Shown here: in pieces, positions 1-64,000 of the stretch
Numbering within the stretch: the stretch's first letter is position 1
How the letters are laid out: each line of letters opens with the position of its first letter
Source of the DNA: a phage
Reading direction: 5' to 3' (one strand)
Sequence record: PZ583738.1
DNA: 64,000 nt
Position numbers and translations under genes: made by a program
Notes under the pieces: model-generated
Told to the model about the DNA's origin: nothing
What the model saw: only the letters and a program-made list of their open reading frames with translations
Databases searched by the model: none

Positions 1-474
1 GCCTTCATAGTTCTCGAGATAATATCGCGCCAGAAGCGCCTGGATGAGGCTTTTACCTGCAGACGTAGGTAAGTTCAGAATCTTTCTTCTGTTGACCAGA
101 CCATCATATACGGCGTCAGATTGATACCAATGGGGCGTTATCTTGGTATTGCCTGAATAGATTTCTTTTGACTCGACCCATTTGTCGAATTCTTCGCGAG
201 AGATTTCTTCTTTCTCGGTGATTTGTGGGTCAATCCAGAATGAATAACCAAACTGGTCAGCGAACTTTTTAATTTGATTAACCAAACCGTATGGTAATTT
301 ACGATTGTAATCCAGGAGGCGGATTCGTCCGTCCCAAACTCCCTGCTTGAACTTTGGATTGAAGCGATAGTTTTCAGCTTCGAAGCTGAAGTAATCACGG
401 AGTTCGTAGAAGATTCCATCTTCGCATTCAACATGCACGTGACTAAAATTTAGAAAGTTGATTTTAATATCCAT
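1..474 (-). CDS. uvsW: UvsW-like SF2 helicase, N-terminal 158 codons (gene continues beyond window start)
   Basis: Edge-truncated frame absent from ORF track; hand translation of reverse strand from ATG at 472-474 gives MDIKINFLNFSHVHVECEDG...LNLPTSAGKSLIQALLARYYLENYEG with Walker A PTSAGKS; matches recalled T4 UvsW N-terminus; T4-like position next to inh/hoc. Confidence 0.8.
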   Translation of the reverse strand, partial: MDIKINFLNFSHVHVECEDGIFYELRDYFSFEAENYRFNPKFKQGVWDGRIRLLDYNRKLPYGLVNQIKKFADQFGYSFWIDPQITEKEEISREEFDKWVESKEIYSGNTKITPHWYQSDAVYDGLVNRRKILNLPTSAGKSLIQALLARYYLENYEG

Positions 475-502
475 GATGATTCCAAGGTAATAAATATATC
501 TA

Positions 503-510
503 TATTTATA
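503..510 (-). promoter_or_regulatory. T4-type late promoter TATAAATA upstream of uvsW
   Basis: Reverse complement of tatttata, about 30 nt upstream of uvsW ATG. Confidence 0.45.
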
Positions 511-528
511 CACTAACCGAGGTTCATC

Positions 529-1194
529 ATGATTGACAAGAACTACATTGAGGAAATTCGTGTCCTCGAGAAAAAAGAAGCCAAAGAAAAATTAGCCGAA
601 TATGCAGCATCACTTGGTGTTGATGTTAAGAAAACAAAAACCTTTGATAATATGTTGGCTGACCTGGAAGCAGGACTTAAAGCATTTGCTGACATGCCTA
701 TGCCTGATGATAATGAAGGCCTGAGCATCACTGACCTTATCGATGCCGATGATGAATTGTCAGGTGCTAAATTTGATGGCGATGAGTCAGCTAAAGAAGA
801 AGCTAAACTCTTATTTGATGCTCCAACCGAAGCAAAGGTTGAAGTTGTTGAAATCGAAGAACCAGTTGTTGTGGTTGAAGAAGATGTTCCTTTTGTCGAA
901 GAAAAGTTCGAAGCTGCTGTTGCTAAGGTTATCGAATCTGAAAAACCTGTATTTGCTCTGCCAAAAAACTTTAGTCCAAATCTTATGCTTATTGGTAAGA
1001 ACCCTGGATTCTGTACTGTTCCATGGTGGATTTATCAGTGGATTGCCGAGACTCCAGATTGGAAAGAACGTCCAACTGCTTTCCCACATCCCACCGCACA
1101 CCAAACTCTATTCAGTTTGATTTATTACATCAATCGTAATGGGTCTGTTCTAGTACGAGAAACTCGTAACTCATCTTTTGTCACTTTAAAATAA
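529..1194 (+). CDS. acidic protein, positional equivalent of T4 inh (prohead protease inhibitor); identity uncertain
   Basis: 221 aa ORF between uvsW and hoc as inh is in T4; acidic E/V-rich middle; no motif recognised. Confidence 0.4.
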   Translation: MIDKNYIEEIRVLEKKEAKEKLAEYAASLGVDVKKTKTFDNMLADLEAGLKAFADMPMPDDNEGLSITDLIDADDELSGAKFDGDESAKEEAKLLFDAPTEAKVEVVEIEEPVVVVEEDVPFVEEKFEAAVAKVIESEKPVFALPKNFSPNLMLIGKNPGFCTVPWWIYQWIAETPDWKERPTAFPHPTAHQTLFSLIYYINRNGSVLVRETRNSSFVTLK

Positions 1195-1203
1195 GGGTTT
1201 ATT

Positions 1204-2052
1204 ATGGCTTATACCGTAACTATTGCTCCTTTGGCGGCTACGGCCGTTATTGGAGCAACAACCAATTTCACTGCGACCGGTTCCGGTGCTGCAGCTGAAG
1301 GTACCGAATCATTTGTCTGGACCGTTGATGGCGTTCCTCAATCTTCTGTGACTGCTGCAATGGATTATGTTGCTGTTGGTCCAGCAGGCAGTAAGACTAT
1401 TAAAGTTGTTGCAACAACTACACCAGCGGACGGCGAACCAGAAACAGCTGAAGCCGAAACAACTTTAACTATCCAGAATAAAACAATGTCTGGTGTTTCT
1501 GTGACATTAACCCCAGAATCAATTAATGTTCCGGAAGACACCCTAGCTTCATTTAAAGCAGATGTAGTTGGCGCACCGAGTGGAGCTACTTTTGCCTATT
1601 CATGGAAGAAAGACGGTTCTCCTGTAGTTGGCACCACGGATACTCTAGCAATCGATACAAGCACCGAAGGTTCCCAGGTAATTGAAGTTTCTGTTGTTGT
1701 ATCTGCGACTGATTATAACCCTGTAACCGTTACAAAAACTGGTAATGTAACAGTCACGGCTAAAGTAGCTCCTGAACCAGAGGGCGAACTACCTTACGTT
1801 CATCCGCTGCCAGTTCGTAATTCAGCTTATATCTGGTGTGGTTGGTGGGTTATGGACGAAATTCAGAAAATGACTCTTGCTGGGCAAGACTGGAAAACTG
1901 ATGCTCCAGATAGCCCGTATTATTTGCACCGATATACACTTCAAAAAATGATTACCGACTATCCAGAGGTTGATGTACAGGAATCTCGTAATGGTCGAAT
2001 TATTCATCGCACCGCTTTAGAAGCTGGTATTATATACGATTACGTTTATTAA
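1204..2052 (+). CDS. hoc: Hoc-like outer capsid decoration protein (short form, fewer Ig-like domains)
   Basis: 282 aa; Ig-like repeats (TIKVVATTT..., SQVIEVS) and C-terminal capsid-binding region LPYVHPLP...YIWCGWWVMDEIQKMT...YYLHRYTLQKM near-identical to recalled T4 Hoc C-terminus. Confidence 0.85.
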   Translation: MAYTVTIAPLAATAVIGATTNFTATGSGAAAEGTESFVWTVDGVPQSSVTAAMDYVAVGPAGSKTIKVVATTTPADGEPETAEAETTLTIQNKTMSGVSVTLTPESINVPEDTLASFKADVVGAPSGATFAYSWKKDGSPVVGTTDTLAIDTSTEGSQVIEVSVVVSATDYNPVTVTKTGNVTVTAKVAPEPEGELPYVHPLPVRNSAYIWCGWWVMDEIQKMTLAGQDWKTDAPDSPYYLHRYTLQKMITDYPEVDVQESRNGRIIHRTALEAGIIYDYVY

Positions 2053-2056
2053 TTAA

Positions 2057-2085
2057 AAAGGGACCTTCGGGTCCCTTTGTTTTTA
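2057..2085 (+). terminator. intrinsic terminator after hoc
   Basis: agggaccttcgggtccct hairpin followed by T-run. Confidence 0.6.
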
Positions 2086-2168
2086 TGGTACTGTACAAAC
2101 GTCGCCTGGCATAAAAACCCTGTTTACAAGTTAAAAATTCCATGTTAAGATAGCTTCACTAACTCAAC

Positions 2169-2372
2169 ATGAGAATCATTATGGATAAGGTTAAAGTACA
2201 TTTTCTGCATGAATCTGGCATGACATTTATTGAAATTGCCAAGGTATTAGGCGGGACTGCTAAAGAGATGGCAAAGGCCTGGGTTGATGTAGAACAGGCC
2301 AAAGCTAAATTTAAAGCAAAAGAAAAGATTGTTTATCGTAAACGTTTGAATAACAAAAAGGTGAAGAAATGA
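2169..2372 (+). CDS. hypothetical small basic protein
   Basis: 67 aa ORF after early-type promoter; K-rich C-terminus; in-frame ATG also at 2181. Confidence 0.4.
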   Translation: MRIIMDKVKVHFLHESGMTFIEIAKVLGGTAKEMAKAWVDVEQAKAKFKAKEKIVYRKRLNNKKVKK

Positions 2373-2632
2373 CATTCGCAGAAGAACTACGTCAAATCGC
2401 AAAAGAATCCCAAGATAAAGTTGCAAATGACTTTATTGCTATATTTCGCAAAGTGGCTATTGCCGCCGCCGAGAATGGCAAAGATGCTGTTAATATGGCA
2501 GTTTCTGAAAAAGAGTATGAAGAAGGAAACCGCGCGAAGATATCTGATTTTCTGCGAGCAGAAAAATTTACATCATTTACCTGGAATTATGATTGGCAAG
2601 AAGCCAAGCCAATGCTGTATGTAAAATTCTGA
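2369..2632 (+). CDS. hypothetical protein
   Basis: 87 aa ORF, start overlaps preceding stop (ATGA coupling). Confidence 0.45.
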   Translation: MTFAEELRQIAKESQDKVANDFIAIFRKVAIAAAENGKDAVNMAVSEKEYEEGNRAKISDFLRAEKFTSFTWNYDWQEAKPMLYVKF

Positions 2633-2763
2633 CCCTTTTTGCTTCAAATAAAATTGTGGTATAATGGTTCTAGACCCCTTTGTGACTATTAATTCCTTTC
2701 AGAGAAAGAAAGTATAATGGGTCTAATTTATAATGATATTTATAACATCAAAAGTGAGAGATT

Positions 2764-3771
2764 ATGTTTAAGAAATACAACAGCCTTGAAAATCACTATA
2801 ACAACAAGTTCATTGAAAAGATTCGCCTGCAAGGCTTCACCAGCGGTGAATGGGTAGCTCGCGAGAAGATTCATGGTACCAACTTTTCATTAATCATTGA
2901 ACAAGACAATGTGACATGTGCGAAACGCACTGGACCTATCCTGCCTGCAGAAGATTTCTATGGTTATGAAATTGTATTAAAGAATTATGCTGATTCTATT
3001 AAATCTGTGCAGAAACTTTTGCAGGATATTAATTACCAGGCATACCAGATTTATGGTGAGTTTGCCGGGGCAGGTATCCAGAAGAATGTGGATTACGGTG
3101 ATAAAGATTTTTATGTATTTGATATCCGCGTTACTAAAGAAGATGGTTTTGAATCCGTCCTGACTGACACCTTGATGGAAGCATTCTGTATTATCCATAA
3201 GTTTAAGGTTGCACCGCGCCTGGCTACAGGTAGTTTTGAAGAATTAATTAAGCTCCCTAATGACCTGGATTCTGTTGTCCCTGATTACAATTTTACAGTG
3301 GATAACGCAGGTTTGACTACAGCAAATACCACTGATTTTGATGCAAAGGCGGAAGGTAAAGTATTCACTGCTGAAGGATTTGTATTAAAACCTGATGTTC
3401 CTGCATGGTTACCTAACGGCGAGCGTGTAGCGATTAAATGTAAGAACTCTAAATTCAGTGAAAAGAAAAAGTCTGATAAGCCTATTAAGGCTGCAGTGGT
3501 TCTGAGCCAAAATGATATGGATTTACTGTGGAATTTCACTGATTATGTGACTGTTAACCGTATCAACAATGTTATCAGTAAAATTGGGGAAGTAACACCG
3601 AAGGATTTTGGAAAGGTAATGGGGTTAACAGTCCAAGATATTCTGGAAGAAGCGGGGCGCGAAGGTCTTGAATTATCCCTGACGGAAAATCCTGTTGAAG
3701 TTAAAAAGCAACTCATCACAAATGTAAGAGAAACATTAAGACATGTTTGGATTGCATTAGTTAGTGAATAA
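2764..3771 (+). CDS. rnlB: RNA ligase 2 (Rnl2 family)
   Basis: 335 aa; N-terminus [13 protein letters not shown]...[15 protein letters not shown] with nucleotidyltransferase motif I lysine (KIHG); matches recalled T4 Rnl2 along its length. Confidence 0.9.
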
Positions 3772-3776
3772 AAATA

Positions 3777-3800
3777 AAGGGACCCGAAGGTCCCTTTTTA
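3777..3800. terminator. bidirectional terminator between rnlB and gene 24
   Basis: aagggacccgaaggtccctt hairpin flanked by A-run and T-run. Confidence 0.6.
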
Positions 3801-5078
3801 ATTTATTTCAGTCAGAACTTTAGGAAGTTTCACACCAAGCAGTACAGACATATCTGAACGTCCTGCCATCAAATCCATATTTGTTGCATCAATAATACGA
3901 GCTTGTTTATCATCAGCAGTCACTGTATAAGGGTTAGCTGCTAACGCATAACGAACCATTAATGCAATAGACGGCTGCAAACTTTCTGGGTCAACGACAA
4001 CTTTGAACGAACCAACATGTTCAGGGTCTTCCAGGTCAAGACCTTCGGTATAAGGTGCATAAAACAGTGAACCCACCATCTCTTTCCCACCGAAATCTTC
4101 TTTAACACCAACAGTCACATAATCAAATGGAGTGTTCGTATCACAATAAAGCGGTAGACCATTATCCAAGAAACCATACGCATTATCGGAGAGATATTTC
4201 TCATCTTGTGGACGATGCTTCAACCAACCGGAACCAGCCAAAACTGCAGCTACACGCGTAGAAGCAACAACGTATGTTGCGGTGTAAGAAGTTGCCCGCT
4301 GAATATGGGAGACCATCTCACACATGATTTCGTACAACTTGCGTGAAGCTTCCGGAGAGTTAGTATAAGACAGGTCAATCAGGCCATCATCACAGAGCCC
4401 AGCAACTTTATAACGCTTGGAAACTGTTACCAGGGATTGCAGGATATCTTTGTTAATTTCATCAGCCATTTCGGTAGCTAACAGGTCTTCCAGGAAGTTT
4501 GGAGCGTCAAAACCGTTTGCTTCCAGGTCCTGGGCCAGTTCCACTGTAACAGTGCTTTTCAGCTTACGAGATTTAACCGGAGCATTCCATTTGTTAACCA
4601 AAAATTTAGCTTCGGCAATTTCGACTTCCTGTGGTCCTTCAAAACGTTCGGTGATTGCAGCTTCGGACATAATACGGATGGTCAATTTAACCATCGCTTC
4701 TTGAAGCTGGTCATACTCATCGCCCGTTGCTCCAGCAAATGGAGTTGCTACCAGCGCTTTATAAACTACATTTTCAAACTGGAACAAATCGTCTTTAGCA
4801 TAAACTGCGCCAGCAACAAAAACCGGAATGGTCGCACGGTCTTTTGCTGATACTGCACCAGAATAGGTTGCACCAGTCTGGAAAGATAATTCATCTTGCT
4901 GAGTCAGGTATTTAAGACCGTATAATGCCGCCAGTGGCTGGGATGTGCGCTGTTGTGCTACTAAATCGGTGTAAATCAGTTTAGTCGTAGCTCTGGTTAA
5001 AGCTACTAGATTCGGTCGACCAATCGAAGAACTTGTGGTCGTGGTCGACTCTTTTAAGAGTTCGTTAATTTTAGCCAT
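3798..5078 (-). CDS. 24: head vertex protein gp24
   Basis: 426 aa, gp23-like fold signature (FYAPYTEGLD..., MVRYALAANPYT), directly downstream of gene 23 as in T4. Confidence 0.9.
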   Translation of the reverse strand: MAKINELLKESTTTTSSSIGRPNLVALTRATTKLIYTDLVAQQRTSQPLAALYGLKYLTQQDELSFQTGATYSGAVSAKDRATIPVFVAGAVYAKDDLFQFENVVYKALVATPFAGATGDEYDQLQEAMVKLTIRIMSEAAITERFEGPQEVEIAEAKFLVNKWNAPVKSRKLKSTVTVELAQDLEANGFDAPNFLEDLLATEMADEINKDILQSLVTVSKRYKVAGLCDDGLIDLSYTNSPEASRKLYEIMCEMVSHIQRATSYTATYVVASTRVAAVLAGSGWLKHRPQDEKYLSDNAYGFLDNGLPLYCDTNTPFDYVTVGVKEDFGGKEMVGSLFYAPYTEGLDLEDPEHVGSFKVVVDPESLQPSIALMVRYALAANPYTVTADDKQARIIDATNMDLMAGRSDMSVLLGVKLPKVLTEIN

Positions 5079-5103
5079 TGCTATTTCCTTTTGTGATATA
5101 CTT

Positions 5104-5111
5104 TATTTATA
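5104..5111 (-). promoter_or_regulatory. late promoter TATAAATA upstream of gene 24
   Basis: Exact motif about 26 nt upstream of gene 24 start. Confidence 0.5.
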
Positions 5112-5117
5112 AAAGTT

Positions 5118-5162
5118 GTTTACAACCAGATTAAGATAAGACATAATGATTCCATACTGAGT
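5118..5162 (+). promoter_or_regulatory. early promoter (-35 GTTTAC, 18 bp spacer, -10 CATAAT) plus conserved leader cataatgattccatactgag
   Basis: Sigma70-like hexamers; leader repeated at about 45977, 46866 and 47392. Confidence 0.5.
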
Positions 5163-5188
5163 TAACAAACAAAACCTGGAGTTTAAAA

Positions 5189-5470
5189 ATGAACAAAGCA
5201 ACTTTCCTTCTGAACACCTTTAAAAATCTGGAAATTGAAGTTATTGCCTTGGTCAACAAATACCCAAATGGTGTTAATGGTAATGCTCTGAACAAACTAG
5301 TTAAAAAATATGAAAACTTAGCATATGACACTGATTTCTGGTGGAATGGTAATTATTCTACTCACACTAAAGATAAAAATGGTAACTGGTTGAAACTTCA
5401 AGAAAACAATGTTAACTTCAGAGACCTCATCAAGCGCCGGGTAGAAGTTCATTTAAATGGTATGGTATGA
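5189..5470 (+). CDS. hypothetical protein (early, between genes 23 and 24)
   Basis: 93 aa ORF preceded by GTTTAC -35 / CATAAT -10 early-type promoter and conserved leader cataatgattccatactgag, RBS GGAG. Confidence 0.55.
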   Translation: MNKATFLLNTFKNLEIEVIALVNKYPNGVNGNALNKLVKKYENLAYDTDFWWNGNYSTHTKDKNGNWLKLQENNVNFRDLIKRRVEVHLNGMV

Positions 5471-5477
5471 AAACAAG

Positions 5478-5505
5478 AAAGGGACCTCAAGGGTCCCTTT
5501 TTATT
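5478..5505. terminator. bidirectional terminator between ORF 5189-5470 and gene 23
   Basis: aagggacctcaagggtccctt hairpin with flanking A/T runs. Confidence 0.55.
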
Positions 5506-5520
5506 TAACTTAATCTAGGA

Positions 5521-7080
5521 TTAAATTCCTTTAACATATACGCGGCGGAAGTAACCGTTCAAGCCAAGGCTGTTAACGATGTCCGGCATGCCGTTCTGAA
5601 TGCGCTTGGTCGGAGCCTGAGCAGCAGGGTCAGCAAACGGGTTGATACCGATACCGTAACGGGTTTTGAAGCCCATAACCGGCTGGAAGTTTTTCGGGTC
5701 AGAACCACGCAGCGGGGTCAGTGCAACATATGGTGCGTAGTAGATACCAGCATCCATTTCGTTAGCGCCTTTGTAACCGATGGTGAAGTAATCTGCACGA
5801 GCATACTGGTCGATATAGACACGGTATTTGCCACCCAGAACACCAGCGAACACAGCTTTAGTGGTGTCAACGTTGAAACCTTTACCCAGACCCTGAGCAG
5901 CATAACTAACAGAAGTATCAACAGCAGCCAGCACGTTAACTACGTTACGGGAAGCGATGATGAAGTTACCTGCACCACGACCGGTCTGACGAGCGATTTC
6001 AGCGGCTTCTTTATCAATCTGGAACAGTAAAGCTTTGAAGCTTTCACCAGCCCAACGAGCACCACGGATATCAATTGGGTCCTGGAAGTCAAACACACCA
6101 GCTTTAGCGCCAACGGTGTTGGTCATACCAGATTTACCAACCTGTGCGGAGTAGTTAATCCAATCGATAACTTCGCGGTTGATTTCCAGCATAATTTCGG
6201 TAGCCAGAATACCACTCAATTCGGCATCAGCATCCATACCGTGAACAGCGCGGAGGTCCTGTGCCAGTTCGATGGAGTAGCTTGCTTTCAGCTGACGGGA
6301 TTTAGCTTCGATAACTTGTTTGTCGATGCGGAAGCCCATTTCGTTCCACGGGTTATCAGAGGAACCGTTAAAACCTTCTTGCAGTTCGGCGATGGAGGTA
6401 GCCATACCTTCAGCCAGTTCAGCCAGCTGACCAGCTTCCAACAGAGCGGTTACAGCGGCATCCAGTTTAGCAGCATCAGTAGCAGCAGCATCAACAGTTA
6501 CAGCTTCAACAGCCTGGAAGTGTGCGGAACCTGTTGCTTCAAAGAAGTGAGAATAAATTTTACCAACTTCCAGAACTTTGCTTGCAGCCAGTGCTTCAAA
6601 AGTCTTAGCAGCGCCCTGACCAGAGAACATAGCGTTCGGAGCATACATCGGATGGAAAGCTTCTTTAGCACCAGCAGCGACAGGGTCTTTACCGTAAACT
6701 GCACGCAGGGCAAATACCTGGCCAGTCGGGTTGTTCAGAGGCTGTACGCCGCAAATATCAAACGCAATCAGATGCGGGATAGCACGACGAACCATACCCA
6801 TAACTGCCGGCCCAATCTGAGTTACTGCACCAGAGGTCTGGCCGGCAGCAATATTGGTAGCATCATAACCATGGTCACCACCGATTTCAGCTTCGGTCAG
6901 GAAAGAACCAAATGCTTCAGAGATTTTTTCGTCACGGTATTCAGGAGCGGTCAGAATATCTTGTTCCTGGTTTTCAAAGATTTTAGCGATGATAGCTTGT
7001 TTAGAAGCACCAACGATTTCAGGAAGAGCTTCGTTTTCCAGCAGAGCGGACCATTTTTGAACTAATGCATTCTTTTTCAT
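5521..7080 (-). CDS. 23: major capsid protein gp23
   Basis: 519 aa; long stretches identical to recalled T4 gp23 (AIIAKIFENQE, GSFLTEAEIGGDHGY, GFKTRYGIGINPFA, FRRVYVKGI). Confidence 0.95.
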   Translation of the reverse strand: MKKNALVQKWSALLENEALPEIVGASKQAIIAKIFENQEQDILTAPEYRDEKISEAFGSFLTEAEIGGDHGYDATNIAAGQTSGAVTQIGPAVMGMVRRAIPHLIAFDICGVQPLNNPTGQVFALRAVYGKDPVAAGAKEAFHPMYAPNAMFSGQGAAKTFEALAASKVLEVGKIYSHFFEATGSAHFQAVEAVTVDAAATDAAKLDAAVTALLEAGQLAELAEGMATSIAELQEGFNGSSDNPWNEMGFRIDKQVIEAKSRQLKASYSIELAQDLRAVHGMDADAELSGILATEIMLEINREVIDWINYSAQVGKSGMTNTVGAKAGVFDFQDPIDIRGARWAGESFKALLFQIDKEAAEIARQTGRGAGNFIIASRNVVNVLAAVDTSVSYAAQGLGKGFNVDTTKAVFAGVLGGKYRVYIDQYARADYFTIGYKGANEMDAGIYYAPYVALTPLRGSDPKNFQPVMGFKTRYGIGINPFADPAAQAPTKRIQNGMPDIVNSLGLNGYFRRVYVKGI

Positions 7081-7101
7081 GTGTTGTATAACCTTATTAA
7101 A

Positions 7102-7920
7102 TTAAGAAATTCGTGATGCTGCGAGAGCAGACAAGTCCGCGAAGGACAGGGTAGGCTTGGCGCCTTTTTCTTCAACTGCTTCTGAAATGTAATTCAGTGC
7201 CGCAGCATCGTCTACATTTTTATTTATAGCGGCTTCGGTGATTGGTTTGTCGGTGGGTTCTACCTGACCTTTAACCATTTCAACGATAGCGCCAATTTTG
7301 GTACCGAATGCATCAGAGTATTCCATGCCTTCTACCAGAGAACCAACTTTTTCTTTCTGAGATTCAGTCAGGTCTTTAGTTGCTTCAGTCAACGCAACTT
7401 CACGTTGGACATAATTGATATAAGCATCACGCTTAGAAACTTCTTCGAACAGGTTAGCGGTTTCTTCTTTCTGTTCAGCCAGTTCTTCCTGCATTTCTGC
7501 AACAACATCAACAGATTCTTCCGGAACAACAACGTTGTGCTCAACGAACAGTTCTTTCATGCTGGTGAACATGGATTCGAACAGGTCAGCTTTAATGCCA
7601 CGGTCGACAGCCAGTTTATTTTCAGCAAGCCATTCTTTAGCAACGTGGTCCAGGAATTTAGCTGCAGATTCTTTCAGTTTTTTCTCTGCTTTTTCGTCGG
7701 ATTCTTCTTTATTCTTTTCGACTTCTTCTTCAGCTTTTTCAGCGATGGCGTGAATGTGAGATTCTGCCAGTTTGATGGCGTGTTGCTTGACGGTAGCTTC
7801 GAATACAGTGCCGAAGGTAGCTTTCGCTTCCGGGGACAAATTAACTGATTCGAAAATACTATCGAGAGCAACGGAAGCATCGATATTCTGAGCTTCGGCA
7901 ATGAGTTGTTCTTTAAGCAT
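7102..7920 (-). CDS. 22: prohead core scaffold protein gp22
   Basis: 272 aa acidic coiled-coil-rich protein in T4 gene 22 position. Confidence 0.85.
   Translation of the reverse strand: MLKEQLIAEAQNIDASVALDSIFESVNLSPEAKATFGTVFEATVKQHAIKLAESHIHAIAEKAEEEVEKNKEESDEKAEKKLKESAAKFLDHVAKEWLAENKLAVDRGIKADLFESMFTSMKELFVEHNVVVPEESVDVVAEMQEELAEQKEETANLFEEVSKRDAYINYVQREVALTEATKDLTESQKEKVGSLVEGMEYSDAFGTKIGAIVEMVKGQVEPTDKPITEAAINKNVDDAAALNYISEAVEEKGAKPTLSFADLSALAASRIS
7221..7228 (-). promoter_or_regulatory. late promoter TATAAATA upstream of gene 23 (within 3-prime end of gene 22)
   Basis: Exact motif about 140 nt upstream of gene 23 start. Confidence 0.4.
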
Positions 7921-7949
7921 TTTGTAGTCCTGTTGTTAAGATATACATT

Positions 7950-7957
7950 TATTTATA
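7950..7957 (-). promoter_or_regulatory. late promoter TATAAATA upstream of gene 22
   Basis: Exact motif about 30 nt upstream of gene 22 start. Confidence 0.5.
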
Positions 7958-8591
7958 ACGTCTTTAAAGCCTCTGCGAGAGCCATAAAGGCGTCATCGGC
8001 ACTGGTATCGGCAACAGCCGTTTGTGATTCTGTAATCTGCTTTGGTTTGACCCAAGCGTCCGGAGCACTTGGCCCCCATACTGCGTCTACTCCAACCGTC
8101 AATTTAAAACCTTCATTAACGATGCTATAACCTTTTGCTGATTTAGTCAGGGAACCAAGTCCACGACTAGATACACCAGGAATCCAACCTGCTCTTATAT
8201 TTGCAGCAAGTTTATCACCTGGACCATGGTCGCCTTCGATAATACGCGCGCGGCCATATACATCATTCCCTTTCCACCACATTTCCTCGATAATAATTGC
8301 CGCCTGCATAGGGTCAACGTTTGCACGAGGTGGATGGTTTAATTCTCCAAGAGACTGCTTGGTTTCAACCTGTTCGGCGATATAGTCCGCAACGGCTTTT
8401 TCCAAAATATGTTTAGGATAAAGTCGTTTATTACGGTTAACAACTTCAGCTTGTAGGAAAATACCTTCAATATAAAGTCCTGGCTTTAAACCGCTGCTGG
8501 AACCATCATGAGATTCCAACATCGGTACACCATCTTTAATTTCGCCCGGTTGACCCCAGTGTTCGATTAGTAACTCTGGTTTCTGTTCCAT
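7953..8591 (-). CDS. 21: prohead protease gp21
   Basis: 212 aa; GVPMLESHDG, LGELNHPPRANVDP, GWIPGVSSRGLGSL match recalled T4 gp21. Confidence 0.9.
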   Translation of the reverse strand: MEQKPELLIEHWGQPGEIKDGVPMLESHDGSSSGLKPGLYIEGIFLQAEVVNRNKRLYPKHILEKAVADYIAEQVETKQSLGELNHPPRANVDPMQAAIIIEEMWWKGNDVYGRARIIEGDHGPGDKLAANIRAGWIPGVSSRGLGSLTKSAKGYSIVNEGFKLTVGVDAVWGPSAPDAWVKPKQITESQTAVADTSADDAFMALAEALKTL

Positions 8592-9019
8592 TAATCAAGT
8601 CCGAATGCTTTACGCTTAGCTCGAGCTTTTTTGCGCTTGCGCTCTGCTCTAATTTGCGTAGATGGGTTTGCTCTTTTCGTTTTAGTAGCCAGACGGGCAA
8701 TTTGACGACGTTTAGCTTTAGAAAGACCAGTTGTTTGGAAAGCATTACGCTTACGAGTAGCTCGGTCTTTTGTGCGGGTTAACTCACCGCGAGACGATAC
8801 ATGTTTAACGATAAATTCGTTAAGCTGAACACCTTCATTCAGAGCGCCGATAACCGTTGCTTTTTCGTATTCACCGGCTGCAAACATGTTTTCTACAATA
8901 ATATTTATATCGTCTTTTTCTAAGGCTTCAGATAATGAATCAAATTGTCCCTGAGCTTCTTCGGAAACACTTTCGATGTTTTCAAGAGTTAATTCGTAAT
9001 CATCAGGGATAATAAACAT
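8591..9019 (-). CDS. 68: prohead core protein gp68
   Basis: 142 aa, basic C-terminus, position between genes 67 and 21. Confidence 0.7.
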
Positions 9020-9273
9020 TATTCATCGTCCTCATCTTCATCGTCGTCGCCTTCGTCAGCGTCATCAGATTCTTTTTTGTCTTTCTTTTCTGCTTTACCG
9101 TCGTCTTCATCTTCATCATCTTTAGGCTCTTCGCCTTCAATCATGATGGAACGTGCAATTTCAATCTTACGTTCTTCAATCAAACTACCGCATACTGGGC
9201 CAATGTTTTCAGCAAAATATTTGCGAACGGCTACGAGGTCGTTTGATTTAATGGCTTCAAATAAATCATCCAT
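9019..9273 (-). CDS. 67: prohead core protein gp67
   Basis: 84 aa, poly-acidic C-terminus (DDEDEDD), position between genes 20 and 68. Confidence 0.7.
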
Positions 9274-10847
9274 TAGAAATCCTCTTCTTCTTCTTCAGGG
9301 TTTTGGAAACGAGCCTCTTTGGACTCCAATTCAATTTGCTTAGCTTCTTGATTAATTTCTTCATCAGACATCTGGAGGAAATCCTTCATAGCCGTTTGAT
9401 GCGAAATATATTTACCGATAAACGGTTCAGCCATCGTTAGCATATTGATTCTGCGTTCCATGATTTCTGCATCTTTCATTTCAGTGAAATAGCTATCACG
9501 GTTGAACGTAACTTTAATATTATTTAGTTCCTTTTCCCATTCCTCTTCTGAAATAATTTTTTTCAGGATAAGGTTGGTTTTAAGTGGGTCGAGGAAAACT
9601 TCTTCAAATTTATTCTGTAGCTGTCGAATCCATTTAGAGAAATTCAATTCATCGCGAGTAATTGTCGCGCCCGCATCAAACATAACACCACTGTTTTGGT
9701 CATTAGGGATACGAGATAATGGAATTCGGAGCGCCTGATATAGGTTGTTCTTAAACCAGCGAACATCGTCCATATCCGACATGCCTTGTGCACCCGGGAG
9801 TGTATCAACTTCAGTGACTGCTTTACCATCACGACGTTGCAACCAATAGTCTTCTGTCATTGACATGTTGTGCTGTTGGTTTTTGATTTTACCCGTAGTT
9901 GCATCATATACGACACGGTTTTTCATCGTGTTCATAATATGTTGCATGTGTGCTGCTGCTTTACGGGACGGCATATTCCCGGTATCGATATAAAAGACTC
10001 GGCGGTCTGGGGCACGAGTTATACGATAAATGACTAAAGCATCTTCTAATAGTTTTAATTGGTTTGCAGGTTTAATTGCTCGTTGCAAGTATCCGATGAT
10101 ATTCTTGCCACAACAATCGAGTAATCCAGAATGCGCATATACAATCGCCGCACGAGGAATTTTTATTTTAGTACCTGCTTCATATATACGACCATCGGCA
10201 CAATAACTTTCATGGCCAGTATCGTATACAAAATATTCTCTGTAACCGTCGACAATTTTTGTACCGTTTTCCATGCGTGTAACGATTTCACGGATGAACT
10301 GGATTTGTCTTGGGTCAAGGCGACGAAGTTCTTGAACTCCATCTTTAAGTTTTGATGGGTTGATAATTTTGTGGAAGAAAATTCGAGAATCCACATACCA
10401 ACGTTTAAAGTGGTCAGAACCTTTGCGCTCGAAATTAAGGAGGTTATTGACTTCCGAGAATTCTTCGAGGATTCGGTCTTTAATTTTCTGACTAAATTCG
10501 GTAGCATCAAGGTTAAGAGCTACAACATCTTTACCGTCTTCAAAAACGATAGCATCAGACACAATTTCTTGCACTGCGTTATCAACTTCATAATTATTTA
10601 GTAAGTTGCGGTAGGTGTCAATTAATTCCCTGGTATTTTTTACTTCAGGTTCATTGCTCCCGAACATCTGTTGCATCAATGCATTATACGGGACGTTTTG
10701 TTCTTGTGACTCAATTTCACGAGCCCCATCATCAAACTTCGGCCCGGTCATTGACTCTAAATTATTTTTTTCTTGTTGCTTATATTCTTGTTCATCTTCT
10801 TTAGCCCAAGGCTTAAGAAAATTTAGTATTGTGTTAAAACCTGCCAT
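9273..10847 (-). CDS. 20: portal vertex protein gp20
   Basis: 524 aa, size and position of T4 gp20. Confidence 0.9.
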
Positions 10848-10895
10848 TAGAGTCTCCGAAGTTTGGGAAATGAGGCCGAAGCCTCATAATAACTT

Positions 10896-10903
10896 TATTT
10901 ATA
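10896..10903 (-). promoter_or_regulatory. late promoter TATAAATA upstream of gene 20
   Basis: Exact motif about 50 nt upstream of gene 20 start, next to a GC hairpin. Confidence 0.45.
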
Positions 10904-10904
10904 C

Positions 10905-11396
10905 TTATTCCCACCAGTCAATTGCGAACGTTGTTTCAAACGTCTCAATCTCATTATTGGAGTCCCAATCCATCTGGACTTCCCCAACGTTGGTTGGCCA
11001 CATGCCGGTAATAACAACTTCTTTCGTAATGGTCTTGCCATCACGATGGAACTGGCGGACAGTAGCGGTTTTCTTATAATCAGCAGGAGCTGCACCAGTG
11101 ATTTCGTTAGTCATACCGTGACACAGGTTTTGCCAATCAACAATTGCTTGACGAACTTTATGAGCATCGTCGTTATAAATCGTAATAGTCCAGTCATCAA
11201 ATGTACGGTCACCCGCCACGTTGATTTTACGGTTCATGTAACCGACCGGAACTTTTTCTACAATGCCTGCTGGCATCGGGGCTGCTTTACAATGGAAAGC
11301 AAAGTTTTTACCCAGGAATGGGATTTCGACTTCGAACAGGTTAGGGCGAGCAAAGTCCCCTGACTCGAAGGCCCTGGTGATATCAGTAAGTTCCAT
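10905..11396 (-). CDS. 19: tail tube protein gp19
   Basis: 163 aa, same size as T4 gp19, position after gene 18. Confidence 0.85.
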   Translation of the reverse strand: MELTDITRAFESGDFARPNLFEVEIPFLGKNFAFHCKAAPMPAGIVEKVPVGYMNRKINVAGDRTFDDWTITIYNDDAHKVRQAIVDWQNLCHGMTNEITGAAPADYKKTATVRQFHRDGKTITKEVVITGMWPTNVGEVQMDWDSNNEIETFETTFAIDWWE

Positions 11397-11399
11397 AAG

Positions 11400-12083
11400 T
11401 TATTGTTTCCTATGATAATTTTCTATAAATTCTTGTAAATCACGTAAAGATATACTATTATTTATATCCTTCGAACGATTCAATTCCCACGGAATCATTT
11501 CAAGATTTTCAATGTGTCCAATGATTTCGGGGTCGATATTATTGTCAAATCCATACTTGATGGAAACCTTGTGGTCTAATTGATATGCACCTTCAATTCC
11601 AGCTCTTCCGGTCTTTTCAAAATTTGGGAGATTTTGCACTTCAGATTTAAAATTTAATGCGGTGAATTGACGAACTGCATATGCATATCGTTTGAATTCT
11701 CTTAATCTTGGATTATATCGTCCGTTTAATTCCCCTCGAGTATTTATATTGGGAATACCCTTTTTGGATTTGGAGATTTTTACGCCTTTAGATTTTCGAA
11801 TTTTTAGTCCATCTGGTGTGTTCCAAAATTCTTTACGCAAATCCGAATAAATTTCCCATCTATGGCTTTTGCAGAATTGGATATTGATGTTATTTATTTT
11901 ATCTCGTGTAACTGTATATTCAGCTCCACATTCATCACATTTACAATCAACTTTGACTCGGCATCCCAAATGTTCAATGTTGATTAAATGTGTTGTTCCT
12001 ACTGAAACATCATAACCTTGCTCACGCAAATTTGTCACATTTCTATTAGTTACATTAACGAGTTGTTTATCACTTACTATCAT
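11400..12083 (-). CDS. freestanding HNH homing endonuclease inserted between genes 18 and 19
   Basis: 227 aa; Cys-rich N-terminus (CKCDECG), HNH-type motif region AYQLDHKVSIKYGF...N; T4 has no gene at this junction. Confidence 0.75.
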   Translation of the reverse strand: MIVSDKQLVNVTNRNVTNLREQGYDVSVGTTHLINIEHLGCRVKVDCKCDECGAEYTVTRDKINNINIQFCKSHRWEIYSDLRKEFWNTPDGLKIRKSKGVKISKSKKGIPNINTRGELNGRYNPRLREFKRYAYAVRQFTALNFKSEVQNLPNFEKTGRAGIEGAYQLDHKVSIKYGFDNNIDPEIIGHIENLEMIPWELNRSKDINNSISLRDLQEFIENYHRKQ

Positions 12084-12198
12084 AGTAGCCTCAAATCGCG
12101 CACCAGAGCGATTCTGGGACGATTTTATCCGTGTTATGTATAAACACCTTACTTAAAGGTTGCGTGCTCTATAATCGTTTATAGGAGCTTTATGCTTT

Positions 12199-12206
12199 TA
12201 TTTATA
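12199..12206 (-). promoter_or_regulatory. late promoter TATAAATA upstream of the HNH endonuclease gene and gene 19
   Basis: Exact motif in the 18/HNH intergenic region. Confidence 0.45.
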
Positions 12207-12291
12207 ACACGGTATAATGGGTCTAATCTATTCCGTTAAGCAATTACACTCAACCATAATAGGTAAGAGGGGACTTTCATCCCCTAATTTA

Positions 12292-14271
12292 TTATTGTGG
12301 CCCAATCAGCTCATCGAAATTAGCACCGGTGCTTGTTGCTACGAAATTAAGCGTGATGTAGTTGATGCTGCGCGCCGGTTTGAAATAAATGCTGGCAACA
12401 AACTCATTTCGGTCTATGACCGACGGGGTGTTGTTGGTAGTATCACAAACCACACGACCTTCATAAATGCCACCGAGCGCACGAATACCATCCAAGTATT
12501 GAGAAGTTTCCATACGGAATGATGCACGAGTGAAGTTATCGTTAAGCTCAAACAGTTTATATTTGGATGCGTCACCGATATTTTTCTTCAGCATATTCGT
12601 AAGACGGCGAACGTTGATATGGTCCATCGGAGATGGAACTTTAGTTGCAGTCTTATCACCATACAGAACAAAACCATCACCACCTGCGAAACCAACAACC
12701 GGGTTGATAGCTTCCTGATACATGCGGTCACGTTGGGTCTGACGTGGTTCAACAGCCAATTTCAGAACGTTCAGAATCTGACCGCGGTTATAACCTGCCG
12801 GAGACATCCAAGGCTGAGAAACATCATCAGTACGAGCACACAGACCAGCCATATCAGCTGCCAGAGGAACCCAACGGTTAACGTCGTTATATTTATCATA
12901 CTGATATTTATAGTTGCCATCAATCGCTGCATAAGTCGTGCTGATATTCATGTTATCAGTATCAAATGCACCAGCACCTGTACGCCAGTCAATCAGGTTA
13001 TCCACTGCACGGGTCAGAGGAACGTTAACCAACAGACCTTTCGGCGGGGAAATGAATGCCAAGCAATCCTGACGTTCGTCAGCAATAGAAACTACGTGCT
13101 TCTGAACAGTGGAAGCGGTCGCATCACCTTCACCAGCACAAGCACCAGCGATAAGTAGGTTGATATGCAGAGCTTCACGGTCAGCGAACAGGTCCCAACC
13201 TTGCATCAAATCACCAGCGGTAATCTTATCGTTTGCAGAAATACCACCAGACAGATTGATGATACCACTGAAGCCTACAGGCCAGTTGCGAGATGTTGCA
13301 TAGATGTAGTTGGAAGTACCTTTTGCAAAGTAGTCATCCAGGTAAATGTTATTACCATAAACATCTTTTTCGCCCTGCTTAGTAGACAAAACAACGTTTT
13401 CGACGATTGCACCATCGCGGCGAACGATAATTGCATATTGGTTTTCGGTCTGAGGACCATAGTTAAACACTGCACGAGCTATAGAAGCGCGGGAACCACC
13501 ACCGGGGAAAATATCCAGATTTGCAGTTGCGCCTTTTTCAAATTCAGCTTTGGATACGATTTCAACTTCAAGAGTCGAACCAATTTCACCAGGATAAAGA
13601 GCAACAACACCCGGCATTACATATTTTGCCAATGATGCCTGGAATTCCAGAGAAGTAATTGCTTCTTCACTGTTTTCTGCTTCAGTCAACAGAATGCCAG
13701 AATCGGTAACAATTTTTCCGACAGTGATGGTACCAGATACACCGGAAGAAGTGGTCGTAACTTCTGCAGTCCATGCACTGCCCAAATTAGGATACTGATT
13801 AATAGTTTTAGCAAATGCAATAATCTTATTGGTAGGAATAAAGATTGCCAGAATTTTACCATCAACATCGACCTTGGTCACACGGCCAGCTGGTTCAACA
13901 ACAGTCTGGTTGTGTTTAACCTGAATAACATCACCGACAGCATAGTTTGTACCAGCAGTTACGATGGTAGTTTCAATATTGCCAGCAATAGGGGATGCGT
14001 TTTTAGCTTCGTCACGGTTAACAACACGTACAGTACGGAGGTCATTACCATATTGCAGGAAGTTCATCCCACTCATAAAGTAATCTGCTGTTTCATTATT
14101 CGGACCACCAAACAAATCAACAAGTTCAACTTCGTTTGTAATCTGAGTTACCTGGAAAGCTGGGCCCCACTGGAATTTACCAACCAGCGCCGCACGACCC
14201 GTCGCGTTACGAACAACAGTGCTTTGGACCGTTGTTTCTTTGAGCTCAATGCCCGGAGATAATAAAGCCAT
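12292..14271 (-). CDS. 18: tail sheath protein gp18
   Basis: 659 aa, size and position of T4 gp18. Confidence 0.9.
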   Translation of the reverse strand: MALLSPGIELKETTVQSTVVRNATGRAALVGKFQWGPAFQVTQITNEVELVDLFGGPNNETADYFMSGMNFLQYGNDLRTVRVVNRDEAKNASPIAGNIETTIVTAGTNYAVGDVIQVKHNQTVVEPAGRVTKVDVDGKILAIFIPTNKIIAFAKTINQYPNLGSAWTAEVTTTSSGVSGTITVGKIVTDSGILLTEAENSEEAITSLEFQASLAKYVMPGVVALYPGEIGSTLEVEIVSKAEFEKGATANLDIFPGGGSRASIARAVFNYGPQTENQYAIIVRRDGAIVENVVLSTKQGEKDVYGNNIYLDDYFAKGTSNYIYATSRNWPVGFSGIINLSGGISANDKITAGDLMQGWDLFADREALHINLLIAGACAGEGDATASTVQKHVVSIADERQDCLAFISPPKGLLVNVPLTRAVDNLIDWRTGAGAFDTDNMNISTTYAAIDGNYKYQYDKYNDVNRWVPLAADMAGLCARTDDVSQPWMSPAGYNRGQILNVLKLAVEPRQTQRDRMYQEAINPVVGFAGGDGFVLYGDKTATKVPSPMDHINVRRLTNMLKKNIGDASKYKLFELNDNFTRASFRMETSQYLDGIRALGGIYEGRVVCDTTNNTPSVIDRNEFVASIYFKPARSINYITLNFVATSTGANFDELIGPQ

Positions 14272-14300
14272 TTTGAGTCCTCTAATAGTTTGCTTTACTT

Positions 14301-16607
<2,307 letters not shown>

Positions 16608-16611
<4 letters not shown>

Positions 16612-17483
16612 AATGGTACCCTATTTTTTCTTGGGGCTGGAGGTGCTGGGTCAACCGGTACAGGAATATCCTGCGAGTAGGTTTGAACAGATTCACCTTG
16701 CCAGTCTTCTTGGTCGACGTCTCGTGGAACGGCTTCCGAATCAACAGATTCGAAATTACCTTCCGGTGCAAGCTCTCTAGAATTTGCAAAGAAGTCAAGA
16801 TAGATAGTACGGATTTCCCCGGCTACTTCCTTAACCGGTGGATATAACCAACCGTTGACTTCGAACATAATGGACCATTCGAGTCTACGACGAGTCATTG
16901 CATCACCTTCAATTTGCTCATCCATAGCAATGGACTGGAGCACGATTCTTATATCACGTTCGAATGTAATTTCATTCGTGTAAAGTTCAGTGATGGTTGT
17001 ATTAAAATGTGGCTGGAAGTAAGGCATGATTTGTTCGATAATCTGGAACATATCATCTTGATGCCTTGTATATATTCCAAGCTCGAAAATCATTTTGACC
17101 GGCACAGGAGAATATTGAGATATCTGCTTGCGAGGGTCGTTATTAGCAAATCGCGCTTGTGTGTGATTCTGGAGAGCCGTTTTATATTGCCCGTTATACA
17201 TCAAGTCAACCATATGTAGGTTCATACGGGGCAATACGGTCTCGATTTTAGCCTTCTGAGCAGCACGTTCTTGTGGTGTCATGTCAGGAGTAGGTGTATT
17301 CTGAATAGCGGTCCATTTTCCAAGCTGCATCATGAATTTTTCTTTTGAAGCATAAGAAATAGGGACCTTAATATATTTAAGTCCAGTGTCTTCTCTGGTT
17401 CTGGCCACTTGTACATGGGAAAATAAATCGCCCATTAAAACGATATAGCGACGCAGAGACGAATTATAAAAATGCCCAAACAA
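16608..17483 (-). CDS. 15: tail sheath stabilizer / tail completion protein gp15
   Basis: 291 aa in gene 15 position. Confidence 0.8.
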
Positions 17484-17526
17484 AGTAACCTCCAGGCGCC
17501 CAGTTCGGGCGCATTAATAAATGTAT

Positions 17527-18315
17527 TTATTCATCAAAGAAACTATCGTCAAAGCTATCCTGTTTTGCCTTCGGAGGAGCCTCAAGTCCACGACCATTCT
17601 GCACAAAATATGGTTTAACATATTCAGCTGCTTCTGTGTTAATCTCATCAGATTCTGCATAAGGGATATCGCTGATATCTGTAAGGCCATCAATATTGTG
17701 GATTGGTTGTAAATCGAGCTCGCTGAATTCTGAAATATTAATACCTTCATTCCGTTGCAATTCAGGTTTAAGTTCTTCTCCGGAGTAAATGTATTTGCTC
17801 GCGGTGATTTTACGAATGGCGTTTTGACCTACCTGATAGAATGGGTCGTAAGGTTGCACCCATGTAATTTCGAACAGGCTGTTATCAAGAGGGAAATAAA
17901 TCAAATCCCCTGCAATAGGTTCGGTTCCGTTGCATTGATGTTTAAACAGATTAGGGTTAATCGATATTGTGATTTCATCATTCACAGTCATACCGAATTT
18001 ACTAAAGATAGAACCATCCCCCTGATAAGCATCGAACGTATCCAGATAGCCAGCAAATTTCCATGCTTTATCAAATTTACTCTGGAGGTCTTCACCGAAT
18101 AACAAATCCGGTTTAACGAATTGTCTTGGGATATAATAGAGAGACATTCCGCGCATCTGAATACTTTCAGCAACAATAGCATCAGCTAAAGTCTGGGTAT
18201 TTTCATGATGCATAAAGTTTACATATTGGTTGAGTATCTCTGACGAGTTTGTATTGTCATACCCGGTCCCGTCTTCAAGCCGGGCGAATAAGCTTGCATC
18301 ATAAGAATTACGCAT
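17527..18315 (-). CDS. 14: neck protein gp14
   Basis: 262 aa in gene 14 position. Confidence 0.8.
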
Positions 18316-18943
18316 AATTCCATAATTTCCATTTTTCGGCTGTACTTTTACATCTGTAAATGACCGCAGCCGGAGTTATTGAATAATATTCTGCACATTT
18401 TCTTCCGGTACAAAATTCTAGGTCGCCAGTAATAATTTTACGTGCCGCCGGATTTTTATCATCAGAAAAATCAGGATGTCGGTCCTTAAAATCAATCCAC
18501 ATTCGCGCCGTTGACTCTTTACGACGTTTTAATCCTTCTTCGGACCATTCTCTTTGTTTTGCGGCTTCCGACATTCGTTTTCTTGATTCAGCTGTTCTCT
18601 TTTTACCAAAAGCAGGAGAATCTTCTGGACGACTATAACCTTCTGGACCACCTCCCCCTGTTGGATGTAAATTTGCACAATTATCAAAACTTTCTAAAAG
18701 TTCACTAACTAGTAAAGCTTCGGCTTCCTTTAATAGAGCAGGTGATTCAAAAGGTTTAGACCAGGTAATATCGACTAAACATTTTCTTCCATATTTTTGT
18801 TTAGCTCGTTTAACAATAGTACCCGACCCAAAATAACTATCCGCTTTAAAATCTTCATATGGCGAATGACGTTTACCGCCATACACCATTACCCCACCAG
18901 ATGTTTCAAATGTCGACACATAAAGTCTATAATAAGTAGCCAT
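18308..18943 (-). CDS. GIY-YIG-like homing endonuclease (Seg-like) inserted between genes 13 and 14
   Basis: 211 aa; N-terminal YRLYV...MVYGGKRH (GIY...YIG-like) and shared module [16 protein letters not shown] paralogous to ORF 32603-33280; basic C-terminal half. Confidence 0.6.
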
Positions 18944-19881
18944 TAGCCCACCAATATAGGAGTCGGTGCATCCAGCAGGTCAAGTTCTTCACGAAGACGT
19001 TCTTTTTCCATACGAGCTTCTTCAATTAAACGAACACCATCAACTGTGACGCCACCTGGCATCATCATTCCCTGGTGTTTAGCTAATACGTTGCCATTAA
19101 CTTCCTTAACGAGCGCCGTGGCATAGTCTTTCACCCAACGGTTGTTGTATGCACCATCTTGAAGTCCAAGGTCCTCACCTGCTCTCATGCCGCTTATTCT
19201 GCGCGCCGGGTTATCCCACTGTGCACCAGCATTCCATGGATTATCACAATCGGCCGAAGCAAAACCATAGCCAGCTGTATTGCCTACCATTGAATCCACA
19301 CCGTTATATGATTTGGTATAAACTTCAATTACAATCACATCTCCCTGACGGAAGTTGCCCATAATTTTAAGTTGTTCAGTATCGTCATTATACCAGTAAT
19401 CTGGCAGCGGAACCATCAGGTCTTGCATCATTGAACGGTATTGCATAAGCTGTGTAAAATAACCAAGGTCTGCACCAAAAGCATTTGGTCCAAAGCTGTT
19501 ACATGAGCTACCCATTCCACCGTTAATCCCAGCAAGTCCCAGAACAAAATCTGTGAACCACGGATATGTGGCTTGCCCGTCCATCGAAGTTAATGAACCG
19601 ACGTTAGTACGAATAATCTGCGTTACTGCAAAAATATTACGGCCTTTTAAATCGAAAACACCATCGCGGAATTTCTGCTGTGAAACTTCATCATGGCCAA
19701 TATAAAAAGCCTGATAACCTTTGTTATAACCATTATAGTGATATTCGCCATATAATTCTAATGCGCGCTGGATGCAATCATAAACCTGTTCGGTCGTAAC
19801 TTCGATATTCGTGATTGGCGCACCAAGACGACGAAGGATTGCATCTTTTAATTGTTTCGGGTTGTATGATTCAGTTGCCAT
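18943..19881 (-). CDS. 13: neck protein gp13
   Basis: 312 aa in gene 13 position. Confidence 0.8.
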
Positions 19882-19899
19882 ATGTTTTCCTCTTTACTG

Positions 19900-19907
19900 T
19901 ATTTATA
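19900..19907 (-). promoter_or_regulatory. late promoter TATAAATA upstream of gene 13
   Basis: Exact motif about 20 nt upstream of gene 13 start. Confidence 0.5.
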
Positions 19908-19908
19908 C

Positions 19909-19931
19909 GAAAAAAGGGCCGAAGCCCTTTT
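19909..19931 (-). terminator. terminator between wac and gene 13
   Basis: gggccgaagccc hairpin with flanking A/T runs. Confidence 0.5.
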
Positions 19932-19932
19932 A

Positions 19933-21564
19933 TTATGGTGCTGGATTTAATGTCACAAATGTTGACAAAAGAACCCATGCATTATCAACTAGAACATACG
20001 GGAGGCCATCGGCCACAGGAGCGACAGGAGGCCTTTTGGCGAGCTCTGTTTCTAAGGCTGATACTTTACCTTCTAAAGTAGTTATCTTCGTCTCGGCCGC
20101 ATCCAGGCGACCAGGAAGCGGAGTTACTGTACCTTCAAGAGTTGTCACACGAGTAGTTAATGGTGCGATTTTTGCAGTATCGAGTTTAATTGCATCAATC
20201 TCGGTTTTAGCATCGATAATTTCAGCCCAGGTTCCTTGCTTACGTCCATATAGCTTATTATCCAGTGGTGCATCGTTCAGCTTGGACGCCATCAGCATAT
20301 CCAAGTTAATTACAACCGGAAGAACACCACGTTCAGCCACAGTAGCACCGTTAGGGTTTGTACCATTCATCTGACTAGTTAAAGTCAAAATAGAACCTTT
20401 CATACCAGTGTTATTTGTACCAATTTCAGCTTGTACATCCTGGAGACCTGATGCAGTTTCGTTAGCCAGCGTAGTGGTTGCATTCAACTTATACGTGATA
20501 GTGTTTGGCTCTGGAGATTGCTCTGTACCGATTCTCTGAGAAAGCCATGCAGTGGTACCACGCAAACCGGAACTTGAATCCTGGCCAACAACAACCTGTA
20601 ATCCATTGACATCCGCTCGTAAAGCACTGATTCGACCATTAATTGTCAATGGCTCCAGTGCTGTTCCAATATCAGCTTCAACCTTAGTGAGTCTTGGTTT
20701 GATATTCGCAATATCTGTTTCATTGACCGAAACACGCCCACCAAGATTTTCAACGCGGGTTGTAATTGCAATCCCTGTACCAAAACCAATAGCTTCTTGA
20801 ATGTTGGCAATATCTTCGTCAATTTCGACTGCTTTACCATCAAGAGTATTCAGTCTAACAAATACAGCCGGTTTACCTATTGCTAAAGTAGACTCACCTA
20901 ATTCTTCGCGAATTTTAATTACTTTTACGTTAAGAGAACCAACATCAGAATCATGGTAATTGTCCTCAAGAGTCTTAATACGAACTCCATGAGCAACAAT
21001 AGCAGAACTGTTATCGATGATGCGGCGTTTCATGCCTTTTGATGGATTGCCGATAACCTGGAGACCATTTATATCTTGGTCAACATACTGACCTAATTCA
21101 TTTTTAATCCATACGAGGTCATTACGAACTGTGCGATAATATGAATCGGTTAACGGGTCATAAGCACCAACATCTTCTTTTAACGTTTTAAGACCTTCGG
21201 ATGTTTCACTTGACAGCAATTCGGTATTAAATTGACGTTCATCAAGGTCAAGAATATCCGTACGGTTTTTTTCAATTTGTTTAACAACTTCTGTGTTAGT
21301 TGTTATATCCAAAGCTTCCTGAATATTATTGACGTTATCAATAATTTCGTTGATTTTTTCTTTAGATGCATTTGAGTTGTCGTCGAGTGTATCTACGTTT
21401 GTTTGAACGCCAACTGCAGCGGCGTTCAAATTACCATCATAACCATATTTGGTACTGGCCGCAGTCATACAATCGCCGTTTTGTATCCAACGAATTCTCT
21501 GTTGACCTTCGTCTGGAATACCGATGCTATACGGCAGCTCTTTGAGACTGAGTTTATTAATCAT
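19933..21564 (-). CDS. wac: fibritin (whisker/neck fibre) with C-terminal foldon
   Basis: N-terminus LKELPYSIGIPDEGQQRIRWIQNG resembles recalled T4 Wac; heptad-rich middle; C-terminal PYVLVDNAWVLLSTFV resembles the T4 foldon; start placed at internal ATG (M18 of track ORF) just downstream of gene 12. Confidence 0.85.
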   Translation of the reverse strand: MINKLSLKELPYSIGIPDEGQQRIRWIQNGDCMTAASTKYGYDGNLNAAAVGVQTNVDTLDDNSNASKEKINEIIDNVNNIQEALDITTNTEVVKQIEKNRTDILDLDERQFNTELLSSETSEGLKTLKEDVGAYDPLTDSYYRTVRNDLVWIKNELGQYVDQDINGLQVIGNPSKGMKRRIIDNSSAIVAHGVRIKTLEDNYHDSDVGSLNVKVIKIREELGESTLAIGKPAVFVRLNTLDGKAVEIDEDIANIQEAIGFGTGIAITTRVENLGGRVSVNETDIANIKPRLTKVEADIGTALEPLTINGRISALRADVNGLQVVVGQDSSSGLRGTTAWLSQRIGTEQSPEPNTITYKLNATTTLANETASGLQDVQAEIGTNNTGMKGSILTLTSQMNGTNPNGATVAERGVLPVVINLDMLMASKLNDAPLDNKLYGRKQGTWAEIIDAKTEIDAIKLDTAKIAPLTTRVTTLEGTVTPLPGRLDAAETKITTLEGKVSALETELAKRPPVAPVADGLPYVLVDNAWVLLSTFVTLNPAP

Positions 21565-21572
21565 TTTGGTCC

Positions 21573-23123
21573 TTAGTAATGAATTTTGATAATATAGTTT
21601 AAAGACATATTCCATGGGCGAGTTTCATAACCAATAAGACCTTCACGGTTTAATGTACCTAAAGCATCTCTGCCGCCACCGAGTTCAAATCCATCGTTAG
21701 TAAAATATGAAGCGTTATCCCAGTCTGCATATTTTCTTGTGCCCAGATAACCCTGATAAACTGATGCACCAAATGGAGCTTCGTTGCGTTGGTATTCACC
21801 CCAGCCACCCGCGTGTTTATGATATGACATTTGCTGAGCTTGTACACCACCGACCCATGAACCATCACAACCAACACCCAAACGGTCTTTGCCATAACCA
21901 TCTTGACCGCGGTTATTCAGAATATGTCCACCGGTACCAGCACCGCGAACAAACAAACCGCGCATATCAGGAATACCGACGTTAGTCCAATCGCCACCAA
22001 AACGAGTTCCAACAGTATTTCGATAGTCAGGGAATTGGTCACCATTAACGGTGCCACCATGACACATAATCCAACCAGGAGGAGCACTATCACCCGCGAA
22101 CATCATCACTGTTCCGACAGGAACGCGTTCGGAAGCATAACGCTGTGTGGAAAGTAATTGGCCACCCATATGGGCCGTATTAGAATCAAAATTGCCGGTG
22201 GAAATATAATCTAAAGAAAGACTTCCATTAATTCGTTGACCGCCGCGAGTGTTGATTACATCGGCGTTCCAAGCCAGCGCCCCGGCACCGTCACCACCAG
22301 GAGCAACCCCAGCCTGAGTAGTTAATCTAACAACACCGCGAATATCGGTTGTAGCACCACGACCATTAAGAGTTGCTCCGGTTACCGCAACACCATCAGC
22401 ACTGTTATTAATCTCTGACTGAGTACCAAGACGAATAATCCCCGCGCGGTCTTGTGTTGCTGTACGAGCATTTAAACCAGCCGGAGAAATTGCTACACCG
22501 TCACCCAGAGTTCCTGCTTGCACTTCAGCATTTGTAGCAATTCGTACTAAACCAGAAACAGTTTGTGTGGCAGTTGAATAAGTCGGAAGAGCTGCTGTTG
22601 CTTTGCCAATTGCCAGAGCAACTTTCAACGGAGACATAGCGGTTGTATCATCTGTACCAGCTAAAGCTGCATCCTCGGTACTAATACGAAGAACACCCAA
22701 ATTATTTTCGGTACCGACACGAACAGCAAAAACATCATCAATTGTTGCTTTTAATGAAGACGGAACAATAGCCGCATCGGTTAATGTCCCGGCAATTGCT
22801 TCAGCATTGGTTGCATAACGGGTAATACCTACATAAGTTTCTGTGGCTTGCGTAGGGATGTCTAAACGAGCTTTTAAGGTCGCTGGAGTAACTGCAGAGT
22901 CTGGACTAATACCATCAATAACTTCTTGTGTGGTGGCTAGTCTGATGAGTCCTGCAGTCGTTTCGGAAGAGGCTGGGATATATCCATCTAACGCAATTTT
23001 ATTAAGAGACCCTAAAGCCTCTTGTACGTTGGTAACAGTCGACGGGAAAGCTGTCCCCGTCGGGTCGAACGTTTTATATTCAGATTTATCGCTAATGTGT
23101 TTTAGCGTGTTAGTCGTTGTCAT
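21573..23123 (-). CDS. 12: short tail fibre gp12
   Basis: 516 aa, repetitive Gly/Thr/Ala-rich fibre sequence, position between genes 11 and wac. Confidence 0.85.
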   Translation of the reverse strand: MTTTNTLKHISDKSEYKTFDPTGTAFPSTVTNVQEALGSLNKIALDGYIPASSETTAGLIRLATTQEVIDGISPDSAVTPATLKARLDIPTQATETYVGITRYATNAEAIAGTLTDAAIVPSSLKATIDDVFAVRVGTENNLGVLRISTEDAALAGTDDTTAMSPLKVALAIGKATAALPTYSTATQTVSGLVRIATNAEVQAGTLGDGVAISPAGLNARTATQDRAGIIRLGTQSEINNSADGVAVTGATLNGRGATTDIRGVVRLTTQAGVAPGGDGAGALAWNADVINTRGGQRINGSLSLDYISTGNFDSNTAHMGGQLLSTQRYASERVPVGTVMMFAGDSAPPGWIMCHGGTVNGDQFPDYRNTVGTRFGGDWTNVGIPDMRGLFVRGAGTGGHILNNRGQDGYGKDRLGVGCDGSWVGGVQAQQMSYHKHAGGWGEYQRNEAPFGASVYQGYLGTRKYADWDNASYFTNDGFELGGGRDALGTLNREGLIGYETRPWNMSLNYIIKIHY

Positions 23124-23788
23124 TACGATACTCGCTTATAATGGTAAAGTGAAATTGCGCCATTTGCTGTGCCACCTGATAATGTCTGGGTTGAAGTTCC
23201 AAGATATTCCCAGGAACCATAACCACCGCGCGGTTGCTGTGTAATAATCTGGCTAAGCGTACAACCATATTGAGCGAAAGGTGCAAAATTATGGTTTTGG
23301 TAGTCGTTATATGTAATATTTAATATAGACTGGTCCACACTATCAATTGCAGAGCTTGACACAATTAAACTATCAGCAACAGCCGTCAGCAAAGCATCGT
23401 TAACCTTGGAAGCAACCAATACAGCCGAATCCCCGACAATAACCTCAACCGGAATACCAAAAATGAAAAACAAAACAGTATCACCGACCCCAGCGCCAGA
23501 AATAGACCCGGTGAATTTAATTTTATCCGACTGACTAATTGCAGCAGGAGAAAGGTTATTTGTATTAGTAATTACACTGCCAACCGGAAGCTCACATCGA
23601 AACGCAATATCATCTATTGCGCTCTGAACTGTTGGATAAAAAATACCCTCGGTTGTTTGTGTTGCGGATGGGCCGCCGATTGCTCGTTGACCCATGACAG
23701 CCGTAATATTTTTTGATGTATTTTGAAATTCTAAGTAACTAGCAAGGCGGGAAATTACTCCAGCCTTTTTATTCGTTAATGTTTTCAT
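23123..23788 (-). CDS. 11: baseplate wedge protein gp11
   Basis: 221 aa in gene 11 position. Confidence 0.8.
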   Translation of the reverse strand: MKTLTNKKAGVISRLASYLEFQNTSKNITAVMGQRAIGGPSATQTTEGIFYPTVQSAIDDIAFRCELPVGSVITNTNNLSPAAISQSDKIKFTGSISGAGVGDTVLFFIFGIPVEVIVGDSAVLVASKVNDALLTAVADSLIVSSSAIDSVDQSILNITYNDYQNHNFAPFAQYGCTLSQIITQQPRGGYGSWEYLGTSTQTLSGGTANGAISLYHYKRVS

Positions 23789-25599
23789 TAAGCAATCCTT
23801 ACCCAGCGATGAGCAATCAAATATGGAGGCATTGTATAAACCGGTTGAGCTTGAGGGTCTTGCGCCTGATTAATAGTGGCTTTGTCTTCTCTGTATTTGG
23901 TATAGGCTGGACCTTGTGCATCTGGGTCTACCTGACAACCGCCGACAACAATCGGACCATTATCATCAACAACCAAAAATTTCTCATCGGTTTCAAGTTT
24001 AGGTACGTTTATATCTTTAATATGAACTTCAACACTACCACCTGTGCCACCCGCCGTCGCTTGTGGGTTACCACCAGAATCCAGGTCATTATTGTTTGTA
24101 TGGAAGTTTGAGGCAGGGTCGTCCGACCAGGCAACAATTACACGTTCTTTCAAACGTTTCCATGAACCAAACCCCATATAAGTAACCGGGTTATTCGGGT
24201 TAACCGTATTTTCGTAAATTGTACCAACCGGATAGAATAATTCAAAGATAGCGCCAACAGAAGATGGAACAACTTCCTGAAGACCGACTGGTTCAACGTT
24301 TGGTGCAAACGGATTATCAAAATCTGTAATACGTACACGACCGGTTAAGCTCAATGTATTTCCCTGAGAAACATAAAGAGTGTCAGTCTCATCACGGATT
24401 TCATCCATGGTCATAGTTGTGCCGATATCGTTATTGTACCAAATGACCGACAGAATATCACCATCTTCAAATTCACGATAAATGCTAATACCTTCGATGC
24501 GGTTGTCATCATCAAATTGCAGCAAATAATCCTGGGTTGATTCAGACCAACTGCCACCATTTGCGCTACATTCTGCCGCAGTGGAACCTTGCGCACCTTC
24601 GCAATAAAATACTGGAGTTCCTGCAGTCCCGGCTTGGTGTTGTAAAATACTGTTAATGAATACCTGACATGCATTTGGGTTAATTGGGCTACCCGGAGAG
24701 ATACCAAGTTCTTCAATTGTAAAGGTGTGTTTGGATGTCAAATCTGTAACAATCAAAGAACCATTAATTGTTGTTTCTTTGGTCCTGTCCTGACTACGAA
24801 CAAGTACATCACGACGATTATACGAACTACGCCATTGAGCAATACCATCATTAAATGTTCGGATGATAACAGTATCACCTTCAGCACATGGCATTTTCAG
24901 ACGGATGCTTTTACCATCAAGCGCAACGATTTCACCAGGGTTTGCACCAGGGGAACCAAATTCAGCATTCACCGGGTCGAAAATATCATCTTTACCATAA
25001 AACAGGTCGTTACCACGATGTTTGACTTCTAAGTTCGATACGCTATACGGAATAGCACCAAACACATTGATAAAGTCAGTTTGTCCTTCGGTAGCAATAA
25101 ACTGTTGGGATGCAACTGTAGCAACGTCGTTATTTGAAATTTTATCGACTTGTTTATTATCGATATATTCCCAACGACCTGGTGAACAATATACAAGTTC
25201 AAGGTCAGCTAAGTTGCGTTTAATTTCTACTGGATTTGGTGAGCCTTTAATCGTATCCCCGACTGCAGGAACAATTGTCACCGGGTTGATTTGCCAGGTA
25301 GCAAACACGTCACGCAAGCGAATTACATAATTGTATTCTTGAGTTGTTCCTTTCGGGAGGACGACTCGAACAGCACCGGCTGATGTATCGATGGTATAGC
25401 TTCGACCCATAACAGCAGACAACTCGGTGCCTTCTTGTGTAGTCCAAGTTTTCCATGCACCAGCCGCATGAGGATTTTCACCGTCACCCAGCTGATAATA
25501 AAGGTCGTCAAAGTTATTGTTTATTTTTTGACCGCCGAGACGAAGGTAATCACCAGTACCATCATCAACCATATTGCCAATTTTTAAATTCTGTTTCAT
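23788..25599 (-). CDS. 10: baseplate wedge protein gp10
   Basis: 603 aa in gene 10 position. Confidence 0.85.
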   Translation of the reverse strand: MKQNLKIGNMVDDGTGDYLRLGGQKINNNFDDLYYQLGDGENPHAAGAWKTWTTQEGTELSAVMGRSYTIDTSAGAVRVVLPKGTTQEYNYVIRLRDVFATWQINPVTIVPAVGDTIKGSPNPVEIKRNLADLELVYCSPGRWEYIDNKQVDKISNNDVATVASQQFIATEGQTDFINVFGAIPYSVSNLEVKHRGNDLFYGKDDIFDPVNAEFGSPGANPGEIVALDGKSIRLKMPCAEGDTVIIRTFNDGIAQWRSSYNRRDVLVRSQDRTKETTINGSLIVTDLTSKHTFTIEELGISPGSPINPNACQVFINSILQHQAGTAGTPVFYCEGAQGSTAAECSANGGSWSESTQDYLLQFDDDNRIEGISIYREFEDGDILSVIWYNNDIGTTMTMDEIRDETDTLYVSQGNTLSLTGRVRITDFDNPFAPNVEPVGLQEVVPSSVGAIFELFYPVGTIYENTVNPNNPVTYMGFGSWKRLKERVIVAWSDDPASNFHTNNNDLDSGGNPQATAGGTGGSVEVHIKDINVPKLETDEKFLVVDDNGPIVVGGCQVDPDAQGPAYTKYREDKATINQAQDPQAQPVYTMPPYLIAHRWVRIA

Positions 25600-26468
25600 T
25601 ATACCGGTACTCCGATTGTTTGGGCGGAAATTACTTTAATAGCGAGCTTCATGGCAGTGGGTGAGCTTATAGCCGCCTGAATGATATCCTGGTTATCAAT
25701 TCTAAAATCGATGGCATATATCTCATCTTCTTCATTAGTTTGTCCACGTCTGATTACAGCGTATTCTGTGCTATATACCTTGCGGTCCTTAAGGTCGATG
25801 TAAAGTAATATTTCTGATGCTTTGTATTTAGTTTCGTCTGTTGAAATAGCTGTCAGCATCAATTTGATAGTTTTATAATCTGCGCGGAAAGCAAGTGGAA
25901 TATCACGAACAACCGAGCTCATATTGTATGTTTTGTCGAGCAATACAGATTGGTTGCCAAACATACTTTCAATTTTGTAGTCCCAGGTCCCTACGCCGTT
26001 AGCATCGTCAATACACCACAATGTAATTTTTGTATAAGGCTGAGTAAATTTCATTTTGTTCGTTGCAGCAGTCAGGAATGAATCCGTGCCTTGTAGTTCA
26101 ACTTCCAGAGGCAACGAGGTGGATAATGAACCATTGGAGTTAATAAAGATAACACCTTCGCCTGCTTTACCTTTTGCAATTCTTGCAGTGATAACACCTT
26201 CGGCAGTATTGACATCTCGCATAGAACCGAGAGCAACAGTCGAGTTCCATTCGATGATATTTGTGGCTTTTTGATAGTAGCCAGTCGCATGAAGTACCTG
26301 GGAGTTTTCTCCATTGTTCACAGAGTACAGACGCTGGTCGCCGAATGTATTATACAAACTGTCTAAATCCACGTTCAGTTTACGACCGCCTTCATATAGA
26401 ATATCACCGGTGCTGGCGTTACCAATCTCGCCGATGTCTACTAATAATTTTGGGGTTTGATTAATCAT
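25599..26468 (-). CDS. 9: baseplate wedge protein gp9 (long tail fibre socket)
   Basis: 289 aa in gene 9 position. Confidence 0.85.
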   Translation of the reverse strand: MINQTPKLLVDIGEIGNASTGDILYEGGRKLNVDLDSLYNTFGDQRLYSVNNGENSQVLHATGYYQKATNIIEWNSTVALGSMRDVNTAEGVITARIAKGKAGEGVIFINSNGSLSTSLPLEVELQGTDSFLTAATNKMKFTQPYTKITLWCIDDANGVGTWDYKIESMFGNQSVLLDKTYNMSSVVRDIPLAFRADYKTIKLMLTAISTDETKYKASEILLYIDLKDRKVYSTEYAVIRRGQTNEEDEIYAIDFRIDNQDIIQAAISSPTAMKLAIKVISAQTIGVPV

Positions 26469-26494
26469 AGGTAAGCCTCGTTATTGATATAGCT

Positions 26495-26502
26495 ATATTT
26501 AT
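26495..26502 (-). promoter_or_regulatory. late promoter TATAAATA upstream of gene 9
   Basis: Exact motif about 27 nt upstream of gene 9 start. Confidence 0.5.
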
Positions 26503-26506
26503 AGAA

Positions 26507-26531
26507 TAAAAAAGGGACCCGAAGGTCCCTT
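26507..26531 (-). terminator. terminator between gene 8 and gene 9
   Basis: aagggacccgaaggtccctt hairpin with A-run. Confidence 0.5.
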
Positions 26532-26532
26532 G

Positions 26533-27537
26533 TTAGAATTCAAAAATAATGTTAACTTCTTCTGTCTGGTCCATTGCACGAATAATCGGTGGGCGGTTTT
26601 CCATATAAATCATTTCCCCGGAATGACGGTCCAAATCAATTGCATCGTAGTATTCTTTGATTGCTTTGATATTTGGGTCATTAGGATGTACTTTAACTTC
26701 AAGTGGGTTGGATATAATCGACAGCTGGCGGAAGCCTTTGTTCCCTGGAAGACTGAACTCTGGGAAATAAATGGAATCCATAAATGCTTTAAATCTGATT
26801 GTATATCCTTTGATTCTGTATATTAAACCGAAATCATCTTGTTGCCAGCTGATATTGTCTTTGTAACCCCAACGTGATGGGTCTTCTTCAATTTCTTCAG
26901 GCCATGGAACAACAATATATTCGTTAGTACAACGGTTGATGGATACATCAGGTGGAATCTCATACAAATATTCCCAGAGATAACCATCGCCCATATCGAC
27001 TCGTCCTTCTGTATCACCAGTCCCAGCTGGAGCTCTCGTCGAGTTATATTCAGCAGTCCATTTACCACCGAGTTTTAAACACTCTTCTTTATTGATAATA
27101 GAATAAATGGAGCAAGTCCCAACATCAGGAACGTCTACACAACGATAAACCATCCAACCTTTACCAACATCAGTTCGGTTATACGGAGCACTGTTAGCTA
27201 CAACAATTTCCCCTACCTGGAAGTTAAGCGGATTGGGATATCTGATATCGCCCCAGTCTTTACGTGGGACAACACAATCAAGCATTGACTTATAAACTTT
27301 GACTGCACCCATCATATTTGTCCAAGTATCTTCAACACCTTGTGCTGTGTCAACCGGATAAGGAGGGGCGAACCCCGGGTCATTCTCATTCGAAGCCCAG
27401 GGTTCAGCACGACCGAACGTTACATACATCGTATTCTGGTCGGGCTCATTACCAATCATTTTATAAAAGTTATACATTTTTTCAGTTCGAAATTTCGAGG
27501 TAATTATCGAACGATAAACTACAGATGAATTATTCAT
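26533..27537 (-). CDS. 8: baseplate wedge protein gp8
   Basis: 334 aa, same as T4 gp8, in gene 8 position. Confidence 0.85.
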   Translation of the reverse strand: MNNSSVVYRSIITSKFRTEKMYNFYKMIGNEPDQNTMYVTFGRAEPWASNENDPGFAPPYPVDTAQGVEDTWTNMMGAVKVYKSMLDCVVPRKDWGDIRYPNPLNFQVGEIVVANSAPYNRTDVGKGWMVYRCVDVPDVGTCSIYSIINKEECLKLGGKWTAEYNSTRAPAGTGDTEGRVDMGDGYLWEYLYEIPPDVSINRCTNEYIVVPWPEEIEEDPSRWGYKDNISWQQDDFGLIYRIKGYTIRFKAFMDSIYFPEFSLPGNKGFRQLSIISNPLEVKVHPNDPNIKAIKEYYDAIDLDRHSGEMIYMENRPPIIRAMDQTEEVNIIFEF

Positions 27538-30500
27538 TTACCTTTACCTGTGATGGGTCTTTCGGGTCGCGTGGATTACCAATATCATCCTTAAGACGTT
27601 GATTAACCAAATTGCGCCAGTTCGCAAAAGTCACGGCAGACTGGTCAAACAATGGACTGTATTTTTTACGACGTTCAGACGGGAGAGTCCCATGAAAATC
27701 TGAAAAATCGTTTTCGGCATCATAATCTGCCGGTAATGGGAACGGTAAACCTGCGTTAGGAGCAATATTATATACTGCTTCGCCTGTAACAGCATTATGC
27801 TCAATGTTTCCATCGGCTCCAATAACTGCAATACGGTCACACCATTCTGACGGAATACCCGACGACCAACGATAGTTGTTCAGTTTATTGATAATGGTTT
27901 CTGTATGTTTTAATGACAGACCAGCATTAACAAACATTGTCAATAATGTAATTCCAACAAATCCAAATCCAACCGGATGAACAAATCGCAATACGTCATT
28001 ACGATAACGAGATGTCGGGAGACTTGATTTAATGGTCATTACATAGTAAGAACGATTTCGGTTGATATAATCGATGTTGTTGCTAAGCAATTCTTTCCCG
28101 CGAACGCCCTGAACAATCATGCCTCCAAAGGAAGTCCTTTCGGATTTAATTTCTTGCCCAACAATAAAGCGACCAAGCAAGTTATGAATCGTGATACGCC
28201 ATCTCAATTTACCCTGTTTGTAGTCACGCTCCATATAGGTAACGTTACTGCGGCCGGTTGGTGTGTAAATTGTTTGCCCAACAATATCTTCGCTGATATT
28301 ATCAGATTCGACAATTATGTCATACTCGGTTCCGTTCTTGGATTCAATATCGATTTCAACGTCTTCATTATATAACAATTTGAATAAAAACTTATAGGAT
28401 GCTTCAGTCCCCTTGGTTGCCCAAAAATCAGACTGTCTTGCTTCAAAGAAACGAACTACTTCGTCACGCTTGGTCTTTGACAAATATATGTTTCTTTTGT
28501 ACATTTCACTCCAAAGGTATTCCCATGCATCTTCCTCGCGTGGGTACTGGTTGCGAATCAAGTTCAAAAGGTTGTTATAATATGTGCCAGAACCATCACT
28601 GATAAACTGTAAATAATATTCACAGAATTTTTCGAAGTTGCTATCCTGGAGCAAATAACTATCCGGAACCATCTTTGTTAAAAGAGGACGCAAGTCCGGG
28701 TCTTTCTCTTGTTCATCATTATCCGGGGTCCATGGAATATCATGTTCCTGGTTCTGTAATTCTGCAGTGAACATAACTTCTTTCGGTTTCCAGATTAATC
28801 TAACTTCATCACGCATACGATAGTCGAATTCAAAATAACCAATAAGCTCACCAGTATTTTTATGTAACATAATACCCGAGGCATATTTTTTAAAGCCATT
28901 GAATTCGATGTTAGGAGAAGTAACTTTCACTTGACCTTTATTCCAGTATTCGTGCACAATACGTTCAGGGGATGAACCACCAAAGGTATCGATAATCTTT
29001 TGATACAGCATGTCATTATATACAACCAGAGCTCTGTCTGATGTGGTAATCCAACAACGAGTATCATCACGGCGAGACCAGTTAAAGAACGGTTCAGCGT
29101 AATATGACATACGTCCAGGTTTAAACTCTTCCCAACCTGAATCTTTATTCGACCTAAAACTCATCATCAAATAATGCTTGTCATGTATCCATTGTTCATC
29201 ATACACATATTTGACTGCTTCGTTAACTTCTTCAGGATACTTAGCAGGGAGTTCGGTATCTGGCTCAACGGAATAACGGAAGTTACTTGAACTGATAAAA
29301 AGTTCAATTCCATCAGTTGACATGCTTGTGTAACCATGTTCAATACGGCGACGTTCATCCTCTGTATTACCAAAAACTCGTGTCCATGTATCGGTATCGG
29401 TATTTAATTTATAAACGCCCTTTGATAATGAATCGACAACGTTTTCAGGCTTAGTCGGGTCTTGGCGTTCTTCCTTTACTTCACCCGTGATTAATGCAAA
29501 CACTTCACCGTCAATTGAATCCATCTTGTAACAAACAGCTTTTGGGTTGCCGCTTATTGTGCTATATCCAGCTTCAAATAATTTTTCACCGAATGTTGGA
29601 GAGTTAGGGTCATTATCAATTGGAGCATCAGAAGATTTAGCTTTGTATACACGGTCGCGGCCAGCAACGTAAATCATGGAATCGGTCGTAGTAATTGCTT
29701 CGGCAATTGTTGAGATATATGCCGGGAGTCTTGCGTATGTGCCAAATATTTCAATATCAAATCCGAGATTGAAATCCGAACCAATTTTTGCAAATGTTAT
29801 ATCCTGAGAACTGAATCGAACATCATCAGCAGACCATCTTATGTCACTTGATTTACGACCGTAAAAAATTCGGTCATATCCGAGTACATAAGTTGTCGTA
29901 TCTGATTGATAATAAATTGTGCGCGATACTGGGTTACCGATACGGTCATTAAACAATTTTACATAATACCAGTTCTGCCCTTTATCATTGGAGACTTTGA
30001 CAGTTGTCTGGAATCGTTCAAACAAATACAGTACGCCACCAAGTTCAGCAATCATTGTACGATTAACATCATTACACACCGGCTGAATACTACCCTGAAT
30101 TTCGTGATATTGGTCTTCTTTTAATACATAGTTTGAAATTGAAGACAAATGAGAATAAGCAGGAGTAAAGCTAAAATCTTCAGACATCAGCGATGCCATA
30201 ATTGCATCATTATTAAAGTTGATATAAGCCTGGTTATTGTTTGTGAATTTTTCTTCGATGAATTTATTTGTTAATGTAAACTCACGCATGTGTTCAAATG
30301 TGTATGCGTTAGTTGCAAAGGTTTCAAATTCTTCGGTATAAACCCAATCAGATTGTTCAAAACCCATTGCTGCAACAGCAACACGCATTTTGTAAAATGA
30401 TACTGGACGAATAAAATCTTGTTCGAACCATTCATTGTCTGGAGTATAACCTAAATTCCTCCATAACAGATTTTCTTCTGGAATAGCAACACCATTTTCT

Positions 30501-30628
30501 TTTGTCGGAGCAATCTCAACAAAATAATAAAAGTTGGCGCCAACATTATCCCATTTTATGCTAACCTGGTTAGCAGATAGTTTATCAATCCGTAAGCTGG
30601 TTACATAAGGGGCTTTAACACTCATCAT
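27530..30628 (-). CDS. 7: baseplate wedge protein gp7
   Basis: Track ORF of 1063 aa; start moved to ATGATG after RBS aaggaaa (MMSVKAPYVTSLRIDKLSANQ... matches recalled T4 gp7 N-terminus). Confidence 0.85.
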   Translation of the reverse strand: MMSVKAPYVTSLRIDKLSANQVSIKWDNVGANFYYFVEIAPTKENGVAIPEENLLWRNLGYTPDNEWFEQDFIRPVSFYKMRVAVAAMGFEQSDWVYTEEFETFATNAYTFEHMREFTLTNKFIEEKFTNNNQAYINFNNDAIMASLMSEDFSFTPAYSHLSSISNYVLKEDQYHEIQGSIQPVCNDVNRTMIAELGGVLYLFERFQTTVKVSNDKGQNWYYVKLFNDRIGNPVSRTIYYQSDTTTYVLGYDRIFYGRKSSDIRWSADDVRFSSQDITFAKIGSDFNLGFDIEIFGTYARLPAYISTIAEAITTTDSMIYVAGRDRVYKAKSSDAPIDNDPNSPTFGEKLFEAGYSTISGNPKAVCYKMDSIDGEVFALITGEVKEERQDPTKPENVVDSLSKGVYKLNTDTDTWTRVFGNTEDERRRIEHGYTSMSTDGIELFISSSNFRYSVEPDTELPAKYPEEVNEAVKYVYDEQWIHDKHYLMMSFRSNKDSGWEEFKPGRMSYYAEPFFNWSRRDDTRCWITTSDRALVVYNDMLYQKIIDTFGGSSPERIVHEYWNKGQVKVTSPNIEFNGFKKYASGIMLHKNTGELIGYFEFDYRMRDEVRLIWKPKEVMFTAELQNQEHDIPWTPDNDEQEKDPDLRPLLTKMVPDSYLLQDSNFEKFCEYYLQFISDGSGTYYNNLLNLIRNQYPREEDAWEYLWSEMYKRNIYLSKTKRDEVVRFFEARQSDFWATKGTEASYKFLFKLLYNEDVEIDIESKNGTEYDIIVESDNISEDIVGQTIYTPTGRSNVTYMERDYKQGKLRWRITIHNLLGRFIVGQEIKSERTSFGGMIVQGVRGKELLSNNIDYINRNRSYYVMTIKSSLPTSRYRNDVLRFVHPVGFGFVGITLLTMFVNAGLSLKHTETIINKLNNYRWSSGIPSEWCDRIAVIGADGNIEHNAVTGEAVYNIAPNAGLPFPLPADYDAENDFSDFHGTLPSERRKKYSPLFDQSAVTFANWRNLVNQRLKDDIGNPRDPKDPSQVKVNE

Positions 30629-30656
30629 GGTTTCCTTAAAAAGCCTCCGAAGAGGC

Positions 30657-32603
30657 TTATAGTGTAATTGGTTCAAGGTCAATCTTTGTATATTGCGGAC
30701 GAAGGTCATTCTCAAATACAATCAGTGAACCATCTTGCGTGTATATATTATCTTGGTTAGGACTTGCATAAAGTTCGATTGATTGAACTTCAAAGCGGTC
30801 GGAGGTCAATCCAATCGCAGCGATATCCCAAAAAATATAATCAGAGTAATAGTCAATTTCGCCAATTGTGTAATAAACTGTTTGGTCAGCCGGAGCTTCC
30901 ATTTTATTAAAGTCATCTTGCAGGTAAGGCTGGATGTTTACATTTTCAATAACATCACCCGGACGGAATGGACCAATTACCATTTTACCATCACCACGAG
31001 AATCTTTATCAGTTGCAACAATGCGAACGTTATAGGCTTCACCTGTGGTCGGAACAAATTCAAATTCACTTGATTCGACTGAACGGTTGCCATACTGGTT
31101 ATAGTATTTAATGCCGGATTCTGGAGTCTTAAAGAAGTTCAGGACTTCACGCACCATCGAAATGGTTGCAGACGAACCAAGAATACTATGGTCGGTATTA
31201 TCCACATATGTAAGCATTTTTGACTTAGCAAAACTTCTGTTAAAGATTTCAACTTCATCGATATAATAACGGTCAATCTGATTAATGATTTGTGCTTGCA
31301 ACCATTGTTCAGATTCTTGTAATTTGTTCAGCGCATAAGATACTTTGATATTATGTTTAAGGAACAAATAATCCGGAGAAATAACCGATGGTGTAATTGT
31401 TGATACGTTGAACTCGCTAAGGTAGTTCTGGATGTCCTCACGTTGCACTGCGGTGAGATACAAGCCCGATTTAGGCTTAACTGATATAAACGCATACCCA
31501 GGTTTATTTGCGTCTGTAAACGTCTGTACGGCTTGCACGATTGAGCCAAATCTTTCGGATACGAAGGTATCATAATCCGTCCCGGTGACAGCACGCATCT
31601 GTGCTTCACGTTTAACAACAGCCAGTTCGCGGATTCGTTCGATATCTTCCGGGTCACCACCACCATCGGCACCGACATAATCAGGGTCGTTGTTGTAGTT
31701 TTCGGTAATTTTATCCACTGTAATATAAGACAAAGTATCAGCATAACTAAAATCAACAGCGCCGTTTGCATCTGCCCCGGAAGTACGAAGATACTCAATA
31801 ACAATTGTTGAATCTTGCACAGGTTTAAGACCGCCAATATAGTTGGCTTCCATAACGCCACCGGCCACAGATTTGGTGGATTCACCTTCACCGAAGAAAA
31901 ATTCGGTATAGCCATCGATTGTTTCACGCATATAAAATATGGTGGAAGTCGAACCAGCATGAACCATTGATTTGTTCGTCCAGTCATCCCACTCAACACC
32001 ATTCACATATAACTTAACTTCTTTGCGGTCAATATCCGGGTCGCGGATAAGAATAGGTTGTTTCGGGTCATATAAAAGTTCCGTACGAATAATACGACCC
32101 TGTGCCAGAGATACAATCGGAAGGTATTGGTTGTTAATATCTTTAACCGCGATAACGTTTTCCGTGGTAACAAAAACATAAGGGTCAGCTGATGTATCAC
32201 GAGCATAAGCCAGGAATTTAGTTCCTCGTGGGATTTCAATATTCGATGGTTGCAGAGCATGAGAACATGTCAACATAACCGAAGTCTTTGCAGCCGAGCG
32301 AGAAGATGGAAGATAACCATTATCCTGTGCAGCCTGAACAACTGAAGACCTTAAGTTTGCAGTTCCGATAAATGATTCGTAAACCGCCGTGTTAGCAAAC
32401 TGCTGCATATACAATGTATTATATGCAAGCATGTCAATCAGGATATTCATTCGCGAACCTACGAAATCATAATCCTTAAATTCATCCTGGCTTGATAACC
32501 AGTCGATGATGTTCTTTTTAATTTCTTCAAACGTAGCTCCCACAAATACTTTTGGGATAGCGTTAACGGTTCTTGTTAATTGGTAATTCGTAGGAGTAGC
32601 CAT
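30657..32603 (-). CDS. 6: baseplate wedge protein gp6
   Basis: 648 aa in gene 6 position. Confidence 0.85.
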   Translation of the reverse strand: MATPTNYQLTRTVNAIPKVFVGATFEEIKKNIIDWLSSQDEFKDYDFVGSRMNILIDMLAYNTLYMQQFANTAVYESFIGTANLRSSVVQAAQDNGYLPSSRSAAKTSVMLTCSHALQPSNIEIPRGTKFLAYARDTSADPYVFVTTENVIAVKDINNQYLPIVSLAQGRIIRTELLYDPKQPILIRDPDIDRKEVKLYVNGVEWDDWTNKSMVHAGSTSTIFYMRETIDGYTEFFFGEGESTKSVAGGVMEANYIGGLKPVQDSTIVIEYLRTSGADANGAVDFSYADTLSYITVDKITENYNNDPDYVGADGGGDPEDIERIRELAVVKREAQMRAVTGTDYDTFVSERFGSIVQAVQTFTDANKPGYAFISVKPKSGLYLTAVQREDIQNYLSEFNVSTITPSVISPDYLFLKHNIKVSYALNKLQESEQWLQAQIINQIDRYYIDEVEIFNRSFAKSKMLTYVDNTDHSILGSSATISMVREVLNFFKTPESGIKYYNQYGNRSVESSEFEFVPTTGEAYNVRIVATDKDSRGDGKMVIGPFRPGDVIENVNIQPYLQDDFNKMEAPADQTVYYTIGEIDYYSDYIFWDIAAIGLTSDRFEVQSIELYASPNQDNIYTQDGSLIVFENDLRPQYTKIDLEPITL

Positions 32604-33280
32604 TATTCTGAATCCTGTTTAAATTGTTTTATCATTTTGTCATAAGCCGTATTTGGAAATCCGTTTTCAATGGCCAATCGTGTCATTTTTCTCCAACCTG
32701 GCTTATCATTTTCTTTCCATAATTTGAATAAAATATCATATGATTGCCAAATGGGGTGTTTTCTATTATTAAGTTTGCATAGGTCAATAACAGATTGAGG
32801 TCTTGGTCTTTTATATAAAGGATGCTCTTCTCCTCTAACAAAAACCCTCGGTTTTGGAGGTAGCTTAGGTTTTCTCCTTTTGGCCATAGCTTTTTCAAAA
32901 TTTTCAATATGTTCTTTACTTCTAGGTGGCTTTGGCCTACCCTTCATTTTGTCTGATGTTTGCTTTTTTGAAGATTCCTTATGCTTTCTTCCTCGCATAC
33001 TTCCTTTGCCACCCAAATCTATATTATAATATCTATCATCATAAATTATAGATTCGTCTACTAAAAATTCTTCGTAGTCGTAAGCTTCATCTTCAGTATC
33101 AAAAAATTTTATTATTTTTGTCTCAAACGAATCCTTTCCATATTTTTTATAAGCCTTTTTGATAAGCTCCCCTGTGCCGTAATATCCATCAAACATATCG
33201 TCAGTAGAATGTTTGCCTATATACTTTTTACCATTTTCTAGGTTTGTAGTTACATATACAAAATTAAATTCTTTGTTCAT
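32603..33280 (-). CDS. GIY-YIG homing endonuclease (Seg-like) inserted between genes 5.4 and 6
   Basis: 225 aa; N-terminal [19 protein letters not shown] (GIY...YIG), then highly basic K/R/P-rich DNA-binding-like tail. Confidence 0.8.
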
Positions 33281-33570
33281 TTTATGAACACCTTCCCTGA
33301 AGCTTGTGCGACAGTATCACCACATGAAATCGGGTCTGCCATTTGAACAGCTTTCTTACCGGTAACAAATACTTTTGATGTGCGCGGTTGTGTTACTCCA
33401 CCGTGAGTTTCATATGGTTTTTTAATTTCGGTATGCTCGGTAATAGGGTCTCCGGCAACTAACACCGGAATTCCCCCGGTGAATACTTTACCTTGAGTTG
33501 CATTAATTACAGTCGGTGGCCATGCTTCGTGGCCTGCTGTAACACATTGATTGAAACTTAATCCAGCCAT
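33277..33570 (-). CDS. 5.4: PAAR-repeat spike tip protein gp5.4
   Basis: 97 aa (same as T4 gp5.4), Gly/Val-rich PAAR-like sequence, immediately after gene 5 cluster. Confidence 0.8.
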
Positions 33571-34151
33571 TAATCCCTCGTGTATACGTATGAACGCAGT
33601 TTATCTGCCCATCTTGACCAGTTACCAACGATAGTTTTTGTGTAAACTTTTGTCATTGTCTTTCTTACTGGAGCAGGAGGTGGGTCGGTCTCATTACCTG
33701 CACGGCTATTACTGCCACCAGAGCTCCCTGTGTCTCCGCCAGAGCTCTCTTCTTGAAAGTCATAGGTTAGGGTTACCGTGTATGAAAAGACCTTCTGGAG
33801 GCTCGCTGGGGCCCTCCAGAGATACAATTGAGTACTCTTATCGGTAGGAAGGTCTTCCCATGAACCGGCAGTTTTGAATTCATCGTTAAGTCGGTATTTA
33901 AGCGCATCATCTGCAAATCCGAACACGGATTCATAAACACCATAAAGATGATTACCCTCAACATTAACGCCAGGGGTGGCCTCATATTCAGTTATATTTA
34001 TTTCGACTAATGTTTCGTTTGTTTCTAATTGAGCTGTAAACGTAACATCGATTGAGGCTCCTTCCATGGAGTCTCCTAGGTCAGTGCTCATTGGAAGTAT
34101 ATTAGCCAATGTCAATCCTCGAACCATCAATAGTATATTGACCAGATGCAA
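33570..34151 (-). CDS. hypothetical protein, positional equivalent of T4 gene 5.1
   Basis: 193 aa track ORF overlapping gene 5 end; true start may be an internal ATG (e.g. MSTDLG at about 34091). Confidence 0.5.
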
Positions 34152-35844
34152 TAGAACTCATTGTTGACATTGTTTCGGACCAATTGCCAGCCACGGTCAT
34201 ATCAACGTTTCCATTAACGGACCATTTGACATTACCATTTACCGTATAATCATGGTTACCTTCGACAAGAGTTTTTGCGTCACCTTTAACAGTTATTTCA
34301 GCATTACCTTCGACCAGAATACTTACATTACCTTTGACGATAATTGTACCGTCACCTTCGATAGTTTTGGTTTCATTCCCACGAATATGAATGCTTTCGC
34401 TTCCATCGGTCTGGCGACGAACATTAGCCATATTATAATAGGTTTCATCACCGCCAACGTTGACTTTATTATTTCCGCCCACGTAAGTGCTAGAATCACC
34501 CTGGGTCATATAATAACCGTCAGCTACTGTCTTCGAAGTCTTACGACCATCTGGTGCAACTTCCTCGTAGGAACCGGTCGGGTGAATCAGTCGATAACGT
34601 TCTTGTCCAGGGGTGTTATCGAATTCCTGAATATGACCGCCTTCAGTTTGCATTGTCTGCACGTAAGGATATTCGCCCTTGTAACTTGATTCTGGCTCTT
34701 TAAACAGAATCCTTGTATCTTCTGGGGTCCACGGGTCAGCTGGGTCAGAATTTGCAGGGGCTGCAAAGGTTTGAATCATCCTATATGAACGCCCTTTAAA
34801 TGACCTTTCTTTAGGAGCCATAATACCGTATGATTCCATATTACCGGTAAGGATAATCATTGATACCCTTGATGCACGCCCTTTAGTTTGGTTAAACCAT
34901 ACTGAATTACGAGCTTCCTCAAATGCCTTTTTATAATCACCTACTAACATTGCGCTAAGCATTCCACGGAATTTAGCCAATCCGCCTAATCCCATTTGGA
35001 AAGCCATGTTTTCAAGAGCCATTTGTCTCGAACGGTTTTCTTTATTGTAAACTGGACCCACGACACTATGCCGGCCTATATCGTTTTGTACTTTTTTAAG
35101 GTCTTCTTGGAATAATTTAGAGGCCTCGTCCATTGATATTGCGCCAGGGTTACCTTTAACTTCACGGCCTATTTGATTAGATAATATTTTGTTTATCTGA
35201 TTCATATCTCTAATAGGTTGTGGTGCAATTAAGTGTCCTATACCTATAGTAGGATAACCTTCGGTGTCCCAATATACTTTCAAACGAAGACCTTCATCAC
35301 GGTGAAGCATATTTTCAATTGTGAAATTAGGATTATCATCTGGCTTAACTTGACTCAAATCAAGGCCATCGGGGTTAATACCAAGGTCAAGGTTTGCATC
35401 CTGAATTACGTTCGAAGTTGCATCGTAACCGACCTCACCGCCTCGGTTGAGCGCAGCAGCATCATTACCTACATAAAGTGGATATTGTCCTGTGGGGTCA
35501 GAGAAGCCTTCGTTGGGATTTGCTTTTTGTCTTGAGGCTGAACCATACGTACCAATAACAAGCCCGTTGAGTTTCCACTTGTCTAAAAAGTGACCATATA
35601 CCTGAGTCCCTGGCACCATACCGGTCATTGCAGTTTGAATACCAGAAACTGATGCAGATGATGTTGGCATCAGTACAGACATCCATGGCAGGTCTTCAGT
35701 TCTGATACCTTTTACAGGCCCTTGTGATTTCTCATATGGATGCATACCCCATACACGGACACGGACTCGGCCTTGTTGAAGTGGGTCCATTCGGTCTTCG
35801 ACAACACCGACGAACCAACTTACATTATCTGACATATTAATCAT
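34102..35844 (-). CDS. 5: baseplate hub / cell-puncturing device with lysozyme domain gp5
   Basis: 580 aa; OB-fold N-terminus, central T4-lysozyme-like domain (KVYWDTEGYPTIGIGHL), C-terminal beta-helix repeats (VxGNxxxxV). Confidence 0.92.
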   Translation of the reverse strand: MINMSDNVSWFVGVVEDRMDPLQQGRVRVRVWGMHPYEKSQGPVKGIRTEDLPWMSVLMPTSSASVSGIQTAMTGMVPGTQVYGHFLDKWKLNGLVIGTYGSASRQKANPNEGFSDPTGQYPLYVGNDAAALNRGGEVGYDATSNVIQDANLDLGINPDGLDLSQVKPDDNPNFTIENMLHRDEGLRLKVYWDTEGYPTIGIGHLIAPQPIRDMNQINKILSNQIGREVKGNPGAISMDEASKLFQEDLKKVQNDIGRHSVVGPVYNKENRSRQMALENMAFQMGLGGLAKFRGMLSAMLVGDYKKAFEEARNSVWFNQTKGRASRVSMIILTGNMESYGIMAPKERSFKGRSYRMIQTFAAPANSDPADPWTPEDTRILFKEPESSYKGEYPYVQTMQTEGGHIQEFDNTPGQERYRLIHPTGSYEEVAPDGRKTSKTVADGYYMTQGDSSTYVGGNNKVNVGGDETYYNMANVRRQTDGSESIHIRGNETKTIEGDGTIIVKGNVSILVEGNAEITVKGDAKTLVEGNHDYTVNGNVKWSVNGNVDMTVAGNWSETMSTMSSIASGQYTIDGSRIDIG

Positions 35845-36443
35845 AATGACTTCTCCATCTCACGGATTAATGCCGAAATAAATGATTCGATATCATTAGG
35901 GTCGATTATCTTTATTTCTCGTTTATATTCATTTTTACGAATAGCATCTTCATAGATATCTACTGCAGCTAATGGACCTTCATATTGTGGGTACAATTTA
36001 TTCTTATCACCTTTATCATACCAGGTGTACGGATTATCAGGATAAGAAACAAGATTCCAGAATTTTTCACCATCTTCATTTACATGATAAAGAACCTGAT
36101 TACCACCTATATTCGAATAGCGTTGAATTGATGCCTGATACGATGATTCTTGTGAACATATCCAACCATAATACGGGTCATAGATATCATTAAGCATAAG
36201 GAGAACCCAATAGAGTTGAGTATTACCATAGAGCTGATATGCAAGTTCTTCAGGTCTTGGAGCTCCAGCGATGTAATATGTTTTCGGTGTATAATTAACC
36301 GCAACCTTATCAAAATAGGCACGATAGTTTCTGAAGATGTCAGTCATCGGGATGCTTAAGACGTCTTCTTTCGTTAATGATGCCGAGTTTTTTCTGATTG
36401 TTTTAGCATCATAATCAATTGGGTTAAAAAATGAAAAAAGCAT
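35841..36443 (-). CDS. 53: baseplate wedge protein gp53
   Basis: Start set at internal ATG (MLFSFFNPIDYDAK...) matching recalled T4 gp53 N-terminus; track ORF begins at an upstream non-ATG codon. Confidence 0.8.
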   Translation of the reverse strand: MLFSFFNPIDYDAKTIRKNSASLTKEDVLSIPMTDIFRNYRAYFDKVAVNYTPKTYYIAGAPRPEELAYQLYGNTQLYWVLLMLNDIYDPYYGWICSQESSYQASIQRYSNIGGNQVLYHVNEDGEKFWNLVSYPDNPYTWYDKGDKNKLYPQYEGPLAAVDIYEDAIRKNEYKREIKIIDPNDIESFISALIREMEKSL

Positions 36444-36455
36444 AAAGCCTCCATT

Positions 36456-36463
36456 TATAAATA
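36456..36463 (+). promoter_or_regulatory. late promoter TATAAATA upstream of gene 4 (divergent 53/4 region)
   Basis: Exact motif about 30 nt upstream of gene 4 ATG. Confidence 0.5.
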
Positions 36464-36491
36464 AGTATATCAATATTTATTAGGAGGCTAT

Positions 36492-36944
36492 ATGGCATAC
36501 TCCGGGAAGTGGCAGCCAAAAAACGTTGCCAAGTACAAAGGAGACTGGAAGAAAATCACATACAGGTCAAATTGGGAAAAATTTGTATTTAATTGGTTAG
36601 ATAATCATCCAGATGTGATACAATGGGGCTCTGAGACCGTAATTATTCCATATTTCAGTAATGCGGATGGTAAAAAACGCAGATATTACATGGATATGTG
36701 GGTGAAATTCTCAAATGGACAACAGTTTTTCTTTGAGGTCAAACCCAAAAAGGAAACAAGGCCGCCAGCAAAACCAGTCAATACGACCGCTGCAAGTAAG
36801 AAGAGGTTTATGAACGAAATGTACACTTGGGCCGTTAACAAGGATAAGTGGAAAGCAGCGCAGGCCGTAGCCGATAAAATGGGCATCCAGTTTAGATTGA
36901 TTACTGAAGATGCGCTTAGAAAAATGGGATATAAGGGTTTATAA
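36492..36944 (+). CDS. 4: head completion protein gp4
   Basis: 150 aa, same as T4 gp4, divergent from gene 53. Confidence 0.85.
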   Translation: MAYSGKWQPKNVAKYKGDWKKITYRSNWEKFVFNWLDNHPDVIQWGSETVIIPYFSNADGKKRRYYMDMWVKFSNGQQFFFEVKPKKETRPPAKPVNTTAASKKRFMNEMYTWAVNKDKWKAAQAVADKMGIQFRLITEDALRKMGYKGL

Positions 36945-37672
36945 TGTACGATTGTTCAGATTTTAACATCACAAATGGCGAGATAGTGGGACAAGGCGAT
37001 TTTAATAAATCAAAAACTTTGATATTTGTAAAGTGCTTTATATGTGAAGAAACATGCAAATACAAAGCAACTGTTTTAAAGCATAAGTTAAAAACAAAAA
37101 GTTGGTGTTCTAATTGTAATTTAAAACGTTCTTATGGTGAAAGCAAATTAATATCTGAATTAGATGCAATCACAAGAATAAATTCCGTGAATCCATTGTA
37201 TAGTTTTGATAAATGGGATACCACATATTCAACTTTTACAAAATCAAAAGCCTATATAAAGTGTTCTACATGTTCAACCAGTTGGATTACAAATCTAAAC
37301 AACTTTACAACAAAAAACAAAGGATGTCCAAACTGTTGTCACAAAGGATTTAACGCAAAGAAACCTGCTATTGTTTATGTTAATAAAATAGAATATCCGG
37401 GCGGAACTGCTTTAAAGTATGGTATAACTTCCAATCATGATTTTAGATTGTGGCAGCAAAATCATTTTTCCAAATGCATTAGTTCCAAATTATATTATCG
37501 AGAATTTGAACTGGGTGCACAAGCCAAAATGTTAGAATCCGCAATATCTGTATTATATATAAAAGACAGAGGTTATTTGAATAAAGATATTATGGTCGAT
37601 GGCTATACAGAAACCTTACCATACTATTTAAAAAATGATTTGATTAATTTTATAGAAGGATGGAAAGGATGA
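36944..37672 (+). CDS. Cys-rich homing-endonuclease-like protein inserted between genes 4 and 2
   Basis: 242 aa; four CxxC pairs (zinc-ribbon-like) plus GIY-YIG-like [23 protein letters not shown]...R...H in the C-terminal half; not present at this junction in T4. Confidence 0.45.
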
Positions 37673-38496
37673 GTATTTTTACATTTATCAATGAATCTGC
37701 AGATAAACCAGGTCCGAAACCCAGTAAATCAGAACAACAATGGGTTGAAATAGGGGTTGAATTTTATACAGCAAAAGAAAAGGGAATGACCTCGAAGAAG
37801 TTTGCTGAAGAGAAAGGAATCAACTATTCGACCTTTACCAAAAGCATGTCAAGATATCATTCGAGAATTCAGACTGCTTATAAAGTATCCAAGCTCAAAA
37901 AGAAACCTGCCGGTAAACTTACGAAGGCTGAACGTCAGCTGATAATGGTGAATAGCTTTAGAAAGAGCATAAGAGATAAGATTGCTAACGAAGGCGCTGC
38001 AAGCAACACCAAATCTGCCAGATGGTTCGCTGAGACAATTAAGAAATCGGTTCGGGGCCACGTAACGGCTAAACCTCAACCGGGTAAGATTTATGCTTAT
38101 ATCTATGATGCAAAGCATAAGGATACTCTTCCGTACTGGGACAAATATCCGTTAATCATTTATCTTGGGCTAGGTAAGCACAATTTGATGTATGGTTTGA
38201 ACTTGCACTATATTCCACCGAAGGCACGTCAAGAGTTCCTTGAGGAACTTCTTAAGCAATATGCCAATACTCCTACGATTACGAACAAGACTCATCTGAA
38301 GATTGATTGGTCAAAAGTGAAGGGATTTAAAGGGGCTGACCAGATGATTAAAGCATATATACCTGGCAATATAAAAGGTACTATCACTGAAATCAAGCCC
38401 AGCGACTGGGCAAATGTGGTATTACTCCCCCTTCAGCAGTTTTTTTCAAAAGGCAAAAGATTTTCTTCACAGAAAGTATGGAGAAATTCACTTTGA
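37660..38496 (+). CDS. 2: DNA end protector protein gp2
   Basis: 278 aa in gene 2 position between genes 4 and 3. Confidence 0.8.
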
Positions 38497-39152
38497 ATTA
38501 TCAGTTTATATATTCATCGTTAATTGAAAGGGCCCGTAACAGGGTCCTGATTTCATATAAAGAATCTCATCACATCATTCCGAAATGTATGGGTGGTTCA
38601 AATGCTCCGGATAACTTAGTCGATTTGACTCCCGAGGAACATTATGTAGCCCATCAACTATTGGTTAAAATATATCCTACAAATCCAGGTTTAAGTTTTG
38701 CTGCCACATCTATGAGTCAGTCAAGCAAGTATTTGAAACGCAATAATAAATTATTTGGCTGGTTAAGACGCAGACACGCTGACAATATTTCTAAAAGCCA
38801 AACCGGTAAAGTTTACTTTAATAATGGTGTCAAATCGATAAAACTATTTCCATGGGAAGATGTTCCGGATGGGTTTGTCAAAGGAAGACATTACAGCCCA
38901 ACCAAGGGTACAAAACATTCTCGCAATAATGGACATTTTAAAAATAAAGAGATTCAGGACGAATTGAGAAAGCGCCGGTGGGAAAAAGATAGGCAAGAAA
39001 TGTGTAAAAACTTCGGAGTTGATACCATCGAGCAAGCTCGAGAGTTGGTCCTAGCATATAAAAAGGAATTGCATCCTCGATACTGGGTAAAGCCAATGTT
39101 GGAACGTTATCCGTTTATGACTAAGCTAAGACTTAACACATTAATAAAATAA
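38478..39152 (+). CDS. HNH homing endonuclease (Mob-like) inserted between genes 2 and 3
   Basis: 224 aa; canonical HNH region [30 protein letters not shown]. Confidence 0.8.
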
Positions 39153-39237
39153 TCTATTATCGGTCAGTGTTATTGGTAAGGACAAAAGGTCTAGAACCAT
39201 TATAACACTGATTGTTTTAAAGCAAACAAGGTGCACT

Positions 39238-39837
39238 ATGTCAGGTTTATATAATCAAACTAACACGACTAACTTTATATTAGAGGTAAGCGATTCAAAC
39301 CTCACACAGACCTTTAAACTCAACGTTCAAGACGTTACCCTCCCTGGAGTTCACATTCCAGTGACGGATGTCCCTGGGGGAACACAAGGTATAAATCGCT
39401 CCAGTCTTCCTGGTAGTACAATAGAATTCGACCCGCTGATTGTTAACTTTCTGTGTGACAAAGACCTAAGAGCATGGCTTGATATCTATAAATGGATGCT
39501 CTCGCTCAACAACTACATCACACACGAATCAAAAGCATGGCATCCAAAGGGTCGTCCCGAAGCGGTCACGCTTCATATCTTAGATAACAACAAGGACAAA
39601 ATTGTCATGTCAATCCATTACTATGGAGCATGGCCGTCCGACCTGTCAGAGATTCAGTATTCATATAAAGAAGATTCTGACCCGGCTATCATTGCAACAG
39701 CAACTTTTAACTTTAAGTCTTTTGCTGTAGAAATTGATGGTATAATAATAGAAGGTAGACCACAGATTGATAGTAATGCAGCAATGCAACAGGAAATCAG
39801 GTCTAAGTCAATGCATCCATCTATGAGAAACGTATGA
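39238..39837 (+). CDS. 3: tail completion / sheath terminator protein gp3
   Basis: 199 aa in gene 3 position between genes 2 and 1. Confidence 0.65.
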   Translation: MSGLYNQTNTTNFILEVSDSNLTQTFKLNVQDVTLPGVHIPVTDVPGGTQGINRSSLPGSTIEFDPLIVNFLCDKDLRAWLDIYKWMLSLNNYITHESKAWHPKGRPEAVTLHILDNNKDKIVMSIHYYGAWPSDLSEIQYSYKEDSDPAIIATATFNFKSFAVEIDGIIIEGRPQIDSNAAMQQEIRSKSMHPSMRNV

Positions 39838-40510
39838 AATTAATTGCGATTGTGGGTAAAAAACGCAGTGGTAAAGATACGACTGCTGATTATGTTATTA
39901 GTCAAAACGGAACAAAGTGGCAGCTTGCTGGTCCGATTAAAGAAGCGCTTTATAAAGCGTGGATTCGTCAAGACCTGCCACACAATTTGACCCTGGAAAA
40001 TTTTGATGGACAAGGTTACGACCGTGAAAAAACCTTAATAATGAACAACACCGAAGCTTATATTCTTCTGGTTGATGCTCTTGAATGGTTGAAACAACAA
40101 TACAATCTTGACCTTCCGAATCCAGATATGGTTCGTAAAATCATTGAATTTCACACACTAAATAATGTTGAGCCCTGGACAGTTAGACGTTTCATGCAGA
40201 CCCTTGGAACTGATATTGTTTGTACAGAGTTCGACAGCATGTTTTGGATTAAAACTTTTGCATGCGACTATCTTGACAACCTCTATTCTGGATATAAATA
40301 TTACGTTGTCCCAGATGTTCGCCAAAAGAACGAACTTGATTCGCTTCGGGCGATGGGTGCTACAATAATCTTTGTAGAACGCGATGAAGCAAATCATTCT
40401 ACTGATACACACATTACGGAAGCTGGACTTCCACCACTAGCTAGTGACATTGTTATTAAAAACGATGGCACACTCGAAGAACTTTTTGATAAAATTAATA
40501 AGGTAATATA

Positions 40511-40511
<1 letters not shown>
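39834..40511 (+). CDS. 1: deoxynucleoside monophosphate kinase gp1
   Basis: 225 aa; P-loop GKKRSGKDTTADYV matches recalled T4 gp1. Confidence 0.88.
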
Positions 40512-41202
<691 letters not shown>

Positions 41203-41262
41203 TGTACAAATGAGTGTAGGTGCAGTATTATGTTCCTACACCAATGAACAAACGGAGTTAAT

Positions 41263-41595
41263 ATGAACATCAAAACTTACAACGAGTTTTTAGCCGAATC
41301 CGCCATCAATGAGACCAAATCAATTGATGATAGTGAAGGCTCTCTGAAATTTGGTTTAACCAAAAACGCAGATGGTGTTTTCTTTCAGATTGGTAATGAA
41401 CGTTTTCAAACGTCCAAATATTCCAAAGCTGCAGTTGAAGCTGTCCTGAAATCTGGTGGCAAGTGGAAAGGCAAAGAAGGTACTAAAGAAATTGGTATCG
41501 CTGTTGACGGTGGTATGGCTTATTTTAAAATTGGCGATGAACAATTTATTATGTCTGCTCGCGGACGTAAAGAACTGGCAAAACTTTATAAATAA
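41263..41595 (+). CDS. internal protein with capsid-targeting leader (variant MNIKTYNEFLAES)
   Basis: 110 aa; N-terminus matches T4 internal-protein capsid targeting sequence with L-x-E protease site. Confidence 0.6.
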   Translation: MNIKTYNEFLAESAINETKSIDDSEGSLKFGLTKNADGVFFQIGNERFQTSKYSKAAVEAVLKSGGKWKGKEGTKEIGIAVDGGMAYFKIGDEQFIMSARGRKELAKLYK

Positions 41596-41603
41596 GGTTT
41601 CTT

Positions 41604-41876
41604 ATGAAAACTTTCAATGAATTTTTCAACGAGTCACAATTGAATGAAGAAGTAAAAATTAGTAAAGCAGTCAAATCTATGATTGACAATATCAATCACC
41701 TGTATAGCATTGACTTGACTGACCATATAACAATTGGTAACAAACGCAACTTTTTCGCGTTTGACATTTCAGAACTTGACCAGAACCAAATTAATAACAT
41801 TGAGCGTTTTGCCAATGACAAGGGTCTCCGCCATGAGACAGCTGGTTATAAAAAATATGCAATTTATCTTAAATAA
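41604..41876 (+). CDS. internal protein with capsid-targeting leader (MKTFNEFFNES)
   Basis: 90 aa; CTS-like N-terminus. Confidence 0.6.
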   Translation: MKTFNEFFNESQLNEEVKISKAVKSMIDNINHLYSIDLTDHITIGNKRNFFAFDISELDQNQINNIERFANDKGLRHETAGYKKYAIYLK

Positions 41877-41884
41877 GGCTTCAA

Positions 41885-42127
41885 ATGAAAACTTATCAAA
41901 CATTTATAACAGAATCTTCCCATAGTATGGAAGTTAAACTTGGTCAAGCCCTTGCTGAAGCAGAGCGCCTGTTTGCACGTATCAAAGAACTTGCCGATTC
42001 TGTAGATGCATCATCTTTTAAAGGCGACCAGGGTAAAGTTAAAGCTCTCCTTGCTCTTTGTTCAGACGCGGGTGAAATTGCTAAGAACGGCACCAAGATG
42101 AAAAAACGCCTAGAAGATTTAAAATAA
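41885..42127 (+). CDS. internal protein with capsid-targeting leader (MKTYQTFITES)
   Basis: 80 aa; CTS-like N-terminus. Confidence 0.65.
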   Translation: MKTYQTFITESSHSMEVKLGQALAEAERLFARIKELADSVDASSFKGDQGKVKALLALCSDAGEIAKNGTKMKKRLEDLK

Positions 42128-42175
42128 GTGTACATGATGGGATAACTGTAGTATGATTATCCCATCAACTACTGG
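42128..42175 (+). promoter_or_regulatory. early promoter / stem-loop cassette (PeSL-like): GTGTAC, GGGATAA...TTATCCC inverted repeat over the -10, leader catcaactactggag
   Basis: Repeated cassette, compare 42438, 46472, 57667, 61570. Confidence 0.5.
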
Positions 42176-42182
42176 AGACCAC

Positions 42183-42437
42183 ATGAAAACTTATCAAGAA
42201 TTTATTACTGAATCTGCAAATGCAAAAGTTGAGTTTGCTTATGTTGGTTCGCCGCGTGGCAGTTTTTCCAATGAGGAATTCCGTCGTTCACTGGACAACT
42301 TTATGCAGTTAAGTGCTGAAGTATCGCATGATGGTCGTTATGACATCGTTACTATTAGCGGTTCTGAAGACCTTATCAAAAAGTGGTACAAGCAGAAAGA
42401 TGTTGAGATGCGTTACTATCGTATCCCTAAAAAATAA
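42183..42437 (+). CDS. internal protein with capsid-targeting leader (MKTYQEFITES)
   Basis: Start moved to ATG at 42183 (RBS GGAG upstream, early promoter/stem-loop cassette upstream); N-terminus equals T4 CTS consensus. Confidence 0.7.
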   Translation: MKTYQEFITESANAKVEFAYVGSPRGSFSNEEFRRSLDNFMQLSAEVSHDGRYDIVTISGSEDLIKKWYKQKDVEMRYYRIPKK

Positions 42438-42482
42438 GTGTACTTTTAAATGGGATAGTGTATAATTATCCCATCAACTACT
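42438..42482 (+). promoter_or_regulatory. early promoter / stem-loop cassette (PeSL-like)
   Basis: GTGTAC, 17 bp spacer, TATAAT inside gggatag...ttatccc inverted repeat, leader catcaactactgagg. Confidence 0.5.
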
Positions 42483-42494
42483 GAGGGCCAAAAA

Positions 42495-42716
42495 ATGAAA
42501 ACTTATCAAGAATTTATTAACGAAGCTAAAATGCATGACGAATTGCCGATTCAATCTAAAACTTTTGATGGTACACTGAAGGATTTTAAAAAGTTACCAA
42601 ATGATAAATTGGCAAAACTTACAGGTTCTGTATCTGAAACAGGTGGTAAGGTTACTTTCTCTGCCCGTGGTATTGTCAACCTTAAAAAACTTTTGAAAGC
42701 CGTTGGTGCTGAATAA
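42495..42716 (+). CDS. internal protein with capsid-targeting leader (MKTYQEFINEA)
   Basis: 73 aa; CTS N-terminus; preceded by early promoter/stem-loop cassette. Confidence 0.7.
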   Translation: MKTYQEFINEAKMHDELPIQSKTFDGTLKDFKKLPNDKLAKLTGSVSETGGKVTFSARGIVNLKKLLKAVGAE

Positions 42717-42774
42717 AACAGTTACTGGTCTAGTATATCATAACCTAGACCTATCAAAAAGTGAGGAGAATAAA

Positions 42775-42960
42775 ATGAAACGTTGTGAATTAATTAGAAA
42801 TGTTACTGCCTTTGTTGCTGTTACCACTTTTGGTTTTAGCATGTTTGCTGGCTTTATGTTGAATATGCTTTCAACTTCTGAGAATATAATCTCTTTAGTA
42901 GTTACATTTTTAATTGGTTCAATCTCTTTCGTTATGGATAAAATCTCTAAAGGTGAGTAA
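42775..42960 (+). CDS. small membrane protein (two predicted TM helices)
   Basis: Start at ATG after RBS GAGGAG; hydrophobic segments AFVAVTTFGFSMFAGFML and ISLVVTFLIGSISFV. Confidence 0.5.
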   Translation: MKRCELIRNVTAFVAVTTFGFSMFAGFMLNMLSTSENIISLVVTFLIGSISFVMDKISKGE

Positions 42961-42961
42961 A

Positions 42962-43351
42962 ATGTATAAAGTGTATGCGGATTATCAGGCAAATCCATCT
43001 GAAAAACCAGATTGTCAAATTGGGTGGGCGCATGACACCCTGCTTGAAGCGGTAGATGAAGCTCAAAAATTAGGGTATAGTTATGTAGATATTGTTCAAC
43101 CAAATGGAACAGTTATTACACTTGAAGAATTCAAGAATATCAAAACAAACTTTTTGCTTTTTGCAGGTGATAGCTATTATCCTCGTGGCGGTTATGCTGA
43201 CTTAATCGCAAAGGCTGCGACTGAAGATGAACTGCGTGATATCATTAAAGAAAACGAGAAGAAGCCTTGTTATGGTTCCAACCGTTTTGACTGGTGGCAG
43301 ATTGTTAATGCCAATACGCATACTATTGTTGATGAAGGAACATGCGAATGA
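42962..43351 (+). CDS. hypothetical protein
   Basis: Start at internal ATG (MYKVYADY) with RBS AGGTGAG; 129 aa. Confidence 0.5.
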   Translation: MYKVYADYQANPSEKPDCQIGWAHDTLLEAVDEAQKLGYSYVDIVQPNGTVITLEEFKNIKTNFLLFAGDSYYPRGGYADLIAKAATEDELRDIIKENEKKPCYGSNRFDWWQIVNANTHTIVDEGTCE

Positions 43352-43824
43352 ATATCAAATTTGGTCAGACCATCCCTAAAGGTTATGTGATTGAAATTGA
43401 AACCTGGGAAAATGATGGTGACAACTATAAAACCCAAACGGTATTTGGCGTAGAAGAACAAGAAATCCAACAGTACAAATATATCCTGGAACTTTTCCAT
43501 GGTTCGCATTGCAATAATCGCAATAAATGTGGTAATTCAGAATGGGATGTGGTTAAACACTTGGTTATCGCCCACATTGCATCTGGTGTAAAATCTGGCC
43601 AGTTGACTTATGAATTTTTGGATAAAGTTCTTGGTATCCAAGACTTAGAAGCCTTGCTGAATGATGATGAAGAAGCATACTATTTGAATGAAGCCCTTAC
43701 TGAGCTCCTTGGTATGGCTTGCGAATATGATGGCGATTTCATGCGTGTAATTTCTTATGTTAAGCTATATATAATCGAAGAAGAAATCCGAATCCCATTT
43801 GTTAAAGCGCTTGATATGCTTTAA
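43342..43824 (+). CDS. hypothetical protein
   Basis: 160 aa ORF, start overlaps previous stop. Confidence 0.5.
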   Translation: MRMNIKFGQTIPKGYVIEIETWENDGDNYKTQTVFGVEEQEIQQYKYILELFHGSHCNNRNKCGNSEWDVVKHLVIAHIASGVKSGQLTYEFLDKVLGIQDLEALLNDDEEAYYLNEALTELLGMACEYDGDFMRVISYVKLYIIEEEIRIPFVKALDML

Positions 43825-43944
43825 CAAAAACGCGTTATTATTAATAAGTACCCTCTATTACCAAAGGTTCTTCCCTCAAAGAACCTTTCATAATAGCATG
43901 TGCTATTGTCTAACTTACTTTACTTAATTTTACTTGAGGTGTTT

Positions 43945-44214
43945 ATGTTAGTATTAAAATTAGCTTTTTACGACCCTAAAACAAAGACAACCACTACCAA
44001 ACGTTGCTCTATTTCGTATGAGTGTCAATTTGGCGAAATTCAGCATCCAACAGGCGAAACCTTTATGTCAATTGGTTGTTCAACATTCAATAAAGTCAAA
44101 TTAATACCGTTGGTTAATACGGCGGCTTATCTGGTTGCACCAGAAGAAATGACTTATCATACAATTCAGCATATGGTTAAAGATGATAATGCTCCCGCTG
44201 GATTTGTAATTTAA
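43945..44214 (+). CDS. hypothetical Cys-containing small protein
   Basis: Start at ATG after RBS GAGGTG; 89 aa. Confidence 0.45.
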   Translation: MLVLKLAFYDPKTKTTTTKRCSISYECQFGEIQHPTGETFMSIGCSTFNKVKLIPLVNTAAYLVAPEEMTYHTIQHMVKDDNAPAGFVI

Positions 44215-44219
44215 TTTTA

Positions 44220-44293
44220 GGCCCTGTAGCTCAATTGGTTAGAGCATCCGGCTCATAACTGGCAGGTTTCCGGTTCAAGTCCGGATGGGGCCA
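44220..44293 (+). tRNA. tRNA with CAU anticodon (Met, or Ile if lysidine-modified)
   Basis: Hand-folded cloverleaf: acceptor ggccctg/tggggcc, D-arm gctc-aattggtta-gagc, anticodon loop cTCATAa, T-arm tccgg-TTCAAGT-ccgga, discriminator A. Confidence 0.8.
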
Positions 44294-44295
44294 CC

Positions 44296-44372
44296 CGGGG
44301 TGTAGCTCAATTGTATAGAGCAACGGTCTTCTAAACCGTAGGTTGTGGGTTAGAATCCCACCACCCCGACCA
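44296..44372 (+). tRNA. tRNA-Arg (anticodon UCU), CCA encoded
   Basis: Hand-folded cloverleaf: acceptor cggggtg/caccccg, D-arm gctc/gagc, anticodon stem acggt/accgt with loop cTTCTaa, T-arm gtggg-TTAGAAT-cccac, then ACCA. Confidence 0.85.
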
Positions 44373-44387
44373 ATTACTGAGGATATT

Positions 44388-44627
44388 ATGGTTATTAGTG
44401 AATCATATGCAGTTATGGATATAACCAGCAACGAGCTGGTTTATAGCTTTGATGAGTTTGACGAAAATGATAAACAAGTCCCATGGTTTGCATTAACTGC
44501 TCCACCTGAGCATAATAAATATCTAAGTTTCCCGACTCGCAGACTAGCAACAAATTTTATGGAATTCAATGACCTTGATTCCAATTATAAGGTTGTTAAA
44601 GTCAAATTAGCTATTACAATTGAATGA
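44388..44627 (+). CDS. hypothetical protein
   Basis: Track ORF starts at a non-ATG codon inside tRNA-Arg; first ATG downstream of the tRNA is at 44388 (MVISESYAVMD...). Confidence 0.45.
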   Translation: MVISESYAVMDITSNELVYSFDEFDENDKQVPWFALTAPPEHNKYLSFPTRRLATNFMEFNDLDSNYKVVKVKLAITIE

Positions 44628-44639
44628 GAAACCGGGTCG

Positions 44640-52302: not shown

Positions 52303-52989
52303 ATGAACGGTCCGAAAACTTTTAATTCTAAAGCTCGTGCAGTAGGCGGATTTGCAGGTCATATTTCTAATGATGATATTAAAAACGAGCCTATGTTCTT
52401 TAACTGTGATTTGAATTTTGCTGCACAAAATGGCGGTCCTATTACTCGTAGCTTTATTACTAATCTCCCTGATGAGTGGAAAGCCGTTGAATGTGTATTC
52501 GATTCTCGGGTTCATATGTTGATGCCTGGTTGGTATCCTGCTATCCCAGGTTATCACCATGATGATGTGCCACGCCCGGATATTCCGGTTGGTCAACACT
52601 TTATTACTGCAGGGCAACCTGATTATGATAATCCTCGTTACCATTCTGAACATATTCTTGGTCTTGTTAACGCTGATGTGTGTCCTACTTATTTTGCAAC
52701 CGGAACTGCGCAATTTAGTCAGATTCCTGAAGGCGAACTTATCTATCGCCAGTGGCATAAAGAAGTTCTGGAAAAAATTGAGTCCAATGAATTAACCAAG
52801 TGGGATGCTCCTGACCGCACGTTGCTCCAGTTTGATTGGCAGACATGGCATACAGGTTCTCGCGCAGTAAGTAATGGTTGGCGCTGGTTTGGTCGTGTGT
52901 CTCGTAATACCGACCGTGTTAAAAAGATTACAAATGAAATCCGTGTTAATGCTCAAGTATATCTGGAATTCCCTATGGAGGGATGGTAA
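52303..52989 (+). CDS. hypothetical protein
   Basis: 228 aa; His/Asp-rich patch PGWYPAIPGYHHDDVPRPD; early promoter-like cassette and leader upstream. Confidence 0.5.
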   Translation: MNGPKTFNSKARAVGGFAGHISNDDIKNEPMFFNCDLNFAAQNGGPITRSFITNLPDEWKAVECVFDSRVHMLMPGWYPAIPGYHHDDVPRPDIPVGQHFITAGQPDYDNPRYHSEHILGLVNADVCPTYFATGTAQFSQIPEGELIYRQWHKEVLEKIESNELTKWDAPDRTLLQFDWQTWHTGSRAVSNGWRWFGRVSRNTDRVKKITNEIRVNAQVYLEFPMEGW

Positions 52990-53573
52990 TGCTGTATGAA
53001 CCCGGTTGTATGGGTGTTGATGTAAACTTCATCCGCCGGGCAGAAAATGCAGGTATAATTGTATCAAGAGACGAATTTATGATTACCAAAAAATATTGGG
53101 CGAACCTTGATGATGGTGATGAAGGAATCAAGGTGGAAAATGTTGATTGGTCGCGATGCAATCGTCATGTGAAAGAGCTTTTAATTAAGGAATATAAAAT
53201 GGGATACATCATTAATGGGCATCAACCAGAACCACTCAAAGAACAGACACCCGACCCATTAATTTCTTATAGCAAGAAATATGGATTTCGTACCTGGAGT
53301 GATGAATTTGATAAATTAATTTGTTCCAGGTTTTATGCCTGGGCTGGAATCTTATTTTTACCATTCCTGTGGTTTTTCCTGACAGGTAAAAATGAAGCAC
53401 CTGTAGCTGTAATGGGCGCGTGCTTTTCTACTGCTCTTGCTGGACTTATTGCATCATTTTTATGGACTATGGTTATTGAAGTACCTTTTCGTATTTCTAA
53501 AGTTAAAAAGGTGTACGACGATATCACTAAGAAAAATACATTGAACTCTTTTATTGAGGAATGCCGTAAATGA
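52983..53573 (+). CDS. hypothetical membrane protein
   Basis: 196 aa; C-terminal TM helices; ends ...NSFIEECRK (junction cassette). Confidence 0.5.
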   Translation: MVMLYEPGCMGVDVNFIRRAENAGIIVSRDEFMITKKYWANLDDGDEGIKVENVDWSRCNRHVKELLIKEYKMGYIINGHQPEPLKEQTPDPLISYSKKYGFRTWSDEFDKLICSRFYAWAGILFLPFLWFFLTGKNEAPVAVMGACFSTALAGLIASFLWTMVIEVPFRISKVKKVYDDITKKNTLNSFIEECRK

Positions 53574-53806
53574 GTATTGCGATTTATATTAAATCTGAGT
53601 CATGTGATTCTTATCTGTATTCCTATGATACAGGCACATCAGAAGAGAAAATCAAAGAAGATTTAGAAAGTGATTTGGATATGTTCCGACCGATTTCTGA
53701 ATACAGAATTCAAACTTCTGATAGTGAAAGCCCTTCATTGGAAAATAGACTTGAATTTTTAATGAGTGATATTTTTAACCAATCATGGAAACGTGACGAT
53801 GAGTAA
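53570..53806 (+). CDS. hypothetical small acidic protein
   Basis: 78 aa; ATGA-coupled start. Confidence 0.45.
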   Translation: MSIAIYIKSESCDSYLYSYDTGTSEEKIKEDLESDLDMFRPISEYRIQTSDSESPSLENRLEFLMSDIFNQSWKRDDE

Positions 53807-54257
53807 GAAAAACAAGGTGAAAGAATTATCGGCTGGCATTATTTTCATGACTGAAGATAAAGAGTTATTCATGGGTCGTGTGACCGGTTCTCGTAAACCA
53901 GGTATGCCAGCACACAAATGGGACATCCCTAAGGGTCATGTGGAAGCTGGTGAATCCCCAATTGAAGCGGCTATTCGTGAAACCGAAGAAGAAACTGGGT
54001 TTACCCAATACGACCCGGCATTCTTAAAAGACCTCGGTGAGTTCCGTTATTCAGATAACAAAAACCTTCACCTGTTTTTGTATACGGTTCCTGTCGAGCA
54101 TGAGCAATTCAGACACAGTAAATGCTCTGCCTATCATACCTTCCCGGATGGCAGTTCGGTCCCAGAGTTTGATGCATTTGCTCTGATTAAACCGAGCCAA
54201 TGGCAGTACGTGATGGGCAAATCGATGTACAAGGTAATGACTCAAATTTTCGGATAA
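53799..54257 (+). CDS. nudE: Nudix hydrolase
   Basis: Start at ATG MSKKNK; Nudix box GHVEAGESPIEAAIRETEEETG; position next to lysozyme e as in T4. Confidence 0.85.
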   Translation: MSKKNKVKELSAGIIFMTEDKELFMGRVTGSRKPGMPAHKWDIPKGHVEAGESPIEAAIRETEEETGFTQYDPAFLKDLGEFRYSDNKNLHLFLYTVPVEHEQFRHSKCSAYHTFPDGSSVPEFDAFALIKPSQWQYVMGKSMYKVMTQIFG

Positions 54258-54283
54258 TAAATACTCCTATATAAGGGGGTATT

Positions 54284-54778
54284 ATGAATATATTCGAAAT
54301 GTTACGCATAGATGAAGGTTGTAAGTTGGATTTGTATAAAGATACTGAAGGCTATTGGACCATTGGTATCGGGCAACTGATAACTAAGAACCCATCAAAA
54401 GATGTTGCTCGTGCTGAGCTCGACAAGCTCATGGGTCGCGTCTGCAATGGTCGCATAACCCAACACGAAGCTGAAACATTGTTTAATCGTTCGGTCGAAA
54501 AAGCTAAAGCTGGAATCTTGAGACATCCTGTCTTAAAACCTGTTTATGATGTACTGGATGAAGTTCGTCGCTGTGCACTCATTAATATGGTATTCCAGAT
54601 GGGTGTTGCTGGGGTAGCTGGTTTTCCTAAGGGTATGCGACTTCTGAAGGCTAAATCATGGGAAGCTGCTGCTAAGGAACTAGCTGACTCAAGATGGTAT
54701 AAAGTCCAGACTCCGAATAGGGCAAAACGAGTTATCGAAACTTTCCGTACTGGAACTTTTGACGCATACAAAAGGTAA
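54284..54778 (+). CDS. e: endolysin (T4 lysozyme family)
   Basis: 164 aa; [12 protein letters not shown]...[13 protein letters not shown]...[12 protein letters not shown]...TPNRAKRVI matches recalled T4 lysozyme including catalytic E11/D20 context. Confidence 0.95.
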
Positions 54779-54781
54779 AAT

Positions 54782-55051
54782 ATGAAAACGTATCAAGAAT
54801 TTTTGGCTGAATCTGTATTAAATGAATCAGATGAAAGCCGCATGGCATTTTTAGCTAAGAAAGAAGGCTTTGAGTTTACTTCTATTAAAAAAGTTAATGG
54901 AACTTCATTTAAAGTTGGTGATTGGACCTTTGGTAACAAAGGAAGTGGCCAGTGGCAAATTGTAGATAAATCTGGTAAAGAAGTGGATTATTTGTTTAAT
55001 CAGAAATTGGGTGATATCGCTAAACTTATGGGTCAATACTCTAAGAAATGA
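54782..55051 (+). CDS. internal protein with capsid-targeting leader (MKTYQEFLAES)
   Basis: 89 aa; CTS N-terminus; position between e and denV like T4 ipIII/ipII. Confidence 0.7.
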   Translation: MKTYQEFLAESVLNESDESRMAFLAKKEGFEFTSIKKVNGTSFKVGDWTFGNKGSGQWQIVDKSGKEVDYLFNQKLGDIAKLMGQYSKK

Positions 55052-55100
55052 TGTACATCTCCAAATGATAGGGTTATAATGACCCTATCAACTACGGAGA
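55051..55100 (+). promoter_or_regulatory. early promoter / stem-loop cassette upstream of denV (variant inverted repeat tagggt...accctat)
   Basis: ATGTAC, 18 bp spacer, TATAAT, leader atcaactacggag. Confidence 0.45.
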
Positions 55101-55106
55101 ACAAAC

Positions 55107-55523
55107 ATGACACGTATTAACTTAACCCTGGTATCTGAACTTGCTGACCAACACCTTATGGCTGAATATCGTGAGCTTCCTCGCGTGTTTGGTGCGGTTC
55201 GCAAACATGTACAAAATGGTAAAAAGGTTTCTGACTTTAAAATCCCATCATCTTTTCTTTTAGGGACTGGTCATGTCACCTTCTTTTATGATAAACTTTT
55301 GTTCCTTAAAAACCGCCATCAAGAACTTATTGCGGAATGTTTAAAGCGAGGGTTTAACATAAAAGATATTTCTACCCAAGATTTAAATGATATTCCTGAT
55401 GAATGGAAGAATGATTATCAACCATCAATCTGGTCAATTGAAATCAGTCAAGCCAGACTGAATGAGAAAATTTCTCAAAAGCCTACCTGGTACAAATACT
55501 ATGGGAAAGCAGTGTACGCTTAA
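55107..55523 (+). CDS. denV: endonuclease V (pyrimidine dimer DNA glycosylase)
   Basis: 138 aa; [34 protein letters not shown]... near-identical to recalled T4 EndoV. Confidence 0.95.
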
Positions 55524-55571
55524 CTAAAAAGGTTGTATACTGATTTTATCAACCAAACAATAGAATATAAA

Positions 55572-55871
55572 ATGTTAACTTATAAAGAATTTATCACAGA
55601 AGCTAAAGCTCCTAAAGCATTTCAAATCGGAGTCCAAGGTAATTTAGACCAACAATATGTTGATGCTATTGTAGCAAGCCTCGGTAAACAGGGCGTGCAA
55701 GTGGATTCGGTTGATTTTACTAAAGGCAATACTTTTAATATTGTTACATCTAAAGGTTCTTTAGCTAAAGTTAAAAAGGCCTTTGGCGTAGCACAAGCAT
55801 ATGAAATTGACCATTCTGAATTAGAAAATAAAGGTCGCCAGAACACAATTAAAGGTTCTGGTTCTTTCTAA
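55572..55871 (+). CDS. internal-protein-like protein with CTS-like leader (MLTYKEFITEA)
   Basis: Start at internal ATG of track ORF; CTS-like N-terminus. Confidence 0.6.
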   Translation: MLTYKEFITEAKAPKAFQIGVQGNLDQQYVDAIVASLGKQGVQVDSVDFTKGNTFNIVTSKGSLAKVKKAFGVAQAYEIDHSELENKGRQNTIKGSGSF

Positions 55872-56034
55872 TAAAGGCAAGCCGACCCTCTCCTCATGAA
55901 CGTCGCGTCCTCTGAGTGATGGACCTTTCCCTACCTGTAATAAGGTCGAGCCCAAGTGCGGTAAAGGGTTTACATACGGATACATGGGCGAATTATGTGC
56001 CAAGGAATGGCCCCACCACTTAAAAGAGACAATT

Positions 56035-56580
56035 ATGAAAACGTTTTTAACCGGTAGTTATCTATCCCTGATGAATGCTTTTGCAAACCATTCTGATGCT
56101 AGAGTAGAACACATTTGTAATAGTGGGTTTTATGTACCCGATTCACAAACCTTGTTTAAAGAATGCTGCACCTTAAAACTTGATGGTGGGCGCCAATCTG
56201 GTAAAACTAAAGCAGTATCCATTTTTGCTACGGAATGGTTAGCTGATGGCGGCTCTATTGTTATTTTGTCTAATAACACGGCATATGCTAATGTTTCGGC
56301 TACTGCAATCCGAAAGGAATATTTTAATAACCATACAGAAAGTATTAAGCACCGTTTGTACACTGATTCTGTTCGTAGTTTTATTGGTAACACTGCATGC
56401 AAATTCCGTGGATTATCACTTTCACGGGTTCTGTATATAATTGATGAGCCTGTTAAAACACCTGATATGGATAAGATTTATGATGCCCACATAAAGGTTG
56501 TGCATTATTGCTGTCGTGCATCATGTGAAGAAACCAATCAAACCACACGTCCTCTGTTCTTTGTGATAGGAATGCAATGA
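56035..56580 (+). CDS. P-loop NTPase (Walker A GGRQSGKT, Walker B LYIIDE)
   Basis: Start at ATG MKTFLTGS; Walker motifs visible; Cys-rich C-terminus (HYCCRASCEE). Confidence 0.55.
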   Translation: MKTFLTGSYLSLMNAFANHSDARVEHICNSGFYVPDSQTLFKECCTLKLDGGRQSGKTKAVSIFATEWLADGGSIVILSNNTAYANVSATAIRKEYFNNHTESIKHRLYTDSVRSFIGNTACKFRGLSLSRVLYIIDEPVKTPDMDKIYDAHIKVVHYCCRASCEETNQTTRPLFFVIGMQ

Positions 56581-56876
56581 TGACCCATGAAGAGCTTTTT
56601 GACCAAATCTATTTTATTCCAAAGGTTAGGTCAGAAGATTTCGTAAAGAATTTTGAAATCTTTAATAAAGCAAATTTCTTTGAGTATGTGTTTTTGTCTG
56701 GGCCTTTTATTGGGTCCAGATTTCGTTGCACTGCTCCGAGTATTCGCTTGATGAAGTTGGTTCCTTACTTTACTCTGGAATTTATTTCTGGACCGTGTAA
56801 GGGTATTATCACTCGTAGCCTCCTGACCTATGACCAGGATGTGCGATTAATTAGTGACTGGAAAAAATATGTCTAA
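56577..56876 (+). CDS. hypothetical protein
   Basis: 99 aa, ATGA-coupled. Confidence 0.45.
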   Translation: MMTHEELFDQIYFIPKVRSEDFVKNFEIFNKANFFEYVFLSGPFIGSRFRCTAPSIRLMKLVPYFTLEFISGPCKGIITRSLLTYDQDVRLISDWKKYV

Positions 56877-57083
56877 ATTGACAATTGAAGGCTCTGATGA
56901 AGCTCTGAAAAGATTTGTTGAATGGTTTAATGGGCCAGGTGAACAAGACTTTCTGGAAGTTTGGGATGGTGGGCAATGGAACGGTAAAGAAATTGTTTAT
57001 CCGACTACCTATATCTCCGTACAAGGTTGTCCTGATGGCCTTCGTTTGGTAGAATATGATATCGCAACTGGCGAGGAAGTGAA

Positions 57084-57087
<4 letters not shown>
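56869..57087 (+). CDS. hypothetical protein
   Basis: Start at ATG MSKLTIEG overlapping previous stop. Confidence 0.45.
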
Positions 57088-57666
<579 letters not shown>

Positions 57667-57667
<1 letters not shown>

Positions 57668-57712
57668 TGTACAAGCAGGTTGAAATGAGTTATGATTATC
57701 CCATCAAACAAA
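57667..57712 (+). promoter_or_regulatory. early promoter / stem-loop cassette upstream of regB
   Basis: GTGTAC, 18 bp spacer, TATGAT, leader ttatcccatcaaacaaaaggag. Confidence 0.45.
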
Positions 57713-57723
57713 AGGAGATAATC

Positions 57724-58182
57724 ATGACTACTATCGATTCAAGTGTTTACATTCGCCGCAATAAACTTCGTCGCATTTTTGAAACGGAGTTCCTCAAAAT
57801 TAATAATGCTATCAACAAGGCTTGTAAAGAAGCAGGCCTTGAGGCATTCTTCATTAAGTACAGTCCACACCTGTTGGACCGTGCAATCCAACGTGAAATT
57901 GATGAACAATATGTTTTTGACTTGTTTGGAAAAATCACACCACATGTAAAAGAAATCGTTGAATTCCTGGAGATGAAACCACTCCCGGAAGTTGAAGCAC
58001 AAATTGACCCGAATGTGAACTACCGTCCACTTCGTCTGGAAATCACAGACAAGAACCTATGGTTAGGAATGACAGTTAACCCAGCTCTTCCTGGGAAGTC
58101 TCCGACCATGTGTTGTCGTATGGCGTTTGTTAACTCTAATCGTCTGGAAGGAAAAATTAGCACAAAAGTGATTTATATCTAA
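57724..58182 (+). CDS. regB: RegB endoribonuclease
   Basis: Start at MTTIDSSV; ...IRRNKLRRIFETEF...KYSPHLLDRAIQREIDEQYVF...LRLEITDKNLWLG...CRMA matches recalled T4 RegB. Confidence 0.88.
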   Translation: MTTIDSSVYIRRNKLRRIFETEFLKINNAINKACKEAGLEAFFIKYSPHLLDRAIQREIDEQYVFDLFGKITPHVKEIVEFLEMKPLPEVEAQIDPNVNYRPLRLEITDKNLWLGMTVNPALPGKSPTMCCRMAFVNSNRLEGKISTKVIYI

Positions 58183-58192
58183 TGAGGAATTC

Positions 58193-58735
58193 ATGAAAAA
58201 AGTAATCGCCACCTTACTATTGACAGTTAGTATGTCTGCCCATAGCGTAGAGCCTACTTTCAGTAATGAACAAATGGGGAACCTCCAATATGCTTATGCG
58301 TTTGGAGAACAGTTCCAGAAAAATGGTAAGTACAAAGAAAATCCGCACCAACATAATGGTTTGGGATATATCATGGCTGGTTTAGCCTGGCAGGAAAGTT
58401 CTGCTGGGATTAATACTGGATTAAATAAAGATAAGCATCATGCATATGGTATATTCCAAAATTATCTTCCAACCGTGCGCGAACGCGTGAAACAGGTTGG
58501 GTGGACAATGACAGATAAAGAAATAATCAAGATGATAAGCAAGAGAGAGAACAGCGCACGCTGGGCTTATATTGAGCTTTCATACTGGTTGAATATTCAT
58601 AAGGGGGATATAAGGAAAACACTATCATCATATAACGCAGGGTGGAATGTGAAAGCTGGTAATACGTATGCTTCACAGGTCCTAGAAAAAGCTAACTACT
58701 TAAAATCACGAGGCCTATTAAAAACGGTGGATTAA
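58193..58735 (+). CDS. secreted lytic-transglycosylase-like protein (SLT-type E-S...G-x-x-Q motif)
   Basis: 180 aa; signal peptide MKKVIATLLLTVSMSAHS; AWQESSAG and HAYGIFQ resemble SLT catalytic region. Confidence 0.55.
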   Translation: MKKVIATLLLTVSMSAHSVEPTFSNEQMGNLQYAYAFGEQFQKNGKYKENPHQHNGLGYIMAGLAWQESSAGINTGLNKDKHHAYGIFQNYLPTVRERVKQVGWTMTDKEIIKMISKRENSARWAYIELSYWLNIHKGDIRKTLSSYNAGWNVKAGNTYASQVLEKANYLKSRGLLKTVD

Positions 58736-58737
58736 AA

Positions 58738-59097
58738 ATGGTAAGAGTTATCACTTTAGCCATAGGGTTAGTATTCAGCATGGGAGGAATAGCTTCAGTA
58801 CAGAGCGATGACAACAACAGCATCATAGAATATGCAACGAGGACGGCTAAAGATTATTGCGCAGCAAGCAATGTGGATTGTGTAATCCAGTTCAGTGCCA
58901 AGCTCACCGCAGCCTATAAAGATGGCCAAAATGATGTTGAACATACGCTTTTGAAAAAGAATGTATTATCCAACAAATATGAAAAGAAATTATTTGAAAT
59001 GGATTGCATTCTATCAAGTGCAAAATATAAGGCGGCCTGCACCAGTATGGTTGACAGGTTAGTGGATTCATATAATAGAGGATTGAACTCTAAATGA
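58738..59097 (+). CDS. hypothetical secreted/periplasmic protein
   Basis: 119 aa; N-terminal signal peptide MVRVITLAIGLVFSMGGIASVQS; four Cys. Confidence 0.5.
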   Translation: MVRVITLAIGLVFSMGGIASVQSDDNNSIIEYATRTAKDYCAASNVDCVIQFSAKLTAAYKDGQNDVEHTLLKKNVLSNKYEKKLFEMDCILSSAKYKAACTSMVDRLVDSYNRGLNSK

Positions 59098-59567
59098 TTA
59101 CCCAGTATATTAAGGGCGATATCGTCGCCCTCTTTCTTAGTGGTAAAAACATTGCACATGGTTGCAATTGCTTCCATACAATGGGTTCAGGCGTAGCTGG
59201 TCAGTTGGCGAAGGCTTATCCAAGGATTTTAGAAATAGACAAAACCTCAACCGACTATGGTTACAGAGGAAAACTCGGTGATATGTCTATTGTTTTCAAA
59301 TATTCCCGAGGTCCGTCAACTTGCTTTAATCTTTACACCCAATATGAACCAGGACCAAATCTTGATTATCATGCTTTAGTAAATTGTATGGTAGAATTAA
59401 ATCGAGTCCTGAGTGAAGGAACACTATTCCGACCAGTGGTTTATATCCCACGGATTGGATGTGGTATTGCAGGTGGAGATTGGGAAAAGGTCTCTATGTT
59501 AATTGATATTTTTACCCCTGACATTGATTTGATAGTGGTGGATTATGAGCCAAGCCCGAATTCTTAA
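59094..59567 (+). CDS. macro-domain protein (putative ADP-ribose binding/hydrolase)
   Basis: 157 aa; GCNCFHTMGSGVAGQL and PRIGCGIAGGDWEKV match the two glycine-rich macro-domain signature blocks. Confidence 0.65.
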   Translation: MITQYIKGDIVALFLSGKNIAHGCNCFHTMGSGVAGQLAKAYPRILEIDKTSTDYGYRGKLGDMSIVFKYSRGPSTCFNLYTQYEPGPNLDYHALVNCMVELNRVLSEGTLFRPVVYIPRIGCGIAGGDWEKVSMLIDIFTPDIDLIVVDYEPSPNS

Positions 59568-59751
59568 AACGGCCAAATGTGAAAAATGTGAATGGCCAGT
59601 AATCGCAGCTTTGTGCAACGATGAAATGGAATGTGAATTTGATTACTGGTGGTACTGTTCTAATAAAGGATGTTCTAATCATAAGGGTGAAGGTTTTCAT
59701 TCTGGTTATTGCGAACATCCTAAATTTGTGCGATATGGGGAACCGAAATGA
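59545..59751 (+). CDS. Cys-rich small protein (possible zinc binding)
   Basis: 68 aa with 9 Cys (CEKCEW, CNDEMEC, CSNKGC, YCEHP). Confidence 0.45.
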   Translation: MSQARILKTAKCEKCEWPVIAALCNDEMECEFDYWWYCSNKGCSNHKGEGFHSGYCEHPKFVRYGEPK

Positions 59752-59933
59752 GTTTAAGCATTAGTCAGAAAAGTAGATTATTTGAGCTTATCCATGAGCT
59801 TTTGGATGAGCATACGGAAGCAAATGCTTTTTATGATGAATATGGCCCGATAGATGCCGACCATCAGGAAGAATTTGCCAATCGATTTGATGCGAAAGAA
59901 AACGAATTAATAGCTTATGTGAATACGCTTTAA
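59748..59933 (+). CDS. small acidic helical protein
   Basis: 61 aa; C-terminal ...KENELIAYVNTL similar to ORFs 61841-62035 and 62035-62217. Confidence 0.45.
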   Translation: MSLSISQKSRLFELIHELLDEHTEANAFYDEYGPIDADHQEEFANRFDAKENELIAYVNTL

Positions 59934-59942
59934 GAAGGTGAT

Positions 59943-60515
59943 ATGGCGAGTTTAATTTATCATTACGCAGCAATGAATGCAGGCAAAACAGCTTCATTGC
60001 TGACTGCAGCTTATTCCTATAAAGAGCGTGGAATGAGTGTGCTTTTGCTAAAACCTGTTATTGATAATCGGGACTCGGAAGGCGAAATTAAATCACGCAT
60101 CGGTATTAGCCAGGAAGCAAACCTGGTAACGGCCGACATGAACCTGTTTGAATTCTATAAATGGGCCGAGTCTCAAAAGGATATCCATTGTGTCCTGGTC
60201 GATGAAGCTCAATTTTTGTTACCAGAGCAAATTGACCAGTTAGCTCAAGTGGTTGATAATTACAATATCCCCGTTATGTGTTACGGGCTAAGAACAGATT
60301 TTCGGGGTCAATTATTTCCCGGTTCGGCCAGACTTCTGGCTATTTCGGATAAACTGGTTGAATTAAAGGGCGTCTGTCATTGCGGCCGGAAAGCAACCAT
60401 GACCGCTCGAGTAATCGACGGTGCTGCTGTAAAGGACGGCGAGCAAGTATTGGTCGGTGGGAATGAATCGTACGTATCTTTGTGCAGAAAACATTGGCTC
60501 GAATTAACAAGCTGA
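59943..60515 (+). CDS. tk: thymidine kinase
   Basis: 190 aa; MASLIYHYAAMNAGKTASLL P-loop, VCHCGRKATMTAR zinc ribbon, LCRKHW; matches recalled T4 Tk. Confidence 0.93.
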   Translation: MASLIYHYAAMNAGKTASLLTAAYSYKERGMSVLLLKPVIDNRDSEGEIKSRIGISQEANLVTADMNLFEFYKWAESQKDIHCVLVDEAQFLLPEQIDQLAQVVDNYNIPVMCYGLRTDFRGQLFPGSARLLAISDKLVELKGVCHCGRKATMTARVIDGAAVKDGEQVLVGGNESYVSLCRKHWLELTS

Positions 60516-60522
60516 GGTTCGC

Positions 60523-60798
60523 ATGGTATACAAGGTTTGGACGTATATCTCTATTTTGATATTCCTGGTTTTGGTTTTTGTTCCTATGCAACAGGACCAG
60601 GAAAGGTATGAGCGCGAAGTCGAAATCGTTGCAAGTACCTATCACTCGTTCAACAAAGAGTGCCCGAATAAAAACGGAATAAGCCTGCAACAAGCGTACT
60701 ATTTGTCAACGATTACCAGCCCAAAACAACGGGTCTGGGTCGAACGTAATTTTGCAAGTTTATTTTCAGAGTACTGCTTTAATTTTAAAAGATTATAA
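60523..60798 (+). CDS. small membrane protein (rI.-1 position)
   Basis: 91 aa; N-terminal TM ISILIFLVLVFV. Confidence 0.5.
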   Translation: MVYKVWTYISILIFLVLVFVPMQQDQERYEREVEIVASTYHSFNKECPNKNGISLQQAYYLSTITSPKQRVWVERNFASLFSEYCFNFKRL

Positions 60799-60870
60799 AT
60801 ACAGTTACTAACTAGTATTCCGCTATGTTAAGGCTGCAAAGCGTAATCATGACCAACAATAGGAGTCCTT

Positions 60871-61164
60871 ATGGACCTTATTCGAGGACTTTCATTAAGT
60901 CTAATAATCCTGGGCTGTTTAGGCCCAAATCTGTCCTCTGCAACAGAGGGGAAGTTTACCCAATATGCAGATAGTGCGATGAAGATTTATTCGCAATTCA
61001 AAGAACCAAGCGTGCACCAATCCGAACAGTTCTGGGCGTTTATCAAGACTGAATGGAACAACAAAAGCCAATGCGAAACTGAAATTACCTGCAAAAGCGA
61101 TGGTAAAGCTGCGGCGAGAGAGTACGCTAAATTAATGAAGGTAAAATTGGAAGATGAAATTTGA
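60871..61164 (+). CDS. rI: lysis inhibition regulator RI (antiholin)
   Basis: 97 aa (same as T4 RI); signal-anchor N-terminus; QSEQFWAFIKTEW and C-terminal AAAREYAKLMKVKLEDE resemble recalled T4 RI; adjacent to tk. Confidence 0.75.
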   Translation: MDLIRGLSLSLIILGCLGPNLSSATEGKFTQYADSAMKIYSQFKEPSVHQSEQFWAFIKTEWNNKSQCETEITCKSDGKAAAREYAKLMKVKLEDEI

Positions 61165-61537
61165 TGATTTCGTAACGGGTCGTGGGTCTGAGGTGGATTC
61201 ATATATTGGGTGGTTGTTAGTCTCTTTGGCTTATTTTAAGTCCGCCCATCTTGAAACCAAAAGTTACGCCCGCCATAAAGCTTATGATTTCTACTTCACA
61301 GAAATCCAAGGTCCACTCGACCAGTTCAGTGAGCAATGGTTAGGTTACAGCGGGAAACAATACAAAGCTGCATTACCGTCCGCCTCGGACTTGCCGAAAG
61401 ATACAATTTTGTTTTTAGATGAAATGATTAAAAGCTCGGAAAGAGTCTATAAAGTTGTACCCAAGGCTATTCAATCGACTCTGGACGATATCGTTGGAGT
61501 TTTCTTTCAGACTAAGTATCTGTTAACACTAGAGTAA
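61154..61537 (+). CDS. hypothetical protein (rI.1 position)
   Basis: 127 aa, followed by intrinsic terminator. Confidence 0.5.
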   Translation: MKFDDFVTGRGSEVDSYIGWLLVSLAYFKSAHLETKSYARHKAYDFYFTEIQGPLDQFSEQWLGYSGKQYKAALPSASDLPKDTILFLDEMIKSSERVYKVVPKAIQSTLDDIVGVFFQTKYLLTLE

Positions 61538-61544
61538 TTCAAAA

Positions 61545-61570
61545 GGTCTGCCTTCGGGTGGACCTTTTTT
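61545..61570 (+). terminator. intrinsic terminator after ORF 61154-61537
   Basis: ggtctgccttcgggtggacc hairpin followed by tttttt. Confidence 0.6.
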
Positions 61571-61625
61571 CATTTAGAGGTTTACAACACCATAAAAAGG
61601 GTGTACTATTATCCCATCAACTACT
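61570..61625 (+). promoter_or_regulatory. early promoter / stem-loop cassette
   Basis: GTTTAC ... gtgtactattatcccatcaactactgagg. Confidence 0.4.
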
Positions 61626-61637
61626 GAGGAGAACACA

Positions 61638-61841
61638 ATGAGAATTAAAAATATCAAGATTGATGCAGTTAATACTGGTGATGAGGTTGTTATCTATCTT
61701 AATGATTATGCAATCTTTATGGACAGTGCCACTGATGAAGAAGTGGTTGAACTCTTACAGAAAGCTCCATTTGAACTGTGTGAAGAAGATGCTACCCATC
61801 TTTCATCAGCAATTTTCTCATTATCATATGTGGTGGAATAA
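61638..61841 (+). CDS. hypothetical small acidic protein
   Basis: 67 aa after early promoter/stem-loop cassette. Confidence 0.5.
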   Translation: MRIKNIKIDAVNTGDEVVIYLNDYAIFMDSATDEEVVELLQKAPFELCEEDATHLSSAIFSLSYVVE

Positions 61842-62035
61842 TGATTACTTTAGAACAAGCAAAGAGAATCTCTGCATTAGTTGCAGCAATTCGTGAAGCA
61901 GATGATGAAATGGCAGCTTATGCTTGGGCAGCCCCATCTGTATCTGGCGGTAAAGAATTAGAAGCAAAAGTTGGCAATGCTCTGGAAGCATTGGATATGT
62001 TCCTTGACGAAATTATTGATTACAGGACTGCATAA
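61841..62035 (+). CDS. small helical protein
   Basis: 64 aa, ATGA-coupled. Confidence 0.45.
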   Translation: MITLEQAKRISALVAAIREADDEMAAYAWAAPSVSGGKELEAKVGNALEALDMFLDEIIDYRTA

Positions 62036-62217
62036 TGTTAACTACTGAACAGATTGAGAAAATTATCAAACTCGCTTGGCACATTGAAAATGCATCCAAT
62101 GACCTGGCTGTTGAATATTGTGAAGGTTATTCATATTCTGGAATAGAACAGTGTAAGCGTGATTTGAATAGTTCTAAAGAAGAATTAATTGCTTATCTGA
62201 ATGGGTTGAAAGAATAA
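62035..62217 (+). CDS. small helical protein
   Basis: 60 aa, ATGA-coupled; ...KEELIAYLNGLKE. Confidence 0.45.
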   Translation: MLTTEQIEKIIKLAWHIENASNDLAVEYCEGYSYSGIEQCKRDLNSSKEELIAYLNGLKE

Positions 62218-62474
62218 TGGCTGTTGGATTTGCAAAAGATGGTGCTGAACAGTTAGAGATGGAAGCGGTTGTACAGGCCGCTATCACCCATGCGAGAGCA
62301 CAGGTTGCAGTTGAAAGGGAGTCTGCTGAATTCTGTTTTGACTGCGACGAAAAAATTCCTGAAGCGCGGAGACAAGCGATTAAAGGTGTGATATATTGTG
62401 TTGGTTGTCAATCAATGCATGATGAAATTTTTAAACGTGAACCAAGAAATTGTTGGCACAGGAGCATGAGATGA
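62217..62474 (+). CDS. DksA/TraR-family C4 zinc-finger protein
   Basis: 85 aa; CFDCDEKIPEARRQAIKGVIYCVGCQ matches the TraR/DksA C-x2-C-x17-C-x2-C zinc finger. Confidence 0.65.
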   Translation: MAVGFAKDGAEQLEMEAVVQAAITHARAQVAVERESAEFCFDCDEKIPEARRQAIKGVIYCVGCQSMHDEIFKREPRNCWHRSMR

Positions 62475-62565
62475 TTTATTACTTAGAACCCTGGGCTTGG
62501 TCAACAATGATTATAGGTCCTATTTTAATCGGTTTATTCTTTTCGTGGTTAGTGAGGAAAATGTA

Positions 62566-62781
62566 ATGTTATATGATCCAAGCGGCAATTCTGAAAATGG
62601 TGTGATTGTTCTGGAGCCTGAGCATCCAGTTGGTGACGTATACCGCCCAGTTGAAGTATGCGAATGTAATTTTGTTAAAGGTAATACCGGTGGGATTTCC
62701 ATTGAGCAAGATGATGATGTTATTTACCTGGATGCAAGCCAAGTAGAAGCACTTTATAGTATTTTAAAACATAACCGTTGA
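62566..62781 (+). CDS. hypothetical protein
   Basis: Track ORF starts at TTG; ATG at 62566 has RBS GAGGAAAA. Confidence 0.45.
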   Translation: MLYDPSGNSENGVIVLEPEHPVGDVYRPVEVCECNFVKGNTGGISIEQDDDVIYLDASQVEALYSILKHNR

Positions 62782-62791
62782 GGAACAGAAA

Positions 62792-63352
62792 ATGATTATT
62801 GAAACAACTGAATTGTTTGGCGAACTGACCGCTGAAGTAGTTAATAATGCAATTGAGCTTTGTCAAGAAGACGATAAAATCGTACTGACTATCCAAGATA
62901 TTAAACCACTTTATGATTTAAAGGTTTTGGATAAAGACGAATATCTTAGTGGTAGTTTTAGTGGTGTATTTGATATTAACGATGATGTATGTGCTCGCAT
63001 TTATAAGCACGATGGTGGGTTTAATATTGAAACAGATGAAAAATGTCTGAGCATTAGCGATTCTGATAAATTCTTTGATTGTATTTTCAAACTGTTCCAG
63101 GAAGAATGTAAGCCAGAAGTTGAATGGAAAGTCCCAGGTCAAGATGCAGTGATTCGCTCTAGTGAAACCTTTGACGGTGACGAAGAGGAATTGAATTATA
63201 ATACTGAACTGACTGTTGTTCAGCATGATGGTCGTGACCAACTATGTATTACCCAAGTACACGATGGTTTTAATGAAGTGGTATTTACTAAGGACGAGCT
63301 AAAAGTTTTAGTCTCTTATCTGAACTCTGTTATCCCAACTATGAACTCTTAA
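62792..63352 (+). CDS. hypothetical acidic protein
   Basis: 186 aa ORF with RBS. Confidence 0.5.
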   Translation: MIIETTELFGELTAEVVNNAIELCQEDDKIVLTIQDIKPLYDLKVLDKDEYLSGSFSGVFDINDDVCARIYKHDGGFNIETDEKCLSISDSDKFFDCIFKLFQEECKPEVEWKVPGQDAVIRSSETFDGDEEELNYNTELTVVQHDGRDQLCITQVHDGFNEVVFTKDELKVLVSYLNSVIPTMNS

Positions 63353-63362
63353 GGAAAATATT

Positions 63363-63815
63363 ATGATTATCAATGCAAACTCTTGGCACGTTAAATTACA
63401 CGACCGTTTTTATGACCGTCATTCTCGACCACACTCTTTGTGTGCTTACTTCTGGAAAATGGTTTGGGCTTGTTTTGTTTGTGCTATTGCTGCAGGTAGT
63501 ATTGGTTTTGGATTAACTGTTGCTGGCGCTGGTGTATTAGAGCATTTCTTTGTATTAAGTACTCCTGTTGGTTTGGGTTTGGGTTTTATTTTAGGACTAG
63601 CTACGCTGGCTCTTATTCTGGCAGTCGCATTTGGTTTGATGTATGGTCTAATGAATCTATGGACCTGGTATGATTTACGTAAAGAAGAAAAGGAATGGCA
63701 ACGCATTAAAGCTGAGCGTGAAGGCCGAGAAACTAAAGAAAACGTTTTCATTCAATATATCAAAGCTCGTAAATCTAAGATGTGTCCTATAATCCATTTT
63801 GAGGCGAAGAAATGA
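63363..63815 (+). CDS. hypothetical membrane protein
   Basis: 150 aa; multiple hydrophobic helices (FVCAIAAGSIGFGLTVAGAGVL, GLGFILGLATLALILAVAFGLMYG). Confidence 0.5.
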   Translation: MIINANSWHVKLHDRFYDRHSRPHSLCAYFWKMVWACFVCAIAAGSIGFGLTVAGAGVLEHFFVLSTPVGLGLGFILGLATLALILAVAFGLMYGLMNLWTWYDLRKEEKEWQRIKAEREGRETKENVFIQYIKARKSKMCPIIHFEAKK

Positions 63816-64000
63816 GAACAGTTATGAAAGGCTACTTCGGTAGCCACCTTTATGGAACAAGTACTCCAGAATCTGATGTCGATTTTAAAGAAATCTTTGT
63901 TCCGCATCCTCGTGATATTCTACTTGGGACGGCGATGAACCATACCAACCTGAACACGAATAACACGGCTACCAAAAATACAAAAGATGATGTTGACCAT
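63812..64000 (+). CDS. nucleotidyltransferase-fold protein, N-terminal fragment (runs off window end)
   Basis: Hand translation MRTVMKGYFGSHLYGTSTPESDVDFKEIF...; G-S-x10-D-V-D is the Pol-beta NTase signature; ATGA-coupled to previous ORF. Confidence 0.45.
   Translation, partial: MRTVMKGYFGSHLYGTSTPESDVDFKEIFVPHPRDILLGTAMNHTNLNTNNTATKNTKDDVDH

Follow-up and report, generated by a model that had tools for sequence, protein, structure and literature searches.

Why should a T4-like phage carry five successive small genes that begin with almost the same leader, how were these genes brought together, and what might their products do? The genes in question, here called A to E, lie at 41263-42716 on the + strand of the window, by which we mean the whole stretch of 64,000 nt of phage record PZ583738.1 that was analysed, and they are flanked by 57B/Acb1 and trna.4. 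Our analysis makes it probable that this stretch corresponds to IP locus 1, between 57B and trna.4, in a T4-like phage near DK-13, vB_YenM_P8 and VR26, and that its five cassette-like genes encode internal proteins (IPs) that would be packaged, cleaved and injected and would act against nucleases.

The array, its leader and its neighbours

The genes of the locus, followed by the other leader-bearing genes of the window, are:

40747-41202, + strand: 57B / anti-CBASS Acb1, conserved left flank; Pfam Acb1 E=1.7e-59, T4 57B position
41263-41595, + strand: gene A, 110 aa; N-terminus MNIKTYNEFLAES
41604-41876, + strand: gene B, 90 aa; N-terminus MKTFNEFFNES (leader MKTFNEFFNE, then S); Ip9 family, phrog_7673 E=2.5e-56; ip9 in VR26
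41885-42127, + strand: gene C, 80 aa; N-terminus MKTYQTFITES (leader MKTYQTFITE, then S); Ip5 family, phrog_3499 E=6.6e-41
42183-42437, + strand: gene D, 84 aa; N-terminus MKTYQEFITES (leader MKTYQEFITE, then S); divergent Ip6-family member, phrog_8111 E=1.9e-13
42495-42716, + strand: gene E, 73 aa; N-terminus MKTYQEFINEA (leader MKTYQEFINE, then A); Ip8 family; ip8 in VR5
42775-42960, + strand: trna.4 homolog, conserved right flank, by synteny
44865-45248, + strand: sixth leader-like gene, 127 aa; long leader MLTYAEFLNRNTITE, then S; late promoter consensus TATAAATA at 44826
54782-55051, + strand: second IP locus, beside lysozyme e, 89 aa; leader MKTYQEFLAE, then S; phrog_8765 E=2.6e-37
55572-55871, + strand: leader-bearing gene after denV, 99 aa; leader MLTYKEFITE, then A; phrog_2667 E=1.5e-41

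Upstream of the locus are dNMP kinase gp1, gp57A and 57B/Acb1, and downstream are homologs of trna.4 and trna.3 and two tRNAs. The locus is the syntenic counterpart of T4 ipI, and since the T4 interval contains ipI alone, the statement of an earlier note on this DNA that T4 has a single ip gene beside 57B is borne out. VR26 and P8 are syntenic with it as well. The nearest record over the locus is DK-13 (97.7% identity); the other closest records are Yersinia phage vB_YenM_P8, MN01, RZ and the VR26/SP18 group (Gaprivervirus). The same five-gene array is already in GenBank, in P8, DK-13, MN01 and RZ.

A six-frame scan of the 64 kb window with a loose leader pattern, covering all M-initiated ORFs of at least 40 aa, matched only eight ORFs, namely A-E and those starting at 44865, 54782 and 55572. 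Because the scan of 64 kb gives exactly these eight, the leader motif is specific and not a product of chance. The same scan recovered everything that had been listed before, both the five + strand ORFs with a common T4-type leader and the three further CTS-like genes. Codon changes relative to close relatives are almost all synonymous (synonymous:other 11:1 for A, 10:2 for B, 9:2 for C and 14:1 for the 44865 ORF, which is a lineage-restricted ORFan), which marks them as genuine genes under purifying selection. An ORF artefact or a chance motif was ruled out by the six-frame scan together with the synonymous changes; rapid point mutation within the lineage was likewise rejected as the source of the diversity, since the changes relative to relatives are nearly all synonymous.

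Beyond the leader the proteins have little in common. Past residue 12, no pair of the eight leader proteins gave a BLASTP E-value below 0.078 (eight-sequence database), and the mature part of D, compared with mature A, B, C and E, reached z values of at most 0.9. The earlier claim that the proteins are unrelated after about residue 12 thus holds for pairwise comparison within the array (BLASTP and z), but profile matches hint at distant links of E and A to the 54782 protein.

In experiments of the Black laboratory, residues 1 to 10 of IPIII were enough for head targeting, and the same 10 residues suffice for packaging foreign proteins in T4 (review PMC9026906). In the CTS, whose positions were defined by Mullaney and Black, residues 4 and 7 are the main determinants of targeting, residues 8 and 10 those of processing, and gp21 cuts after L/I-x-E (review PMC9026906). 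All eight leader proteins of the window have Y or F at position 4 and F at position 7, and all except the 44865 ORF have L, I or F at position 8 and E at position 10. The candidate gp21 motif at 8-10 reads LAE in A, ITE in C and D and INE in E. Gene B has FNE at these positions, with F at P3 and not L/I, and a second site, L-N-E, at 13-15. The 44865 ORF has R at 10 in place of E10, and I-T-E at 13-15, resembling the long leader of T4 IPI (MKTFKEFTSTTTPVSTITE, then A), whose site is at 17-19. The likeness to T4 is sound as regards the CTS determinants of A-E, but the T4 IPI leader is longer than, and somewhat different from, what had been implied.

The predicted mature array proteins are of 6.8-10.7 kDa, with mature domains of 63-98 residues and a predicted pI of 8.8-9.8 for A, C, D and E (B is neutral), akin to T4 IPI* and IPII*. 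The whole head-core module (gp20, gp67, gp68, gp21, gp22, gp23 and gp24) is within the window, including the two proteins on which the leader is expected to depend:

7102-7920, - strand: gp22 scaffolding core protein, expected leader target; Pfam T4_CASP E=3.2e-90
7953-8591, - strand: gp21 prohead protease, expected leader-removing enzyme; Pfam Peptidase_S77 E=8.1e-102

To judge from the conserved residues 4 and 7, the N-terminal CTS of 10-12 residues would bind the gp22 core during prohead assembly. The cleavage motif and the presence of gp21 suggest that this protease would then remove the leader after L/I-x-E, freeing the mature protein in the head. By analogy with T4 IPI, the mature proteins may be ejected with the DNA and act before phage gene expression. 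A literature search for virion proteomics of VR-group phages found none.

Cargo families of the five genes

Four of the five genes fall in named families, Ip9 (B), Ip5 (C), Ip6-like (D) and Ip8 (E), and PHROGs places the same four in families labelled 'internal head/virion protein'. No significant Pfam family was assigned to any of A-E, and a PDB sequence search retrieved no relatives of the array proteins, nor T4 IPI*. The C family spans 497 phage records, T6 and T2 among them, and in Mosigviruses its gene adjoins lysozyme, in the second of the IP loci. Bas37_0261 shares 81% identity with C and has no phenotype reported in the preprint (bioRxiv 10.1101/2025.11.20.689424); this Ip5 cargo follows a short leader in the window and a long IPI-like leader in Bas37. 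The E family comprises 108 phage records, and gene E is an insertion relative to VR26.

Gene D is the one with homology to a validated inhibitor. The VR26 gene at its position is labelled ip6, and in phage Bas37 (KarlGJung, MZ501089) an Ip6-family protein, Bas37_0260, is encoded by a leader-bearing gene of the ipI locus, bas37_0260, that is needed against McrBC (bioRxiv 10.1101/2025.11.20.689424). D and Bas37_0260 are 44% identical over 70 aa, and the likeness extends beyond the leader: the mature parts alone are about 37% identical, with a Smith-Waterman z of 14 and a score reached by 0 of 5000 shuffles. On this sequence evidence D and the McrBC inhibitor are divergent homologs. The two proteins share the leader, a similar length and the placement after the Ip5 gene in the same locus; they differ by strong divergence, another C-terminal tail and indels. 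D may have a target other than McrBC. Its close family is rare (3 clusters), and its predicted structure (pLDDT 59.8) was too poor for a fold search.

Gene A is of another kind. Its leader, MN-IKTYNEFLAE (then S), has two extra N-terminal residues ahead of the canonical leader; the canonical Met is replaced by Ile in the copy of the window, where a new start codon is placed two codons further upstream. The family corresponds to phrog_3966, function unannotated, and databases label its members hypothetical, not IP. It is small: a word-indexed search gave 11 clusters, and a profile search of 1.84 billion representatives gave 6. The canonical MKTYxEF leader is present in all its convincing members and is retained in all A relatives across 51-98% identity. 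We also considered A as a captured foreign leaderless gene, which is unsupported, as the profile search among 1.84 billion representatives gave no convincing leaderless relatives. Family A thus appears to be an overlooked internal-protein family, here recognized. Its mature domain contains an internal duplication, and structure prediction gives two beta4-alpha repeats forming a Whirly-like domain, the arrangement expected of the Whirly-like fold (MRP1/2, PBF-2, Pur-alpha). Such a predicted fold suggests nucleic-acid binding rather than enzyme inhibition.

Junction elements and cassette shuffling

The spacers between A and B and between B and C are of 8 nt each. The other four of the six array junctions (ahead of A, on either side of D, and after E) are promoter/hairpin elements of about 55-60 nt. 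Each is laid out as a -35-like GT(G/T)TAC, an inverted repeat around a -10 box, and then (A)TCAACTAC(T/G)G(A)G with a ribosome-binding site (RBS). A further junction of this layout follows the 54782 gene in the second IP locus, and a late-promoter match precedes B:

41202-41262, + strand: junction before A; -35-like GTGTAC, hairpin GTGTAGG/CCTACAC around TATTAT, then RBS
41587-41594, + strand: T4 late-promoter consensus TATAAATA, 10 nt upstream of the B start
42128-42182, + strand: junction between C and D; GTGTAC, hairpin GATGGGATA/TATCCCATC around TATGAT, then ATCAACTACTGGAG
42438-42494, + strand: junction between D and E; GTGTAC, hairpin ATGGGATA/TATCCCAT around TATAAT, then CAACTACTGAGG
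42717-42774, + strand: junction between E and trna.4; GTTAC, hairpin GGTCTAG/CTAGACC around a -10-like box, then RBS
55052-55106, + strand: junction after the 54782 gene; TGTAC, hairpin TGATAGGGT/ACCCTATCA around TATAAT, then ACTACGGAG

The predicted DNA fold is of -7.9 kcal/mol (z -2.4) for the junction before A and of -9.6 kcal/mol (z -3.1) for that between C and D. The junction between D and E matches the one between ip6 and trna.4 in VR26, and the IP junctions of T4 have the same architecture as the window elements. Stem sequences vary among the copies with the architecture kept. The element is found upstream of 22% of distinct leader genes versus 3.3% of other ORFs (odds ratio 8.2, p=1.5e-19). 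Matches to the late-promoter consensus number 20 in the window versus 5.2 expected, and one is also present 30 nt before the 44865 ORF. In a generic sigma-70 scan promoter-like sites were not enriched overall in the region, and Rfam contained no curated RNA family at the junction hairpins. Going by these consensus matches, we infer transcription from early promoters in the junctions and from late promoters at TATAAATA. The elements recall the PeSL cassettes of the RB49/phi1 type (Arbiol 2010, PMC2839356; Comeau 2014, PMC4122927), which also place an early promoter and a stem-loop between small accessory genes, at recombination joints. They differ from PeSL in that the hairpin brackets the -10 box and that the box ATCAACTAC(T/G)G(A)G follows; the IP-associated elements of T-even phages are analogs of PeSL, not homologs, according to Arbiol et al. 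(PMC2839356).

Comparison of the locus across T4-like relatives, as proposed in the earlier note, reveals a variable locus and not a uniform single-copy one. Thirty loci anchored on 57B carry 0-5 leader genes, drawn from 14 families in varying order, and one syntenic locus has no leader gene after 57B. In a wider sample the leader scan yielded at least 190 unique proteins in at least 69 cargo families. Among the matches listed, arrays of one gene (142) and two genes (36) prevail over those of three (5), four (3) and five (2); the two of five, in the window and in P8, are the largest among these matches.

The breakpoints lie at the shared segments. Relative to VR26, homology is unbroken to 42229, just past the leader of D, resumes at the junction between D and E, skips E and is picked up again at 42750, and relative to VR20 and VR25 it breaks at 41892, inside the leader of C. 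The leaders of D and E have 28 of 30 nt in common, and leader nucleotides are conserved even at synonymous sites. Breakpoints within the leader and conservation at synonymous sites together indicate that the leader DNA itself is clearly used in recombination. The breakpoints thus support a scheme in which the array would have been built and reshuffled by recombination at the leader-coding segment and at the intergenic early-promoter hairpin elements. With the leader and promoter sequences, they fit the cassette shuffling proposed by Repoila et al. (1994), as that proposal is related in PMC2839356.

Role of the internal proteins

Polymorphic IP loci were described by Repoila, Tetart, Bouet and Krisch (1994, EMBO J 13:4181), whose work we cite as later papers relate it (PMC2839356, PMC3012670, PMC12373910). 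In so far as these papers portray the T-even loci, the same features recur here: the position between 57B and trna.4, a second locus at e/denV, the leader, non-homologous cargo ORFs that vary in number, order and identity, and repeated early-promoter-based elements flanking the ORFs. The window shows no difference in kind from such loci, apart from its five genes (the largest array among the matches listed) and the unlabelled family A. Descriptions of the locus, with its leader, variability and presumed role, go back to 1994, and GenBank already contains the genes, largely annotated. What is added here is the link between D and the McrBC inhibitor, the recognition of family A with its Whirly-like prediction, and the breakpoint map. 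That T4 internal proteins are injected GmrSD inhibitors was reportedly established by Bair in 2007 and Rifat in 2008. It has also been proposed in print that IPs form a diverse set of injected anti-defence proteins with only the CTS in common (PMC3012670). More recently, T4 Ip1, Ip2 and Ip3 were each found to block a different GmrSD enzyme, and the same role was proposed for all genes of the two Ip loci, from a tested set that excluded Ip4-Ip9 (Silas et al., 2025; PMC12373910).

The array resembles T4 Ip1-3 in its leader, its two loci, similar size and charge, and the expected delivery route. It differs in that no mature domain has detectable similarity to IPI, IPII or IPIII (a BLAST comparison found nothing), so that the targets of the window cargo probably differ from those of T4 Ip1-3. 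The most likely role would be the inhibition of host nucleases that attack modified T-even DNA, with one target per cargo. This anti-defence idea is directly supported by D, because it is homologous to the validated inhibitor Bas37_0260; for A, B, C and E, in which homology to validated inhibitors was not found, the nuclease-inhibitor role is pure inference. The proposal that the array is a diversified cargo delivered by the virion, plausibly against defence, gains support from the CTS determinants, gp21 and gp22, the synteny with ipI, the homology of D and the published view. To our knowledge, internal proteins are the sole phage counter-defences already in the cell when the DNA arrives, and because they are present at that moment they set the host range against immediately acting nucleases. 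Only four cargo families, as far as we know, have assigned targets so far, those of Ip1-3 and Bas37_0260.

Three other explanations deserve weighing. That the leader is vestigial, or merely a module for recombination or translation initiation attached to cytoplasmic, unpackaged proteins, seems to us scarcely credible: its nucleotides are indeed conserved at synonymous sites, down to the 28/30 nt shared by D and E, and breakpoints fall inside it, but the targeting and cleavage residues are kept at the protein level, under many different codons, in at least 69 cargo families. Family A, moreover, retains the leader in all relatives (51-98% identity), and 10 leader residues are all that a foreign protein needs for packaging in T4 (PMC9026906). 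If packaging is accepted, the proteins could mainly serve the virion, through DNA charge neutralization, DNA organization or head assembly, the kind of role put forward for T4 IPIII. At low salt the IPs of T4 bind DNA, and head assembly is defective in IPIII mutants (PMC9026906); the mature proteins of the array are small, four of them basic with a pI of 8.8-9.8 (A, C, D and E), and the predicted Whirly-like fold of A is typical of nucleic-acid binders. We nevertheless consider a virion role unlikely, as it predicts conservation, whereas the locus has 0-5 genes with shuffled non-homologous cargo and in one case no leader gene; B is neutral, not basic, and the functionally resolved members, Ip1-3 and Bas37_0260, are all restriction inhibitors.

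It is also conceivable, albeit distinctly improbable, that the injected proteins are effectors with targets outside defence, either host take-over factors like the ADP-ribosyltransferase Alt, which is packaged in T4 and acts on host transcription (PMC9026906), or agents that exclude competing phages. A, B, C and E are without similarity to known inhibitors, and the predicted early promoters ahead of D and E would permit expression after injection. Mature domains of 63-98 residues without enzymatic signatures argue against this explanation, as do a presence and absence at the strain level that is typical of arms-race genes and the fact that every tested protein from the two loci is an anti-restriction factor.

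If the anti-nuclease reading is right, the array supplies five likely anti-defence candidates in one phage. For D there is a target hypothesis, McrBC-like or other type IV enzymes, and the predicted fold of A hints at a different mechanism. It is tempting to suggest, as a tentative and rather doubtful extension, that the array is a mixed payload against different defence classes, in which A would shield or mask DNA or RNA intermediates or sequester a nucleic-acid immune signal, and D would be a re-targeted relative of the McrBC inhibitor. If A proves to be an injected Whirly-like single-stranded nucleic-acid binder, it would act in a way that is new for T4 internal proteins.

Leader exchange and start codon shift at the IP locus

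The product of gene C, the Ip5-family member of the leader-gene array between 57B and trna.4, carries the same Ip5 cargo as bas37_0261 of phage KarlGJung (Bas37, MZ501089), with 81% identity. Its capsid-targeting leader is the short MKTYQTFITE (41885-41914), while that of bas37_0261 is the long, IPI-like MKTFKEFATKTTITE. The association of one Ip5 cargo with either a short or a long leader thus argues that leader and cargo recombine independently.

In gene A, the first gene of the array, the ancestral start Met of the leader is replaced by Ile (ATC; 41263-41271). Translation must start two codons upstream, giving a predicted MN-IKTY... terminus. MKTY is the direct start in all other members of this family, and the annotation of the relative VR26 places the start of its gene A counterpart still further upstream.

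A leader-like gene outside the array

44826-44833, late promoter TATAAATA (consensus match), 30 nt upstream of the following ORF
44865-45248, + strand, 127-aa ORFan with a CTS-like leader

The leader of this ORF, MLTYAEFLNRNTITE followed by S after the predicted gp21 cleavage point, is CTS-like, long and degenerate. The ORF forms one protein cluster confined to the lineage of the window phage, with no match in PHROG or Pfam, and its counterpart in Yersinia phage vB_YenM_P8 (P8) is labelled hypothetical. Compared with relatives, it shows a synonymous to nonsynonymous ratio of 14:1, and its GC content is 45% against 40% in the window.

Other small genes and a further junction element

46035-46460 and 46913-47356, + strand, paralog pair lying close together
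49325-50346, + strand, four small tandem ORFs (96, 93, 70 and 74 aa)
61580-61640, + strand, IP-type junction element copy, GTTTAC ... ATCAACTACTGAGGAG, then ATG at 61638
42775-42960, + strand, trna.4 homolog

The four consecutive ORFs are paralogs with about 30% identity and form another tandem array of small, diverged genes, besides the leader genes. Across all four, one Trp is invariant, and two Ser and a terminal Cys are likewise common to them; the C-terminal motif reads W-V-S-S-S-x-x-C. The products of the pair share 43% identity over 75 aligned aa (E=8e-18), both with AARRA(L/V)ID...SYASNFRK in their C-terminal region.

Since the gene at 61638 has no leader, the junction element (a -35-like box, a hairpin bracketing the -10 box and an RBS) is not exclusive to IP genes. 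Judged by its sequence, the trna.4 homolog seems to encode a small, hydrophobic protein, probably of the membrane; its 'prohead core protein' label in P8 looks like an annotation mis-transferred from the adjoining IP genes.

Follow-up and report, generated by a model that had tools for sequence, protein, structure and literature searches.

Repeated early-promoter cassettes, some with stem-loops, at accessory gene junctions of a T4-type phage

The accessory genes of this phage are punctuated by recurrent, nearly identical sequence units, which raises the question of whether these are mobile regulatory elements that shuffle genes or the promoters from which the phage expresses its own early genes. 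Searching the window (the whole stretch of 64,000 nucleotides analyzed here) using nhmmer with an HMM built from the cassette returned 14 copies at E-values from 1.8e-12 to 8.3e-07, all 14 on the + strand and each with an ATG directly downstream (table 1). The next-best match in the window had E = 0.07, and its minus strand gave no match better than E = 1.6; 12 of the 14 copies were recovered at E < 1e-3 in leave-one-out searches, and one degraded copy was found besides. Unbiased repeat finding likewise returned the cassette (families D6 and D9), and the leader CATCAACTACTGAGG (≤3 mismatches) occurs seven times compared with 1.46 ± 1.18 expected, a count reached in 0 of 100 shuffles. A generic sigma-70 consensus scan of the window showed no enrichment (61 sites found, 59.6 expected); the signal lies in an extended, T4-specific motif, which is placed strictly at gene boundaries. 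This is also seen in the complete close relative TH44, where all 39 matches share a strand and each precedes an ATG-initiated ORF by no more than 70 nt; 17 of the matches fall in the 40–70 kb region.

A preliminary description of this locus had reported at least six such sites and is borne out in part. All seven positions cited there hold a cassette on the + strand, with −35 boxes starting at 42128, 42438, 46473, 52246, 55051, 57667, and 61580 (at the cited 61570 the T-run of an upstream terminator ends), and these bracket the ip genes, denV, regB, and unknown ORFs, as it had stated. In each unit, the stop codon of the upstream gene, set in an A-rich tract, is followed by a −35 box (G(T/G)TTAC), a spacer of 17–18 nt, a −10 box (TAnnAT), the start site, an SD-bearing leader of some 20 nt, and the ATG; judged from −10 geometry, the start site probably lies about 7 nt past the −10 box. 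The leader is of the ATCAACTACTGAGG type or the longer ATACTGAGTTACC type, and a sub-family B leader (CATAATGATTCCATACTGAGTTAC...) is found at 5118, 45953, 46841, and 47367. The copy at 5118 is the only one outside the hyperplastic region, 57B-ip-tRNA-e-denV-regB-tk-mobD. A leader common to all sites had been proposed, but the cassette cited at 46472 lacks the CATCAACTAC leader and is a hybrid, whose B-type leader ATACTGAGTTACC...GGAGAATAAAATG is a perfect RegB/S1 consensus. The best joint explanation, to which we assign a probability of roughly 0.8, is that the repeats are the phage's own early promoters, dependent on sigma-70 and joined to the RBS and 5′ leader of the downstream gene, and that they represent the T-even version of the "promoter-early stem-loop" (PeSL) elements.

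Table 1. Positions, parts, and predicted structures of the cassettes and associated terminators in the window.
Feature	Span	Strand	nhmmer E	−35	−10	ATG	Leader	Arms	Structure and remarks
Sub-family B; repeat families D1/D3	5118..5191	+	1.5e-09	GTTTAC 5118-5123	CATAAT 5142-5147	5189	ATACTGAGTTAAC..GGAG		no hairpin (core fold 0 kcal/mol, z +1.1)
Cassette	41202..41265	+	2.3e-07 (leave-one-out 0.03)	GTGTAC 41202-41207	TATTAT 41226-41231	41263		GTGTAGG 41214-41220 / CCTACAC 41235-41241	7 bp, shuffle P 0.029; −14.8 kcal/mol, z −4.23; −35 overlaps stop of 57B-like ORF
Sub-family A, before ip-like gene	42128..42185	+	3.4e-10	GTGTAC 42128-42133	TATGAT 42152-42157	42183	ATCAACTACTGGAG	TGATGGGATAA 42135-42145 / TTATCCCATCA 42157-42167	11 bp, P 0.0005; −15.3 kcal/mol, z −3.95
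A, before ip gene 42495-42716	42438..42497	+		GTGTAC 42438-42443	TATAAT 42461-42466	42495	ATCAACTACTGAGG	ATGGGATA 42450-42457 / TATCCCAT 42467-42474	8 bp, P 0.0115; −12.6 kcal/mol, z −4.38
Degraded, before trna.4-like ORF	42717..42778	+		remnant GTTACT			..GTGAGGAGAATAAAATG	GGTCTAG/CTAGACC	broken spacing
Intrinsic terminator upstream of 45953 (terminator scan)	45894-45916							AGCCCGCAATGCGGGCT+T6	
B	45953..46037	+	1.8e-12	GTGTAC 45953-45958	CATAAT 45977-45982	46035			no −10 hairpin
Hybrid: A-type promoter and hairpin, B-type leader	46473..46545	+		TTTTAC 46473-46478	TATAAT 46496-46501	46543	ATACTGAGTTACC...GGAGAATAAAATG	TGGGATAAT 46486-46494 / ATTATCCCA 46500-46508	9 bp, P 0.001; −16.1 kcal/mol, z −3.66
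B	46841..46915	+	8.3e-07	ATGTAC 46841-46846	CATAAT 46865-46870	46913			no structure (fold 0 kcal/mol)
B, before e.6-like gene	47367..47465	+		GTATAC 47367-47372	CATAAT 47391-47396	47463	long		−35 in loop of GC-rich stem AGGGGG..CCCCCT
A-like	50392..50452	+	1.2e-08	GTGTAC 50392-50397	TATCAT 50416-50421	50450	GTCAACTAATGAGG		no hairpin (fold −2 kcal/mol, z −0.36)
Variant stem	52246..52305	+		GTGTAC 52246-52251	CACAAT 52270-52275	52303		GTGGGACTAT 52258-52267 / ATGGTCCCAC 52274-52283	one U.G pair; P 0.0055; −17.3 kcal/mol, z −4.50
denV	55051..55109	+		ATGTAC 55051-55056	TATAAT 55075-55080	55107		inner TGATAGGGT 55066-55074 / ACCCTATCA 55082-55090; outer anti-SD TCTCC 55058-55062 / GGAGA 55096-55100	inner 9 bp, P 0.0005; −14.5 kcal/mol, z −4.79; outer only 5 bp, not significant alone (P 0.14); −35 overlaps stop of ip-like ORF 54782-55051
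Marginal; within denV 3′ end, before ip-like ORF 55572-55871	55512..55574	+	3.5e-07 (leave-one-out 0.89)	GTGTAC 55512-55517	TATACT 55536-55541			CAGTGTAC/GTATACTG	−35 region pairs with −10 region
regB	57667..57728	+		GTGTAC 57667-57672	TATGAT 57691-57696	57724		GTTATGATTATC 57689-57700 / GATAATCATGAC 57717-57728	no −10-spanning stem; start-region helix 12 bp, shuffle P < 0.003; −17.3 kcal/mol, z −4.78
mobD.5-like, with upstream intrinsic terminator	61545..61640	+	3.1e-09	GTTTAC 61580-61585	TACTAT 61604-61609	61638	ATCAACTACTGAGGAG	terminator GGTCTGCC..GGTGGACC + T6, 61545-61570	no significant −10 hairpin (z −1.15)

A stable hairpin spanning the −10 box is found in 6 of the 14 copies (−12.6 to −17.3 kcal/mol, z −3.7 to −4.8). 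The stem is not universal in the cassettes, and it is dispensable for them, given that three of the 14 (5118, 46841, and 50392) have no structure of any kind. An inverted repeat around the −10 box had been ascribed to all the sites described earlier; it is present at 42128, 42438, 46472, 52246, and 55051, but 57667 and 61570 carry only TATCCC, the 3′ half of the repeat, whereas 41202, which had been missed, has one. The arms vary between copies yet remain complementary, with four unrelated arm sequences in the window and about a dozen among 36 unique helices in relatives, where a score of 8 or more is reached by 49 of 94 unique cassettes compared with 6.8% of shuffles. Compensatory changes of this kind had been named beforehand as a check on the stems, and among orthologues of the 52246 hairpin the only differences give G.U or restore Watson–Crick pairs. 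Helix mismatches are G.T rather than A.C at 19:1, against 638:730 in shuffled controls (10:5, and thus weaker, in the regB set), although this represents perhaps six to eight independent events and some of the G.T pairs sit in the TGn/−10 region, which is also under other constraints; the asymmetry points to selection on the sense-strand RNA. The stems would thus act in RNA, and, as transcription is predicted to start no earlier than the 3′ arm, only transcripts begun upstream would contain the hairpin.

Of 24 promoters abutting an upstream ORF, 14 have an inner hairpin, compared with 1 of the 14 other promoters (P 0.0019); all six hairpins in the window follow this rule. The thresholds of the test were picked once the data had been seen, and TH44 and the window are closely related. 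Hairpins placed just past upstream stop codons would suit the function first proposed for PeSLs, that of a "composite promoter-terminator," in which the stem-loops terminate or attenuate upstream transcripts. A stem-loop of RB49 lowered lacZ expression to the same degree as the rrnB T1 terminator did (Arbiol 2010, PMC2839356), and none of the six cassettes that follow a terminator has an inner hairpin, as expected if the two are alternatives. However, no T-run follows any of the six hairpins (their 3′ flanks read CAACTAC or the like) and none is listed in the terminator scan of the window, so that the "terminator" half of the PeSL is unsupported by sequence here; the stems are also AT-rich (−12.6 to −17.3 kcal/mol), which sets them apart from the polyG/polyC stem assayed in RB49, and Arbiol et al. 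(PMC2839356) term the T-even stems "weaker." We give termination a minor share of the likelihood. From their position and by analogy, the self-contained −10 hairpins may form a 3′-boundary structure of the abutting upstream cistron, which would hinder 3′ exonucleases or act as a weak attenuator, and would also leave the next start region unpaired. The accessibility analysis gave only a nonsignificant trend.

The cassettes had further been described as mobile units that shuffle genes. A comparison of cassette-flanked gene content shows gene gains and losses in relatives that are associated with cassettes, with crossovers inside them, and their mobility is suggested by this comparison. Colinearity is broken at 9 of 13 cassette junctions versus 14 of 44 other junctions (P 0.019), a 4.8-fold enrichment that is modest, comes from four relatives, and should be read knowing that BLAST segment edges tend to end at conserved cassettes under any mechanism. 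Three cases were resolved at the nucleotide level in which two flanking cassettes in one phage correspond to one chimeric cassette in another. The cassette at 42438 and the degraded copy at 42717 are the left and right partners of an ip-gene presence/absence polymorphism, and TH44 and VR26 have a single chimeric cassette at this site, with the crossover in the shared TGAGG; VR26 and TH40 join the leader of 46841 to a 46473-type promoter, and VR26 carries a different promoter and hairpin (GGGAACAT/ATGTTCCC) on the same leader as 47367 of the window. A denV-type cassette precedes regB in L104-108, and an ipIII-type cassette precedes denV in L022. In the best explanation, homologous recombination between cassettes would insert, delete, and swap the genes they flank, because stretches of about 60–90 nt, almost identical and alike in orientation, return every 0.3–3 kb.

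It is conceivable, if doubtful, that the likeness of the cassettes reflects only a common functional constraint on early promoters and leaders, with whole genes gained or lost and no special role in shuffling. The cassettes are simply general early promoters (about 39 per genome, on one strand) rather than a separate mobile element, 14 of the 23 junction-level breaks fall at cassette-free junctions, and the insertions 51593-52243 and 54782-55051 are each flanked by a cassette on just one side. Constraint alone is nevertheless hard to reconcile with the breakpoint enrichment, the three chimeras with crossovers in shared cassette sequence, the hybrid cassette at 46473, identical cassettes before different genes, and different cassettes before denV genes that are 100% identical.

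The best explanation also includes masking of the start region at regB in the window, and at regB and denV in many T4-like phages, where a promoter-embedded arm is predicted to pair with the SD/AUG; read-through RNA would then be poorly translated, and fully translatable RNA would come only from the proximal early promoter. The window regB helix takes in the AUG and the final G of the SD. Covariation among orthologues is strong, with 33 doubly-changed cells versus 12.0 ± 2.9 for regB and 36 versus 17.2 ± 2.9 for denV (each matched in 0 of 500 shuffles), and slid registers score far lower for both helices. The predicted unpaired probability of the SD/AUG falls from own transcript to read-through RNA, from 0.71 to 0.22 for T4 regB, 0.71 to 0.36 for T4 denV, and 0.58 to 0.33 for window regB. 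Rather less probable is that all hairpins mask the downstream start in read-through RNA, each gene being translated only from its own early promoter, in an early-promoter analogue of the T4 e/soc/49/I-TevI switch. The helices at regB and denV speak for this reading. However, a significant TIR helix is found in only 1 of the 14 window cassettes; at hairpins of the ip, trna.4, 41202, and 52246 types the 3′ arm stops 8–12 nt short of the SD, and the SD/AUG is at least as open there as it is in shuffled controls.

Most improbable is that the palindromes work as DNA, as protein operators, cruciforms, or recombination signals directing exchange to the cassettes: −10-centered palindromes could in principle bind a dimeric regulator, but the many unrelated arms with loops of 3 to 14 nt provide no single protein site, the G.T-not-A.C mismatches are strand-asymmetric, unexpected for recognition of duplex DNA, the observed crossovers lie in the leader and not the stem, and stable cruciforms would need longer arms.

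The identification of the repeats as early promoters of the PeSL type agrees with the published definition, in which an upstream stop codon within AT-rich sequence is followed by an early promoter, by a stem-loop that in most cases overlaps the −10 box, and by an SD and an ATG, and PeSLs are concentrated in hyperplastic regions, adjoining indels (Arbiol 2010, PMC2839356; Comeau 2014, PMC4122927). The resemblance to PeSLs noted earlier is thus upheld. The motif fits both the TTTACW-N17-TAYWAT consensus of T4/PST PeSL promoters (PMC4122927) and the account of T4 early promoters as "UP/-35/TGn/-10" (PMC2988021), and the T4 orthologues ipI, ipII, ipIII, denV, trna.4, e.6-e.8, regB, and mobD.5 have the same architecture; the cassette at 61580 is the positional orthologue of the T4 mobD.5 promoter, which was detected by primer extension (PMC1702504). 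The loci of Repoila et al., as described by Arbiol 2010 (PMC2839356), are the same as those of this window. The finding is correct yet ordinary, a known T-even feature at which accessory genes are swapped. What is new may be limited to the masking of the start region by an early promoter; otherwise the whole pattern is that of PeSLs and of the T-even IP-locus elements already described (Repoila 1994; Arbiol 2010; Comeau 2014).

The stretch at 42000-62000 is 92-96% identical to the Gaprivervirus phages DK-13, vB_EcoM_RZ, VR26, and TH44 (Straboviridae, Tevenvirinae), and by the annotation of these relatives the cassette region is a T4-type hyperplastic region, with the gene order 57B, ip genes, trna.4/.3, tRNAs, e.x genes, nudE, e, denV, ip, vs.x genes, regB, vs, tk, rI, and mobD.x, all on the + strand. 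A preliminary description had placed a shared early promoter and stem-loop at at least six intergenic sites (about 42128, 42438, 46472, 55051, 57667, and 61570). The cassette is present at each of these in the form G(T/G)TTAC, 17-18 nt, TAnnAT, a short leader, a Shine-Dalgarno sequence (SD), and ATG, and it is non-random: the leader motif occurs seven times in the window against 1.46 expected, a number reached in 0/100 shuffles, and the cassette also emerges, as families D6 and D9, from a blind search for repeats. The list of six proved too short, as the same repeat search revealed a second leader sub-family (CATAATGATTCCATACTGAGTTAC) and an nhmmer profile of 14 copies matches exactly those 14, every one on the + strand (E from 1.8e-12 to 8.3e-07), with the best match beyond them at E 0.07. 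When each copy was left out in turn, 12/14 were regained at E < 1e-3. A generic sigma-70 consensus scan of the window showed no enrichment (61 vs 59.6), and the signal is thus the extended T4-specific motif. One further candidate, at 2122 (GTTTAC-N18-TAAGAT), was dropped, being without support from the cassette HMM.

The proposed enrichment at gene boundaries was borne out: all 14 copies lie at gene junctions, 13 of them within 41-62 kb, and the late-gene block (6-40 kb) has no copy. Run against the complete TH44 genome, this profile gives 39 matches, on one strand only (17 in its 40-70 kb region), each with an ATG-ORF within 70 nt downstream, which identifies the cassette as the general early promoter plus leader of the phage. 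Early sigma-70-type promoter sequence features (-35, about 17 nt, -10, AT-rich upstream tract) and a downstream SD and ATG are found in 14/14 window cassettes, and in 9/14 the distance between stop codon and -35 is -1 to 12 nt. Predicted promoter activity draws support from the orthologous T4 promoters of regB and mobD.5; the T4 RefSeq record carries no annotated promoter features, and literature searches for T4 start-site maps returned nothing relevant. Several leaders hold GGAG, and one matches the RegB/S1 target sequence exactly (GGAGRAYARAA; PMC1702504), which is consistent with early-mRNA biology.

Cassettes (named by the first position of the -35) and other elements of the window
Position	Feature	Details
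5118	Cassette, second leader sub-family	No structure of any kind on folding
41202	Cassette	Stem across -10; marginal in leave-one-out test
42128	Cassette	Stem across -10
42438	Cassette	Stem across -10
42717	Degraded cassette	
45953	Cassette, second leader sub-family	Canonical terminator upstream
46473	Cassette, hybrid of both sub-families	Stem across -10; leader matches the RegB/S1 target exactly
46841	Cassette, second leader sub-family	No structure of any kind on folding
47367	Cassette, second leader sub-family	GC stem over -35
50392	Cassette	No structure of any kind on folding
52246	Cassette	Stem across -10
55051	Cassette	Stem across -10
55512	Cassette	-35 region paired with -10 region; marginal in leave-one-out test
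57667	Cassette (regB)	3' half-site TATCCC only; different hairpin, at the start region
61580	Cassette (61570 of the preliminary description)	3' half-site TATCCC only; canonical terminator upstream
44368-44390	Leader-only partial cassette (CCAATTACTGAGGATATTATG)	Directly 3' of tRNA-Arg, without promoter
50611-50633	Leader-only partial cassette	
44623-44743	rnaD-like segment	87.7% identity over 122 nt to T4 rnaD
44628-44864	GC-rich gap of 237 nt	3' of two tRNA genes
2635-2672, 12188-12225, 40482-40519 (+)	Repeat family D11	..TTTGCTTCA..N12..TATAATGG
2645-2677	Best non-cassette match to cassette HMM	E 0.07
2046-2089, 3765-3808, 5468-5511, 26500-26543	Repeat family D7	Near-identical intrinsic terminators (AAAGGGACC-loop-GGTCCCTTTTT)
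49588-49620, 49879-49911, 50085-50117	33-nt repeat	3' ends of three adjacent small ORFs
48062-48079	GC-rich hairpin AGGGGGCTTTGCCCCCT	Between e.6-like gene and next ORF, immediately 5' of SD; terminator-like on minus strand only (terminator scan)

The folding of each copy gave a mixed picture. An inverted repeat across the -10 is found in only 6/14 copies, where it forms 7-11 perfect pairs (spacer-shuffle P 0.0005 to 0.029) and, as RNA, folds at -12.6 to -17.3 kcal/mol (z -3.7 to -4.8). Of the sites first named, 57667 and 61570/61580 have the cassette and lack the -10-spanning stem in both the repeat search and folding, and three copies have no structure at all. The sequence proxy for termination is negative: a T-run follows none of the six stems, and the terminator scan lists none of them. 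The arms themselves differ: four unrelated pairs occupy one position in the window (GGGATAA/TTATCCC, GTGTAGG/CCTACAC, GTGGGAC/GTCCCAC, and TGATAGGGT/ACCCTATCA), and T4 has the same layout with yet other arms at ipI, ipII (13 bp), ipIII, denV, trna.4, e.6, and e.7. Among 94 unique cassettes harvested from the window, four Gapriverviruses, T4, and 36 IMG/VR T4-like loci, 49 reach a helix score of at least 8, compared with 6.8% of spacer shuffles. Compensatory variation of the stems, named in the preliminary description as a test, was found.

The non-Watson-Crick positions of 36 unique helices comprise 19 G.T and one A.C, against 638:730 in composition-matched shuffles, a count that represents only about 6-8 independent events, some of them in the TGn/-10 region, and that is only 10:5 in the regB set. 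This asymmetry points to selection of the stems as a single-stranded structure of the sense strand, most simply RNA, rather than as duplex DNA. The 3' arm ends about 7 nt past the -10, the usual starting point of transcription from sigma-70 promoters, so that the hairpin would form only in RNA begun further upstream. Rfam contains no family for the cassette hairpins.

In TH44, self-contained hairpins spanning the -10 occur at 14/24 promoters abutting an upstream ORF and at 1/14 others (Fisher P 0.0019), where abutting means that no more than 15 nt separate the -35 from the stop codon of a co-oriented upstream ORF, thresholds that were set after the data had been seen. None of six terminator-preceded cassettes carries a self-contained hairpin. 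In the window, all six hairpin cassettes obey the abutting rule (stop codon at -1 to 12 nt). This placement fits a cistron-boundary role in read-through RNA and suggests that the self-contained hairpins are a 3' boundary structure of the abutting upstream ORF; for the upstream message they might be a weak attenuator or a 3' barrier, or they might insulate the next start region. The SD and AUG are at least as accessible with these hairpins as in shuffled-promoter controls, the difference not being significant.

That every hairpin masks a translation start was rejected for 12/14 window cassettes by accessibility and helix tests. An SD/AUG helix with compensatory change is present at regB, and at denV in relatives. 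At denV of diverse T4-like phages, CTCC located 1-3 nt past the -35 pairs with the SD GGAG, and this helix is extended in at least five versions (TCTCCTGTA/TACAGGAGA in T4; CTCCGTTTG/CAAACGGAG, TCCTCCAAG/CTTGGAGGA, TCTCCTGTG/CACAGGAGA, and one of 13 bp in others); in other clades the anti-SD arm lies just 3' of the -10. A full-length MAFFT alignment from the denV promoter to the ATG placed the SD out of register because loop lengths vary, and alignments of the arms alone, with CTCC and GGAG as a priori anchors, were used instead. In these, 75.9% of cells are paired (61.5% in shuffles), 36 cells are doubly changed (17.2 +/- 2.9; 0/500 shuffles), and the covariation score is 0.385, compared with 0.147 for shuffled and at most 0.155 for slid registers. 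The pattern was replicated at regB, for which a single-protein query gave 8 loci and a profile query 42: there are at least eight helix versions, with 33 doubly-changed cells (12.0 +/- 2.9; 0/500 shuffles) and a score of 0.281 (0.100 shuffled, at most 0.060 slid).

In the regB cassette of the window, GTTATGATTATC, comprising the -10 and discriminator, pairs with GATAATCATGAC and covers the AUG (-17.3 kcal/mol, z -4.78, helix P < 0.003). The window denV has only TCTCC/GGAGA, a 5-bp pairing stacked outside an inner hairpin and alone not significant. Predicted SD/AUG accessibility falls in read-through RNA from 0.71 to 0.22 for T4 regB, from 0.71 to 0.36 for T4 denV, and from 0.58 to 0.33 for the window regB. 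The 5' arms of the masking helices lie in the spacer or the -10/discriminator, 5' of the probable start 7 nt past the -10.

We propose that T4-like early promoters have a second function, providing the 5' strand of RNA hairpins that would be confined to read-through transcripts. In the case of regB and denV, the promoter spacer or -10 region would serve as an anti-Shine-Dalgarno or anti-AUG sequence kept by compensatory change, and translation would thereby be limited to RNA from the proximal early promoter. To the joint reading, namely read-through-only arms, masking at regB and denV, and a boundary role of the self-contained hairpins, we assign a probability of about 0.45. The searchable literature, which leaves out most older T4 papers, holds no report of early-promoter masking or of the abutting-ORF rule, and searches for regB or denV leader hairpins found nothing relevant; an early-promoter anti-SD/anti-AUG arm supported by covariation, together with the abutting-ORF hairpin rule, is possibly new.

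The cassettes are also associated with gene gain, loss, and exchange, as the preliminary description had proposed on the model of modular gene shuffling. Compared with DK-13, TH44, TH40, and VR26, colinearity breaks at 9/13 cassette junctions and at 14/44 others (odds ratio 4.8, P 0.019), and nucleotide-level comparison identified three chimeric-cassette junctions. In the window and DK-13 an ip gene (42495-42716) is flanked by cassette 42438 and the degraded cassette 42717, and at this site TH44 and VR26 have a single chimeric cassette with a crossover in the shared TGAGG. VR26 and TH40 are without the ORF 46543-46839, and the 46473 promoter and hairpin are fused to the 46841 leader; the e.6-like gene in VR26 has kept the leader, but promoter and hairpin differ there. 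Of two insertions, 54782-55051 and 51593-52243, each has one end in a cassette -35 hexamer or AT-rich tract and the opposite end without a cassette. Cassettes are exchanged between genes: an A-type cassette (that of the first leader sub-family) precedes denV in VR20, whose protein is 100% identical, an ipIII-type promoter precedes denV in one IMG/VR locus (L022), and a T4 denV-type cassette precedes regB in others (L104-108).

Six small ORFs (starts 41604, 41885, 42183, 42495, 54782, and 55572) share the N-terminus MKT(Y/F)(Q/N/K)EF(I/F/L), as do T4 internal head proteins. The repeat therefore continues past the cassette and takes in the first ~35 nt of the coding sequence; several colinearity breaks (41892, 42229, and 55606) lie just 3' of it.

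Several other elements were observed in the window. The gap 44628-44864 folds as a whole with z -3.37; it matches no Rfam family and the relatives annotate nothing there. Part of it resembles T4 rnaD, the small stable 'species 2' RNA, and the rest may be a diverged rnaC. Family D11 looks like T4 MotA-dependent middle promoters, judged by a MotA box (TGCTT) that precedes the -10 by about 12 nt. The ORFs 49325-49615, 49625-49906, and 49900-50112, whose 3' ends the 33-nt repeat marks, are apparently tandem paralogues, and about 245-250 nt extra at 50128-50135 in TH44 and VR26 is possibly one further copy. The leader-only partial cassettes resemble the 'half PeSLs' of Comeau 2014.

The evidence supports the view that the cassettes are elements of a known kind, which adds a further T-even genus, Gaprivervirus, to the mechanism that had been proposed for T4-like accessory-gene shuffling. 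The set is of use for annotation, since it marks in each genome about 39 early promoters and the true start codons, and it helps to account for ip-gene diversity. The cassettes in Gaprivervirus are as such unsurprising; less expected is promoter DNA that also encodes an RNA arm, which tells read-through from promoter-proximal transcripts. If confirmed, this would extend a classic T4 principle of translational control from late to early promoters, and would account for conservation of the T4 early-promoter spacer and discriminator beyond the needs of RNA polymerase.

The term PeSL-like in the preliminary description was apt, given the indel association and an anatomy that matches both the PeSL definition, a stop codon in an AT-rich tract, -35/-10, stem (across the -10 in 6/14 window copies), and SD with ATG (Arbiol 2010, PMC2839356), and the T4/PST consensus TTTACW-N17-TAYWAT (Comeau, Arbiol & Krisch 2014, PMC4122927). 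In the summary given by Arbiol 2010 (PMC2839356), Repoila et al. (1994) saw 'PeSL-like sequences' at two T-even IP loci, which were T4 early promoters with weaker AT-rich stems. As far as these summarized elements and the T4/PST PeSLs are described there, the window cassettes agree with them in loci (57B-ipI and e-ipIII-ipII-denV), in the use of T4-type early promoters, in stems that are AT-rich and vary in size, in running from stop codon and AT-rich tract through -35 and -10 to SD and ATG, and in a link to replacement of ip genes and ORFs; with T4, they share the same stems at orthologous genes. They differ in genus, in that most -35 elements are TGTACW, not TTTACW, and in that several -10 elements (TATGAT, CATAAT, and CACAAT) fall outside TAYWAT; further, the PST stems lie 'just upstream of the promoter' (2014 figure legend, PMC4122927), whereas those of the window span the -10.

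The PeSLs of RB49 and phi1 (PMC2839356) are likewise composites of promoter, stem-loop, and SD in hyperplastic regions, flanking ORFans and with crossovers within cassettes, and share the commonest stem position (between -35 and -10 or overlapping the -10). However, RB49 promoters are near-perfect TTGACA/TATAAT with polyG/polyC stems shown to terminate, whereas the window stems are weaker and without a T-run. The T-even elements are, according to the authors, analogues of the RB49 PeSLs and not homologues (PMC2839356). Published PeSL sets include 'degraded' members. An RB49-like class was also seen in four jumbo-phage loci (L027, L029, L031, and L033, on IMG/VR contigs of about 345-380 kb), where denV has a TTGAC-type promoter whose -35 is overlapped, about 50-75 nt upstream of the gene (locus position 1501), by a G+C-rich hairpin that has a T-run (e.g., GGGTTGACTTCGGTCAGCCCTTTTT).

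T4 early promoters as reviewed by Hinton 2010 (PMC2988021) have the same 'UP/-35/TGn/-10' architecture with extra conserved positions, very strong sigma-70 recognition, and uniform orientation with the early genes; the review treats promoters only and does not discuss embedded RNA hairpins or a conserved leader. The closest parallel for masking is found in T4 e, soc, 49, and I-TevI, whose translation-masking hairpins contain a late promoter (Uzan & Miller 2010, PMC3014915, section 29): the SD and/or AUG is paired with a strand present in longer transcripts only, and the hairpin-internal promoter gives a translatable RNA without that 5' strand. We infer that regB and denV follow the same logic. 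In the T4 genes, however, the internal promoter is late (TATAAATA) and separates early from late expression (PMC3014915), whereas that of regB and denV is of the early sigma-70 type, which would make them a variant of this family rather than a member.

Follow-up and report, generated by a model that had tools for sequence, protein, structure and literature searches.

The UV-repair gene denV of a T4-like phage lies between two small genes, ORF1 and ORF2, that begin with a capsid targeting sequence (CTS) of the type found in T4 internal proteins (IPs). The DNA analyzed is a 64,000-nucleotide stretch of sequence record PZ583738.1, referred to below as the window. In the explanation that we propose for the locus as a whole, and that we consider very probable, unrelated IP cassettes occupy independently filled slots between e and vs.8, and their products would be packaged and injected as in T4, likely to act against host defenses.

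Layout of the e-vs.8 Locus

The phage of the window is Gaprivervirus-like and of T4 type. A 1.9-kb region shares 95.0-95.7% identity with Escherichia phages pEC-M719-6WT.2, TH55, UPEC07, and DK-13, all of which have the gene order of the window, and aligns in pieces, at 94-95% identity, with SP18 and VR7. The layout is already deposited and annotated in UPEC07, pEC-M719-6WT.2, and phage 212. The three ORFs named in an earlier note on this DNA were confirmed at the coordinates given there, on the plus strand and with ORF1 and ORF2 flanking denV. The locus comprises the following features.

53799-54257: nudE, upstream of e
54284-54778, plus strand: e (endolysin; Pfam Phage_lysozyme, 6.7e-13; phrog_7), left border of the variable IP/denV locus
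54782-55051, plus strand: ORF1, in slot A (the e/denV interval); 89 aa, MKTYQEFLAES...; phrog_8765
55052-55106, plus strand: promoter and stem-loop leader of denV, T4-early type
55107-55523, plus strand: denV, pyrimidine-dimer DNA glycosylase, 138 aa (Pfam Pyr_excise PF03013, 9.7e-16; phrog_1183, 5.3e-62)
55512-55571, plus strand: denV-proximal leader of slot B, with promoter-like GTGTAC-N18-TATACT and a weak hairpin
55572-55871, plus strand: ORF2, in slot B (the denV/vs.8 interval); 99 aa from ATG, MLTYKEFITEA...; phrog_2667
55872-56034, plus strand: GC-rich conserved spacer, right border of the locus
56035-56580, plus strand: vs.8 homologue, right border gene (phrog_1488, 1.7e-70), with vs.7 downstream

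The e protein is 99-100% identical to those of UPEC07, VR7, and SP18. At the other border, vs.8-vs.7 is 99% identical to TH44 and ∼86% identical to JS98 at the nucleotide level, and the vs.8 allele is not that of UPEC07 or VR7. Megablast homology between the window and these two phages stops at ∼56051, and the UPEC07 vs.8 homologue finds its best reference match in T4 Vs.8 (39% amino acid identity), not in the allele of the window. A literature search on vs.8 found nothing useful.

Between ORF2 and vs.8 lies a GC-rich spacer of 164 nt (55872-56034), and its conservation is striking. The spacer contains conserved nucleotide blocks at 55933-55968 and 55999-56013 and a small ORF of 34 aa (55919-56023; MDLSLPVIRSSPSAVKG...). 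PVIRSSPSAV is part of this small ORF, and GCCAnGGAAyGGCCC is a block of the spacer. On the T4 map, rI.-1 and oriC presumably lie several kilobases from the spacer that precedes vs.8. Equating the spacer with T4 oriC was rejected, oriC having been placed near rI.-1 (PMC3016281). A tRNA-like origin was also rejected, the only tRNA genes found by ARAGORN being tRNA-Met and tRNA-Arg at 44220-44372. RNAalifold found 2 of 24 pairs in the spacer to be compensatory, which is weak support, and a search of Rfam over 53500-57000 (E ≤ 1) returned no RNA family.

CTS and Cognate Machinery

The internal proteins of T4 begin with a 10-residue CTS (MKTYQEFIAE) that ends in an L/I-x-E motif, after which gp21 cleaves (PMC9026906). 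Within the T4 CTS, positions 4 and 7 are important in targeting and positions 8 and 10 in processing, and the first 10 residues of IPIII are enough for incorporation into the prohead core (PMC9026906). ORF1 and ORF2 have the same N-terminal arrangement. Tyr-4 and Phe-7, the targeting positions, are present in both, and the gp21 motif at residues 8-10 reads L-A-E in ORF1 and I-T-E in ORF2. Cleavage after Glu-10 is predicted to remove MKTYQEFLAE (residues 1-10) from ORF1 and MLTYKEFITE from ORF2, leaving mature proteins of 79 aa (pI 9.2) and 89 aa (pI 9.3), respectively. Across 88 cassettes, the CTS consensus was M-K-T-Y-x-E-F-[IL]-x-E.

When the pattern M[KLRNSQ]T[YF][KQ][ED]F was scanned at every ATG, GTG, and TTG on both strands of the 64 kb, four matches were obtained, all at the starts of ORFs of 73-99 aa and grouped in two clusters; CTS-like starts are present beyond chance. 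The T4 internal proteins are small and basic, are encoded at two loci (e...vs.8 and 57B...tRNA), and have the gp21/gp22 machinery, and the same holds in the window. Both ORFs lie inside e...vs.8, one of the two polymorphic IP loci. The other locus and the cognate machinery are encoded as follows.

41263-42716, plus strand: other IP locus, between 57B and the tRNA genes, with five tandem CTS ORFs (41263-41595, 41604-41876, 41885-42127, 42183-42437, 42495-42716)
7102-7920, minus strand: gp22, scaffold core protein (phrog_237, 4.1e-90)
7953-8591, minus strand: gp21, prohead protease (phrog_207, 4.1e-76)

Besides gp21 and gp22, the window encodes gp20, gp23, and gp24. Cassettes of the 41263-42716 locus match phrog_3966, phrog_7673, and phrog_3499 (“internal head protein”). 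The count of five there comes from a looser look than the strict CTS pattern; with it, the two classical IP loci of the window hold seven CTS-bearing ORFs in all. Over their first 33 nt, these seven cassettes are identical at 21-30 of 33 positions, and uninterrupted matches reach 25 nt. At the level of sequence, then, CTS, cleavage motif, locus, and cognate machinery all mark both ORFs as predicted T4-type internal proteins.

Two Cassette Families

The match of ORF1 to phrog_8765, “internal virion protein,” covers the full length of the protein (2.6e-37). Homologues were found in 43 phage records, and in all cases in which the locus or the annotation around it was examined, the gene lies beside e, immediately downstream. 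The protein is 98-99% identical in about seven Gaprivervirus-like genomes (99% in at least six phage genomes other than that of the window) and 63-78% identical in T4-like phages of Klebsiella, Enterobacter, Kosakonia, Edwardsiella, Serratia, Erwinia, and Pectobacterium. Within Gaprivervirus, this handful of genomes is the whole distribution, the gene being cleanly missing from the type phages VR7 and SP18. A confident AF2 model (pLDDT 83) gave an alpha-beta5-alpha fold.

For ORF2, the full-length match is to phrog_2667, “internal head protein” (1.5e-41), and homologues were found in 284 phage records. The nearest known relatives of ORF2 are ip7 of VR7 (96% identity over 99 aa), SP18, and JS98, together with T2 Ip7 (49% over 100 aa, E = 9e-28), and sequence comparison assigns it to the Ip7 family. 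The T2 gene sits at the other IP locus (57B-ip5-ip7-trna.4), whereas that of the window is at e...vs.8. In most loci, Ip7 is the final cassette before vs.8, as is ORF2; in the VR5-like locus L018, by contrast, it lies upstream of denV. Ip7 is unusually conserved between genera, with 94% amino acid identity to a Karamvirus-like locus at a dS of 0.74. The AF2 model was of moderate confidence (pLDDT 70) and ferredoxin-like (beta-alpha-beta-beta-alpha-beta).

Taken over both ORFs without the CTS, dN/dS against homologues from other genera was 0.03-0.34; the values for the individual genes were 0.11-0.19 (ORF1) and 0.05-0.32 (ORF2). These ratios indicate that ORF1 and ORF2 are under purifying selection, and together with the AF2 models they identify both ORFs as real genes. 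In describing them as CTS-bearing and ip-like, the earlier note was correct, as judged by the CTS residues and by the full-length matches to internal virion and internal head protein PHROGs.

Other searches returned little. Pfam gave no above-threshold match for either ORF, and a PDB sequence search with both gave chance-level matches only. A flagellin-hook “IN motif” protein from the PDB (3.3e-4) was set aside, no single stretch passing the threshold alone. No likeness of ORF1 or ORF2 to IPI* was detected in sequence or fold, and a literature search for virion proteomics found none for Ip7 or phrog_8765 homologues.

Gene Order around denV

The order in T4 (NC_000866) is nudE-e-ipIII-ipII-denV-vs.8. 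The earlier note had given it as e, ipIII, ipII, denV, which was confirmed, as was the departure of the window from it. To place this difference among T4-like phages, e, denV, vs.8, and CTS ORFs were mapped in 80 denV loci from IMG/VR and in annotated GenBank regions. The counts that follow refer to 37 other T4-like loci with e, denV, and vs.8 and are rough, because some of these are near-duplicates. Their general scheme is e-[0-2 CTS ORFs]-denV-[0-3 CTS ORFs]-vs.8. CTS genes occur on both sides of denV in 24 of the 37 loci. The 1+1 layout of the window is the most frequent (10/37), whereas the 2+0 layout of T4 is found in 2/37; slot B is empty in 9/37.

The positions of individual cassettes vary as well. 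Depending on the phage, homologues of T4 ipIII either precede or follow denV, and four loci (L012 and L036-L038) combine Ip7 homologues with ipII and ipIII homologues located on either side of denV. T2 has no denV at the locus, which reads e-ip4-vs.8. Given these variable positions and the T2 arrangement, denV is embedded in an array of cassettes, and the configuration of T4 is that of a minority and does not serve as the reference. Taking the T4 order as the standard, as the earlier note did, was in this respect misleading.

That note had offered local rearrangement as one source of the difference. On such a reading, ORF1 and ORF2 would be the orthologues of ipIII and ipII, and denV or one of the ip genes would have been transposed between them. 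It has in its favor a T4-like neighborhood, the same number of ip-like genes (two), and the similar lengths of ORF2 (99 aa) and IPII (100 aa). Nevertheless, BLASTP of ORF1 and ORF2 against IPII and IPIII gave no match past residue 11-12, that is, past the CTS itself. The two ORFs belong instead to phrog_8765 and the Ip7 family, and true ipII and ipIII homologues are found elsewhere on either side of denV together with Ip7. We therefore regard transposition as scarcely credible. As judged from sequence, ORF1 and ORF2 are not ipII or ipIII orthologues and represent different cassettes in the slots beside denV. Alignment to T4 and other T4-like genomes thus bore out the difference in order but not a movement of ipII or ipIII around denV. 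The other source named in the note, independent acquisition of ip cassettes, is supported, both by the unrelatedness of the cassettes to ipII and ipIII and by the gain and loss of whole cassettes between near-identical genomes described below.

Cassette Turnover and Recombination Junctions

Since 1994, the two IP loci of T-even phages have served as textbook cases of hyperplastic regions, and analogues of shuffling elements at these loci were reportedly described by Repoila et al. in that year. The loci are highly polymorphic, with >30 IP variants and with promoter and stem-loop flanks analogous to PeSLs (PMC2839356). These promoter/stem-loop elements may drive and confine shuffling (Arbiol et al. 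2010, PMC2839356); in its remarks on the IP loci, the same paper credits their description to Repoila et al. 1994 and Comeau et al. 2007 (PMC2839356). In PeSL-type shuffling (Arbiol et al. 2010; Comeau et al. 2014), a conserved early promoter, stem-loop, and leader precede the cassettes, and near-identical genomes differ by whole ORFs that have been inserted, deleted, or replaced. Both features are also seen here.

Slot A was compared among genomes whose e and denV proteins are 99% identical and whose flanking DNA is about 94-95% identical. It is empty in VR7 and SP18, holds ORF1 in the window and in UPEC07, and holds an ip5-like gene in VR20 and VR25. The edges of the indel are clean and run from the last codons of e to exactly the promoter/stem-loop leader of denV. 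The presence or absence of ORF1 may reflect loss from VR7-like genomes or gain by the lineage of the window.

For slot B, the informative genome is TH44, the nearest to the window on the vs.8 side, in which the order is e-ORF1-denV-[87 aa]-[65 aa, MLTYKEF...]-ip7-vs.8. The window is 94.8% identical to TH44 up to position 55613 and 97.3% identical from position 55577, and is without the two middle cassettes; the junction falls within the 37-nt CTS-coding overlap. The ORF2 CTS is correspondingly a patchwork, with codons 2 and 5 (TTA and AAA) those of the 65-aa cassette of TH44 and codons 8-10 (ATC ACA GAA) those of ip7. The ip7 copy of the window thus has a chimeric MLTYKEF CTS and is joined directly to the denV-proximal leader. 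UPEC07 has a comparable fusion of the denV leader to ip7, in which the crossover took place at the 3′ end of the CTS. This difference in position points to a UPEC07 fusion independent of that in the window.

The crossovers mapped for slot B thus lie in the ∼30-37-nt CTS-coding repeat that opens each cassette, downstream of a shared denV-proximal leader. In the PeSL model, by contrast, crossovers are placed in the promoter/stem-loop. Comparison of these genomes shows, at the sequence level, that each of the two slots beside denV is filled independently of the other through gain, loss, and replacement of cassettes, and it is for this reason that the order differs from that of T4.

Promoters and Leaders

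The segment at 55052-55106 has the properties of a PeSL or IP-locus element, namely a conserved intergenic combination of early promoter, stem-loop, and SD beside variable ORFs. Its −35 element (TGTACA, 55052-55057) is followed by a −10 element (TATAAT, 55075-55080) that lies in the loop of a hairpin at 55066-55090, and the conserved leader ATCAACTACGGAG follows the −10 element and hairpin upstream of denV. A promoter scan matched the T4-early type at 10 of 12 positions, and the hairpin has a folding energy of −22.2 kcal/mol (z = −5.06). The T4 early promoter type (GTTTAC/TATAAT) and AT-rich stems of the window elements are as already stated for IP loci (PMC2839356). Four copies of the sequence TATAATnAYCCYATCAACTAC are present in the window, where 0.01 would be expected, at 42152 and 42461 (before two ip cassettes), 55075 (before denV), and 61604.

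The leader of slot B is, apart from two substitutions, the leader found between denV and the first cassette in VR7, TH44, UPEC07, and phage 212. Its hairpin is not significant (z = −0.62), and its promoter-like sequence, GTGTAC-N18-TATACT, is weaker than the denV promoter. The two ORFs differ in their start regions. ORF1 begins 3 nt after the stop codon of e, with AAGG upstream, and this interval leaves it with no promoter/stem-loop element of its own; it is therefore presumed to be co-transcribed, and is probably also translationally coupled, with e. Upstream of ORF2, a G>A change in GGA is present, GGA and an alternative ATG having become AGA and ATA, and residue 2 of ORF2 is Leu rather than Lys (K2L). 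These two changes could lower expression or targeting. The MLTY start recurs in other phage genomes, being found in VR7 ip7 and in one TH44 cassette.

The consensus late promoter TATAAATA was absent from 53500-56200, although other parts of the window are enriched in it (20 occurrences, with 5.2 expected). Late expression of the locus must therefore use read-through or a variant promoter, and the absence of a nearby consensus late promoter is a gap in the expression argument. A scan for terminators between the genes gave nothing convincing.

Proposed Function

By analogy with T4, the CTS would dock the ORF1 and ORF2 proteins onto the gp22 scaffold core of the prohead, and gp21 would then cut it off after Glu-10. 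The mature basic proteins of 79 and 89 aa would stay in the head with the DNA and be injected at the next infection, where they would most likely neutralize a host defense acting on the incoming modified DNA. The model for this last step is again T4, in which Ip1, Ip2, and Ip3 each inhibit a different GmrSD-type restriction enzyme, and other Ips have been proposed as GmrSD inhibitors too (PMC12373910). ORF1 and ORF2 are thus likely to be injected inhibitors of host defenses.

A packaged protein need not be a specific inhibitor, and the two could instead have a mainly structural or physical role, in neutralizing DNA charge or in assembling the prohead core. Such a role would suit the basic character of both predicted mature proteins (pI 9.2-9.3), as well as the behavior of the T4 IPs, which are present at ∼300 copies per head, touch DNA phosphates through their lysines, and, in the case of IPIII, slow head assembly when lost (PMC3012670, PMC9026906). 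The cross-genus conservation of Ip7 noted above (94% at a dS of 0.74) also suits housekeeping better than an arms race. On the other hand, the cassettes are evolutionarily dispensable, slot A being empty in VR7 and SP18 and slot B in 9/37 loci. All three T4 IPs proved to be specific GmrSD inhibitors (PMC12373910), and both ORFs are predicted to form folded globular domains, not disordered polycations. On balance, a mainly structural role appears rather unlikely.

Decay is a further alternative, in which one or both ORFs would be non-functional remnants and the CTS-like start a relic of recombination. The chimeric CTS of ORF2 with its K2L substitution, the mutation of GGA and the alternative ATG to AGA and ATA, and the missing TATAAATA promoter nearby are what such a relic might show. 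Against it, the ORFs are intact and full-length with dN/dS of 0.03-0.34; Tyr-4, Phe-7, Ile/Leu-8, and Glu-10 are all retained; the MLTY start is shared with VR7 ip7 and the TH44 cassette; and at least six other phage genomes carry ORF1 at 99% identity. We consider decay very improbable, and the reading of ORF1 and ORF2 as packaged, injected proteins that likely counter host defenses is preferred.

Implications

The finding is real but already known: polymorphism of the locus is established, and near-identical genes in the same order are present in GenBank, some of them already annotated as internal proteins. It adds little as genome biology. A bolder and distinctly tentative extension, to which we give less than even weight, is that e-vs.8 is an integron-like array in which the CTS repeat serves both as packaging signal and as recombination site, ORF1 and Ip7 are anti-defense genes, and denV is another cassette. 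If this were true, the CTS and leader would allow every cassette to undergo deletion, duplication, or exchange, whether from one IP locus to the other or from phage to phage, and ORF1 and Ip7 would each block a defense to which no Ip has been assigned, either another GmrSD variant or some other system that acts early.

The comparison of TH44, the window, and UPEC07 provides a clean natural case in which cassettes have been deleted and the crossovers fall inside the CTS-coding repeat. It is useful for the engineering of CTS fusions, because tandem copies of the CTS may be unstable. The practical value of the work lies in a list of candidates. Since T4 Ip1-3 block different GmrSD enzymes, each uncharacterized Ip family is a plausible anti-defense protein, and the candidates from this locus are the ORF1 family, whose members adjoin e in several genera, and Ip7, which is both widespread and strongly conserved.

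The second IP locus and the leader element

In addition to the internal protein (IP) locus between e and vs.8, which holds denV and two ip cassettes, inspection of the window revealed a second locus of this kind and a further copy of the promoter/stem-loop/leader element that precedes denV and two ip cassettes of this second locus.

41263-42716: other IP locus, five tandem ORFs bearing a capsid targeting sequence (CTS), between 57B and a tRNA-Met/tRNA-Arg pair
61604-61624: fourth IP-locus-type copy of the promoter/stem-loop/leader element (TACTATTATCCCATCAACTAC), followed by GAGG and an ATG

The five ORFs encode, in order, 110, 90, 80, 84 and 73 residues. The N-terminus of the first is extended by two residues (MNIKTYNEFLAE), and its product shares 37% identity over 51 residues with that of ORF1, the cassette between e and denV (slot A). 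The ORF downstream of the element copy (61638-61841) encodes 67 residues and lacks a CTS; the element is thus not confined to ip genes.

At 167 residues, the ORF1 homologue of a Pectobacterium phage PM2-like locus (L031) has almost double the normal length and could represent two cassettes fused together. TH44 carries a 65-residue CTS cassette (MLTYKEFMKEVKK..., positions 2931-3128 of its locus, L088) whose comparison with reference cassettes gave no match.

Possible exchange at e and slot A

The e genes of VR20 and VR25 are only 82% identical to that of the window, whereas the flanking genes are near-identical (97% for nudE and 99-100% for denV), and slot A is occupied in both phages by an ip5-like cassette. 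This pattern suggests that e and the downstream cassette were swapped as a single block.

The spacer upstream of vs.8

The intergenic region before vs.8 comprises the following feature.

55872-56034: GC-rich spacer, with a small ORF (55919-56023) and blocks at 55933-55968 and 55999-56013

At the sequence level, conservation of this spacer is extreme. Its 20-mer CCTGTAATAAGGTCGAGCCC was matched exactly in 23 of the T4-like loci compared, including T4. IMG/VR gave 21 hits, the majority of them on contigs about as long as a T4-like genome, and no match occurred across 185,579 bacterial and archaeal genomes. The small ORF varies from 20 to 47 residues across loci around an invariant core, PVIRSSPSAV, and is annotated as the N-terminus of Vs.8 in T4 and as a separate 34-residue CDS in pEC-M719-6WT.2. 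The second block, ATGyGCCAnGGAAyGGCCC, looks non-coding because it is kept regardless of frame or stop position. An Rfam search gave no match here, and covariation within the spacer was weak.

Comparison of 56035-56900 with UPEC07, TH44 and JS98 placed a mosaic boundary at the start of vs.8, and megablast homology to UPEC07, VR7 and SP18 ended at ∼56051. The vs.8-vs.7 allele of the window is 99% identical to that of TH44 and about 86% identical to that of the Dhakavirus JS98. The vs.8 homologues of UPEC07 and VR7 have their best match, at only 38-39% amino acid identity, in T4 Vs.8 and not in this allele. Deeply divergent vs.8 alleles, at least three in number, are being exchanged at the conserved spacer.

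Follow-up and report, generated by a model that had tools for sequence, protein, structure and literature searches.

A Conserved Structured RNA Element Upstream of vs.8 in T4-Like Phages and Its Occurrence in Unrelated Phages of Enterobacterales

Gene Map of the Locus

The window analyzed here is the whole stretch of 64,000 nucleotides of phage DNA (PZ583738.1). It belongs to a T4-like phage that is closest to the JS98/IME08 group (Dhakavirus). The genes and features around the region of interest are as follows.

54284-54778, + strand: e, lysozyme
54782-55051, + strand: internal protein with the N-terminus MKTYQEFLAE (phrog_8765)
55107-55523, + strand: denV
55572-55871, + strand: ip7-like internal head protein with the N-terminus MLTYKEFITE (phrog_2667 'internal head protein', E = 1.5e-41)
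55872-56034, + strand: non-coding gap of 163 bp
56035-56580, + strand: vs.8 homologue (phrog_1488)
56577-56876, + strand: vs.7
44220-44372, same strand as the RNA element described below and 11.5 kb upstream of it: tRNA-Met(CAU) and tRNA-Arg(UCU), the sole tRNA genes in the window

The ip7-like gene ends at the stop codon TAA (55869-55871), directly followed by a second TAA, and in the relatives JS98 and VR7 its counterpart carries the annotation ip7 or internal head protein. The N-termini MKTYQEFLAE and MLTYKEFITE look like capsid-targeting sequences. denV is flanked on both sides by internal-head-protein (IP) genes. Because the number and kind of IP genes differ among relatives, the locus can be described as hyperplastic.

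The ORF at 56035-56580 (+) encodes 181 aa and had been predicted to be a P-loop NTPase with Walker A and Walker B motifs. Both motifs are present (GGRQSGKT, residues 51-58; LYIIDE, residues 133-138). The ORF matched phrog_1488, a PHROG family with no assigned function, with E = 1.2e-70, residues 3-181 corresponding to positions 2-177 of the 177 in the profile. On this profile evidence, it is a full-length member of the T4 Vs.8 family. Because the profile covers residues 3-181, translation truly starts at the ATG of 56035 and not at the one further upstream, at 55984; a Shine-Dalgarno-like AAGAGA lies upstream of vs.8 at 56024-56029. G51, G52, R53, Q54, S55, G56, K57 and E138 were invariant in 16 homologues, among which D137 and the C-terminal cysteines vary.

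All Pfam AAA and terminase models scored below their cut-offs on the ORF (Terminase_6N, 21.5 bits versus 22), and a sequence search for a relative of Vs.8 with a solved structure found none. The AF2 model of Vs.8 (pLDDT 79) consists of one RecA/ASCE-like domain, which Foldseek matched to the RecA-like domains of helicases, KaiC and RecD with probability up to 1.0 and TM of about 0.4-0.5. Vs.8 has the Walker A motif, the catalytic Glu and the predicted RecA/ASCE-like domain in common with RecA-like P-loop NTPases, but it has no second helicase domain. Motifs and predicted fold thus agree with the predicted NTPase. From sequence and model, the homologue would be assigned as a single-domain P-loop NTPase and nothing more specific.

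Composition and Promoters of the Gap

The original prediction described the gap as unusually GC-rich. Its GC content is 0.497, compared with a window mean of 0.403 (z = 1.95), which places it in the top 3.2% of 163-nt windows. For the inner 146 nt, the value rises to 0.534 (top 0.6%), similar to the 0.549 of the tRNA pair at 44.2 kb. The enrichment is therefore visible, but it is moderate, with 29 places in the 64 kb as GC-rich as the gap.

We scanned the gap for the T4 late promoter TATAAATA and for the MotA box, and neither was found. A lone weak sigma-70-like or T4-early-like site, TTTACA-16-AATTAT, at 55969-55996 overlaps the RNA's 3' tail. Conservation of this site is limited to the Dhakavirus/Gaprivervirus group, and such sites occur at chance rate in the region. 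These results bear out the earlier statement that the gap has no clean early or late promoter.

Fold of the RNA Element

The gap contains a structured RNA element of roughly 107 nt that spans 55873-55979 (+); a conserved tail continues to about 56013. Its parts, all on the + strand, are listed below.

55873-55928, +: P1, long irregular hairpin
55873-55877 (AAAGG) with 55924-55928 (CCUUU), +: P1a
55886-55887 and 55889-55890 with 55918-55919 and 55921-55922, +: P1b
55893-55896 (CUCA) with 55913-55916 (UGAG), +: P1c
55898-55899 with 55911-55912, +: P1d
55882-55884, +: 5' strand of the pseudoknot (CCG), in the 5' internal loop of P1
55929-55969, +: three-way-junction core (P2, P3, P4)
55929-55932 with 55965 and 55967-55969, +: P2
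55933-55946, +: P3, ACCU[GUAAUA]AGGU
55947-55949, +: J3/4, CGA (consensus CNA)
55950-55959, +: P4, GC[CCAAGU]GC
55960-55964, +: J4/2, GGUAA
55966, +: invariant bulged G
55977-55979, +: 3' strand of the pseudoknot (CGG), in the 3' tail, seven nt past P2
55980-56013, +: 3' extension, T4-like phages only
55999-56011, +: hairpin GCC[AAGGAAU]GGC in the 3' extension

The near-invariant core of the three-way junction reads CCUGUAAUAAGGUCGAGC…GCGGUAA, and the near-invariant unpaired nucleotides are GUAANA in the P3 loop, CNA, GGUAA and the bulged G; because the distant copies were gathered with search patterns, part of the constancy seen in the P3 stem and the junctions is imposed by those patterns.

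In the 3' extension, the sequence ...AUGUGCCANGGAAUGGCCC is kept from Dhakavirus through T4 to Klebsiella phages. The stem at 55999-56011 is identical in 15 sequences, and phage PM2 has GGCA[UGGA]UGCC instead. Because the stem never varies in the 15 sequences, covariation is uninformative about it either way. We also observed that AUGGG/AUGGA is single-stranded at 55993-55997, before this hairpin, so that two GGA motifs stand about 12 nt apart. This arrangement at 55993-56011 is reminiscent of CsrA binding sites.

One 177.6-kb T4-like contig carries a tandem pair of elements (L028 5091-5254, - strand), which scored 64.5 and 52.5 bits with the covariance model R1 described below. The second copy has a shortened P1, with GCCU/AGGC as P3 and GUC/GAC as P4.

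Compensatory Changes Support the Fold

Double changes in the paired columns were counted and compared with shuffled controls and with slid registers. Among 34 sequences (alignment A2), 94.3% of cells were paired and 72 cells held double changes, compared with 20.4 ± 3.5 after shuffling and at most 25 in slid registers. The 48 core sequences (A3) gave 96.0% paired cells and 74 double-change cells, compared with 21.2 ± 3.3 and at most 13, respectively. When the pseudoknot was included (A5), 96.4% of cells were paired, and there were 31 double-change cells versus 8.7 ± 2.0. The observed value was reached by 0/500 shuffles in each of A2, A3 and A5. By its compensatory changes above both controls, the element is a conserved structured RNA, and the earlier suggestion that the gap might hold a structured or small RNA is supported by this covarying fold.

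The changes are distributed over the helices as follows. All five closing pairs of P1a show two-sided changes across families (AAAGG/CCUUU, AAAGC/GCUUU, GGGAA/UUCCC, GGGAG/CUCCC, GGGG/CCCC), and in P1b the pair at columns 14/50 covaries (CG 8, AU 7). All four pairs of P2 covary (AU/UA/CG/UG; CG/UA/GC/AU; CG/GC/AU). Covariation in P3 is confined to the closing pair (AU to GC). The second pair of P4 is CG, UA or GC; the stem occurs as GC/GC, GU/AC or GG/CC and also in 3-bp versions (GUC/GAC, GCC/GGC, GCG/CGC). The cores of P3 and P4 are helices without covariation.

The helix 55882-55884/55977-55979 surfaced unprompted when RNAalifold was applied to 15 long-P1 sequences. Because it crosses P1 and P2, it forms a pseudoknot. 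It is 100% paired in the 15 sequences (CCG/CGG, CAC/GUG, CGC/GCG, CCA/UGG), and two of the three pairs show 5 and 7 double changes, respectively. The covarying inner pair of P1 emerged from the same run. Beyond the T4-like phages, an analogous pairing was seen by eye, most clearly in loci L077 and L087 (GGGUA/UACCC versus GGGAG/CUCCC at homologous positions). A cross-family test of the best helix in each sequence against shuffles was not significant, and so the pairing outside the T4-like phages is taken as suggestive only.

The folding energy of the gap as a single sequence was no better than that of shuffled sequences (z = +0.22 on the + strand, -0.79 on the - strand); single-sequence folding is uninformative for a pseudoknotted RNA. 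Wobble pairs give weak evidence for the strand (12 G.U versus 4 A.C cells). The + strand was assigned mainly because the element is co-oriented with genes and tRNAs and with downstream terminators.

A covariance model of the core (R1) had a lone match in the window at 55922-55974 (72.2 bits, E = 2.8e-20). Applied to the fetched loci, R1 recovered 92/92 genuine copies at 42-74 bits and 0/9 chance pattern matches. Among the copies recovered are the tandem pair in L028 and the PM2 copy, which had been left out of model building.

The Conserved Region Is Not Coding

The gap had been called non-coding, and a check for a missed ORF gave none that is conserved and fills it: neither the + strand ORF at 55916-56023 nor the - strand ORF at 55821-56003 is kept across genera. 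Frame inconsistency and 1-nt indels rule out the former (35 aa) as coding content and the latter (60 aa) as a gene. The 60-aa ORF is limited to one subgroup and is probably an artefact of the conserved RNA sequence. In some relatives, such as Klebsiella phage Shark, this ORF over the element (L007 572-730) is annotated as a hypothetical protein.

In T4, the conserved stretch lies inside the annotated vs.8 CDS, which encodes 219 aa in NC_000866 and starts 26 nt past denV; the T4 counterpart of 55873-55979 is at about 64,800-64,912 of NC_000866. The coordinates of vs.8 as annotated in two of our loci are as follows.

L218 (NC_000866), 1754-2413: vs.8 as annotated
L004, 1987-2637: vs.8 as annotated

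The N-terminal extension of T4 Vs.8, roughly 38 aa, corresponds to one reading frame of the RNA element. T4 and the window use different frames over the conserved DNA, the length of the core varies by 1 nt among phages, and the family profile starts at the Met of 56035. These points speak against a coding element, and the T4-type extension was rejected as a protein on the same grounds of frame and indels. In the T4 reference, the annotated start of vs.8 is probably over-extended, and several 'hypothetical protein' calls over the element region are probably wrong. As a consequence for annotation, both would probably need correction.

One could still argue that the conservation is not that of an RNA, the region being either a translated N-terminal extension of Vs.8 or a DNA site (one that binds a protein, or one that anchors recombination in the hyperplastic IP locus). 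NC_000866 does annotate vs.8 with the extension, the core is open in frame +1, and the element borders highly variable internal-protein genes. However, the frame differs or is broken in other genera, the core carries 1-nt indels, and the Vs.8 family profile begins at the downstream Met. Compensatory changes in six helices, including the pseudoknot, are not expected of a site in duplex DNA, and the element is found in phages that have neither vs.8 nor IP genes. The coding and the DNA-site readings are each unlikely, and we regard a non-RNA origin of the conservation as very improbable overall.

Distribution among Phages

The 175 nt around the gap have related DNA in 988 phage records. The match is full-length in Dhakavirus, Gaprivervirus, Klebsiella and Enterobacter T4-like phages, PM2 and STML-198; in Tequatrovirus, including T4, the alignable part is only the inner region of ~55930-56013. 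The element occupies the same locus in Dhakavirus, Gaprivervirus, Tequatrovirus, Karamvirus, Gelderlandvirus, Mosugukvirus, Kanagawavirus and other T4-like genera, which speaks against the earlier idea of a recently acquired segment.

A 39-nt core is shared with the Vequintavirus phage CarlMeissner, where it lies in a non-coding gap upstream of a tRNA cluster. Distant copies were gathered by exact-pattern scans of IMG/VR and metagenomes. These scans found the core in many T4-like genera, in rV5-like contigs of 137-148 kb and in contigs of 84-86 kb. The core also occurs in 46-48-kb Klebsiella Webervirus-like siphophages, on one contig next to a Kagunavirus-like endolysin gene, in a 360-kb contig and in several environmental phage contigs. 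A loose scan with a 3'-half pattern gave nearly all chance or coding matches, plus one genuine new variant (L105). The fold, comprising P1, the three-way junction and the pseudoknot, is thus conserved in several unrelated virulent phage families of Enterobacterales.

No match to the element was found in 185,579 bacterial and archaeal species, represented by one genome each, or in 5,426 E. coli genomes. Among the genomes searched, the element is restricted to phages. A host-derived or prophage origin was ruled out, there being no match in the E. coli or the one-per-GTDB-species genomes.

Genomic Context of the Element

In T4-like phages, the element starts 0-12 nt past the stop codon of the preceding gene and is followed by the conserved 3' extension and then by vs.8. 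Its distance from the tRNA genes is 6-12 kb in these phages. An IP gene takes the place of vs.8 behind the element in Klebsiella phages, and in Vequintavirus, Webervirus-like and other phages the element is present without any vs.8. The element is independent of vs.8, and the proposal that it is a leader of the NTPase is not supported. The constant association with one gene or gene set that would mark a cis-regulatory leader is not seen for this element. An all-against-all BLASTP of the flanking ORFs found no protein cluster common to T4-like contexts and the others, so that a protein partner shared across phage families was rejected.

Outside the T4-like phages, ARAGORN placed the element within or beside a tRNA cluster on the same strand in most lineages (tRNA-adjacent loci: L005, L016, L030, L034, L037, L053, L071, L072, L081, L083, L084, L091, L093). 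Where a non-T4-like locus has a tRNA gene, the element nearly always lies on the same strand and no more than about 600 nt away. The side of the tRNA array on which it is found varies: it may be 5', internal, or 10-50 nt 3' of a tRNA. In Vequintavirus, a promoter or tRNAs come next after the element. The order in L093 is tRNA-Ser, 45 nt, element, and a terminator-like hairpin with a U-run that was read by eye from the sequence and was not called by the terminator scan. L069 has no tRNA; its element is flanked by an endolysin gene on one side and by a 13-bp intrinsic terminator on the other.

Several side observations were made at these loci. In Webervirus-like phages (L016 ~5300-5480, - strand; also L053, L030 and L034), an outer helix GUUGUGAC…GUCACAAC encloses the element, and it is compensatory in L053 (GUUGUGAA/UUCACAAC). 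Its 5' strand is part of a repeated motif, AGUGCYNUUUCCGUUGUGRYGAA, that recurs nearby. A tRNA-like gene of about 98 nt is present in the tRNA clusters of rV5-like phages (L005 3078-3176; L032, L048, L064, L092); ARAGORN gives it a four-base anticodon (atcc), and in CarlMeissner it is annotated as tRNA-Lys. A motif CCCUUAGAGGGCUUGAUAGUGC stands 5' of the element in rV5-like loci (L005 1925-1965; L037 60-100 and 175-215), and in L037-type loci it is also found 3' of the element.

This context bears on three rival explanations. The first is a cis-acting transcript element, that is, a processing site, a barrier to RNase E or a 3' exonuclease, or an antitermination signal of the HK022 put type, which would protect long untranslated tRNA arrays or early operons. 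The T4-like copies are always embedded in a polycistronic unit, 0-12 nt past a stop codon, wedged between that codon and a ribosome-binding site and provided with a lineage-specific 3' extension; in other phages, the copies are upstream of, inside or directly downstream of tRNA arrays. Compact folds of a junction plus a pseudoknot are typically nuclease-resistant, and this compactness would suit a nuclease barrier. However, L069 has no tRNA and its element ends at its own terminator, and a simple barrier would not require that unrelated phages agree in single nucleotides to this degree. Because the element is found 5', internal and 3' of tRNAs, a single directional cis function such as antitermination is also disfavored. 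We consider a cis-acting element rather unlikely overall, though its setting in T4-like phages leaves some probability for a cis role there.

The second explanation is a riboswitch-like aptamer that would bind a ligand and control vs.8, the IP gene or a downstream terminator. A junction and pseudoknot with invariant unpaired nucleotides would fit such a role, as would the conserved 3' hairpin and ribosome-binding site within about 55 nt in T4-like phages and the terminator (L069) or terminator-like hairpin (L093) downstream. However, the downstream genes are unrelated among phages, or are replaced by a promoter or tRNAs, no conserved alternative pairing to the ribosome-binding site or terminator was found, and Rfam gave no riboswitch match even at E ≤ 10. 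An aptamer of this kind appears improbable.

The third explanation, which seems less probable still, is a new self-cleaving ribozyme; in analogy to the HDV-like theta ribozymes next to phage tRNAs, it would trim the transcripts of tRNA clusters. The element is 10-50 nt from tRNA 3' ends in L071, L072 and L093, and its invariant core nucleotides and pseudoknot resemble those of small ribozymes. However, no Rfam ribozyme family matches, J4/2 (GGUAA) lacks the catalytic C of HDV-like ribozymes, and the strand order is unlike that known for hammerhead, pistol and twister.

Proposed Role of the Element

The core is near-identical in lineages that have no neighbor genes in common, which suggests strong selection on an exact 3-D fold whose target is shared by the hosts. 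We lean towards the explanation that the element is a structured + strand phage RNA that is autonomous, stable and trans-acting on a host target. The RNA would share its transcript with early and middle genes (e, IP, denV, IP and vs.8), and it would be made, and probably processed, like the phage tRNAs that it usually neighbors. It would not regulate vs.8. Action in trans would proceed through the 3-D fold and not through antisense pairing, because the only long invariant stretches are structural, whereas in the variable parts pairing is maintained.

The likeliest target would be a conserved enterobacterial host component, either the machinery of translation or tRNAs, or a defence factor directed against that machinery. 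More tentatively, and with a good deal of doubt, the element might be the founding member of a new class of trans-acting RNAs whose pseudoknotted junction would specifically bind a conserved enterobacterial factor and neutralize or re-program it, for example as a decoy or sponge against an immune effector directed at tRNA or translation; alternatively, it might found a new ribozyme or aptamer class. The proposed class of trans-acting RNAs would span T4, rV5-like and T1-like phages.

T4 is among the best-studied phages, yet the element has gone unrecognized inside the annotated 5' end of vs.8. About a thousand sequenced T4 relatives carry this overlooked element.

Comparison with Known RNAs

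A covariance search of the gap had been proposed as a check, and no Rfam 15 family matched. Over the whole window, Rfam 15 at the gathering threshold gave only the two tRNAs at 44220-44372. At E ≤ 10, the region 55780-56120 gave two chance matches, neither of them inside 55873-56013, and ten loci from other phage families gave only tRNAs. By these searches, the element is best read as a new RNA class, set apart from the Rfam 15 families. A tRNA or tmRNA was ruled out, as neither ARAGORN nor RF00005 called anything at 55872-56034, and the helix order, P1 then P2[P3, P4], is not that of a cloverleaf.

No occurrence of the core sequence was found in the literature searched, and nothing relevant to the element was found in the literature on phage non-coding RNAs, vs.8 and T4 small RNAs. 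A catalogue of over 10,000 viral candidate structured RNAs has been published (PMC10690425), and it may list the element anonymously. Several other likenesses were not adopted, since the fit was too poor: the GUAAUA hexaloop of 23S, the 3' end of 16S, the tRNA-Tyr anticodon loop, HDV-like or hammerhead topology, T-loops and CsrA sites.

Species 1 and 2 of T4 (rnaC, rnaD) are reportedly small stable RNAs that are transcribed with the phage tRNAs. The element differs from them in that its T4 copy is outside the tRNA cluster, between denV and vs.8, and is not annotated as an RNA. Like the element, riboswitches built from a junction and a pseudoknot, and the theta ribozymes, consist of a compact multi-helix junction that a pseudoknot holds together, and they contain invariant unpaired nucleotides. 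Theta ribozymes also lie beside phage tRNA genes, as the element does outside the T4-like phages. However, no covariance model of such aptamers or ribozymes matches the element, and its gene context does not suit a cis regulator.

In genomic niche, though in nothing else, the element comes closest to the ROOL and GOLLD RNAs of phages and prophages, which are 'often near tRNA islands' (PMC12286853). This is also the niche of the element outside the T4-like phages. ROOL and GOLLD are likewise structured, pseudoknotted non-coding RNAs of phages and prophages whose function is unknown. However, they measure 500-800+ nt, assemble into multimeric cages and are found chiefly in Firmicutes and other lineages, whereas the element has about 110-150 nt, occurs in virulent phages of Enterobacterales, is unrelated to them in sequence and architecture and does not match their Rfam models. 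RNAs of the ROOL/GOLLD type from tRNA islands are functionally unexplained, and a small example in T4 and E. coli would offer a genetically tractable case.

Follow-up and report, generated by a model that had tools for sequence, protein, structure and literature searches.

The tk.4/adfM ortholog of a T4-like phage is a macrodomain protein with a predicted glutamine-type active site

Gene order and allele divergence around tk.4

The gene studied here lies in the window, a 64,000-nucleotide stretch of phage DNA (record PZ583738.1) numbered from its first letter. A first-pass annotation of the letters had placed a 157-aa ORF at 59094-59567 on the plus strand. We found the ORF exactly there, with the DNA reading as had been given and with both of the glycine-rich blocks that had drawn attention to it, HGCNCFHTMGSGVAGQL (residues 22-38) and PRIGCGIAGGDWEKV (residues 119-133). 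The genes and junctions of the region are as follows.

58738..59097, + strand: vs (valyl-tRNA synthetase modifier), the upstream synteny anchor (PHROG 1256; T4 and SP18 annotations)
59094..59097, + strand: ATGA overlap of the tk.4 start codon with the vs stop codon (sequence and ORF coordinates)
59094..59567, + strand: tk.4/adfM ortholog, a single-domain macrodomain protein (ATG-started ORF, 157 aa)
about 59540..59552, + strand: variable junction at the tk.4 3′ end (blastn breakpoints, translations and annotations)
59545..59751, + strand: small Cys-rich protein downstream of tk.4, PF23895 Phage_zn_bind (Pfam E 1.6e-29)
59748-59933: second small ORF before tk (ORF list)
59943..60515, + strand: tk (thymidine kinase), synteny anchor (Pfam TK E 4e-58)

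Upstream of vs the window encodes RegB (Pfam E 6e-72) and an SLT-like Vs.1, and the order regB-vs.1-vs-tk.4-small tk.x ORFs-tk is common to the window, T4 and the Shigella phage SP18. When the window protein was compared with T4 Tk.4 (NP_049723.1), residues 1-153 aligned to residues 1-153 with 57% identity (E 2e-69). The two proteins are of the same length class (157 and 155 aa, respectively), are encoded at the same place, with vs before and the small tk.x ORFs after, and fall in the same PHROG 335, which the window protein matched at E 6.7e-64. The full-length identity, the common gene order and the PHROG assignment together identify the ORF, on these comparisons, as the syntenic ortholog of T4 tk.4, recently renamed adfM. 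The premise in the first-pass annotation that T4 has no macro-domain gene at this position was therefore mistaken, as tk.4 sits exactly there, and its RefSeq label reads 'phosphatase; contains A1pp phosphatase motif'. The description of the gene as next to tk was approximately right, since two small ORFs (59545-59751 and 59748-59933) separate tk.4 from tk. The first of these is the ortholog of SP18 gp111 (97% identity) and overlaps the tk.4 3′ end by 23 nt; it gave no match when compared with T4 tk.3 and is not T4 tk.3.

The overlap of the tk.4 start codon with the vs stop codon, an ATGA-type arrangement also present in the T4 and SP18 annotations, suggests that vs and tk.4 are co-transcribed and possibly translationally coupled. 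A scan of positions 57000-61500 for promoters and terminators revealed no excess of sites over shuffled sequence (12 against 12.7 and 4 against 3.6, respectively), and we therefore make no regulatory claim for this interval.

We found that the 3 kb around the ORF was 98.7% identical to Escherichia phage DK-13 and ~95% identical to SP18, which places the window, by sequence, among T4-like phages of Gaprivervirus type. The identity was unevenly distributed. Against SP18 the DNA identity was 78-79% in tk.4 versus 96-99.7% in the flanking genes, and against vB_YenM_P8 it was 82% in tk.4 versus ~97-99% in the flanks. In tk.4 the dS reached 0.60-0.87, against 0.02-0.25 for the flanking genes, and the window allele was otherwise found only in DK-13 (99.4%) and pEC-M719-6WT.2 (96.8%). 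Since dN/dS was 0.17-0.21 despite this high dS, the gene is functional, and a fast-evolving or decaying tk.4 was ruled out by the same ratio. On these values tk.4 is here an old, divergent allele, one that purifying selection has maintained and that appears to have been swapped as a cassette. The slot behind tk.4 differs between relatives: SP18 and T4 have tk.3 there, DK-13 has an unrelated 58-aa ORF, and in the window and vB_YenM_P8 the slot is empty. The last few residues of Tk.4 vary with its content.

As the ortholog of T4 tk.4/adfM, the gene is already known. The A1pp (macro) match of tk.4 orthologs in T4-like phages was published in 2006 (PMC1524935), and a counter-defence role has since been attached to the T4 ortholog. 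When T4 was put through a transposon screen on DarTG2-expressing E. coli, only tk.4 came out as a significant hit, and a clean tk.4 knock-out was sensitive to DarTG2; the gene was renamed adfM, for anti-DarT factor Macrodomain (bioRxiv 10.1101/2025.11.20.689424). This sensitivity fits the earlier finding that T4 without adfA and adfN was still resistant to DarTG2, for which a further factor had been predicted (PMC11825919); the companion factor adfN is T4 gene 30.3 (bioRxiv 10.1101/2025.11.20.689424), which belongs to a region beyond the part of the genome treated here. The anti-DarTG2 phenotype has been demonstrated in T4 only, in a preprint and with one DarTG2 system, and enzymatic removal of ADP-ribose from DNA by T4 Tk.4 is said there only to seem likely (bioRxiv 10.1101/2025.11.20.689424). 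We found no assay of a T4-type Tk.4 in recent papers on hydrolase specificity (PMC12879935, PMC13036486, PMC11833690). The suggestion in the first-pass annotation that the protein might counter a DarTG-type ADP-ribosylating defence agrees well with these genetics of the T4 ortholog.

Fold and class of the protein

To the Pfam profile PF01661 (Macro) the window protein matched with 28.3 bits (E 1.8e-6; gathering cutoff, 22 bits) over profile positions 2-115 of 118. From an alignment of 54 sequences, AlphaFold2 gave a model with a mean pLDDT of 94.6 and a pTM of 0.89, and this model, together with Foldseek, predicted the three-layer alpha/beta/alpha macro fold. When the model was searched against the PDB, 137 matches were obtained at E<=0.001, and the top 20 were all macrodomains of the ALC1/TARG1-like class. 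Human TARG1 (C6orf130; 4J5R/4J5S) was the top match (E 3e-9, TM 0.72-0.82), and TARG1, Poa1p, the DarG proteins of M. tuberculosis and T. aquaticus, BT1257 and SCO6735 ranked first, the leading matches having a probability of 1.0 and TM of 0.68-0.75. MacroD-type, coronavirus and alphavirus macrodomains ranked below the group of TARG1, DarG, BT1257 and SCO6735. A phmmer search against PDB sequences gave a similar set, with BT1257 (2AFC/2FG1) at E 1e-8, SCO6735 (5E3B) at E 5e-8, Poa1p (6LFU) at E 4e-7, the M. tuberculosis DarG macrodomain (5M3I) at E 4.6e-7 and TARG1 (4J5R) at E 1e-3. Since TARG1, DarG, BT1257 and SCO6735 are among both the top fold matches and the sequence matches, the window protein is assigned, on the predicted model, to the ALC1/TARG1-like macrodomain class.

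Two loops were conserved as well. Both the GxG loop after strand 2 (G31-S-G33) and the second glycine-rich loop (G122-C-G124-I-A-G127-G128) were invariant or nearly so among 120 homologs. The macro-domain reading of the first-pass annotation, which had named profile searches and structure prediction as its checks, is thus borne out by a profile score above the cutoff, a confident model, fold matches to macrodomains and conserved loops, and we are virtually certain that the protein is a macrodomain and the ortholog of T4 tk.4/adfM. The Pfam score, the confident model, the invariant active-site residues and a dN/dS of ~0.2 ruled out both a spurious ORF and a degenerate sequence that merely resembles a macro domain.

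The Poa1p match bears on a different reading, by which the protein would be an ADP-ribose-1''-phosphate phosphatase or an enzyme acting on small soluble ADPr derivatives such as Appr1p, O-acetyl-ADPr or ADPr-based immune signals. We regard this as improbable. Both the sequence and the fold searches placed yeast Poa1p, itself an ADP-ribose 1''-phosphate phosphatase, near the top (Foldseek TM ~0.7); H22 of the window protein aligns with Poa1p H23, and an H-x-C-N-C block is common to both. However, the sequence match covers mainly the N-terminal half of the window protein (residues 4-70), and T29, which stands in the column of Poa1p S30, is variable (T in 70 of the 120 homologs). The labels 'phosphatase' and 'A1pp motif' carried by T4 tk.4 and many of its orthologs also speak for such an enzyme, but they derive from an old domain name (A1pp = macro) rather than from an assay. 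To our knowledge, E. coli has no Appr1p-producing tRNA splicing pathway. A comparative-genomics survey argued, in general terms, that phage macro domains act mostly on small soluble ADPr derivatives (PMC9503650), yet the sole known phenotype of an ortholog is specific to DarTG2 (bioRxiv 10.1101/2025.11.20.689424), and an Appr1p phosphatase leaves this unexplained; DarT2 acts on DNA. The processing of NAD-derived signalling molecules, which the first-pass annotation had offered as a further possibility, gained no specific support.

The predicted active site and its relatives

Residue columns were taken from a MAFFT alignment of 126 sequences, in which the window protein, T4 Tk.4 and their homologs were aligned with BT1257, SCO6735, M. 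tuberculosis DarG, PhiKZ gp104 and TARG1, and conservation was counted over the 120 homologs. The TARG1 sequence in this alignment was checked only at K84 and D125, both of which fall at the right positions. The following elements were located in tk.4.

59157..59192, + strand: predicted first ADP-ribose-binding loop, residues 22-33, HGCNCFHTMGSG (conservation of H22, N25 and G33)
59340..59342, + strand: Gln83, codon CAA, in the catalytic-Lys column (MAFFT alignments)
59448..59483, + strand: second glycine-rich loop, predicted to bind diphosphate, residues 119-130, PRIGCGIAGGDW (P119, G122, G124 and W130 invariant or nearly so)

In the first loop, H22 and N25 were invariant in 118 of the 120 homologs, with a gap in the other 2, and G33 was present in all 120. 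Position 83 was Gln in 120/120 homologs. The same column holds Lys in DarG (K80), TARG1 (K84) and PhiKZ gp104, and Gln in SCO6735 (Gln85) and BT1257, as aligned here; in the phmmer alignment to 5M3I, LYTQYE of the query likewise stood opposite FPTKKH of DarG. A first phmmer alignment had put Cys78, instead of Q83, opposite the Gln of SCO6735 and BT1257, because the length of the loop differs between the window protein and these two. That placement was rejected, as MAFFT with bridging homologs puts Q83 in the Gln/Lys column. Ala126 of the window protein falls at the position of TARG1 Asp125. The second loop differs very little from PRIGCGLAGG[KT]W of BT1257 and SCO6735, and the Tk.4 family, SCO6735 and BT1257 have a common signature of H22, C24, N25, N79, Q83, G87 and PRIGCG[IL]AGG.W; DarG and PhiKZ gp104 carry P-T-K and N-G-G-L instead. 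Judged by these residues, the active site of the window protein is of the SCO6735/BT1257 type and not of the DarG type. Since Gln83 replaces the catalytic Lys and Ala126 replaces the TARG1 Asp, catalysis is probably lysine-independent. T4 Tk.4 also has Gln in the catalytic-Lys column and carries the HGCNCFHTMGSG block unchanged; it differs in the second loop, which reads PRIGAGIGKGNW, and in the C-terminal tail.

No solved structure matches the window protein better in direct sequence comparison than SCO6735 and BT1257 (E 1e-8 to 5e-8), although these two are only 27-30% identical to the window protein and are chromosomal genes of bacteria rather than counter-defence genes of phages. SCO6735 has neither the Lys nor the Asp; it hydrolyses ADPr linked to thymidine on DNA and saves cells from DarT (PMC9411070). 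Its Q85A and Q85E mutants are inactive, and a water-mediated mechanism has been proposed in which Gln85 positions the distal ribose (PMC9411070). Differences from SCO6735 were also found. An extended mobile loop is characteristic of the SCO6735/BT1257 subclass and, with K34 and K89, has been credited with the high activity of SCO6735 on DNA (PMC9411070). In SCO6735 this loop follows the Gln (QHGIYKDSKGLP), whereas the window protein has QYEPGPN, 5 residues shorter. At the position of the DNA-positioning K34 the window protein has S32 (A or S in homologs), the DNA-positioning K89 lies in the loop segment that is absent from the window protein, and Val25, for which a role through its backbone was proposed, corresponds to Gly23.

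The comparison with DarG (5M3I, 5M31, 5M3E) showed the same fold class (TM ~0.73, probability 1.0), and the substrate, thymidine-ADPr on single-stranded DNA, is presumed to be the same. In DarG, however, the catalytic residue is Lys80 ('FPTK') in place of Gln83, and the ~330-aa protein includes a C-terminal DarT-binding domain that the 157-aa window protein lacks, so that DarG profiles were matched over positions 15-146 of 329 and 19-149 of 338 only. The NCBIfam equivalog antitoxin_DarG gave 27.6 bits against a cutoff of 250. Across DarG models the window protein scored 27.6-32.9 bits, T4 Tk.4 30-36 bits and PhiKZ gp104 133-138 bits. No darT was present beside tk.4 in the window, where the neighbours are vs and the zinc-binding small ORF. 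A filing as a DarG homolog or 'orphan DarG' was ruled out by the missing catalytic Lys, C-terminal domain and darT neighbour and by the equivalog score. The weak matches to DarG models count against the function proposed below, as does the absence of the SCO6735 mobile loop and of K34/K89.

PhiKZ gp104, a chimallivirus protein also named AdfM, is likewise a free-standing anti-DarTG2 phage macrodomain. In vitro it clears DNA of the ADP-ribose that DarT2 has attached, and its N23A mutant loses activity, at least in part (PMC13309987). Its conserved N23 aligns with N25 of the window protein, but the two proteins are only 21% identical, and gp104 is of the DarG type, with the P-T-K lysine and the N-G-G-L loop. 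PhiKZ AdfM and T4-type AdfM thus appear, from their sequences, to be independent acquisitions under one name.

Proposed role against DarTG2

Based on the active site and on the genetics of the T4 ortholog, we think it likely that the window protein is a free-standing ADP-ribosylglycohydrolase that strips thymidine-linked ADPr from DarT2-modified single-stranded phage DNA by means of a Gln-type site. The anti-DarTG2 phenotype of the window protein would follow by homology from the 57% identical T4 protein, and we infer that the window protein, and T4-type Tk.4 proteins generally, hydrolyse thymidine-linked ADP-ribose on DNA. In the mechanism that we propose, host DarT2, the toxin of the DarTG2 defence, would attach ADP-ribose to thymidine bases of single-stranded phage DNA. 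The tk.4 product, co-transcribed with vs and made as a free-standing macrodomain, would remove ADP-ribose from the modified thymidines, and replication would be restored. As in the mechanism put forward for SCO6735, the distal ribose would be positioned, together with a water molecule, by Gln83 and Asn25. The protein would in effect be a phage-borne 'orphan antitoxin', and reversal of the modification would be expected rather than sequestration of the toxin, because there is no DarT-binding C-terminal domain.

Protection might instead come mainly from binding or inhibition of DarT2, or from shielding of ADPr-DNA, without catalysis. The dead mutants SCO6735 Q85A, DarG K80A and TARG1 K84A all inhibit DarT in vitro, and the SCO6735 mutant does so most strongly (PMC9411070). 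The window protein, however, is without the domain through which DarG binds DarT, and N25, Q83 and both glycine loops vary little or not at all across the 120 homologs, which points to selection for catalysis. We consider protection by binding or shielding very unlikely.

The protein could also have a wider range as an eraser and reverse the ADP-ribosylation of proteins or RNA, acting on the marks of host ART toxins or of Alt, ModA and ModB, or on uracil- or phosphate-linked ADPr in RNA, with protection from DarTG2 as one facet. T4-like phages encode ADP-ribosyltransferases of their own, which is in favour of such a role, but Alt and Mod modify arginine, and we know of no cleavage of this linkage by the ALC1/TARG1-like macrodomain class. 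The closest characterised relatives are SCO6735 and TARG1, whose substrates also include proteins and RNA with uracil-linked ADPr (PMC9411070; PMC13036486). TARG1, whose Lys84/Asp125 catalytic dyad is replaced by Gln83/Ala126 in the window protein, also removes thymidine-linked ADPr (PMC9411070). Against a broader role, SCO6735 showed no activity towards 2'-OH RNA ADPr nor, in one assay, towards 5'-phosphate ADPr (PMC11833690), and tk.4 is dispensable for T4 on plain K-12, DarTG2 being the specific condition under which it is needed (bioRxiv 10.1101/2025.11.20.689424). Broad erasure as the main function is therefore unlikely in our view, while erasure of protein or RNA ADPr is plausible as a side activity of a DNA glycohydrolase.

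A wider reading of the family can be offered only tentatively, and we hold it to be possible rather than probable. T4-type AdfM may be a mechanistically distinct, lysine-independent and Gln-based thymidine-ADPr DNA glycohydrolase whose source lay in bacterial macrodomains of the free-standing kind, not in DarG, and whose recruitment was independent of that of the DarG-like AdfM of PhiKZ. Its diverged alleles may be shuffled as cassettes among near-identical Gaprivervirus genomes, possibly to match DarT2 variants or extra substrates such as uracil-ADPr RNA.

As a discovery the gene carries little weight, and the value of the analysis lies in correction and refinement. What is new is the predicted Gln-type anatomy of the active site in T4-type Tk.4. 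Homologs were detected by tblastn in 2735 of 50,697 phage records, several of which already name the product a 'macro domain protein', and many database records for Tk.4-type proteins bear the label 'phosphatase' or 'hypothetical protein'. The latter can be re-annotated as AdfM-type anti-DarTG2 macrodomains. In summary, the name AdfM now covers two separate sub-lineages, a Gln-type in T4-like phages and a Lys-type, DarG-like one in PhiKZ.

regB, vs.1 and vs, and the tRNA genes

The genes that precede the macrodomain gene tk.4 are as follows.

57667-58182, +: regB ORF as mechanically listed, 171 aa, with a GTG start at 57667
58193-58735, +: Vs.1, matching SLT transglycosylase weakly (16 bits, under the cutoff)
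58738-59097, +: Vs, valyl-tRNA synthetase modifier

The Pfam RegB match starts only at residue 23 of the 171-aa ORF, and regB is annotated as 152-165 aa in relatives; the gene probably starts at an ATG inside the listed ORF. The N-termini of Vs.1 and Vs both read as hydrophobic and signal-peptide-like (MKKVIATLLLTVSMSAHS..., MVRVITLAIGLVFSMGGIASVQS...), an unexpected start for Vs, whose stated target is a synthetase in the cytoplasm. The vs gene was reported to be conditionally important in minimal medium (HIDEN-SEQ preprint, bioRxiv 10.1101/2025.11.20.689424). Only two tRNA genes were found in the window, whereas SP18, a related Shigella phage, has three (Met, Asn, Arg) annotated at the corresponding place.

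44220-44372, +: adjacent tRNA genes Met-CAT and Arg-TCT

A hairpin within tk.4 and the slot 3′ of it

Two further features lie within tk.4 and at its 3′ end.

59113-59141, +: GC-rich hairpin (AGGGCGATATCGTCGCCCT) and then a T-rich run, 20 nt into the tk.4 coding sequence
59545-59751, +: short Cys-rich ORF with a match (E 1.6e-29) to Pfam PF23895, ‘Phage zinc binding domain’

A ‘terminator’ is annotated close to tk.4 in some related phage records; terminator-like sites around the gene (57000-61500) were no more numerous than in shuffled sequence. T4 tk.3 was rejected as the counterpart of the Cys-rich ORF, whose ortholog is SP18 gp111. Between tk.4 and this ORF there is a variable gene slot (~59540-59552). 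Genome comparison revealed that the slot holds tk.3 in T4 and SP18 and an unrelated 58-aa ORF in Escherichia phage DK-13, and that it is empty in the window and vB_YenM_P8. The C-terminal tail of Tk.4 varies with the slot occupant.

Divergence of the tk.4 allele

When the window was compared with SP18 and vB_YenM_P8, nucleotide identity was 78-82% for tk.4 (59094-59567) and 96-99.7% for the flanking regB, vs.1, vs, tk.2 and tk (within 57600-60600). Furthermore, dS was 0.6-0.87 for tk.4 versus 0.02-0.25 for the flanks, with a tk.4 dN/dS of ~0.2. tk.4 is a divergent allele in a region (57600-60600) otherwise near-identical to these relatives, and its divergence against conserved flanks looks like cassette-like allele exchange.

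Follow-up and report, generated by a model that had tools for sequence, protein, structure and literature searches.

The window, a stretch of 64,000 nucleotides of phage DNA (sequence record PZ583738.1), carries near its end a real protein-coding gene under selection, whose product is a C4 zinc-finger protein of the TraR/DksA family and, judged by its sequence, belongs to the YbiI branch of that family and not to TraR proper. The best-supported reading of its function, which we hold with moderate confidence, is TraR-like binding of the protein to the secondary channel of the host RNA polymerase (RNAP), by which it would alter initiation early in infection. Phage homologs of TraR are a documented route to the reprogramming of host transcription without triggering the stringent response, which makes a copy in a virulent T4-like phage a reasonable candidate for a takeover factor. 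As stated, the finding adds little, since the family, its presence in relatives of T4 and the likely target have all been reported. On the other hand, the phage clade and bacterial YbiI both lack the essential DxxDxA motif of TraR and yet keep a tip and a tail of their own almost invariant, and this non-canonical tip and conserved tail make a modest case for asking whether the YbiI branch is a second functional class of secondary-channel factor.

The open reading frame list and the sequence bear out the 85-residue frame reported in an earlier reading made from the sequence alone; it runs from an ATG start through 85 codons to a TGA stop. The gene and the two knuckles of its finger are placed as follows:

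62217..62474, plus strand: YbiI-type TraR/DksA-family C4 zinc-finger coding sequence (open reading frame list, Pfam PF01258, PHROG 54, dN/dS 0.085)
62334..62345, plus strand: first zinc knuckle, C40-F-D-C43, invariant in 57 sequences
62397..62408, plus strand: second zinc knuckle, C61-V-G-C64, invariant in 57 sequences

The protein, MAVGFAKDGAEQLEMEAVVQAAITHARAQVAVERESAEFCFDCDEKIPEARRQAIKGVIYCVGCQSMHDEIFKREPRNCWHRSMR, has a mass of 9.7 kDa and is built, by prediction, of a single helix and a zinc ribbon. Its cysteines C40, C43, C61 and C64 give the spacing C-x2-C-x17-C-x2-C and its residues 47-55 the IPEARRQAI core, both as the sequence-only reading had described them, and together the pattern and the core are far above chance expectation. 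Membership of the TraR/DksA C4 superfamily, which had also been proposed, was confirmed by a match to PF01258 (zf-dskA_traR; 36.3 bits against a gathering cutoff of 24.9, E 5.8e-9), by a match to PHROG 54, 'DksA-like zinc-finger protein' (E 2e-20), and by a search of PDB sequences, in which the only significant matches were YbiI (2KGO, E 1.2e-9) and RNAP-bound TraR (5W1S/6N57, E about 1e-4). Two minus-strand open reading frames that overlap the gene (62253..62411 and 62174..62287) were set aside as lacking support.

Within the superfamily, the protein departs from the 'typical' TraR/DksA member for which it had been taken. Its best NCBIfam match is the YbiI-type model NF008243 (76.4 bits over residues 1-71, below the 96-bit equivalog cutoff), while TIGR02419, the model for the phage/conjugal plasmid C4 zinc finger of the TraR family, gave 52.9 bits, below its cutoff of 59.7, and the DksA model NF033459 gave 13.2 bits against a cutoff of 105; DxxDxA, moreover, is absent. 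A full HMMER search of 1.84 billion representatives returned 404 clusters, the best 150 of which were sorted. Among these 150, TraR-type members are about 68-76 residues long, start with M-x-DxxDxA and have their first cysteine at position 35-38, whereas YbiI-type members are about 84-91 residues long, start with MAxG[FW]xxDGAVQ, have their first cysteine at 39-41 and usually end in ..NRRGSKDSQLR. The window protein has the MAxG[FW]..D-G-A..Q motif, a first cysteine within 39-41 and a basic tail ending in [LM][RK], which by sequence places it on the YbiI-type branch as delineated in this analysis, its score lying under the curated YbiI equivalog cutoff. A search with TraR as the query found only close F-type TraR proteins (67-100% identity), and representatives were used instead to obtain a diverse profile. 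When the YbiI-type and TraR-type profiles were compared with hhalign, they aligned with 99.75% probability over residues 12-73 (TraR 9-70), the tip falling outside the alignment.

Over its last 4 kb, the window shares 89-95% identity with T4-like myoviruses of the VR7/SP18/RZ group (Straboviridae, Tevenvirinae, Gaprivervirus). The gene is part of the early region that extends from tk to nrdC, with homologs of T4 mobD.3 and mobD.1 on either side. The dN/dS value of 0.085 was obtained against the VR7 ortholog; in the comparison with jumbo phage ph0011, synonymous change has reached saturation (pS 0.89) and yet the encoded protein sequence is maintained. By tblastn, about 776 phage records contain relatives, some of them jumbo phages with genomes of roughly 350 kb. 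Records of the VR7/SP18/RZ group label the gene as a hypothetical protein (VR7ORF106c, 'similar to JS98 ORF095c'), Escherichia phage UPEC01 has a 100% identical protein annotated as 'TraR family zinc finger protein', and the protein of Citrobacter phage Moon (P0007) is 76% identical. A Pfam zinc-finger match was listed for ORF130c of Aeromonas phage 44RR in a 2006 comparison of T4-like genomes (PMC1524935). Genes of this kind are thus known from relatives of T4, and their likely target has been reported before.

In T4 itself, a tblastn search of 52-62 kb found no counterpart or remnant at the mobD.3/mobD.1 locus, which holds the unrelated mobD.2a and mobD.2 instead. Some T-even relatives have a 55-residue chimeric open reading frame (phrog_25948; P0048, P0050, P0058, P0060 and P0063), exemplified by positions 2459..2626 of the Mosigvirus Escherichia phage DCP548 (L004), to be compared with window positions 62387..62474 and 62566..62620. 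Over its first 27 or so codons this frame is similar to the start of the DUF7189 gene described below (MLYD...), and its last 88 nt differ at one position from the end of the zinc-finger gene (VIYCVGCQSMHDEIFKREPRNCWHRSMR). Of the zinc-finger protein, the second CxxC knuckle and the conserved tail alone have survived, so that this product cannot form a C4 finger; it represents either the remains of a decayed gene or a new small protein in which the tail was retained. As T4 and Mosigvirus are without an intact copy, the gene must be dispensable for a T-even lifestyle. Other T4-like phages have YbiI-type genes at other loci: in Klebsiella phage Squirrel_ER27 (L008, 1501..1761) the gene adjoins DNA primase and encodes the bacterial-type tail GYNRRGSKDSQLR, and in Aeromonas phage 31.2 (L007, 1501..1755) it encodes a third tail variant, RVARPKTMR. 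All three proteins, the one in the window included, start with MAVGF.

The surroundings of the gene suggest when it is expressed. It sits in a run of small genes behind a promoter-like site:

61541..61568, plus strand: intrinsic-terminator-like hairpin found by scan, with a 12-bp stem, a TTCG loop and a T run, ending the upstream unit
61580..61609, plus strand: promoter-like site GTTTACA-N17-TACTAT of the T4 early type found by scan, the likely start of the operon
61638..61841, plus strand: mobD.5-like gene (open reading frame, family match, annotation of relatives)
61841..62035, plus strand: mobD.4-like gene, DUF7438 (same evidence)
62035..62217, plus strand: mobD.3-like gene, DUF7438 (same evidence)
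62471..62566, plus strand: gene for a 31-residue hydrophobic peptide, MIYYLEPWAWSTMIIGPILIGLFFSWLVRKM, phrog_12165 (E 7e-21; sequence and PHROG)
62566..62781, plus strand: 71-residue DUF7189 gene of the same operon, its start overlapping the stop of the 31-residue gene (TAATG)

The mobD.5-, mobD.4- and mobD.3-like genes each overlap the next by one base, and the peptide gene overlaps the zinc-finger stop in ATGA, with its AGGAG ribosome-binding site inside codons R82-S83. Because six small genes overlap in this way by one or four bases from start to stop, we regard 61638-62781 as one translationally coupled unit. The mobD.4-like (61841..62035) and mobD.3-like (62035..62217) genes are tandem paralogs (DUF7438, phrog_653). 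VR7 and DCP548 also have the peptide gene, whereas none follows the homolog in ph0011. On the upstream flank (61154..61537) lies a homolog of rI.-1/mobD.7 (DUF5856), whose family is labelled 'starvation-inducible transcriptional regulator', and on the downstream flank (62792..63352) lies MobD.1, labelled 'y05I-like putative transcription factor' (PF24449/PF24448), both labels being annotation only.

A GAGGAG ribosome-binding site follows the promoter-like site. The arrangement of hairpin and then promoter-like site (61541..61609 in the window, between rI.-1 and mobD.5 in T4) occurs at the equivalent position in RZ, VR7, T4 and DCP548. Across the five phages aligned, GTTTAC and the ribosome-binding site do not vary; TACTAT is shared by four of them, T4 included, and has diverged in DCP548. 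The GTTTACA and TACTAT hexamers fit the consensus published for T4 early promoters. The promoter-like site and its conservation thus argue for probable early expression of the zinc-finger gene, in agreement with this part of the sequence-only reading.

The case for a target in RNAP comes from the fold and from the surface by which TraR docks. Four segments of the protein matter here:

62217..62252, plus strand: N-terminal tip MAVGFAKDGAEQ, codons 1-12, near-invariant, in place of the TraR DxxDxA
62232..62303, plus strand: predicted single long N-terminal helix, residues 6-29 (AlphaFold2, pLDDT about 80; compare TraR-N 2-27)
62355..62372, plus strand: I47-P48-E49-A50-R51-R52, counterpart by conservation of TraR I44-P45-E46-A47-R48-R49
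62430..62471, plus strand: basic C-terminal tail FKREPRNCWHRSMR, residues 72-85, specific to the phage clade (top-residue frequency 0.93)

The AlphaFold2 model superposes on RNAP-bound TraR at 2.8-3.0 A over 62-63 positions. This was the best fold match, DksA in its RNAP complex being a weak one (7KHI_M, E 0.63), and a TraR-like predicted fold agrees with the TraR/DksA reading. That reading had named the absence of an N-terminal coiled coil or an acidic tip, together with a lack of RNAP binding, as grounds for its rejection. No coiled coil is predicted, but on this point the check was mis-specified, since TraR too has none. In complex with RNAP, the N-terminal helix of TraR (2-27) runs down the secondary channel with S2 at 4.3 A from the catalytic Mg2+, and its C-terminal helix (58-73) contacts beta lobe-Si1 (PMC6970531). 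P45, E46, R48 and R49 belong to the globular domain and mediate its docking on the beta' rim helices and beta'Si3 (PMC6970531, PMC9239242). In 57 sequences, I47, P48, R51 and R52 of the window protein never vary, and E49 is kept in at least 90%. At the other end of the protein, hhalign reaches residue 73 (TraR 70), while the modelled C-terminal helix covers only residues 62-68; beyond it comes a tail modelled with low confidence, in which residues 80-83 form a short helix.

The most conserved segments of the phage clade are the two ends of the protein, not the zinc finger. The mean top-residue frequency, taken over 41 phage-clade sequences with identities as low as 58%, is 0.97 for residues 1-12 and 0.93 for residues 72-85 (FKRxPRNCWHRSMR), against 0.58-0.71 for the segments between the two ends. 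Against ph0011, codons 1-12 show eight synonymous and no nonsynonymous changes, and the bacterial YbiI clade has MAxG[FW]AKDGAVQ in common with the phage tip. At the N-terminus of the window protein, DxxDxA (D3, D6 and A8 of TraR) is absent and MAVGFAKDGAEQ stands there. Profile-profile alignment was tried for the register of the tip against the TraR motif, and it ends at residue 12, with an ambiguity of one residue. The hhalign register sets D3, D6 and A8 of TraR opposite A6, G9 and E11 (residues 1-11 being unaligned), and a shift of one residue in a loop sets them opposite F5, D8 and A10; the first aspartate is lost in both registers, and the second aspartate and the alanine are preserved only in the shifted one.

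In TraR and lambda Orf73, DxxDxA is needed for transcription regulation and not for RNAP binding (PMC9239242). The D3N or D6N change in Orf73 greatly reduces inhibition of rrnB P1 and nearly abolishes activity, and the equivalent aspartates of DksA are likewise necessary for function, not for binding. X. bovienii Gp34, which is without D3, is weaker yet active. Since the canonical motif is replaced in the window protein, the transcriptional outcome may be weaker than that of TraR or qualitatively different.

The tail core reads PRNCWHRSMR in the window protein and ..NRRGSKDSQLR in the bacterial YbiI clade, and the intermediate tail NRKVWHRSMR of P0138 links the clade-specific RNCWHRSMR to the YbiI tail. 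The 3' end of the gene overlaps the ribosome-binding site and the start codon of the next gene, and invariance of the tail could be a by-product of this overlap. This was ruled out by ph0011, which keeps PRNCWHRSMR through other codons (AGC to TCT for serine, AGA to CGT for arginine) and without an overlapping downstream open reading frame; selection therefore acts on the protein sequence of the tail. A histidine in the N-terminal helix, H25 (62289..62291), accompanies the WHRSM-type tail (C79-W80-H81, 62451..62459) in 42 of 42 cases and the YbiI-type tail in none of 23. Such co-occurrence may reflect a contact between helix and tail or a second metal site, and is confounded by shared ancestry.

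Homology, fold and the conserved docking surface underlie the reading in which the window protein acts on RNAP as TraR does, together with five tested phage homologs (lambda Orf73, P2 Orf82, VHML Orf8, VP882 Orf61 and X. bovienii Gp34, all small phage proteins of the same Pfam family) and a note that YbiI at high expression rescues a dksA mutant, reported as 'data not shown' (PMC2613031). Binding to the secondary channel is likely on this basis. The mechanism would follow that of TraR, with predicted docking on the secondary channel of host RNAP and the 24-residue N-terminal helix pointing down the channel toward the active site; an effect on rRNA promoters would be expected by analogy. The tested phage homologs, whose genes are expressed in early or regulatory regions, bind to RNAP and need no ppGpp to inhibit rRNA promoters, and lambda Orf73 increases burst size, so that reprogramming of host transcription by the window protein is a reasonable inference from Orf73 and the others. 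Several observations weigh against so close a parallel: DxxDxA is missing, and Orf73 is nearly inactive with either aspartate changed to asparagine; the scores fall short of the curated cutoff in the TraR subfamily model and in the YbiI equivalog model alike; the predicted C-terminal helix spans 62-68 only, against 58-73 in TraR, and gives way to an unrelated conserved tail; and neither T4 nor Mosigvirus has an intact copy.

With the catalytic-site motif missing, two other readings deserve weight. The protein could enter the secondary channel as a plug or competitor, excluding DksA/ppGpp, GreA or GreB or obstructing the active site, with no tuning of the open complex, and for this the missing first aspartate, the three extra N-terminal residues and the invariant aromatic F5 can be invoked. 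We consider this unlikely, even though a conserved docking surface with a different tip is what it calls for, the tip aspartates of DksA, TraR and Orf73 serve function and not binding, and the tip is the protein's most conserved segment; a longer tip, furthermore, must sit differently, because S2 of TraR is already so close to the catalytic Mg2+. The reported complementation of dksA by YbiI at high level suggests DksA-like rather than anti-DksA activity, and the register is ambiguous enough that D8-G-A10 may stand in for D6-x-A8. It is similarly improbable that the YbiI branch, the phage clade included, has a target other than RNAP and that its invariant termini are peptide motifs for a host or phage partner, for instance a factor of stress or stationary phase or the product of another gene in the phage operon. 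Some C4 proteins of the superfamily do act unlike DksA or TraR, the tail is conserved at the protein level without a TraR counterpart, and VP882 TraR acts in complex with a partner protein, QisA. Yet the most conserved internal residues are those with which TraR contacts RNAP, RNAP-bound TraR is the best fold match, and no conserved partner was found in the neighbourhoods of two bacterial YbiI-type genes, both of which stand alone with unrelated downstream proteins (278 and 292 residues).

If the gene had no significant role, being a mere passenger or in decay within a hyperplastic region, this could account for the absence at the T4 locus and the half-finger chimera in Mosigvirus, and the region is rich in small accessory open reading frames and holds a homing endonuclease gene in T4. 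Against this reading, which we regard as highly improbable, stand the low dN/dS, termini that are invariant across phages only about 60% identical and the roughly 776 phage records, jumbo phages included. Finally, a more specific proposal, which we offer tentatively and with some doubt, is that YbiI-type proteins form a distinct class of secondary-channel ligand, with TraR-like docking, a longer MAVGF..D-G-A tip, the tail as a second contact and another output. The tail may fold back on H25, and the output may be, for example, a block of DksA/Gre or of catalysis, or the recruitment of a partner. If this were true, T4-like and jumbo phages would have borrowed a host stationary-phase factor for takeover.

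The annotated DksA/TraR genes of T4-like phages (Moon, 44RR ORF130c and UPEC01) belong to the same family and show no substantive difference. DksA shares the C4 zinc-finger domain family and differs in build, being a protein of 151 residues with a two-helix coiled coil tipped by DxxDxA and a need for ppGpp, whereas the window protein has 85 residues and a single helix. With F-plasmid TraR (5W1S, 6N57) it has in common, in the AlphaFold2 model, a single long N-terminal helix without a coiled coil, as well as the residues that dock on the rim helices and beta'Si3 (P48, E49, R51 and R52). It differs in having no DxxDxA, an N-terminus about 2-3 residues longer with an invariant phenylalanine, a variable position, Q53, where TraR has K50, and a shorter predicted C-terminal helix followed by an extra 14-residue tail that makes it 12 residues longer.

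By sequence, the closest solved structure is that of E. coli YbiI (PDB 2KGO; NF008243/PRK11019), matched at E 1.2e-9 over residues 1-69. The two proteins are alike in the N-terminal MAxG[FW]AxDxA..Q, the C4 spacing, the IP(E/Q)ARR core, a length of 85 against 88 residues and a conserved basic tail ending in [LM]R. They differ in the tail itself (PRNCWHRSMR in the window protein, GYNRRGSKDSQLR in YbiI) and in H25, found throughout the phage clade and in no sequence with a YbiI-type tail; YbiI, in addition, is a sigma-S-dependent chromosomal gene, and the window gene a probable phage early gene. The five tested phage homologs belong to temperate phages and are of the TraR type, their DxxDxA being complete or nearly so (lambda Orf73 starts with MADIIDSA); unlike them, the window gene is YbiI-type and resides in a virulent T4-like phage.
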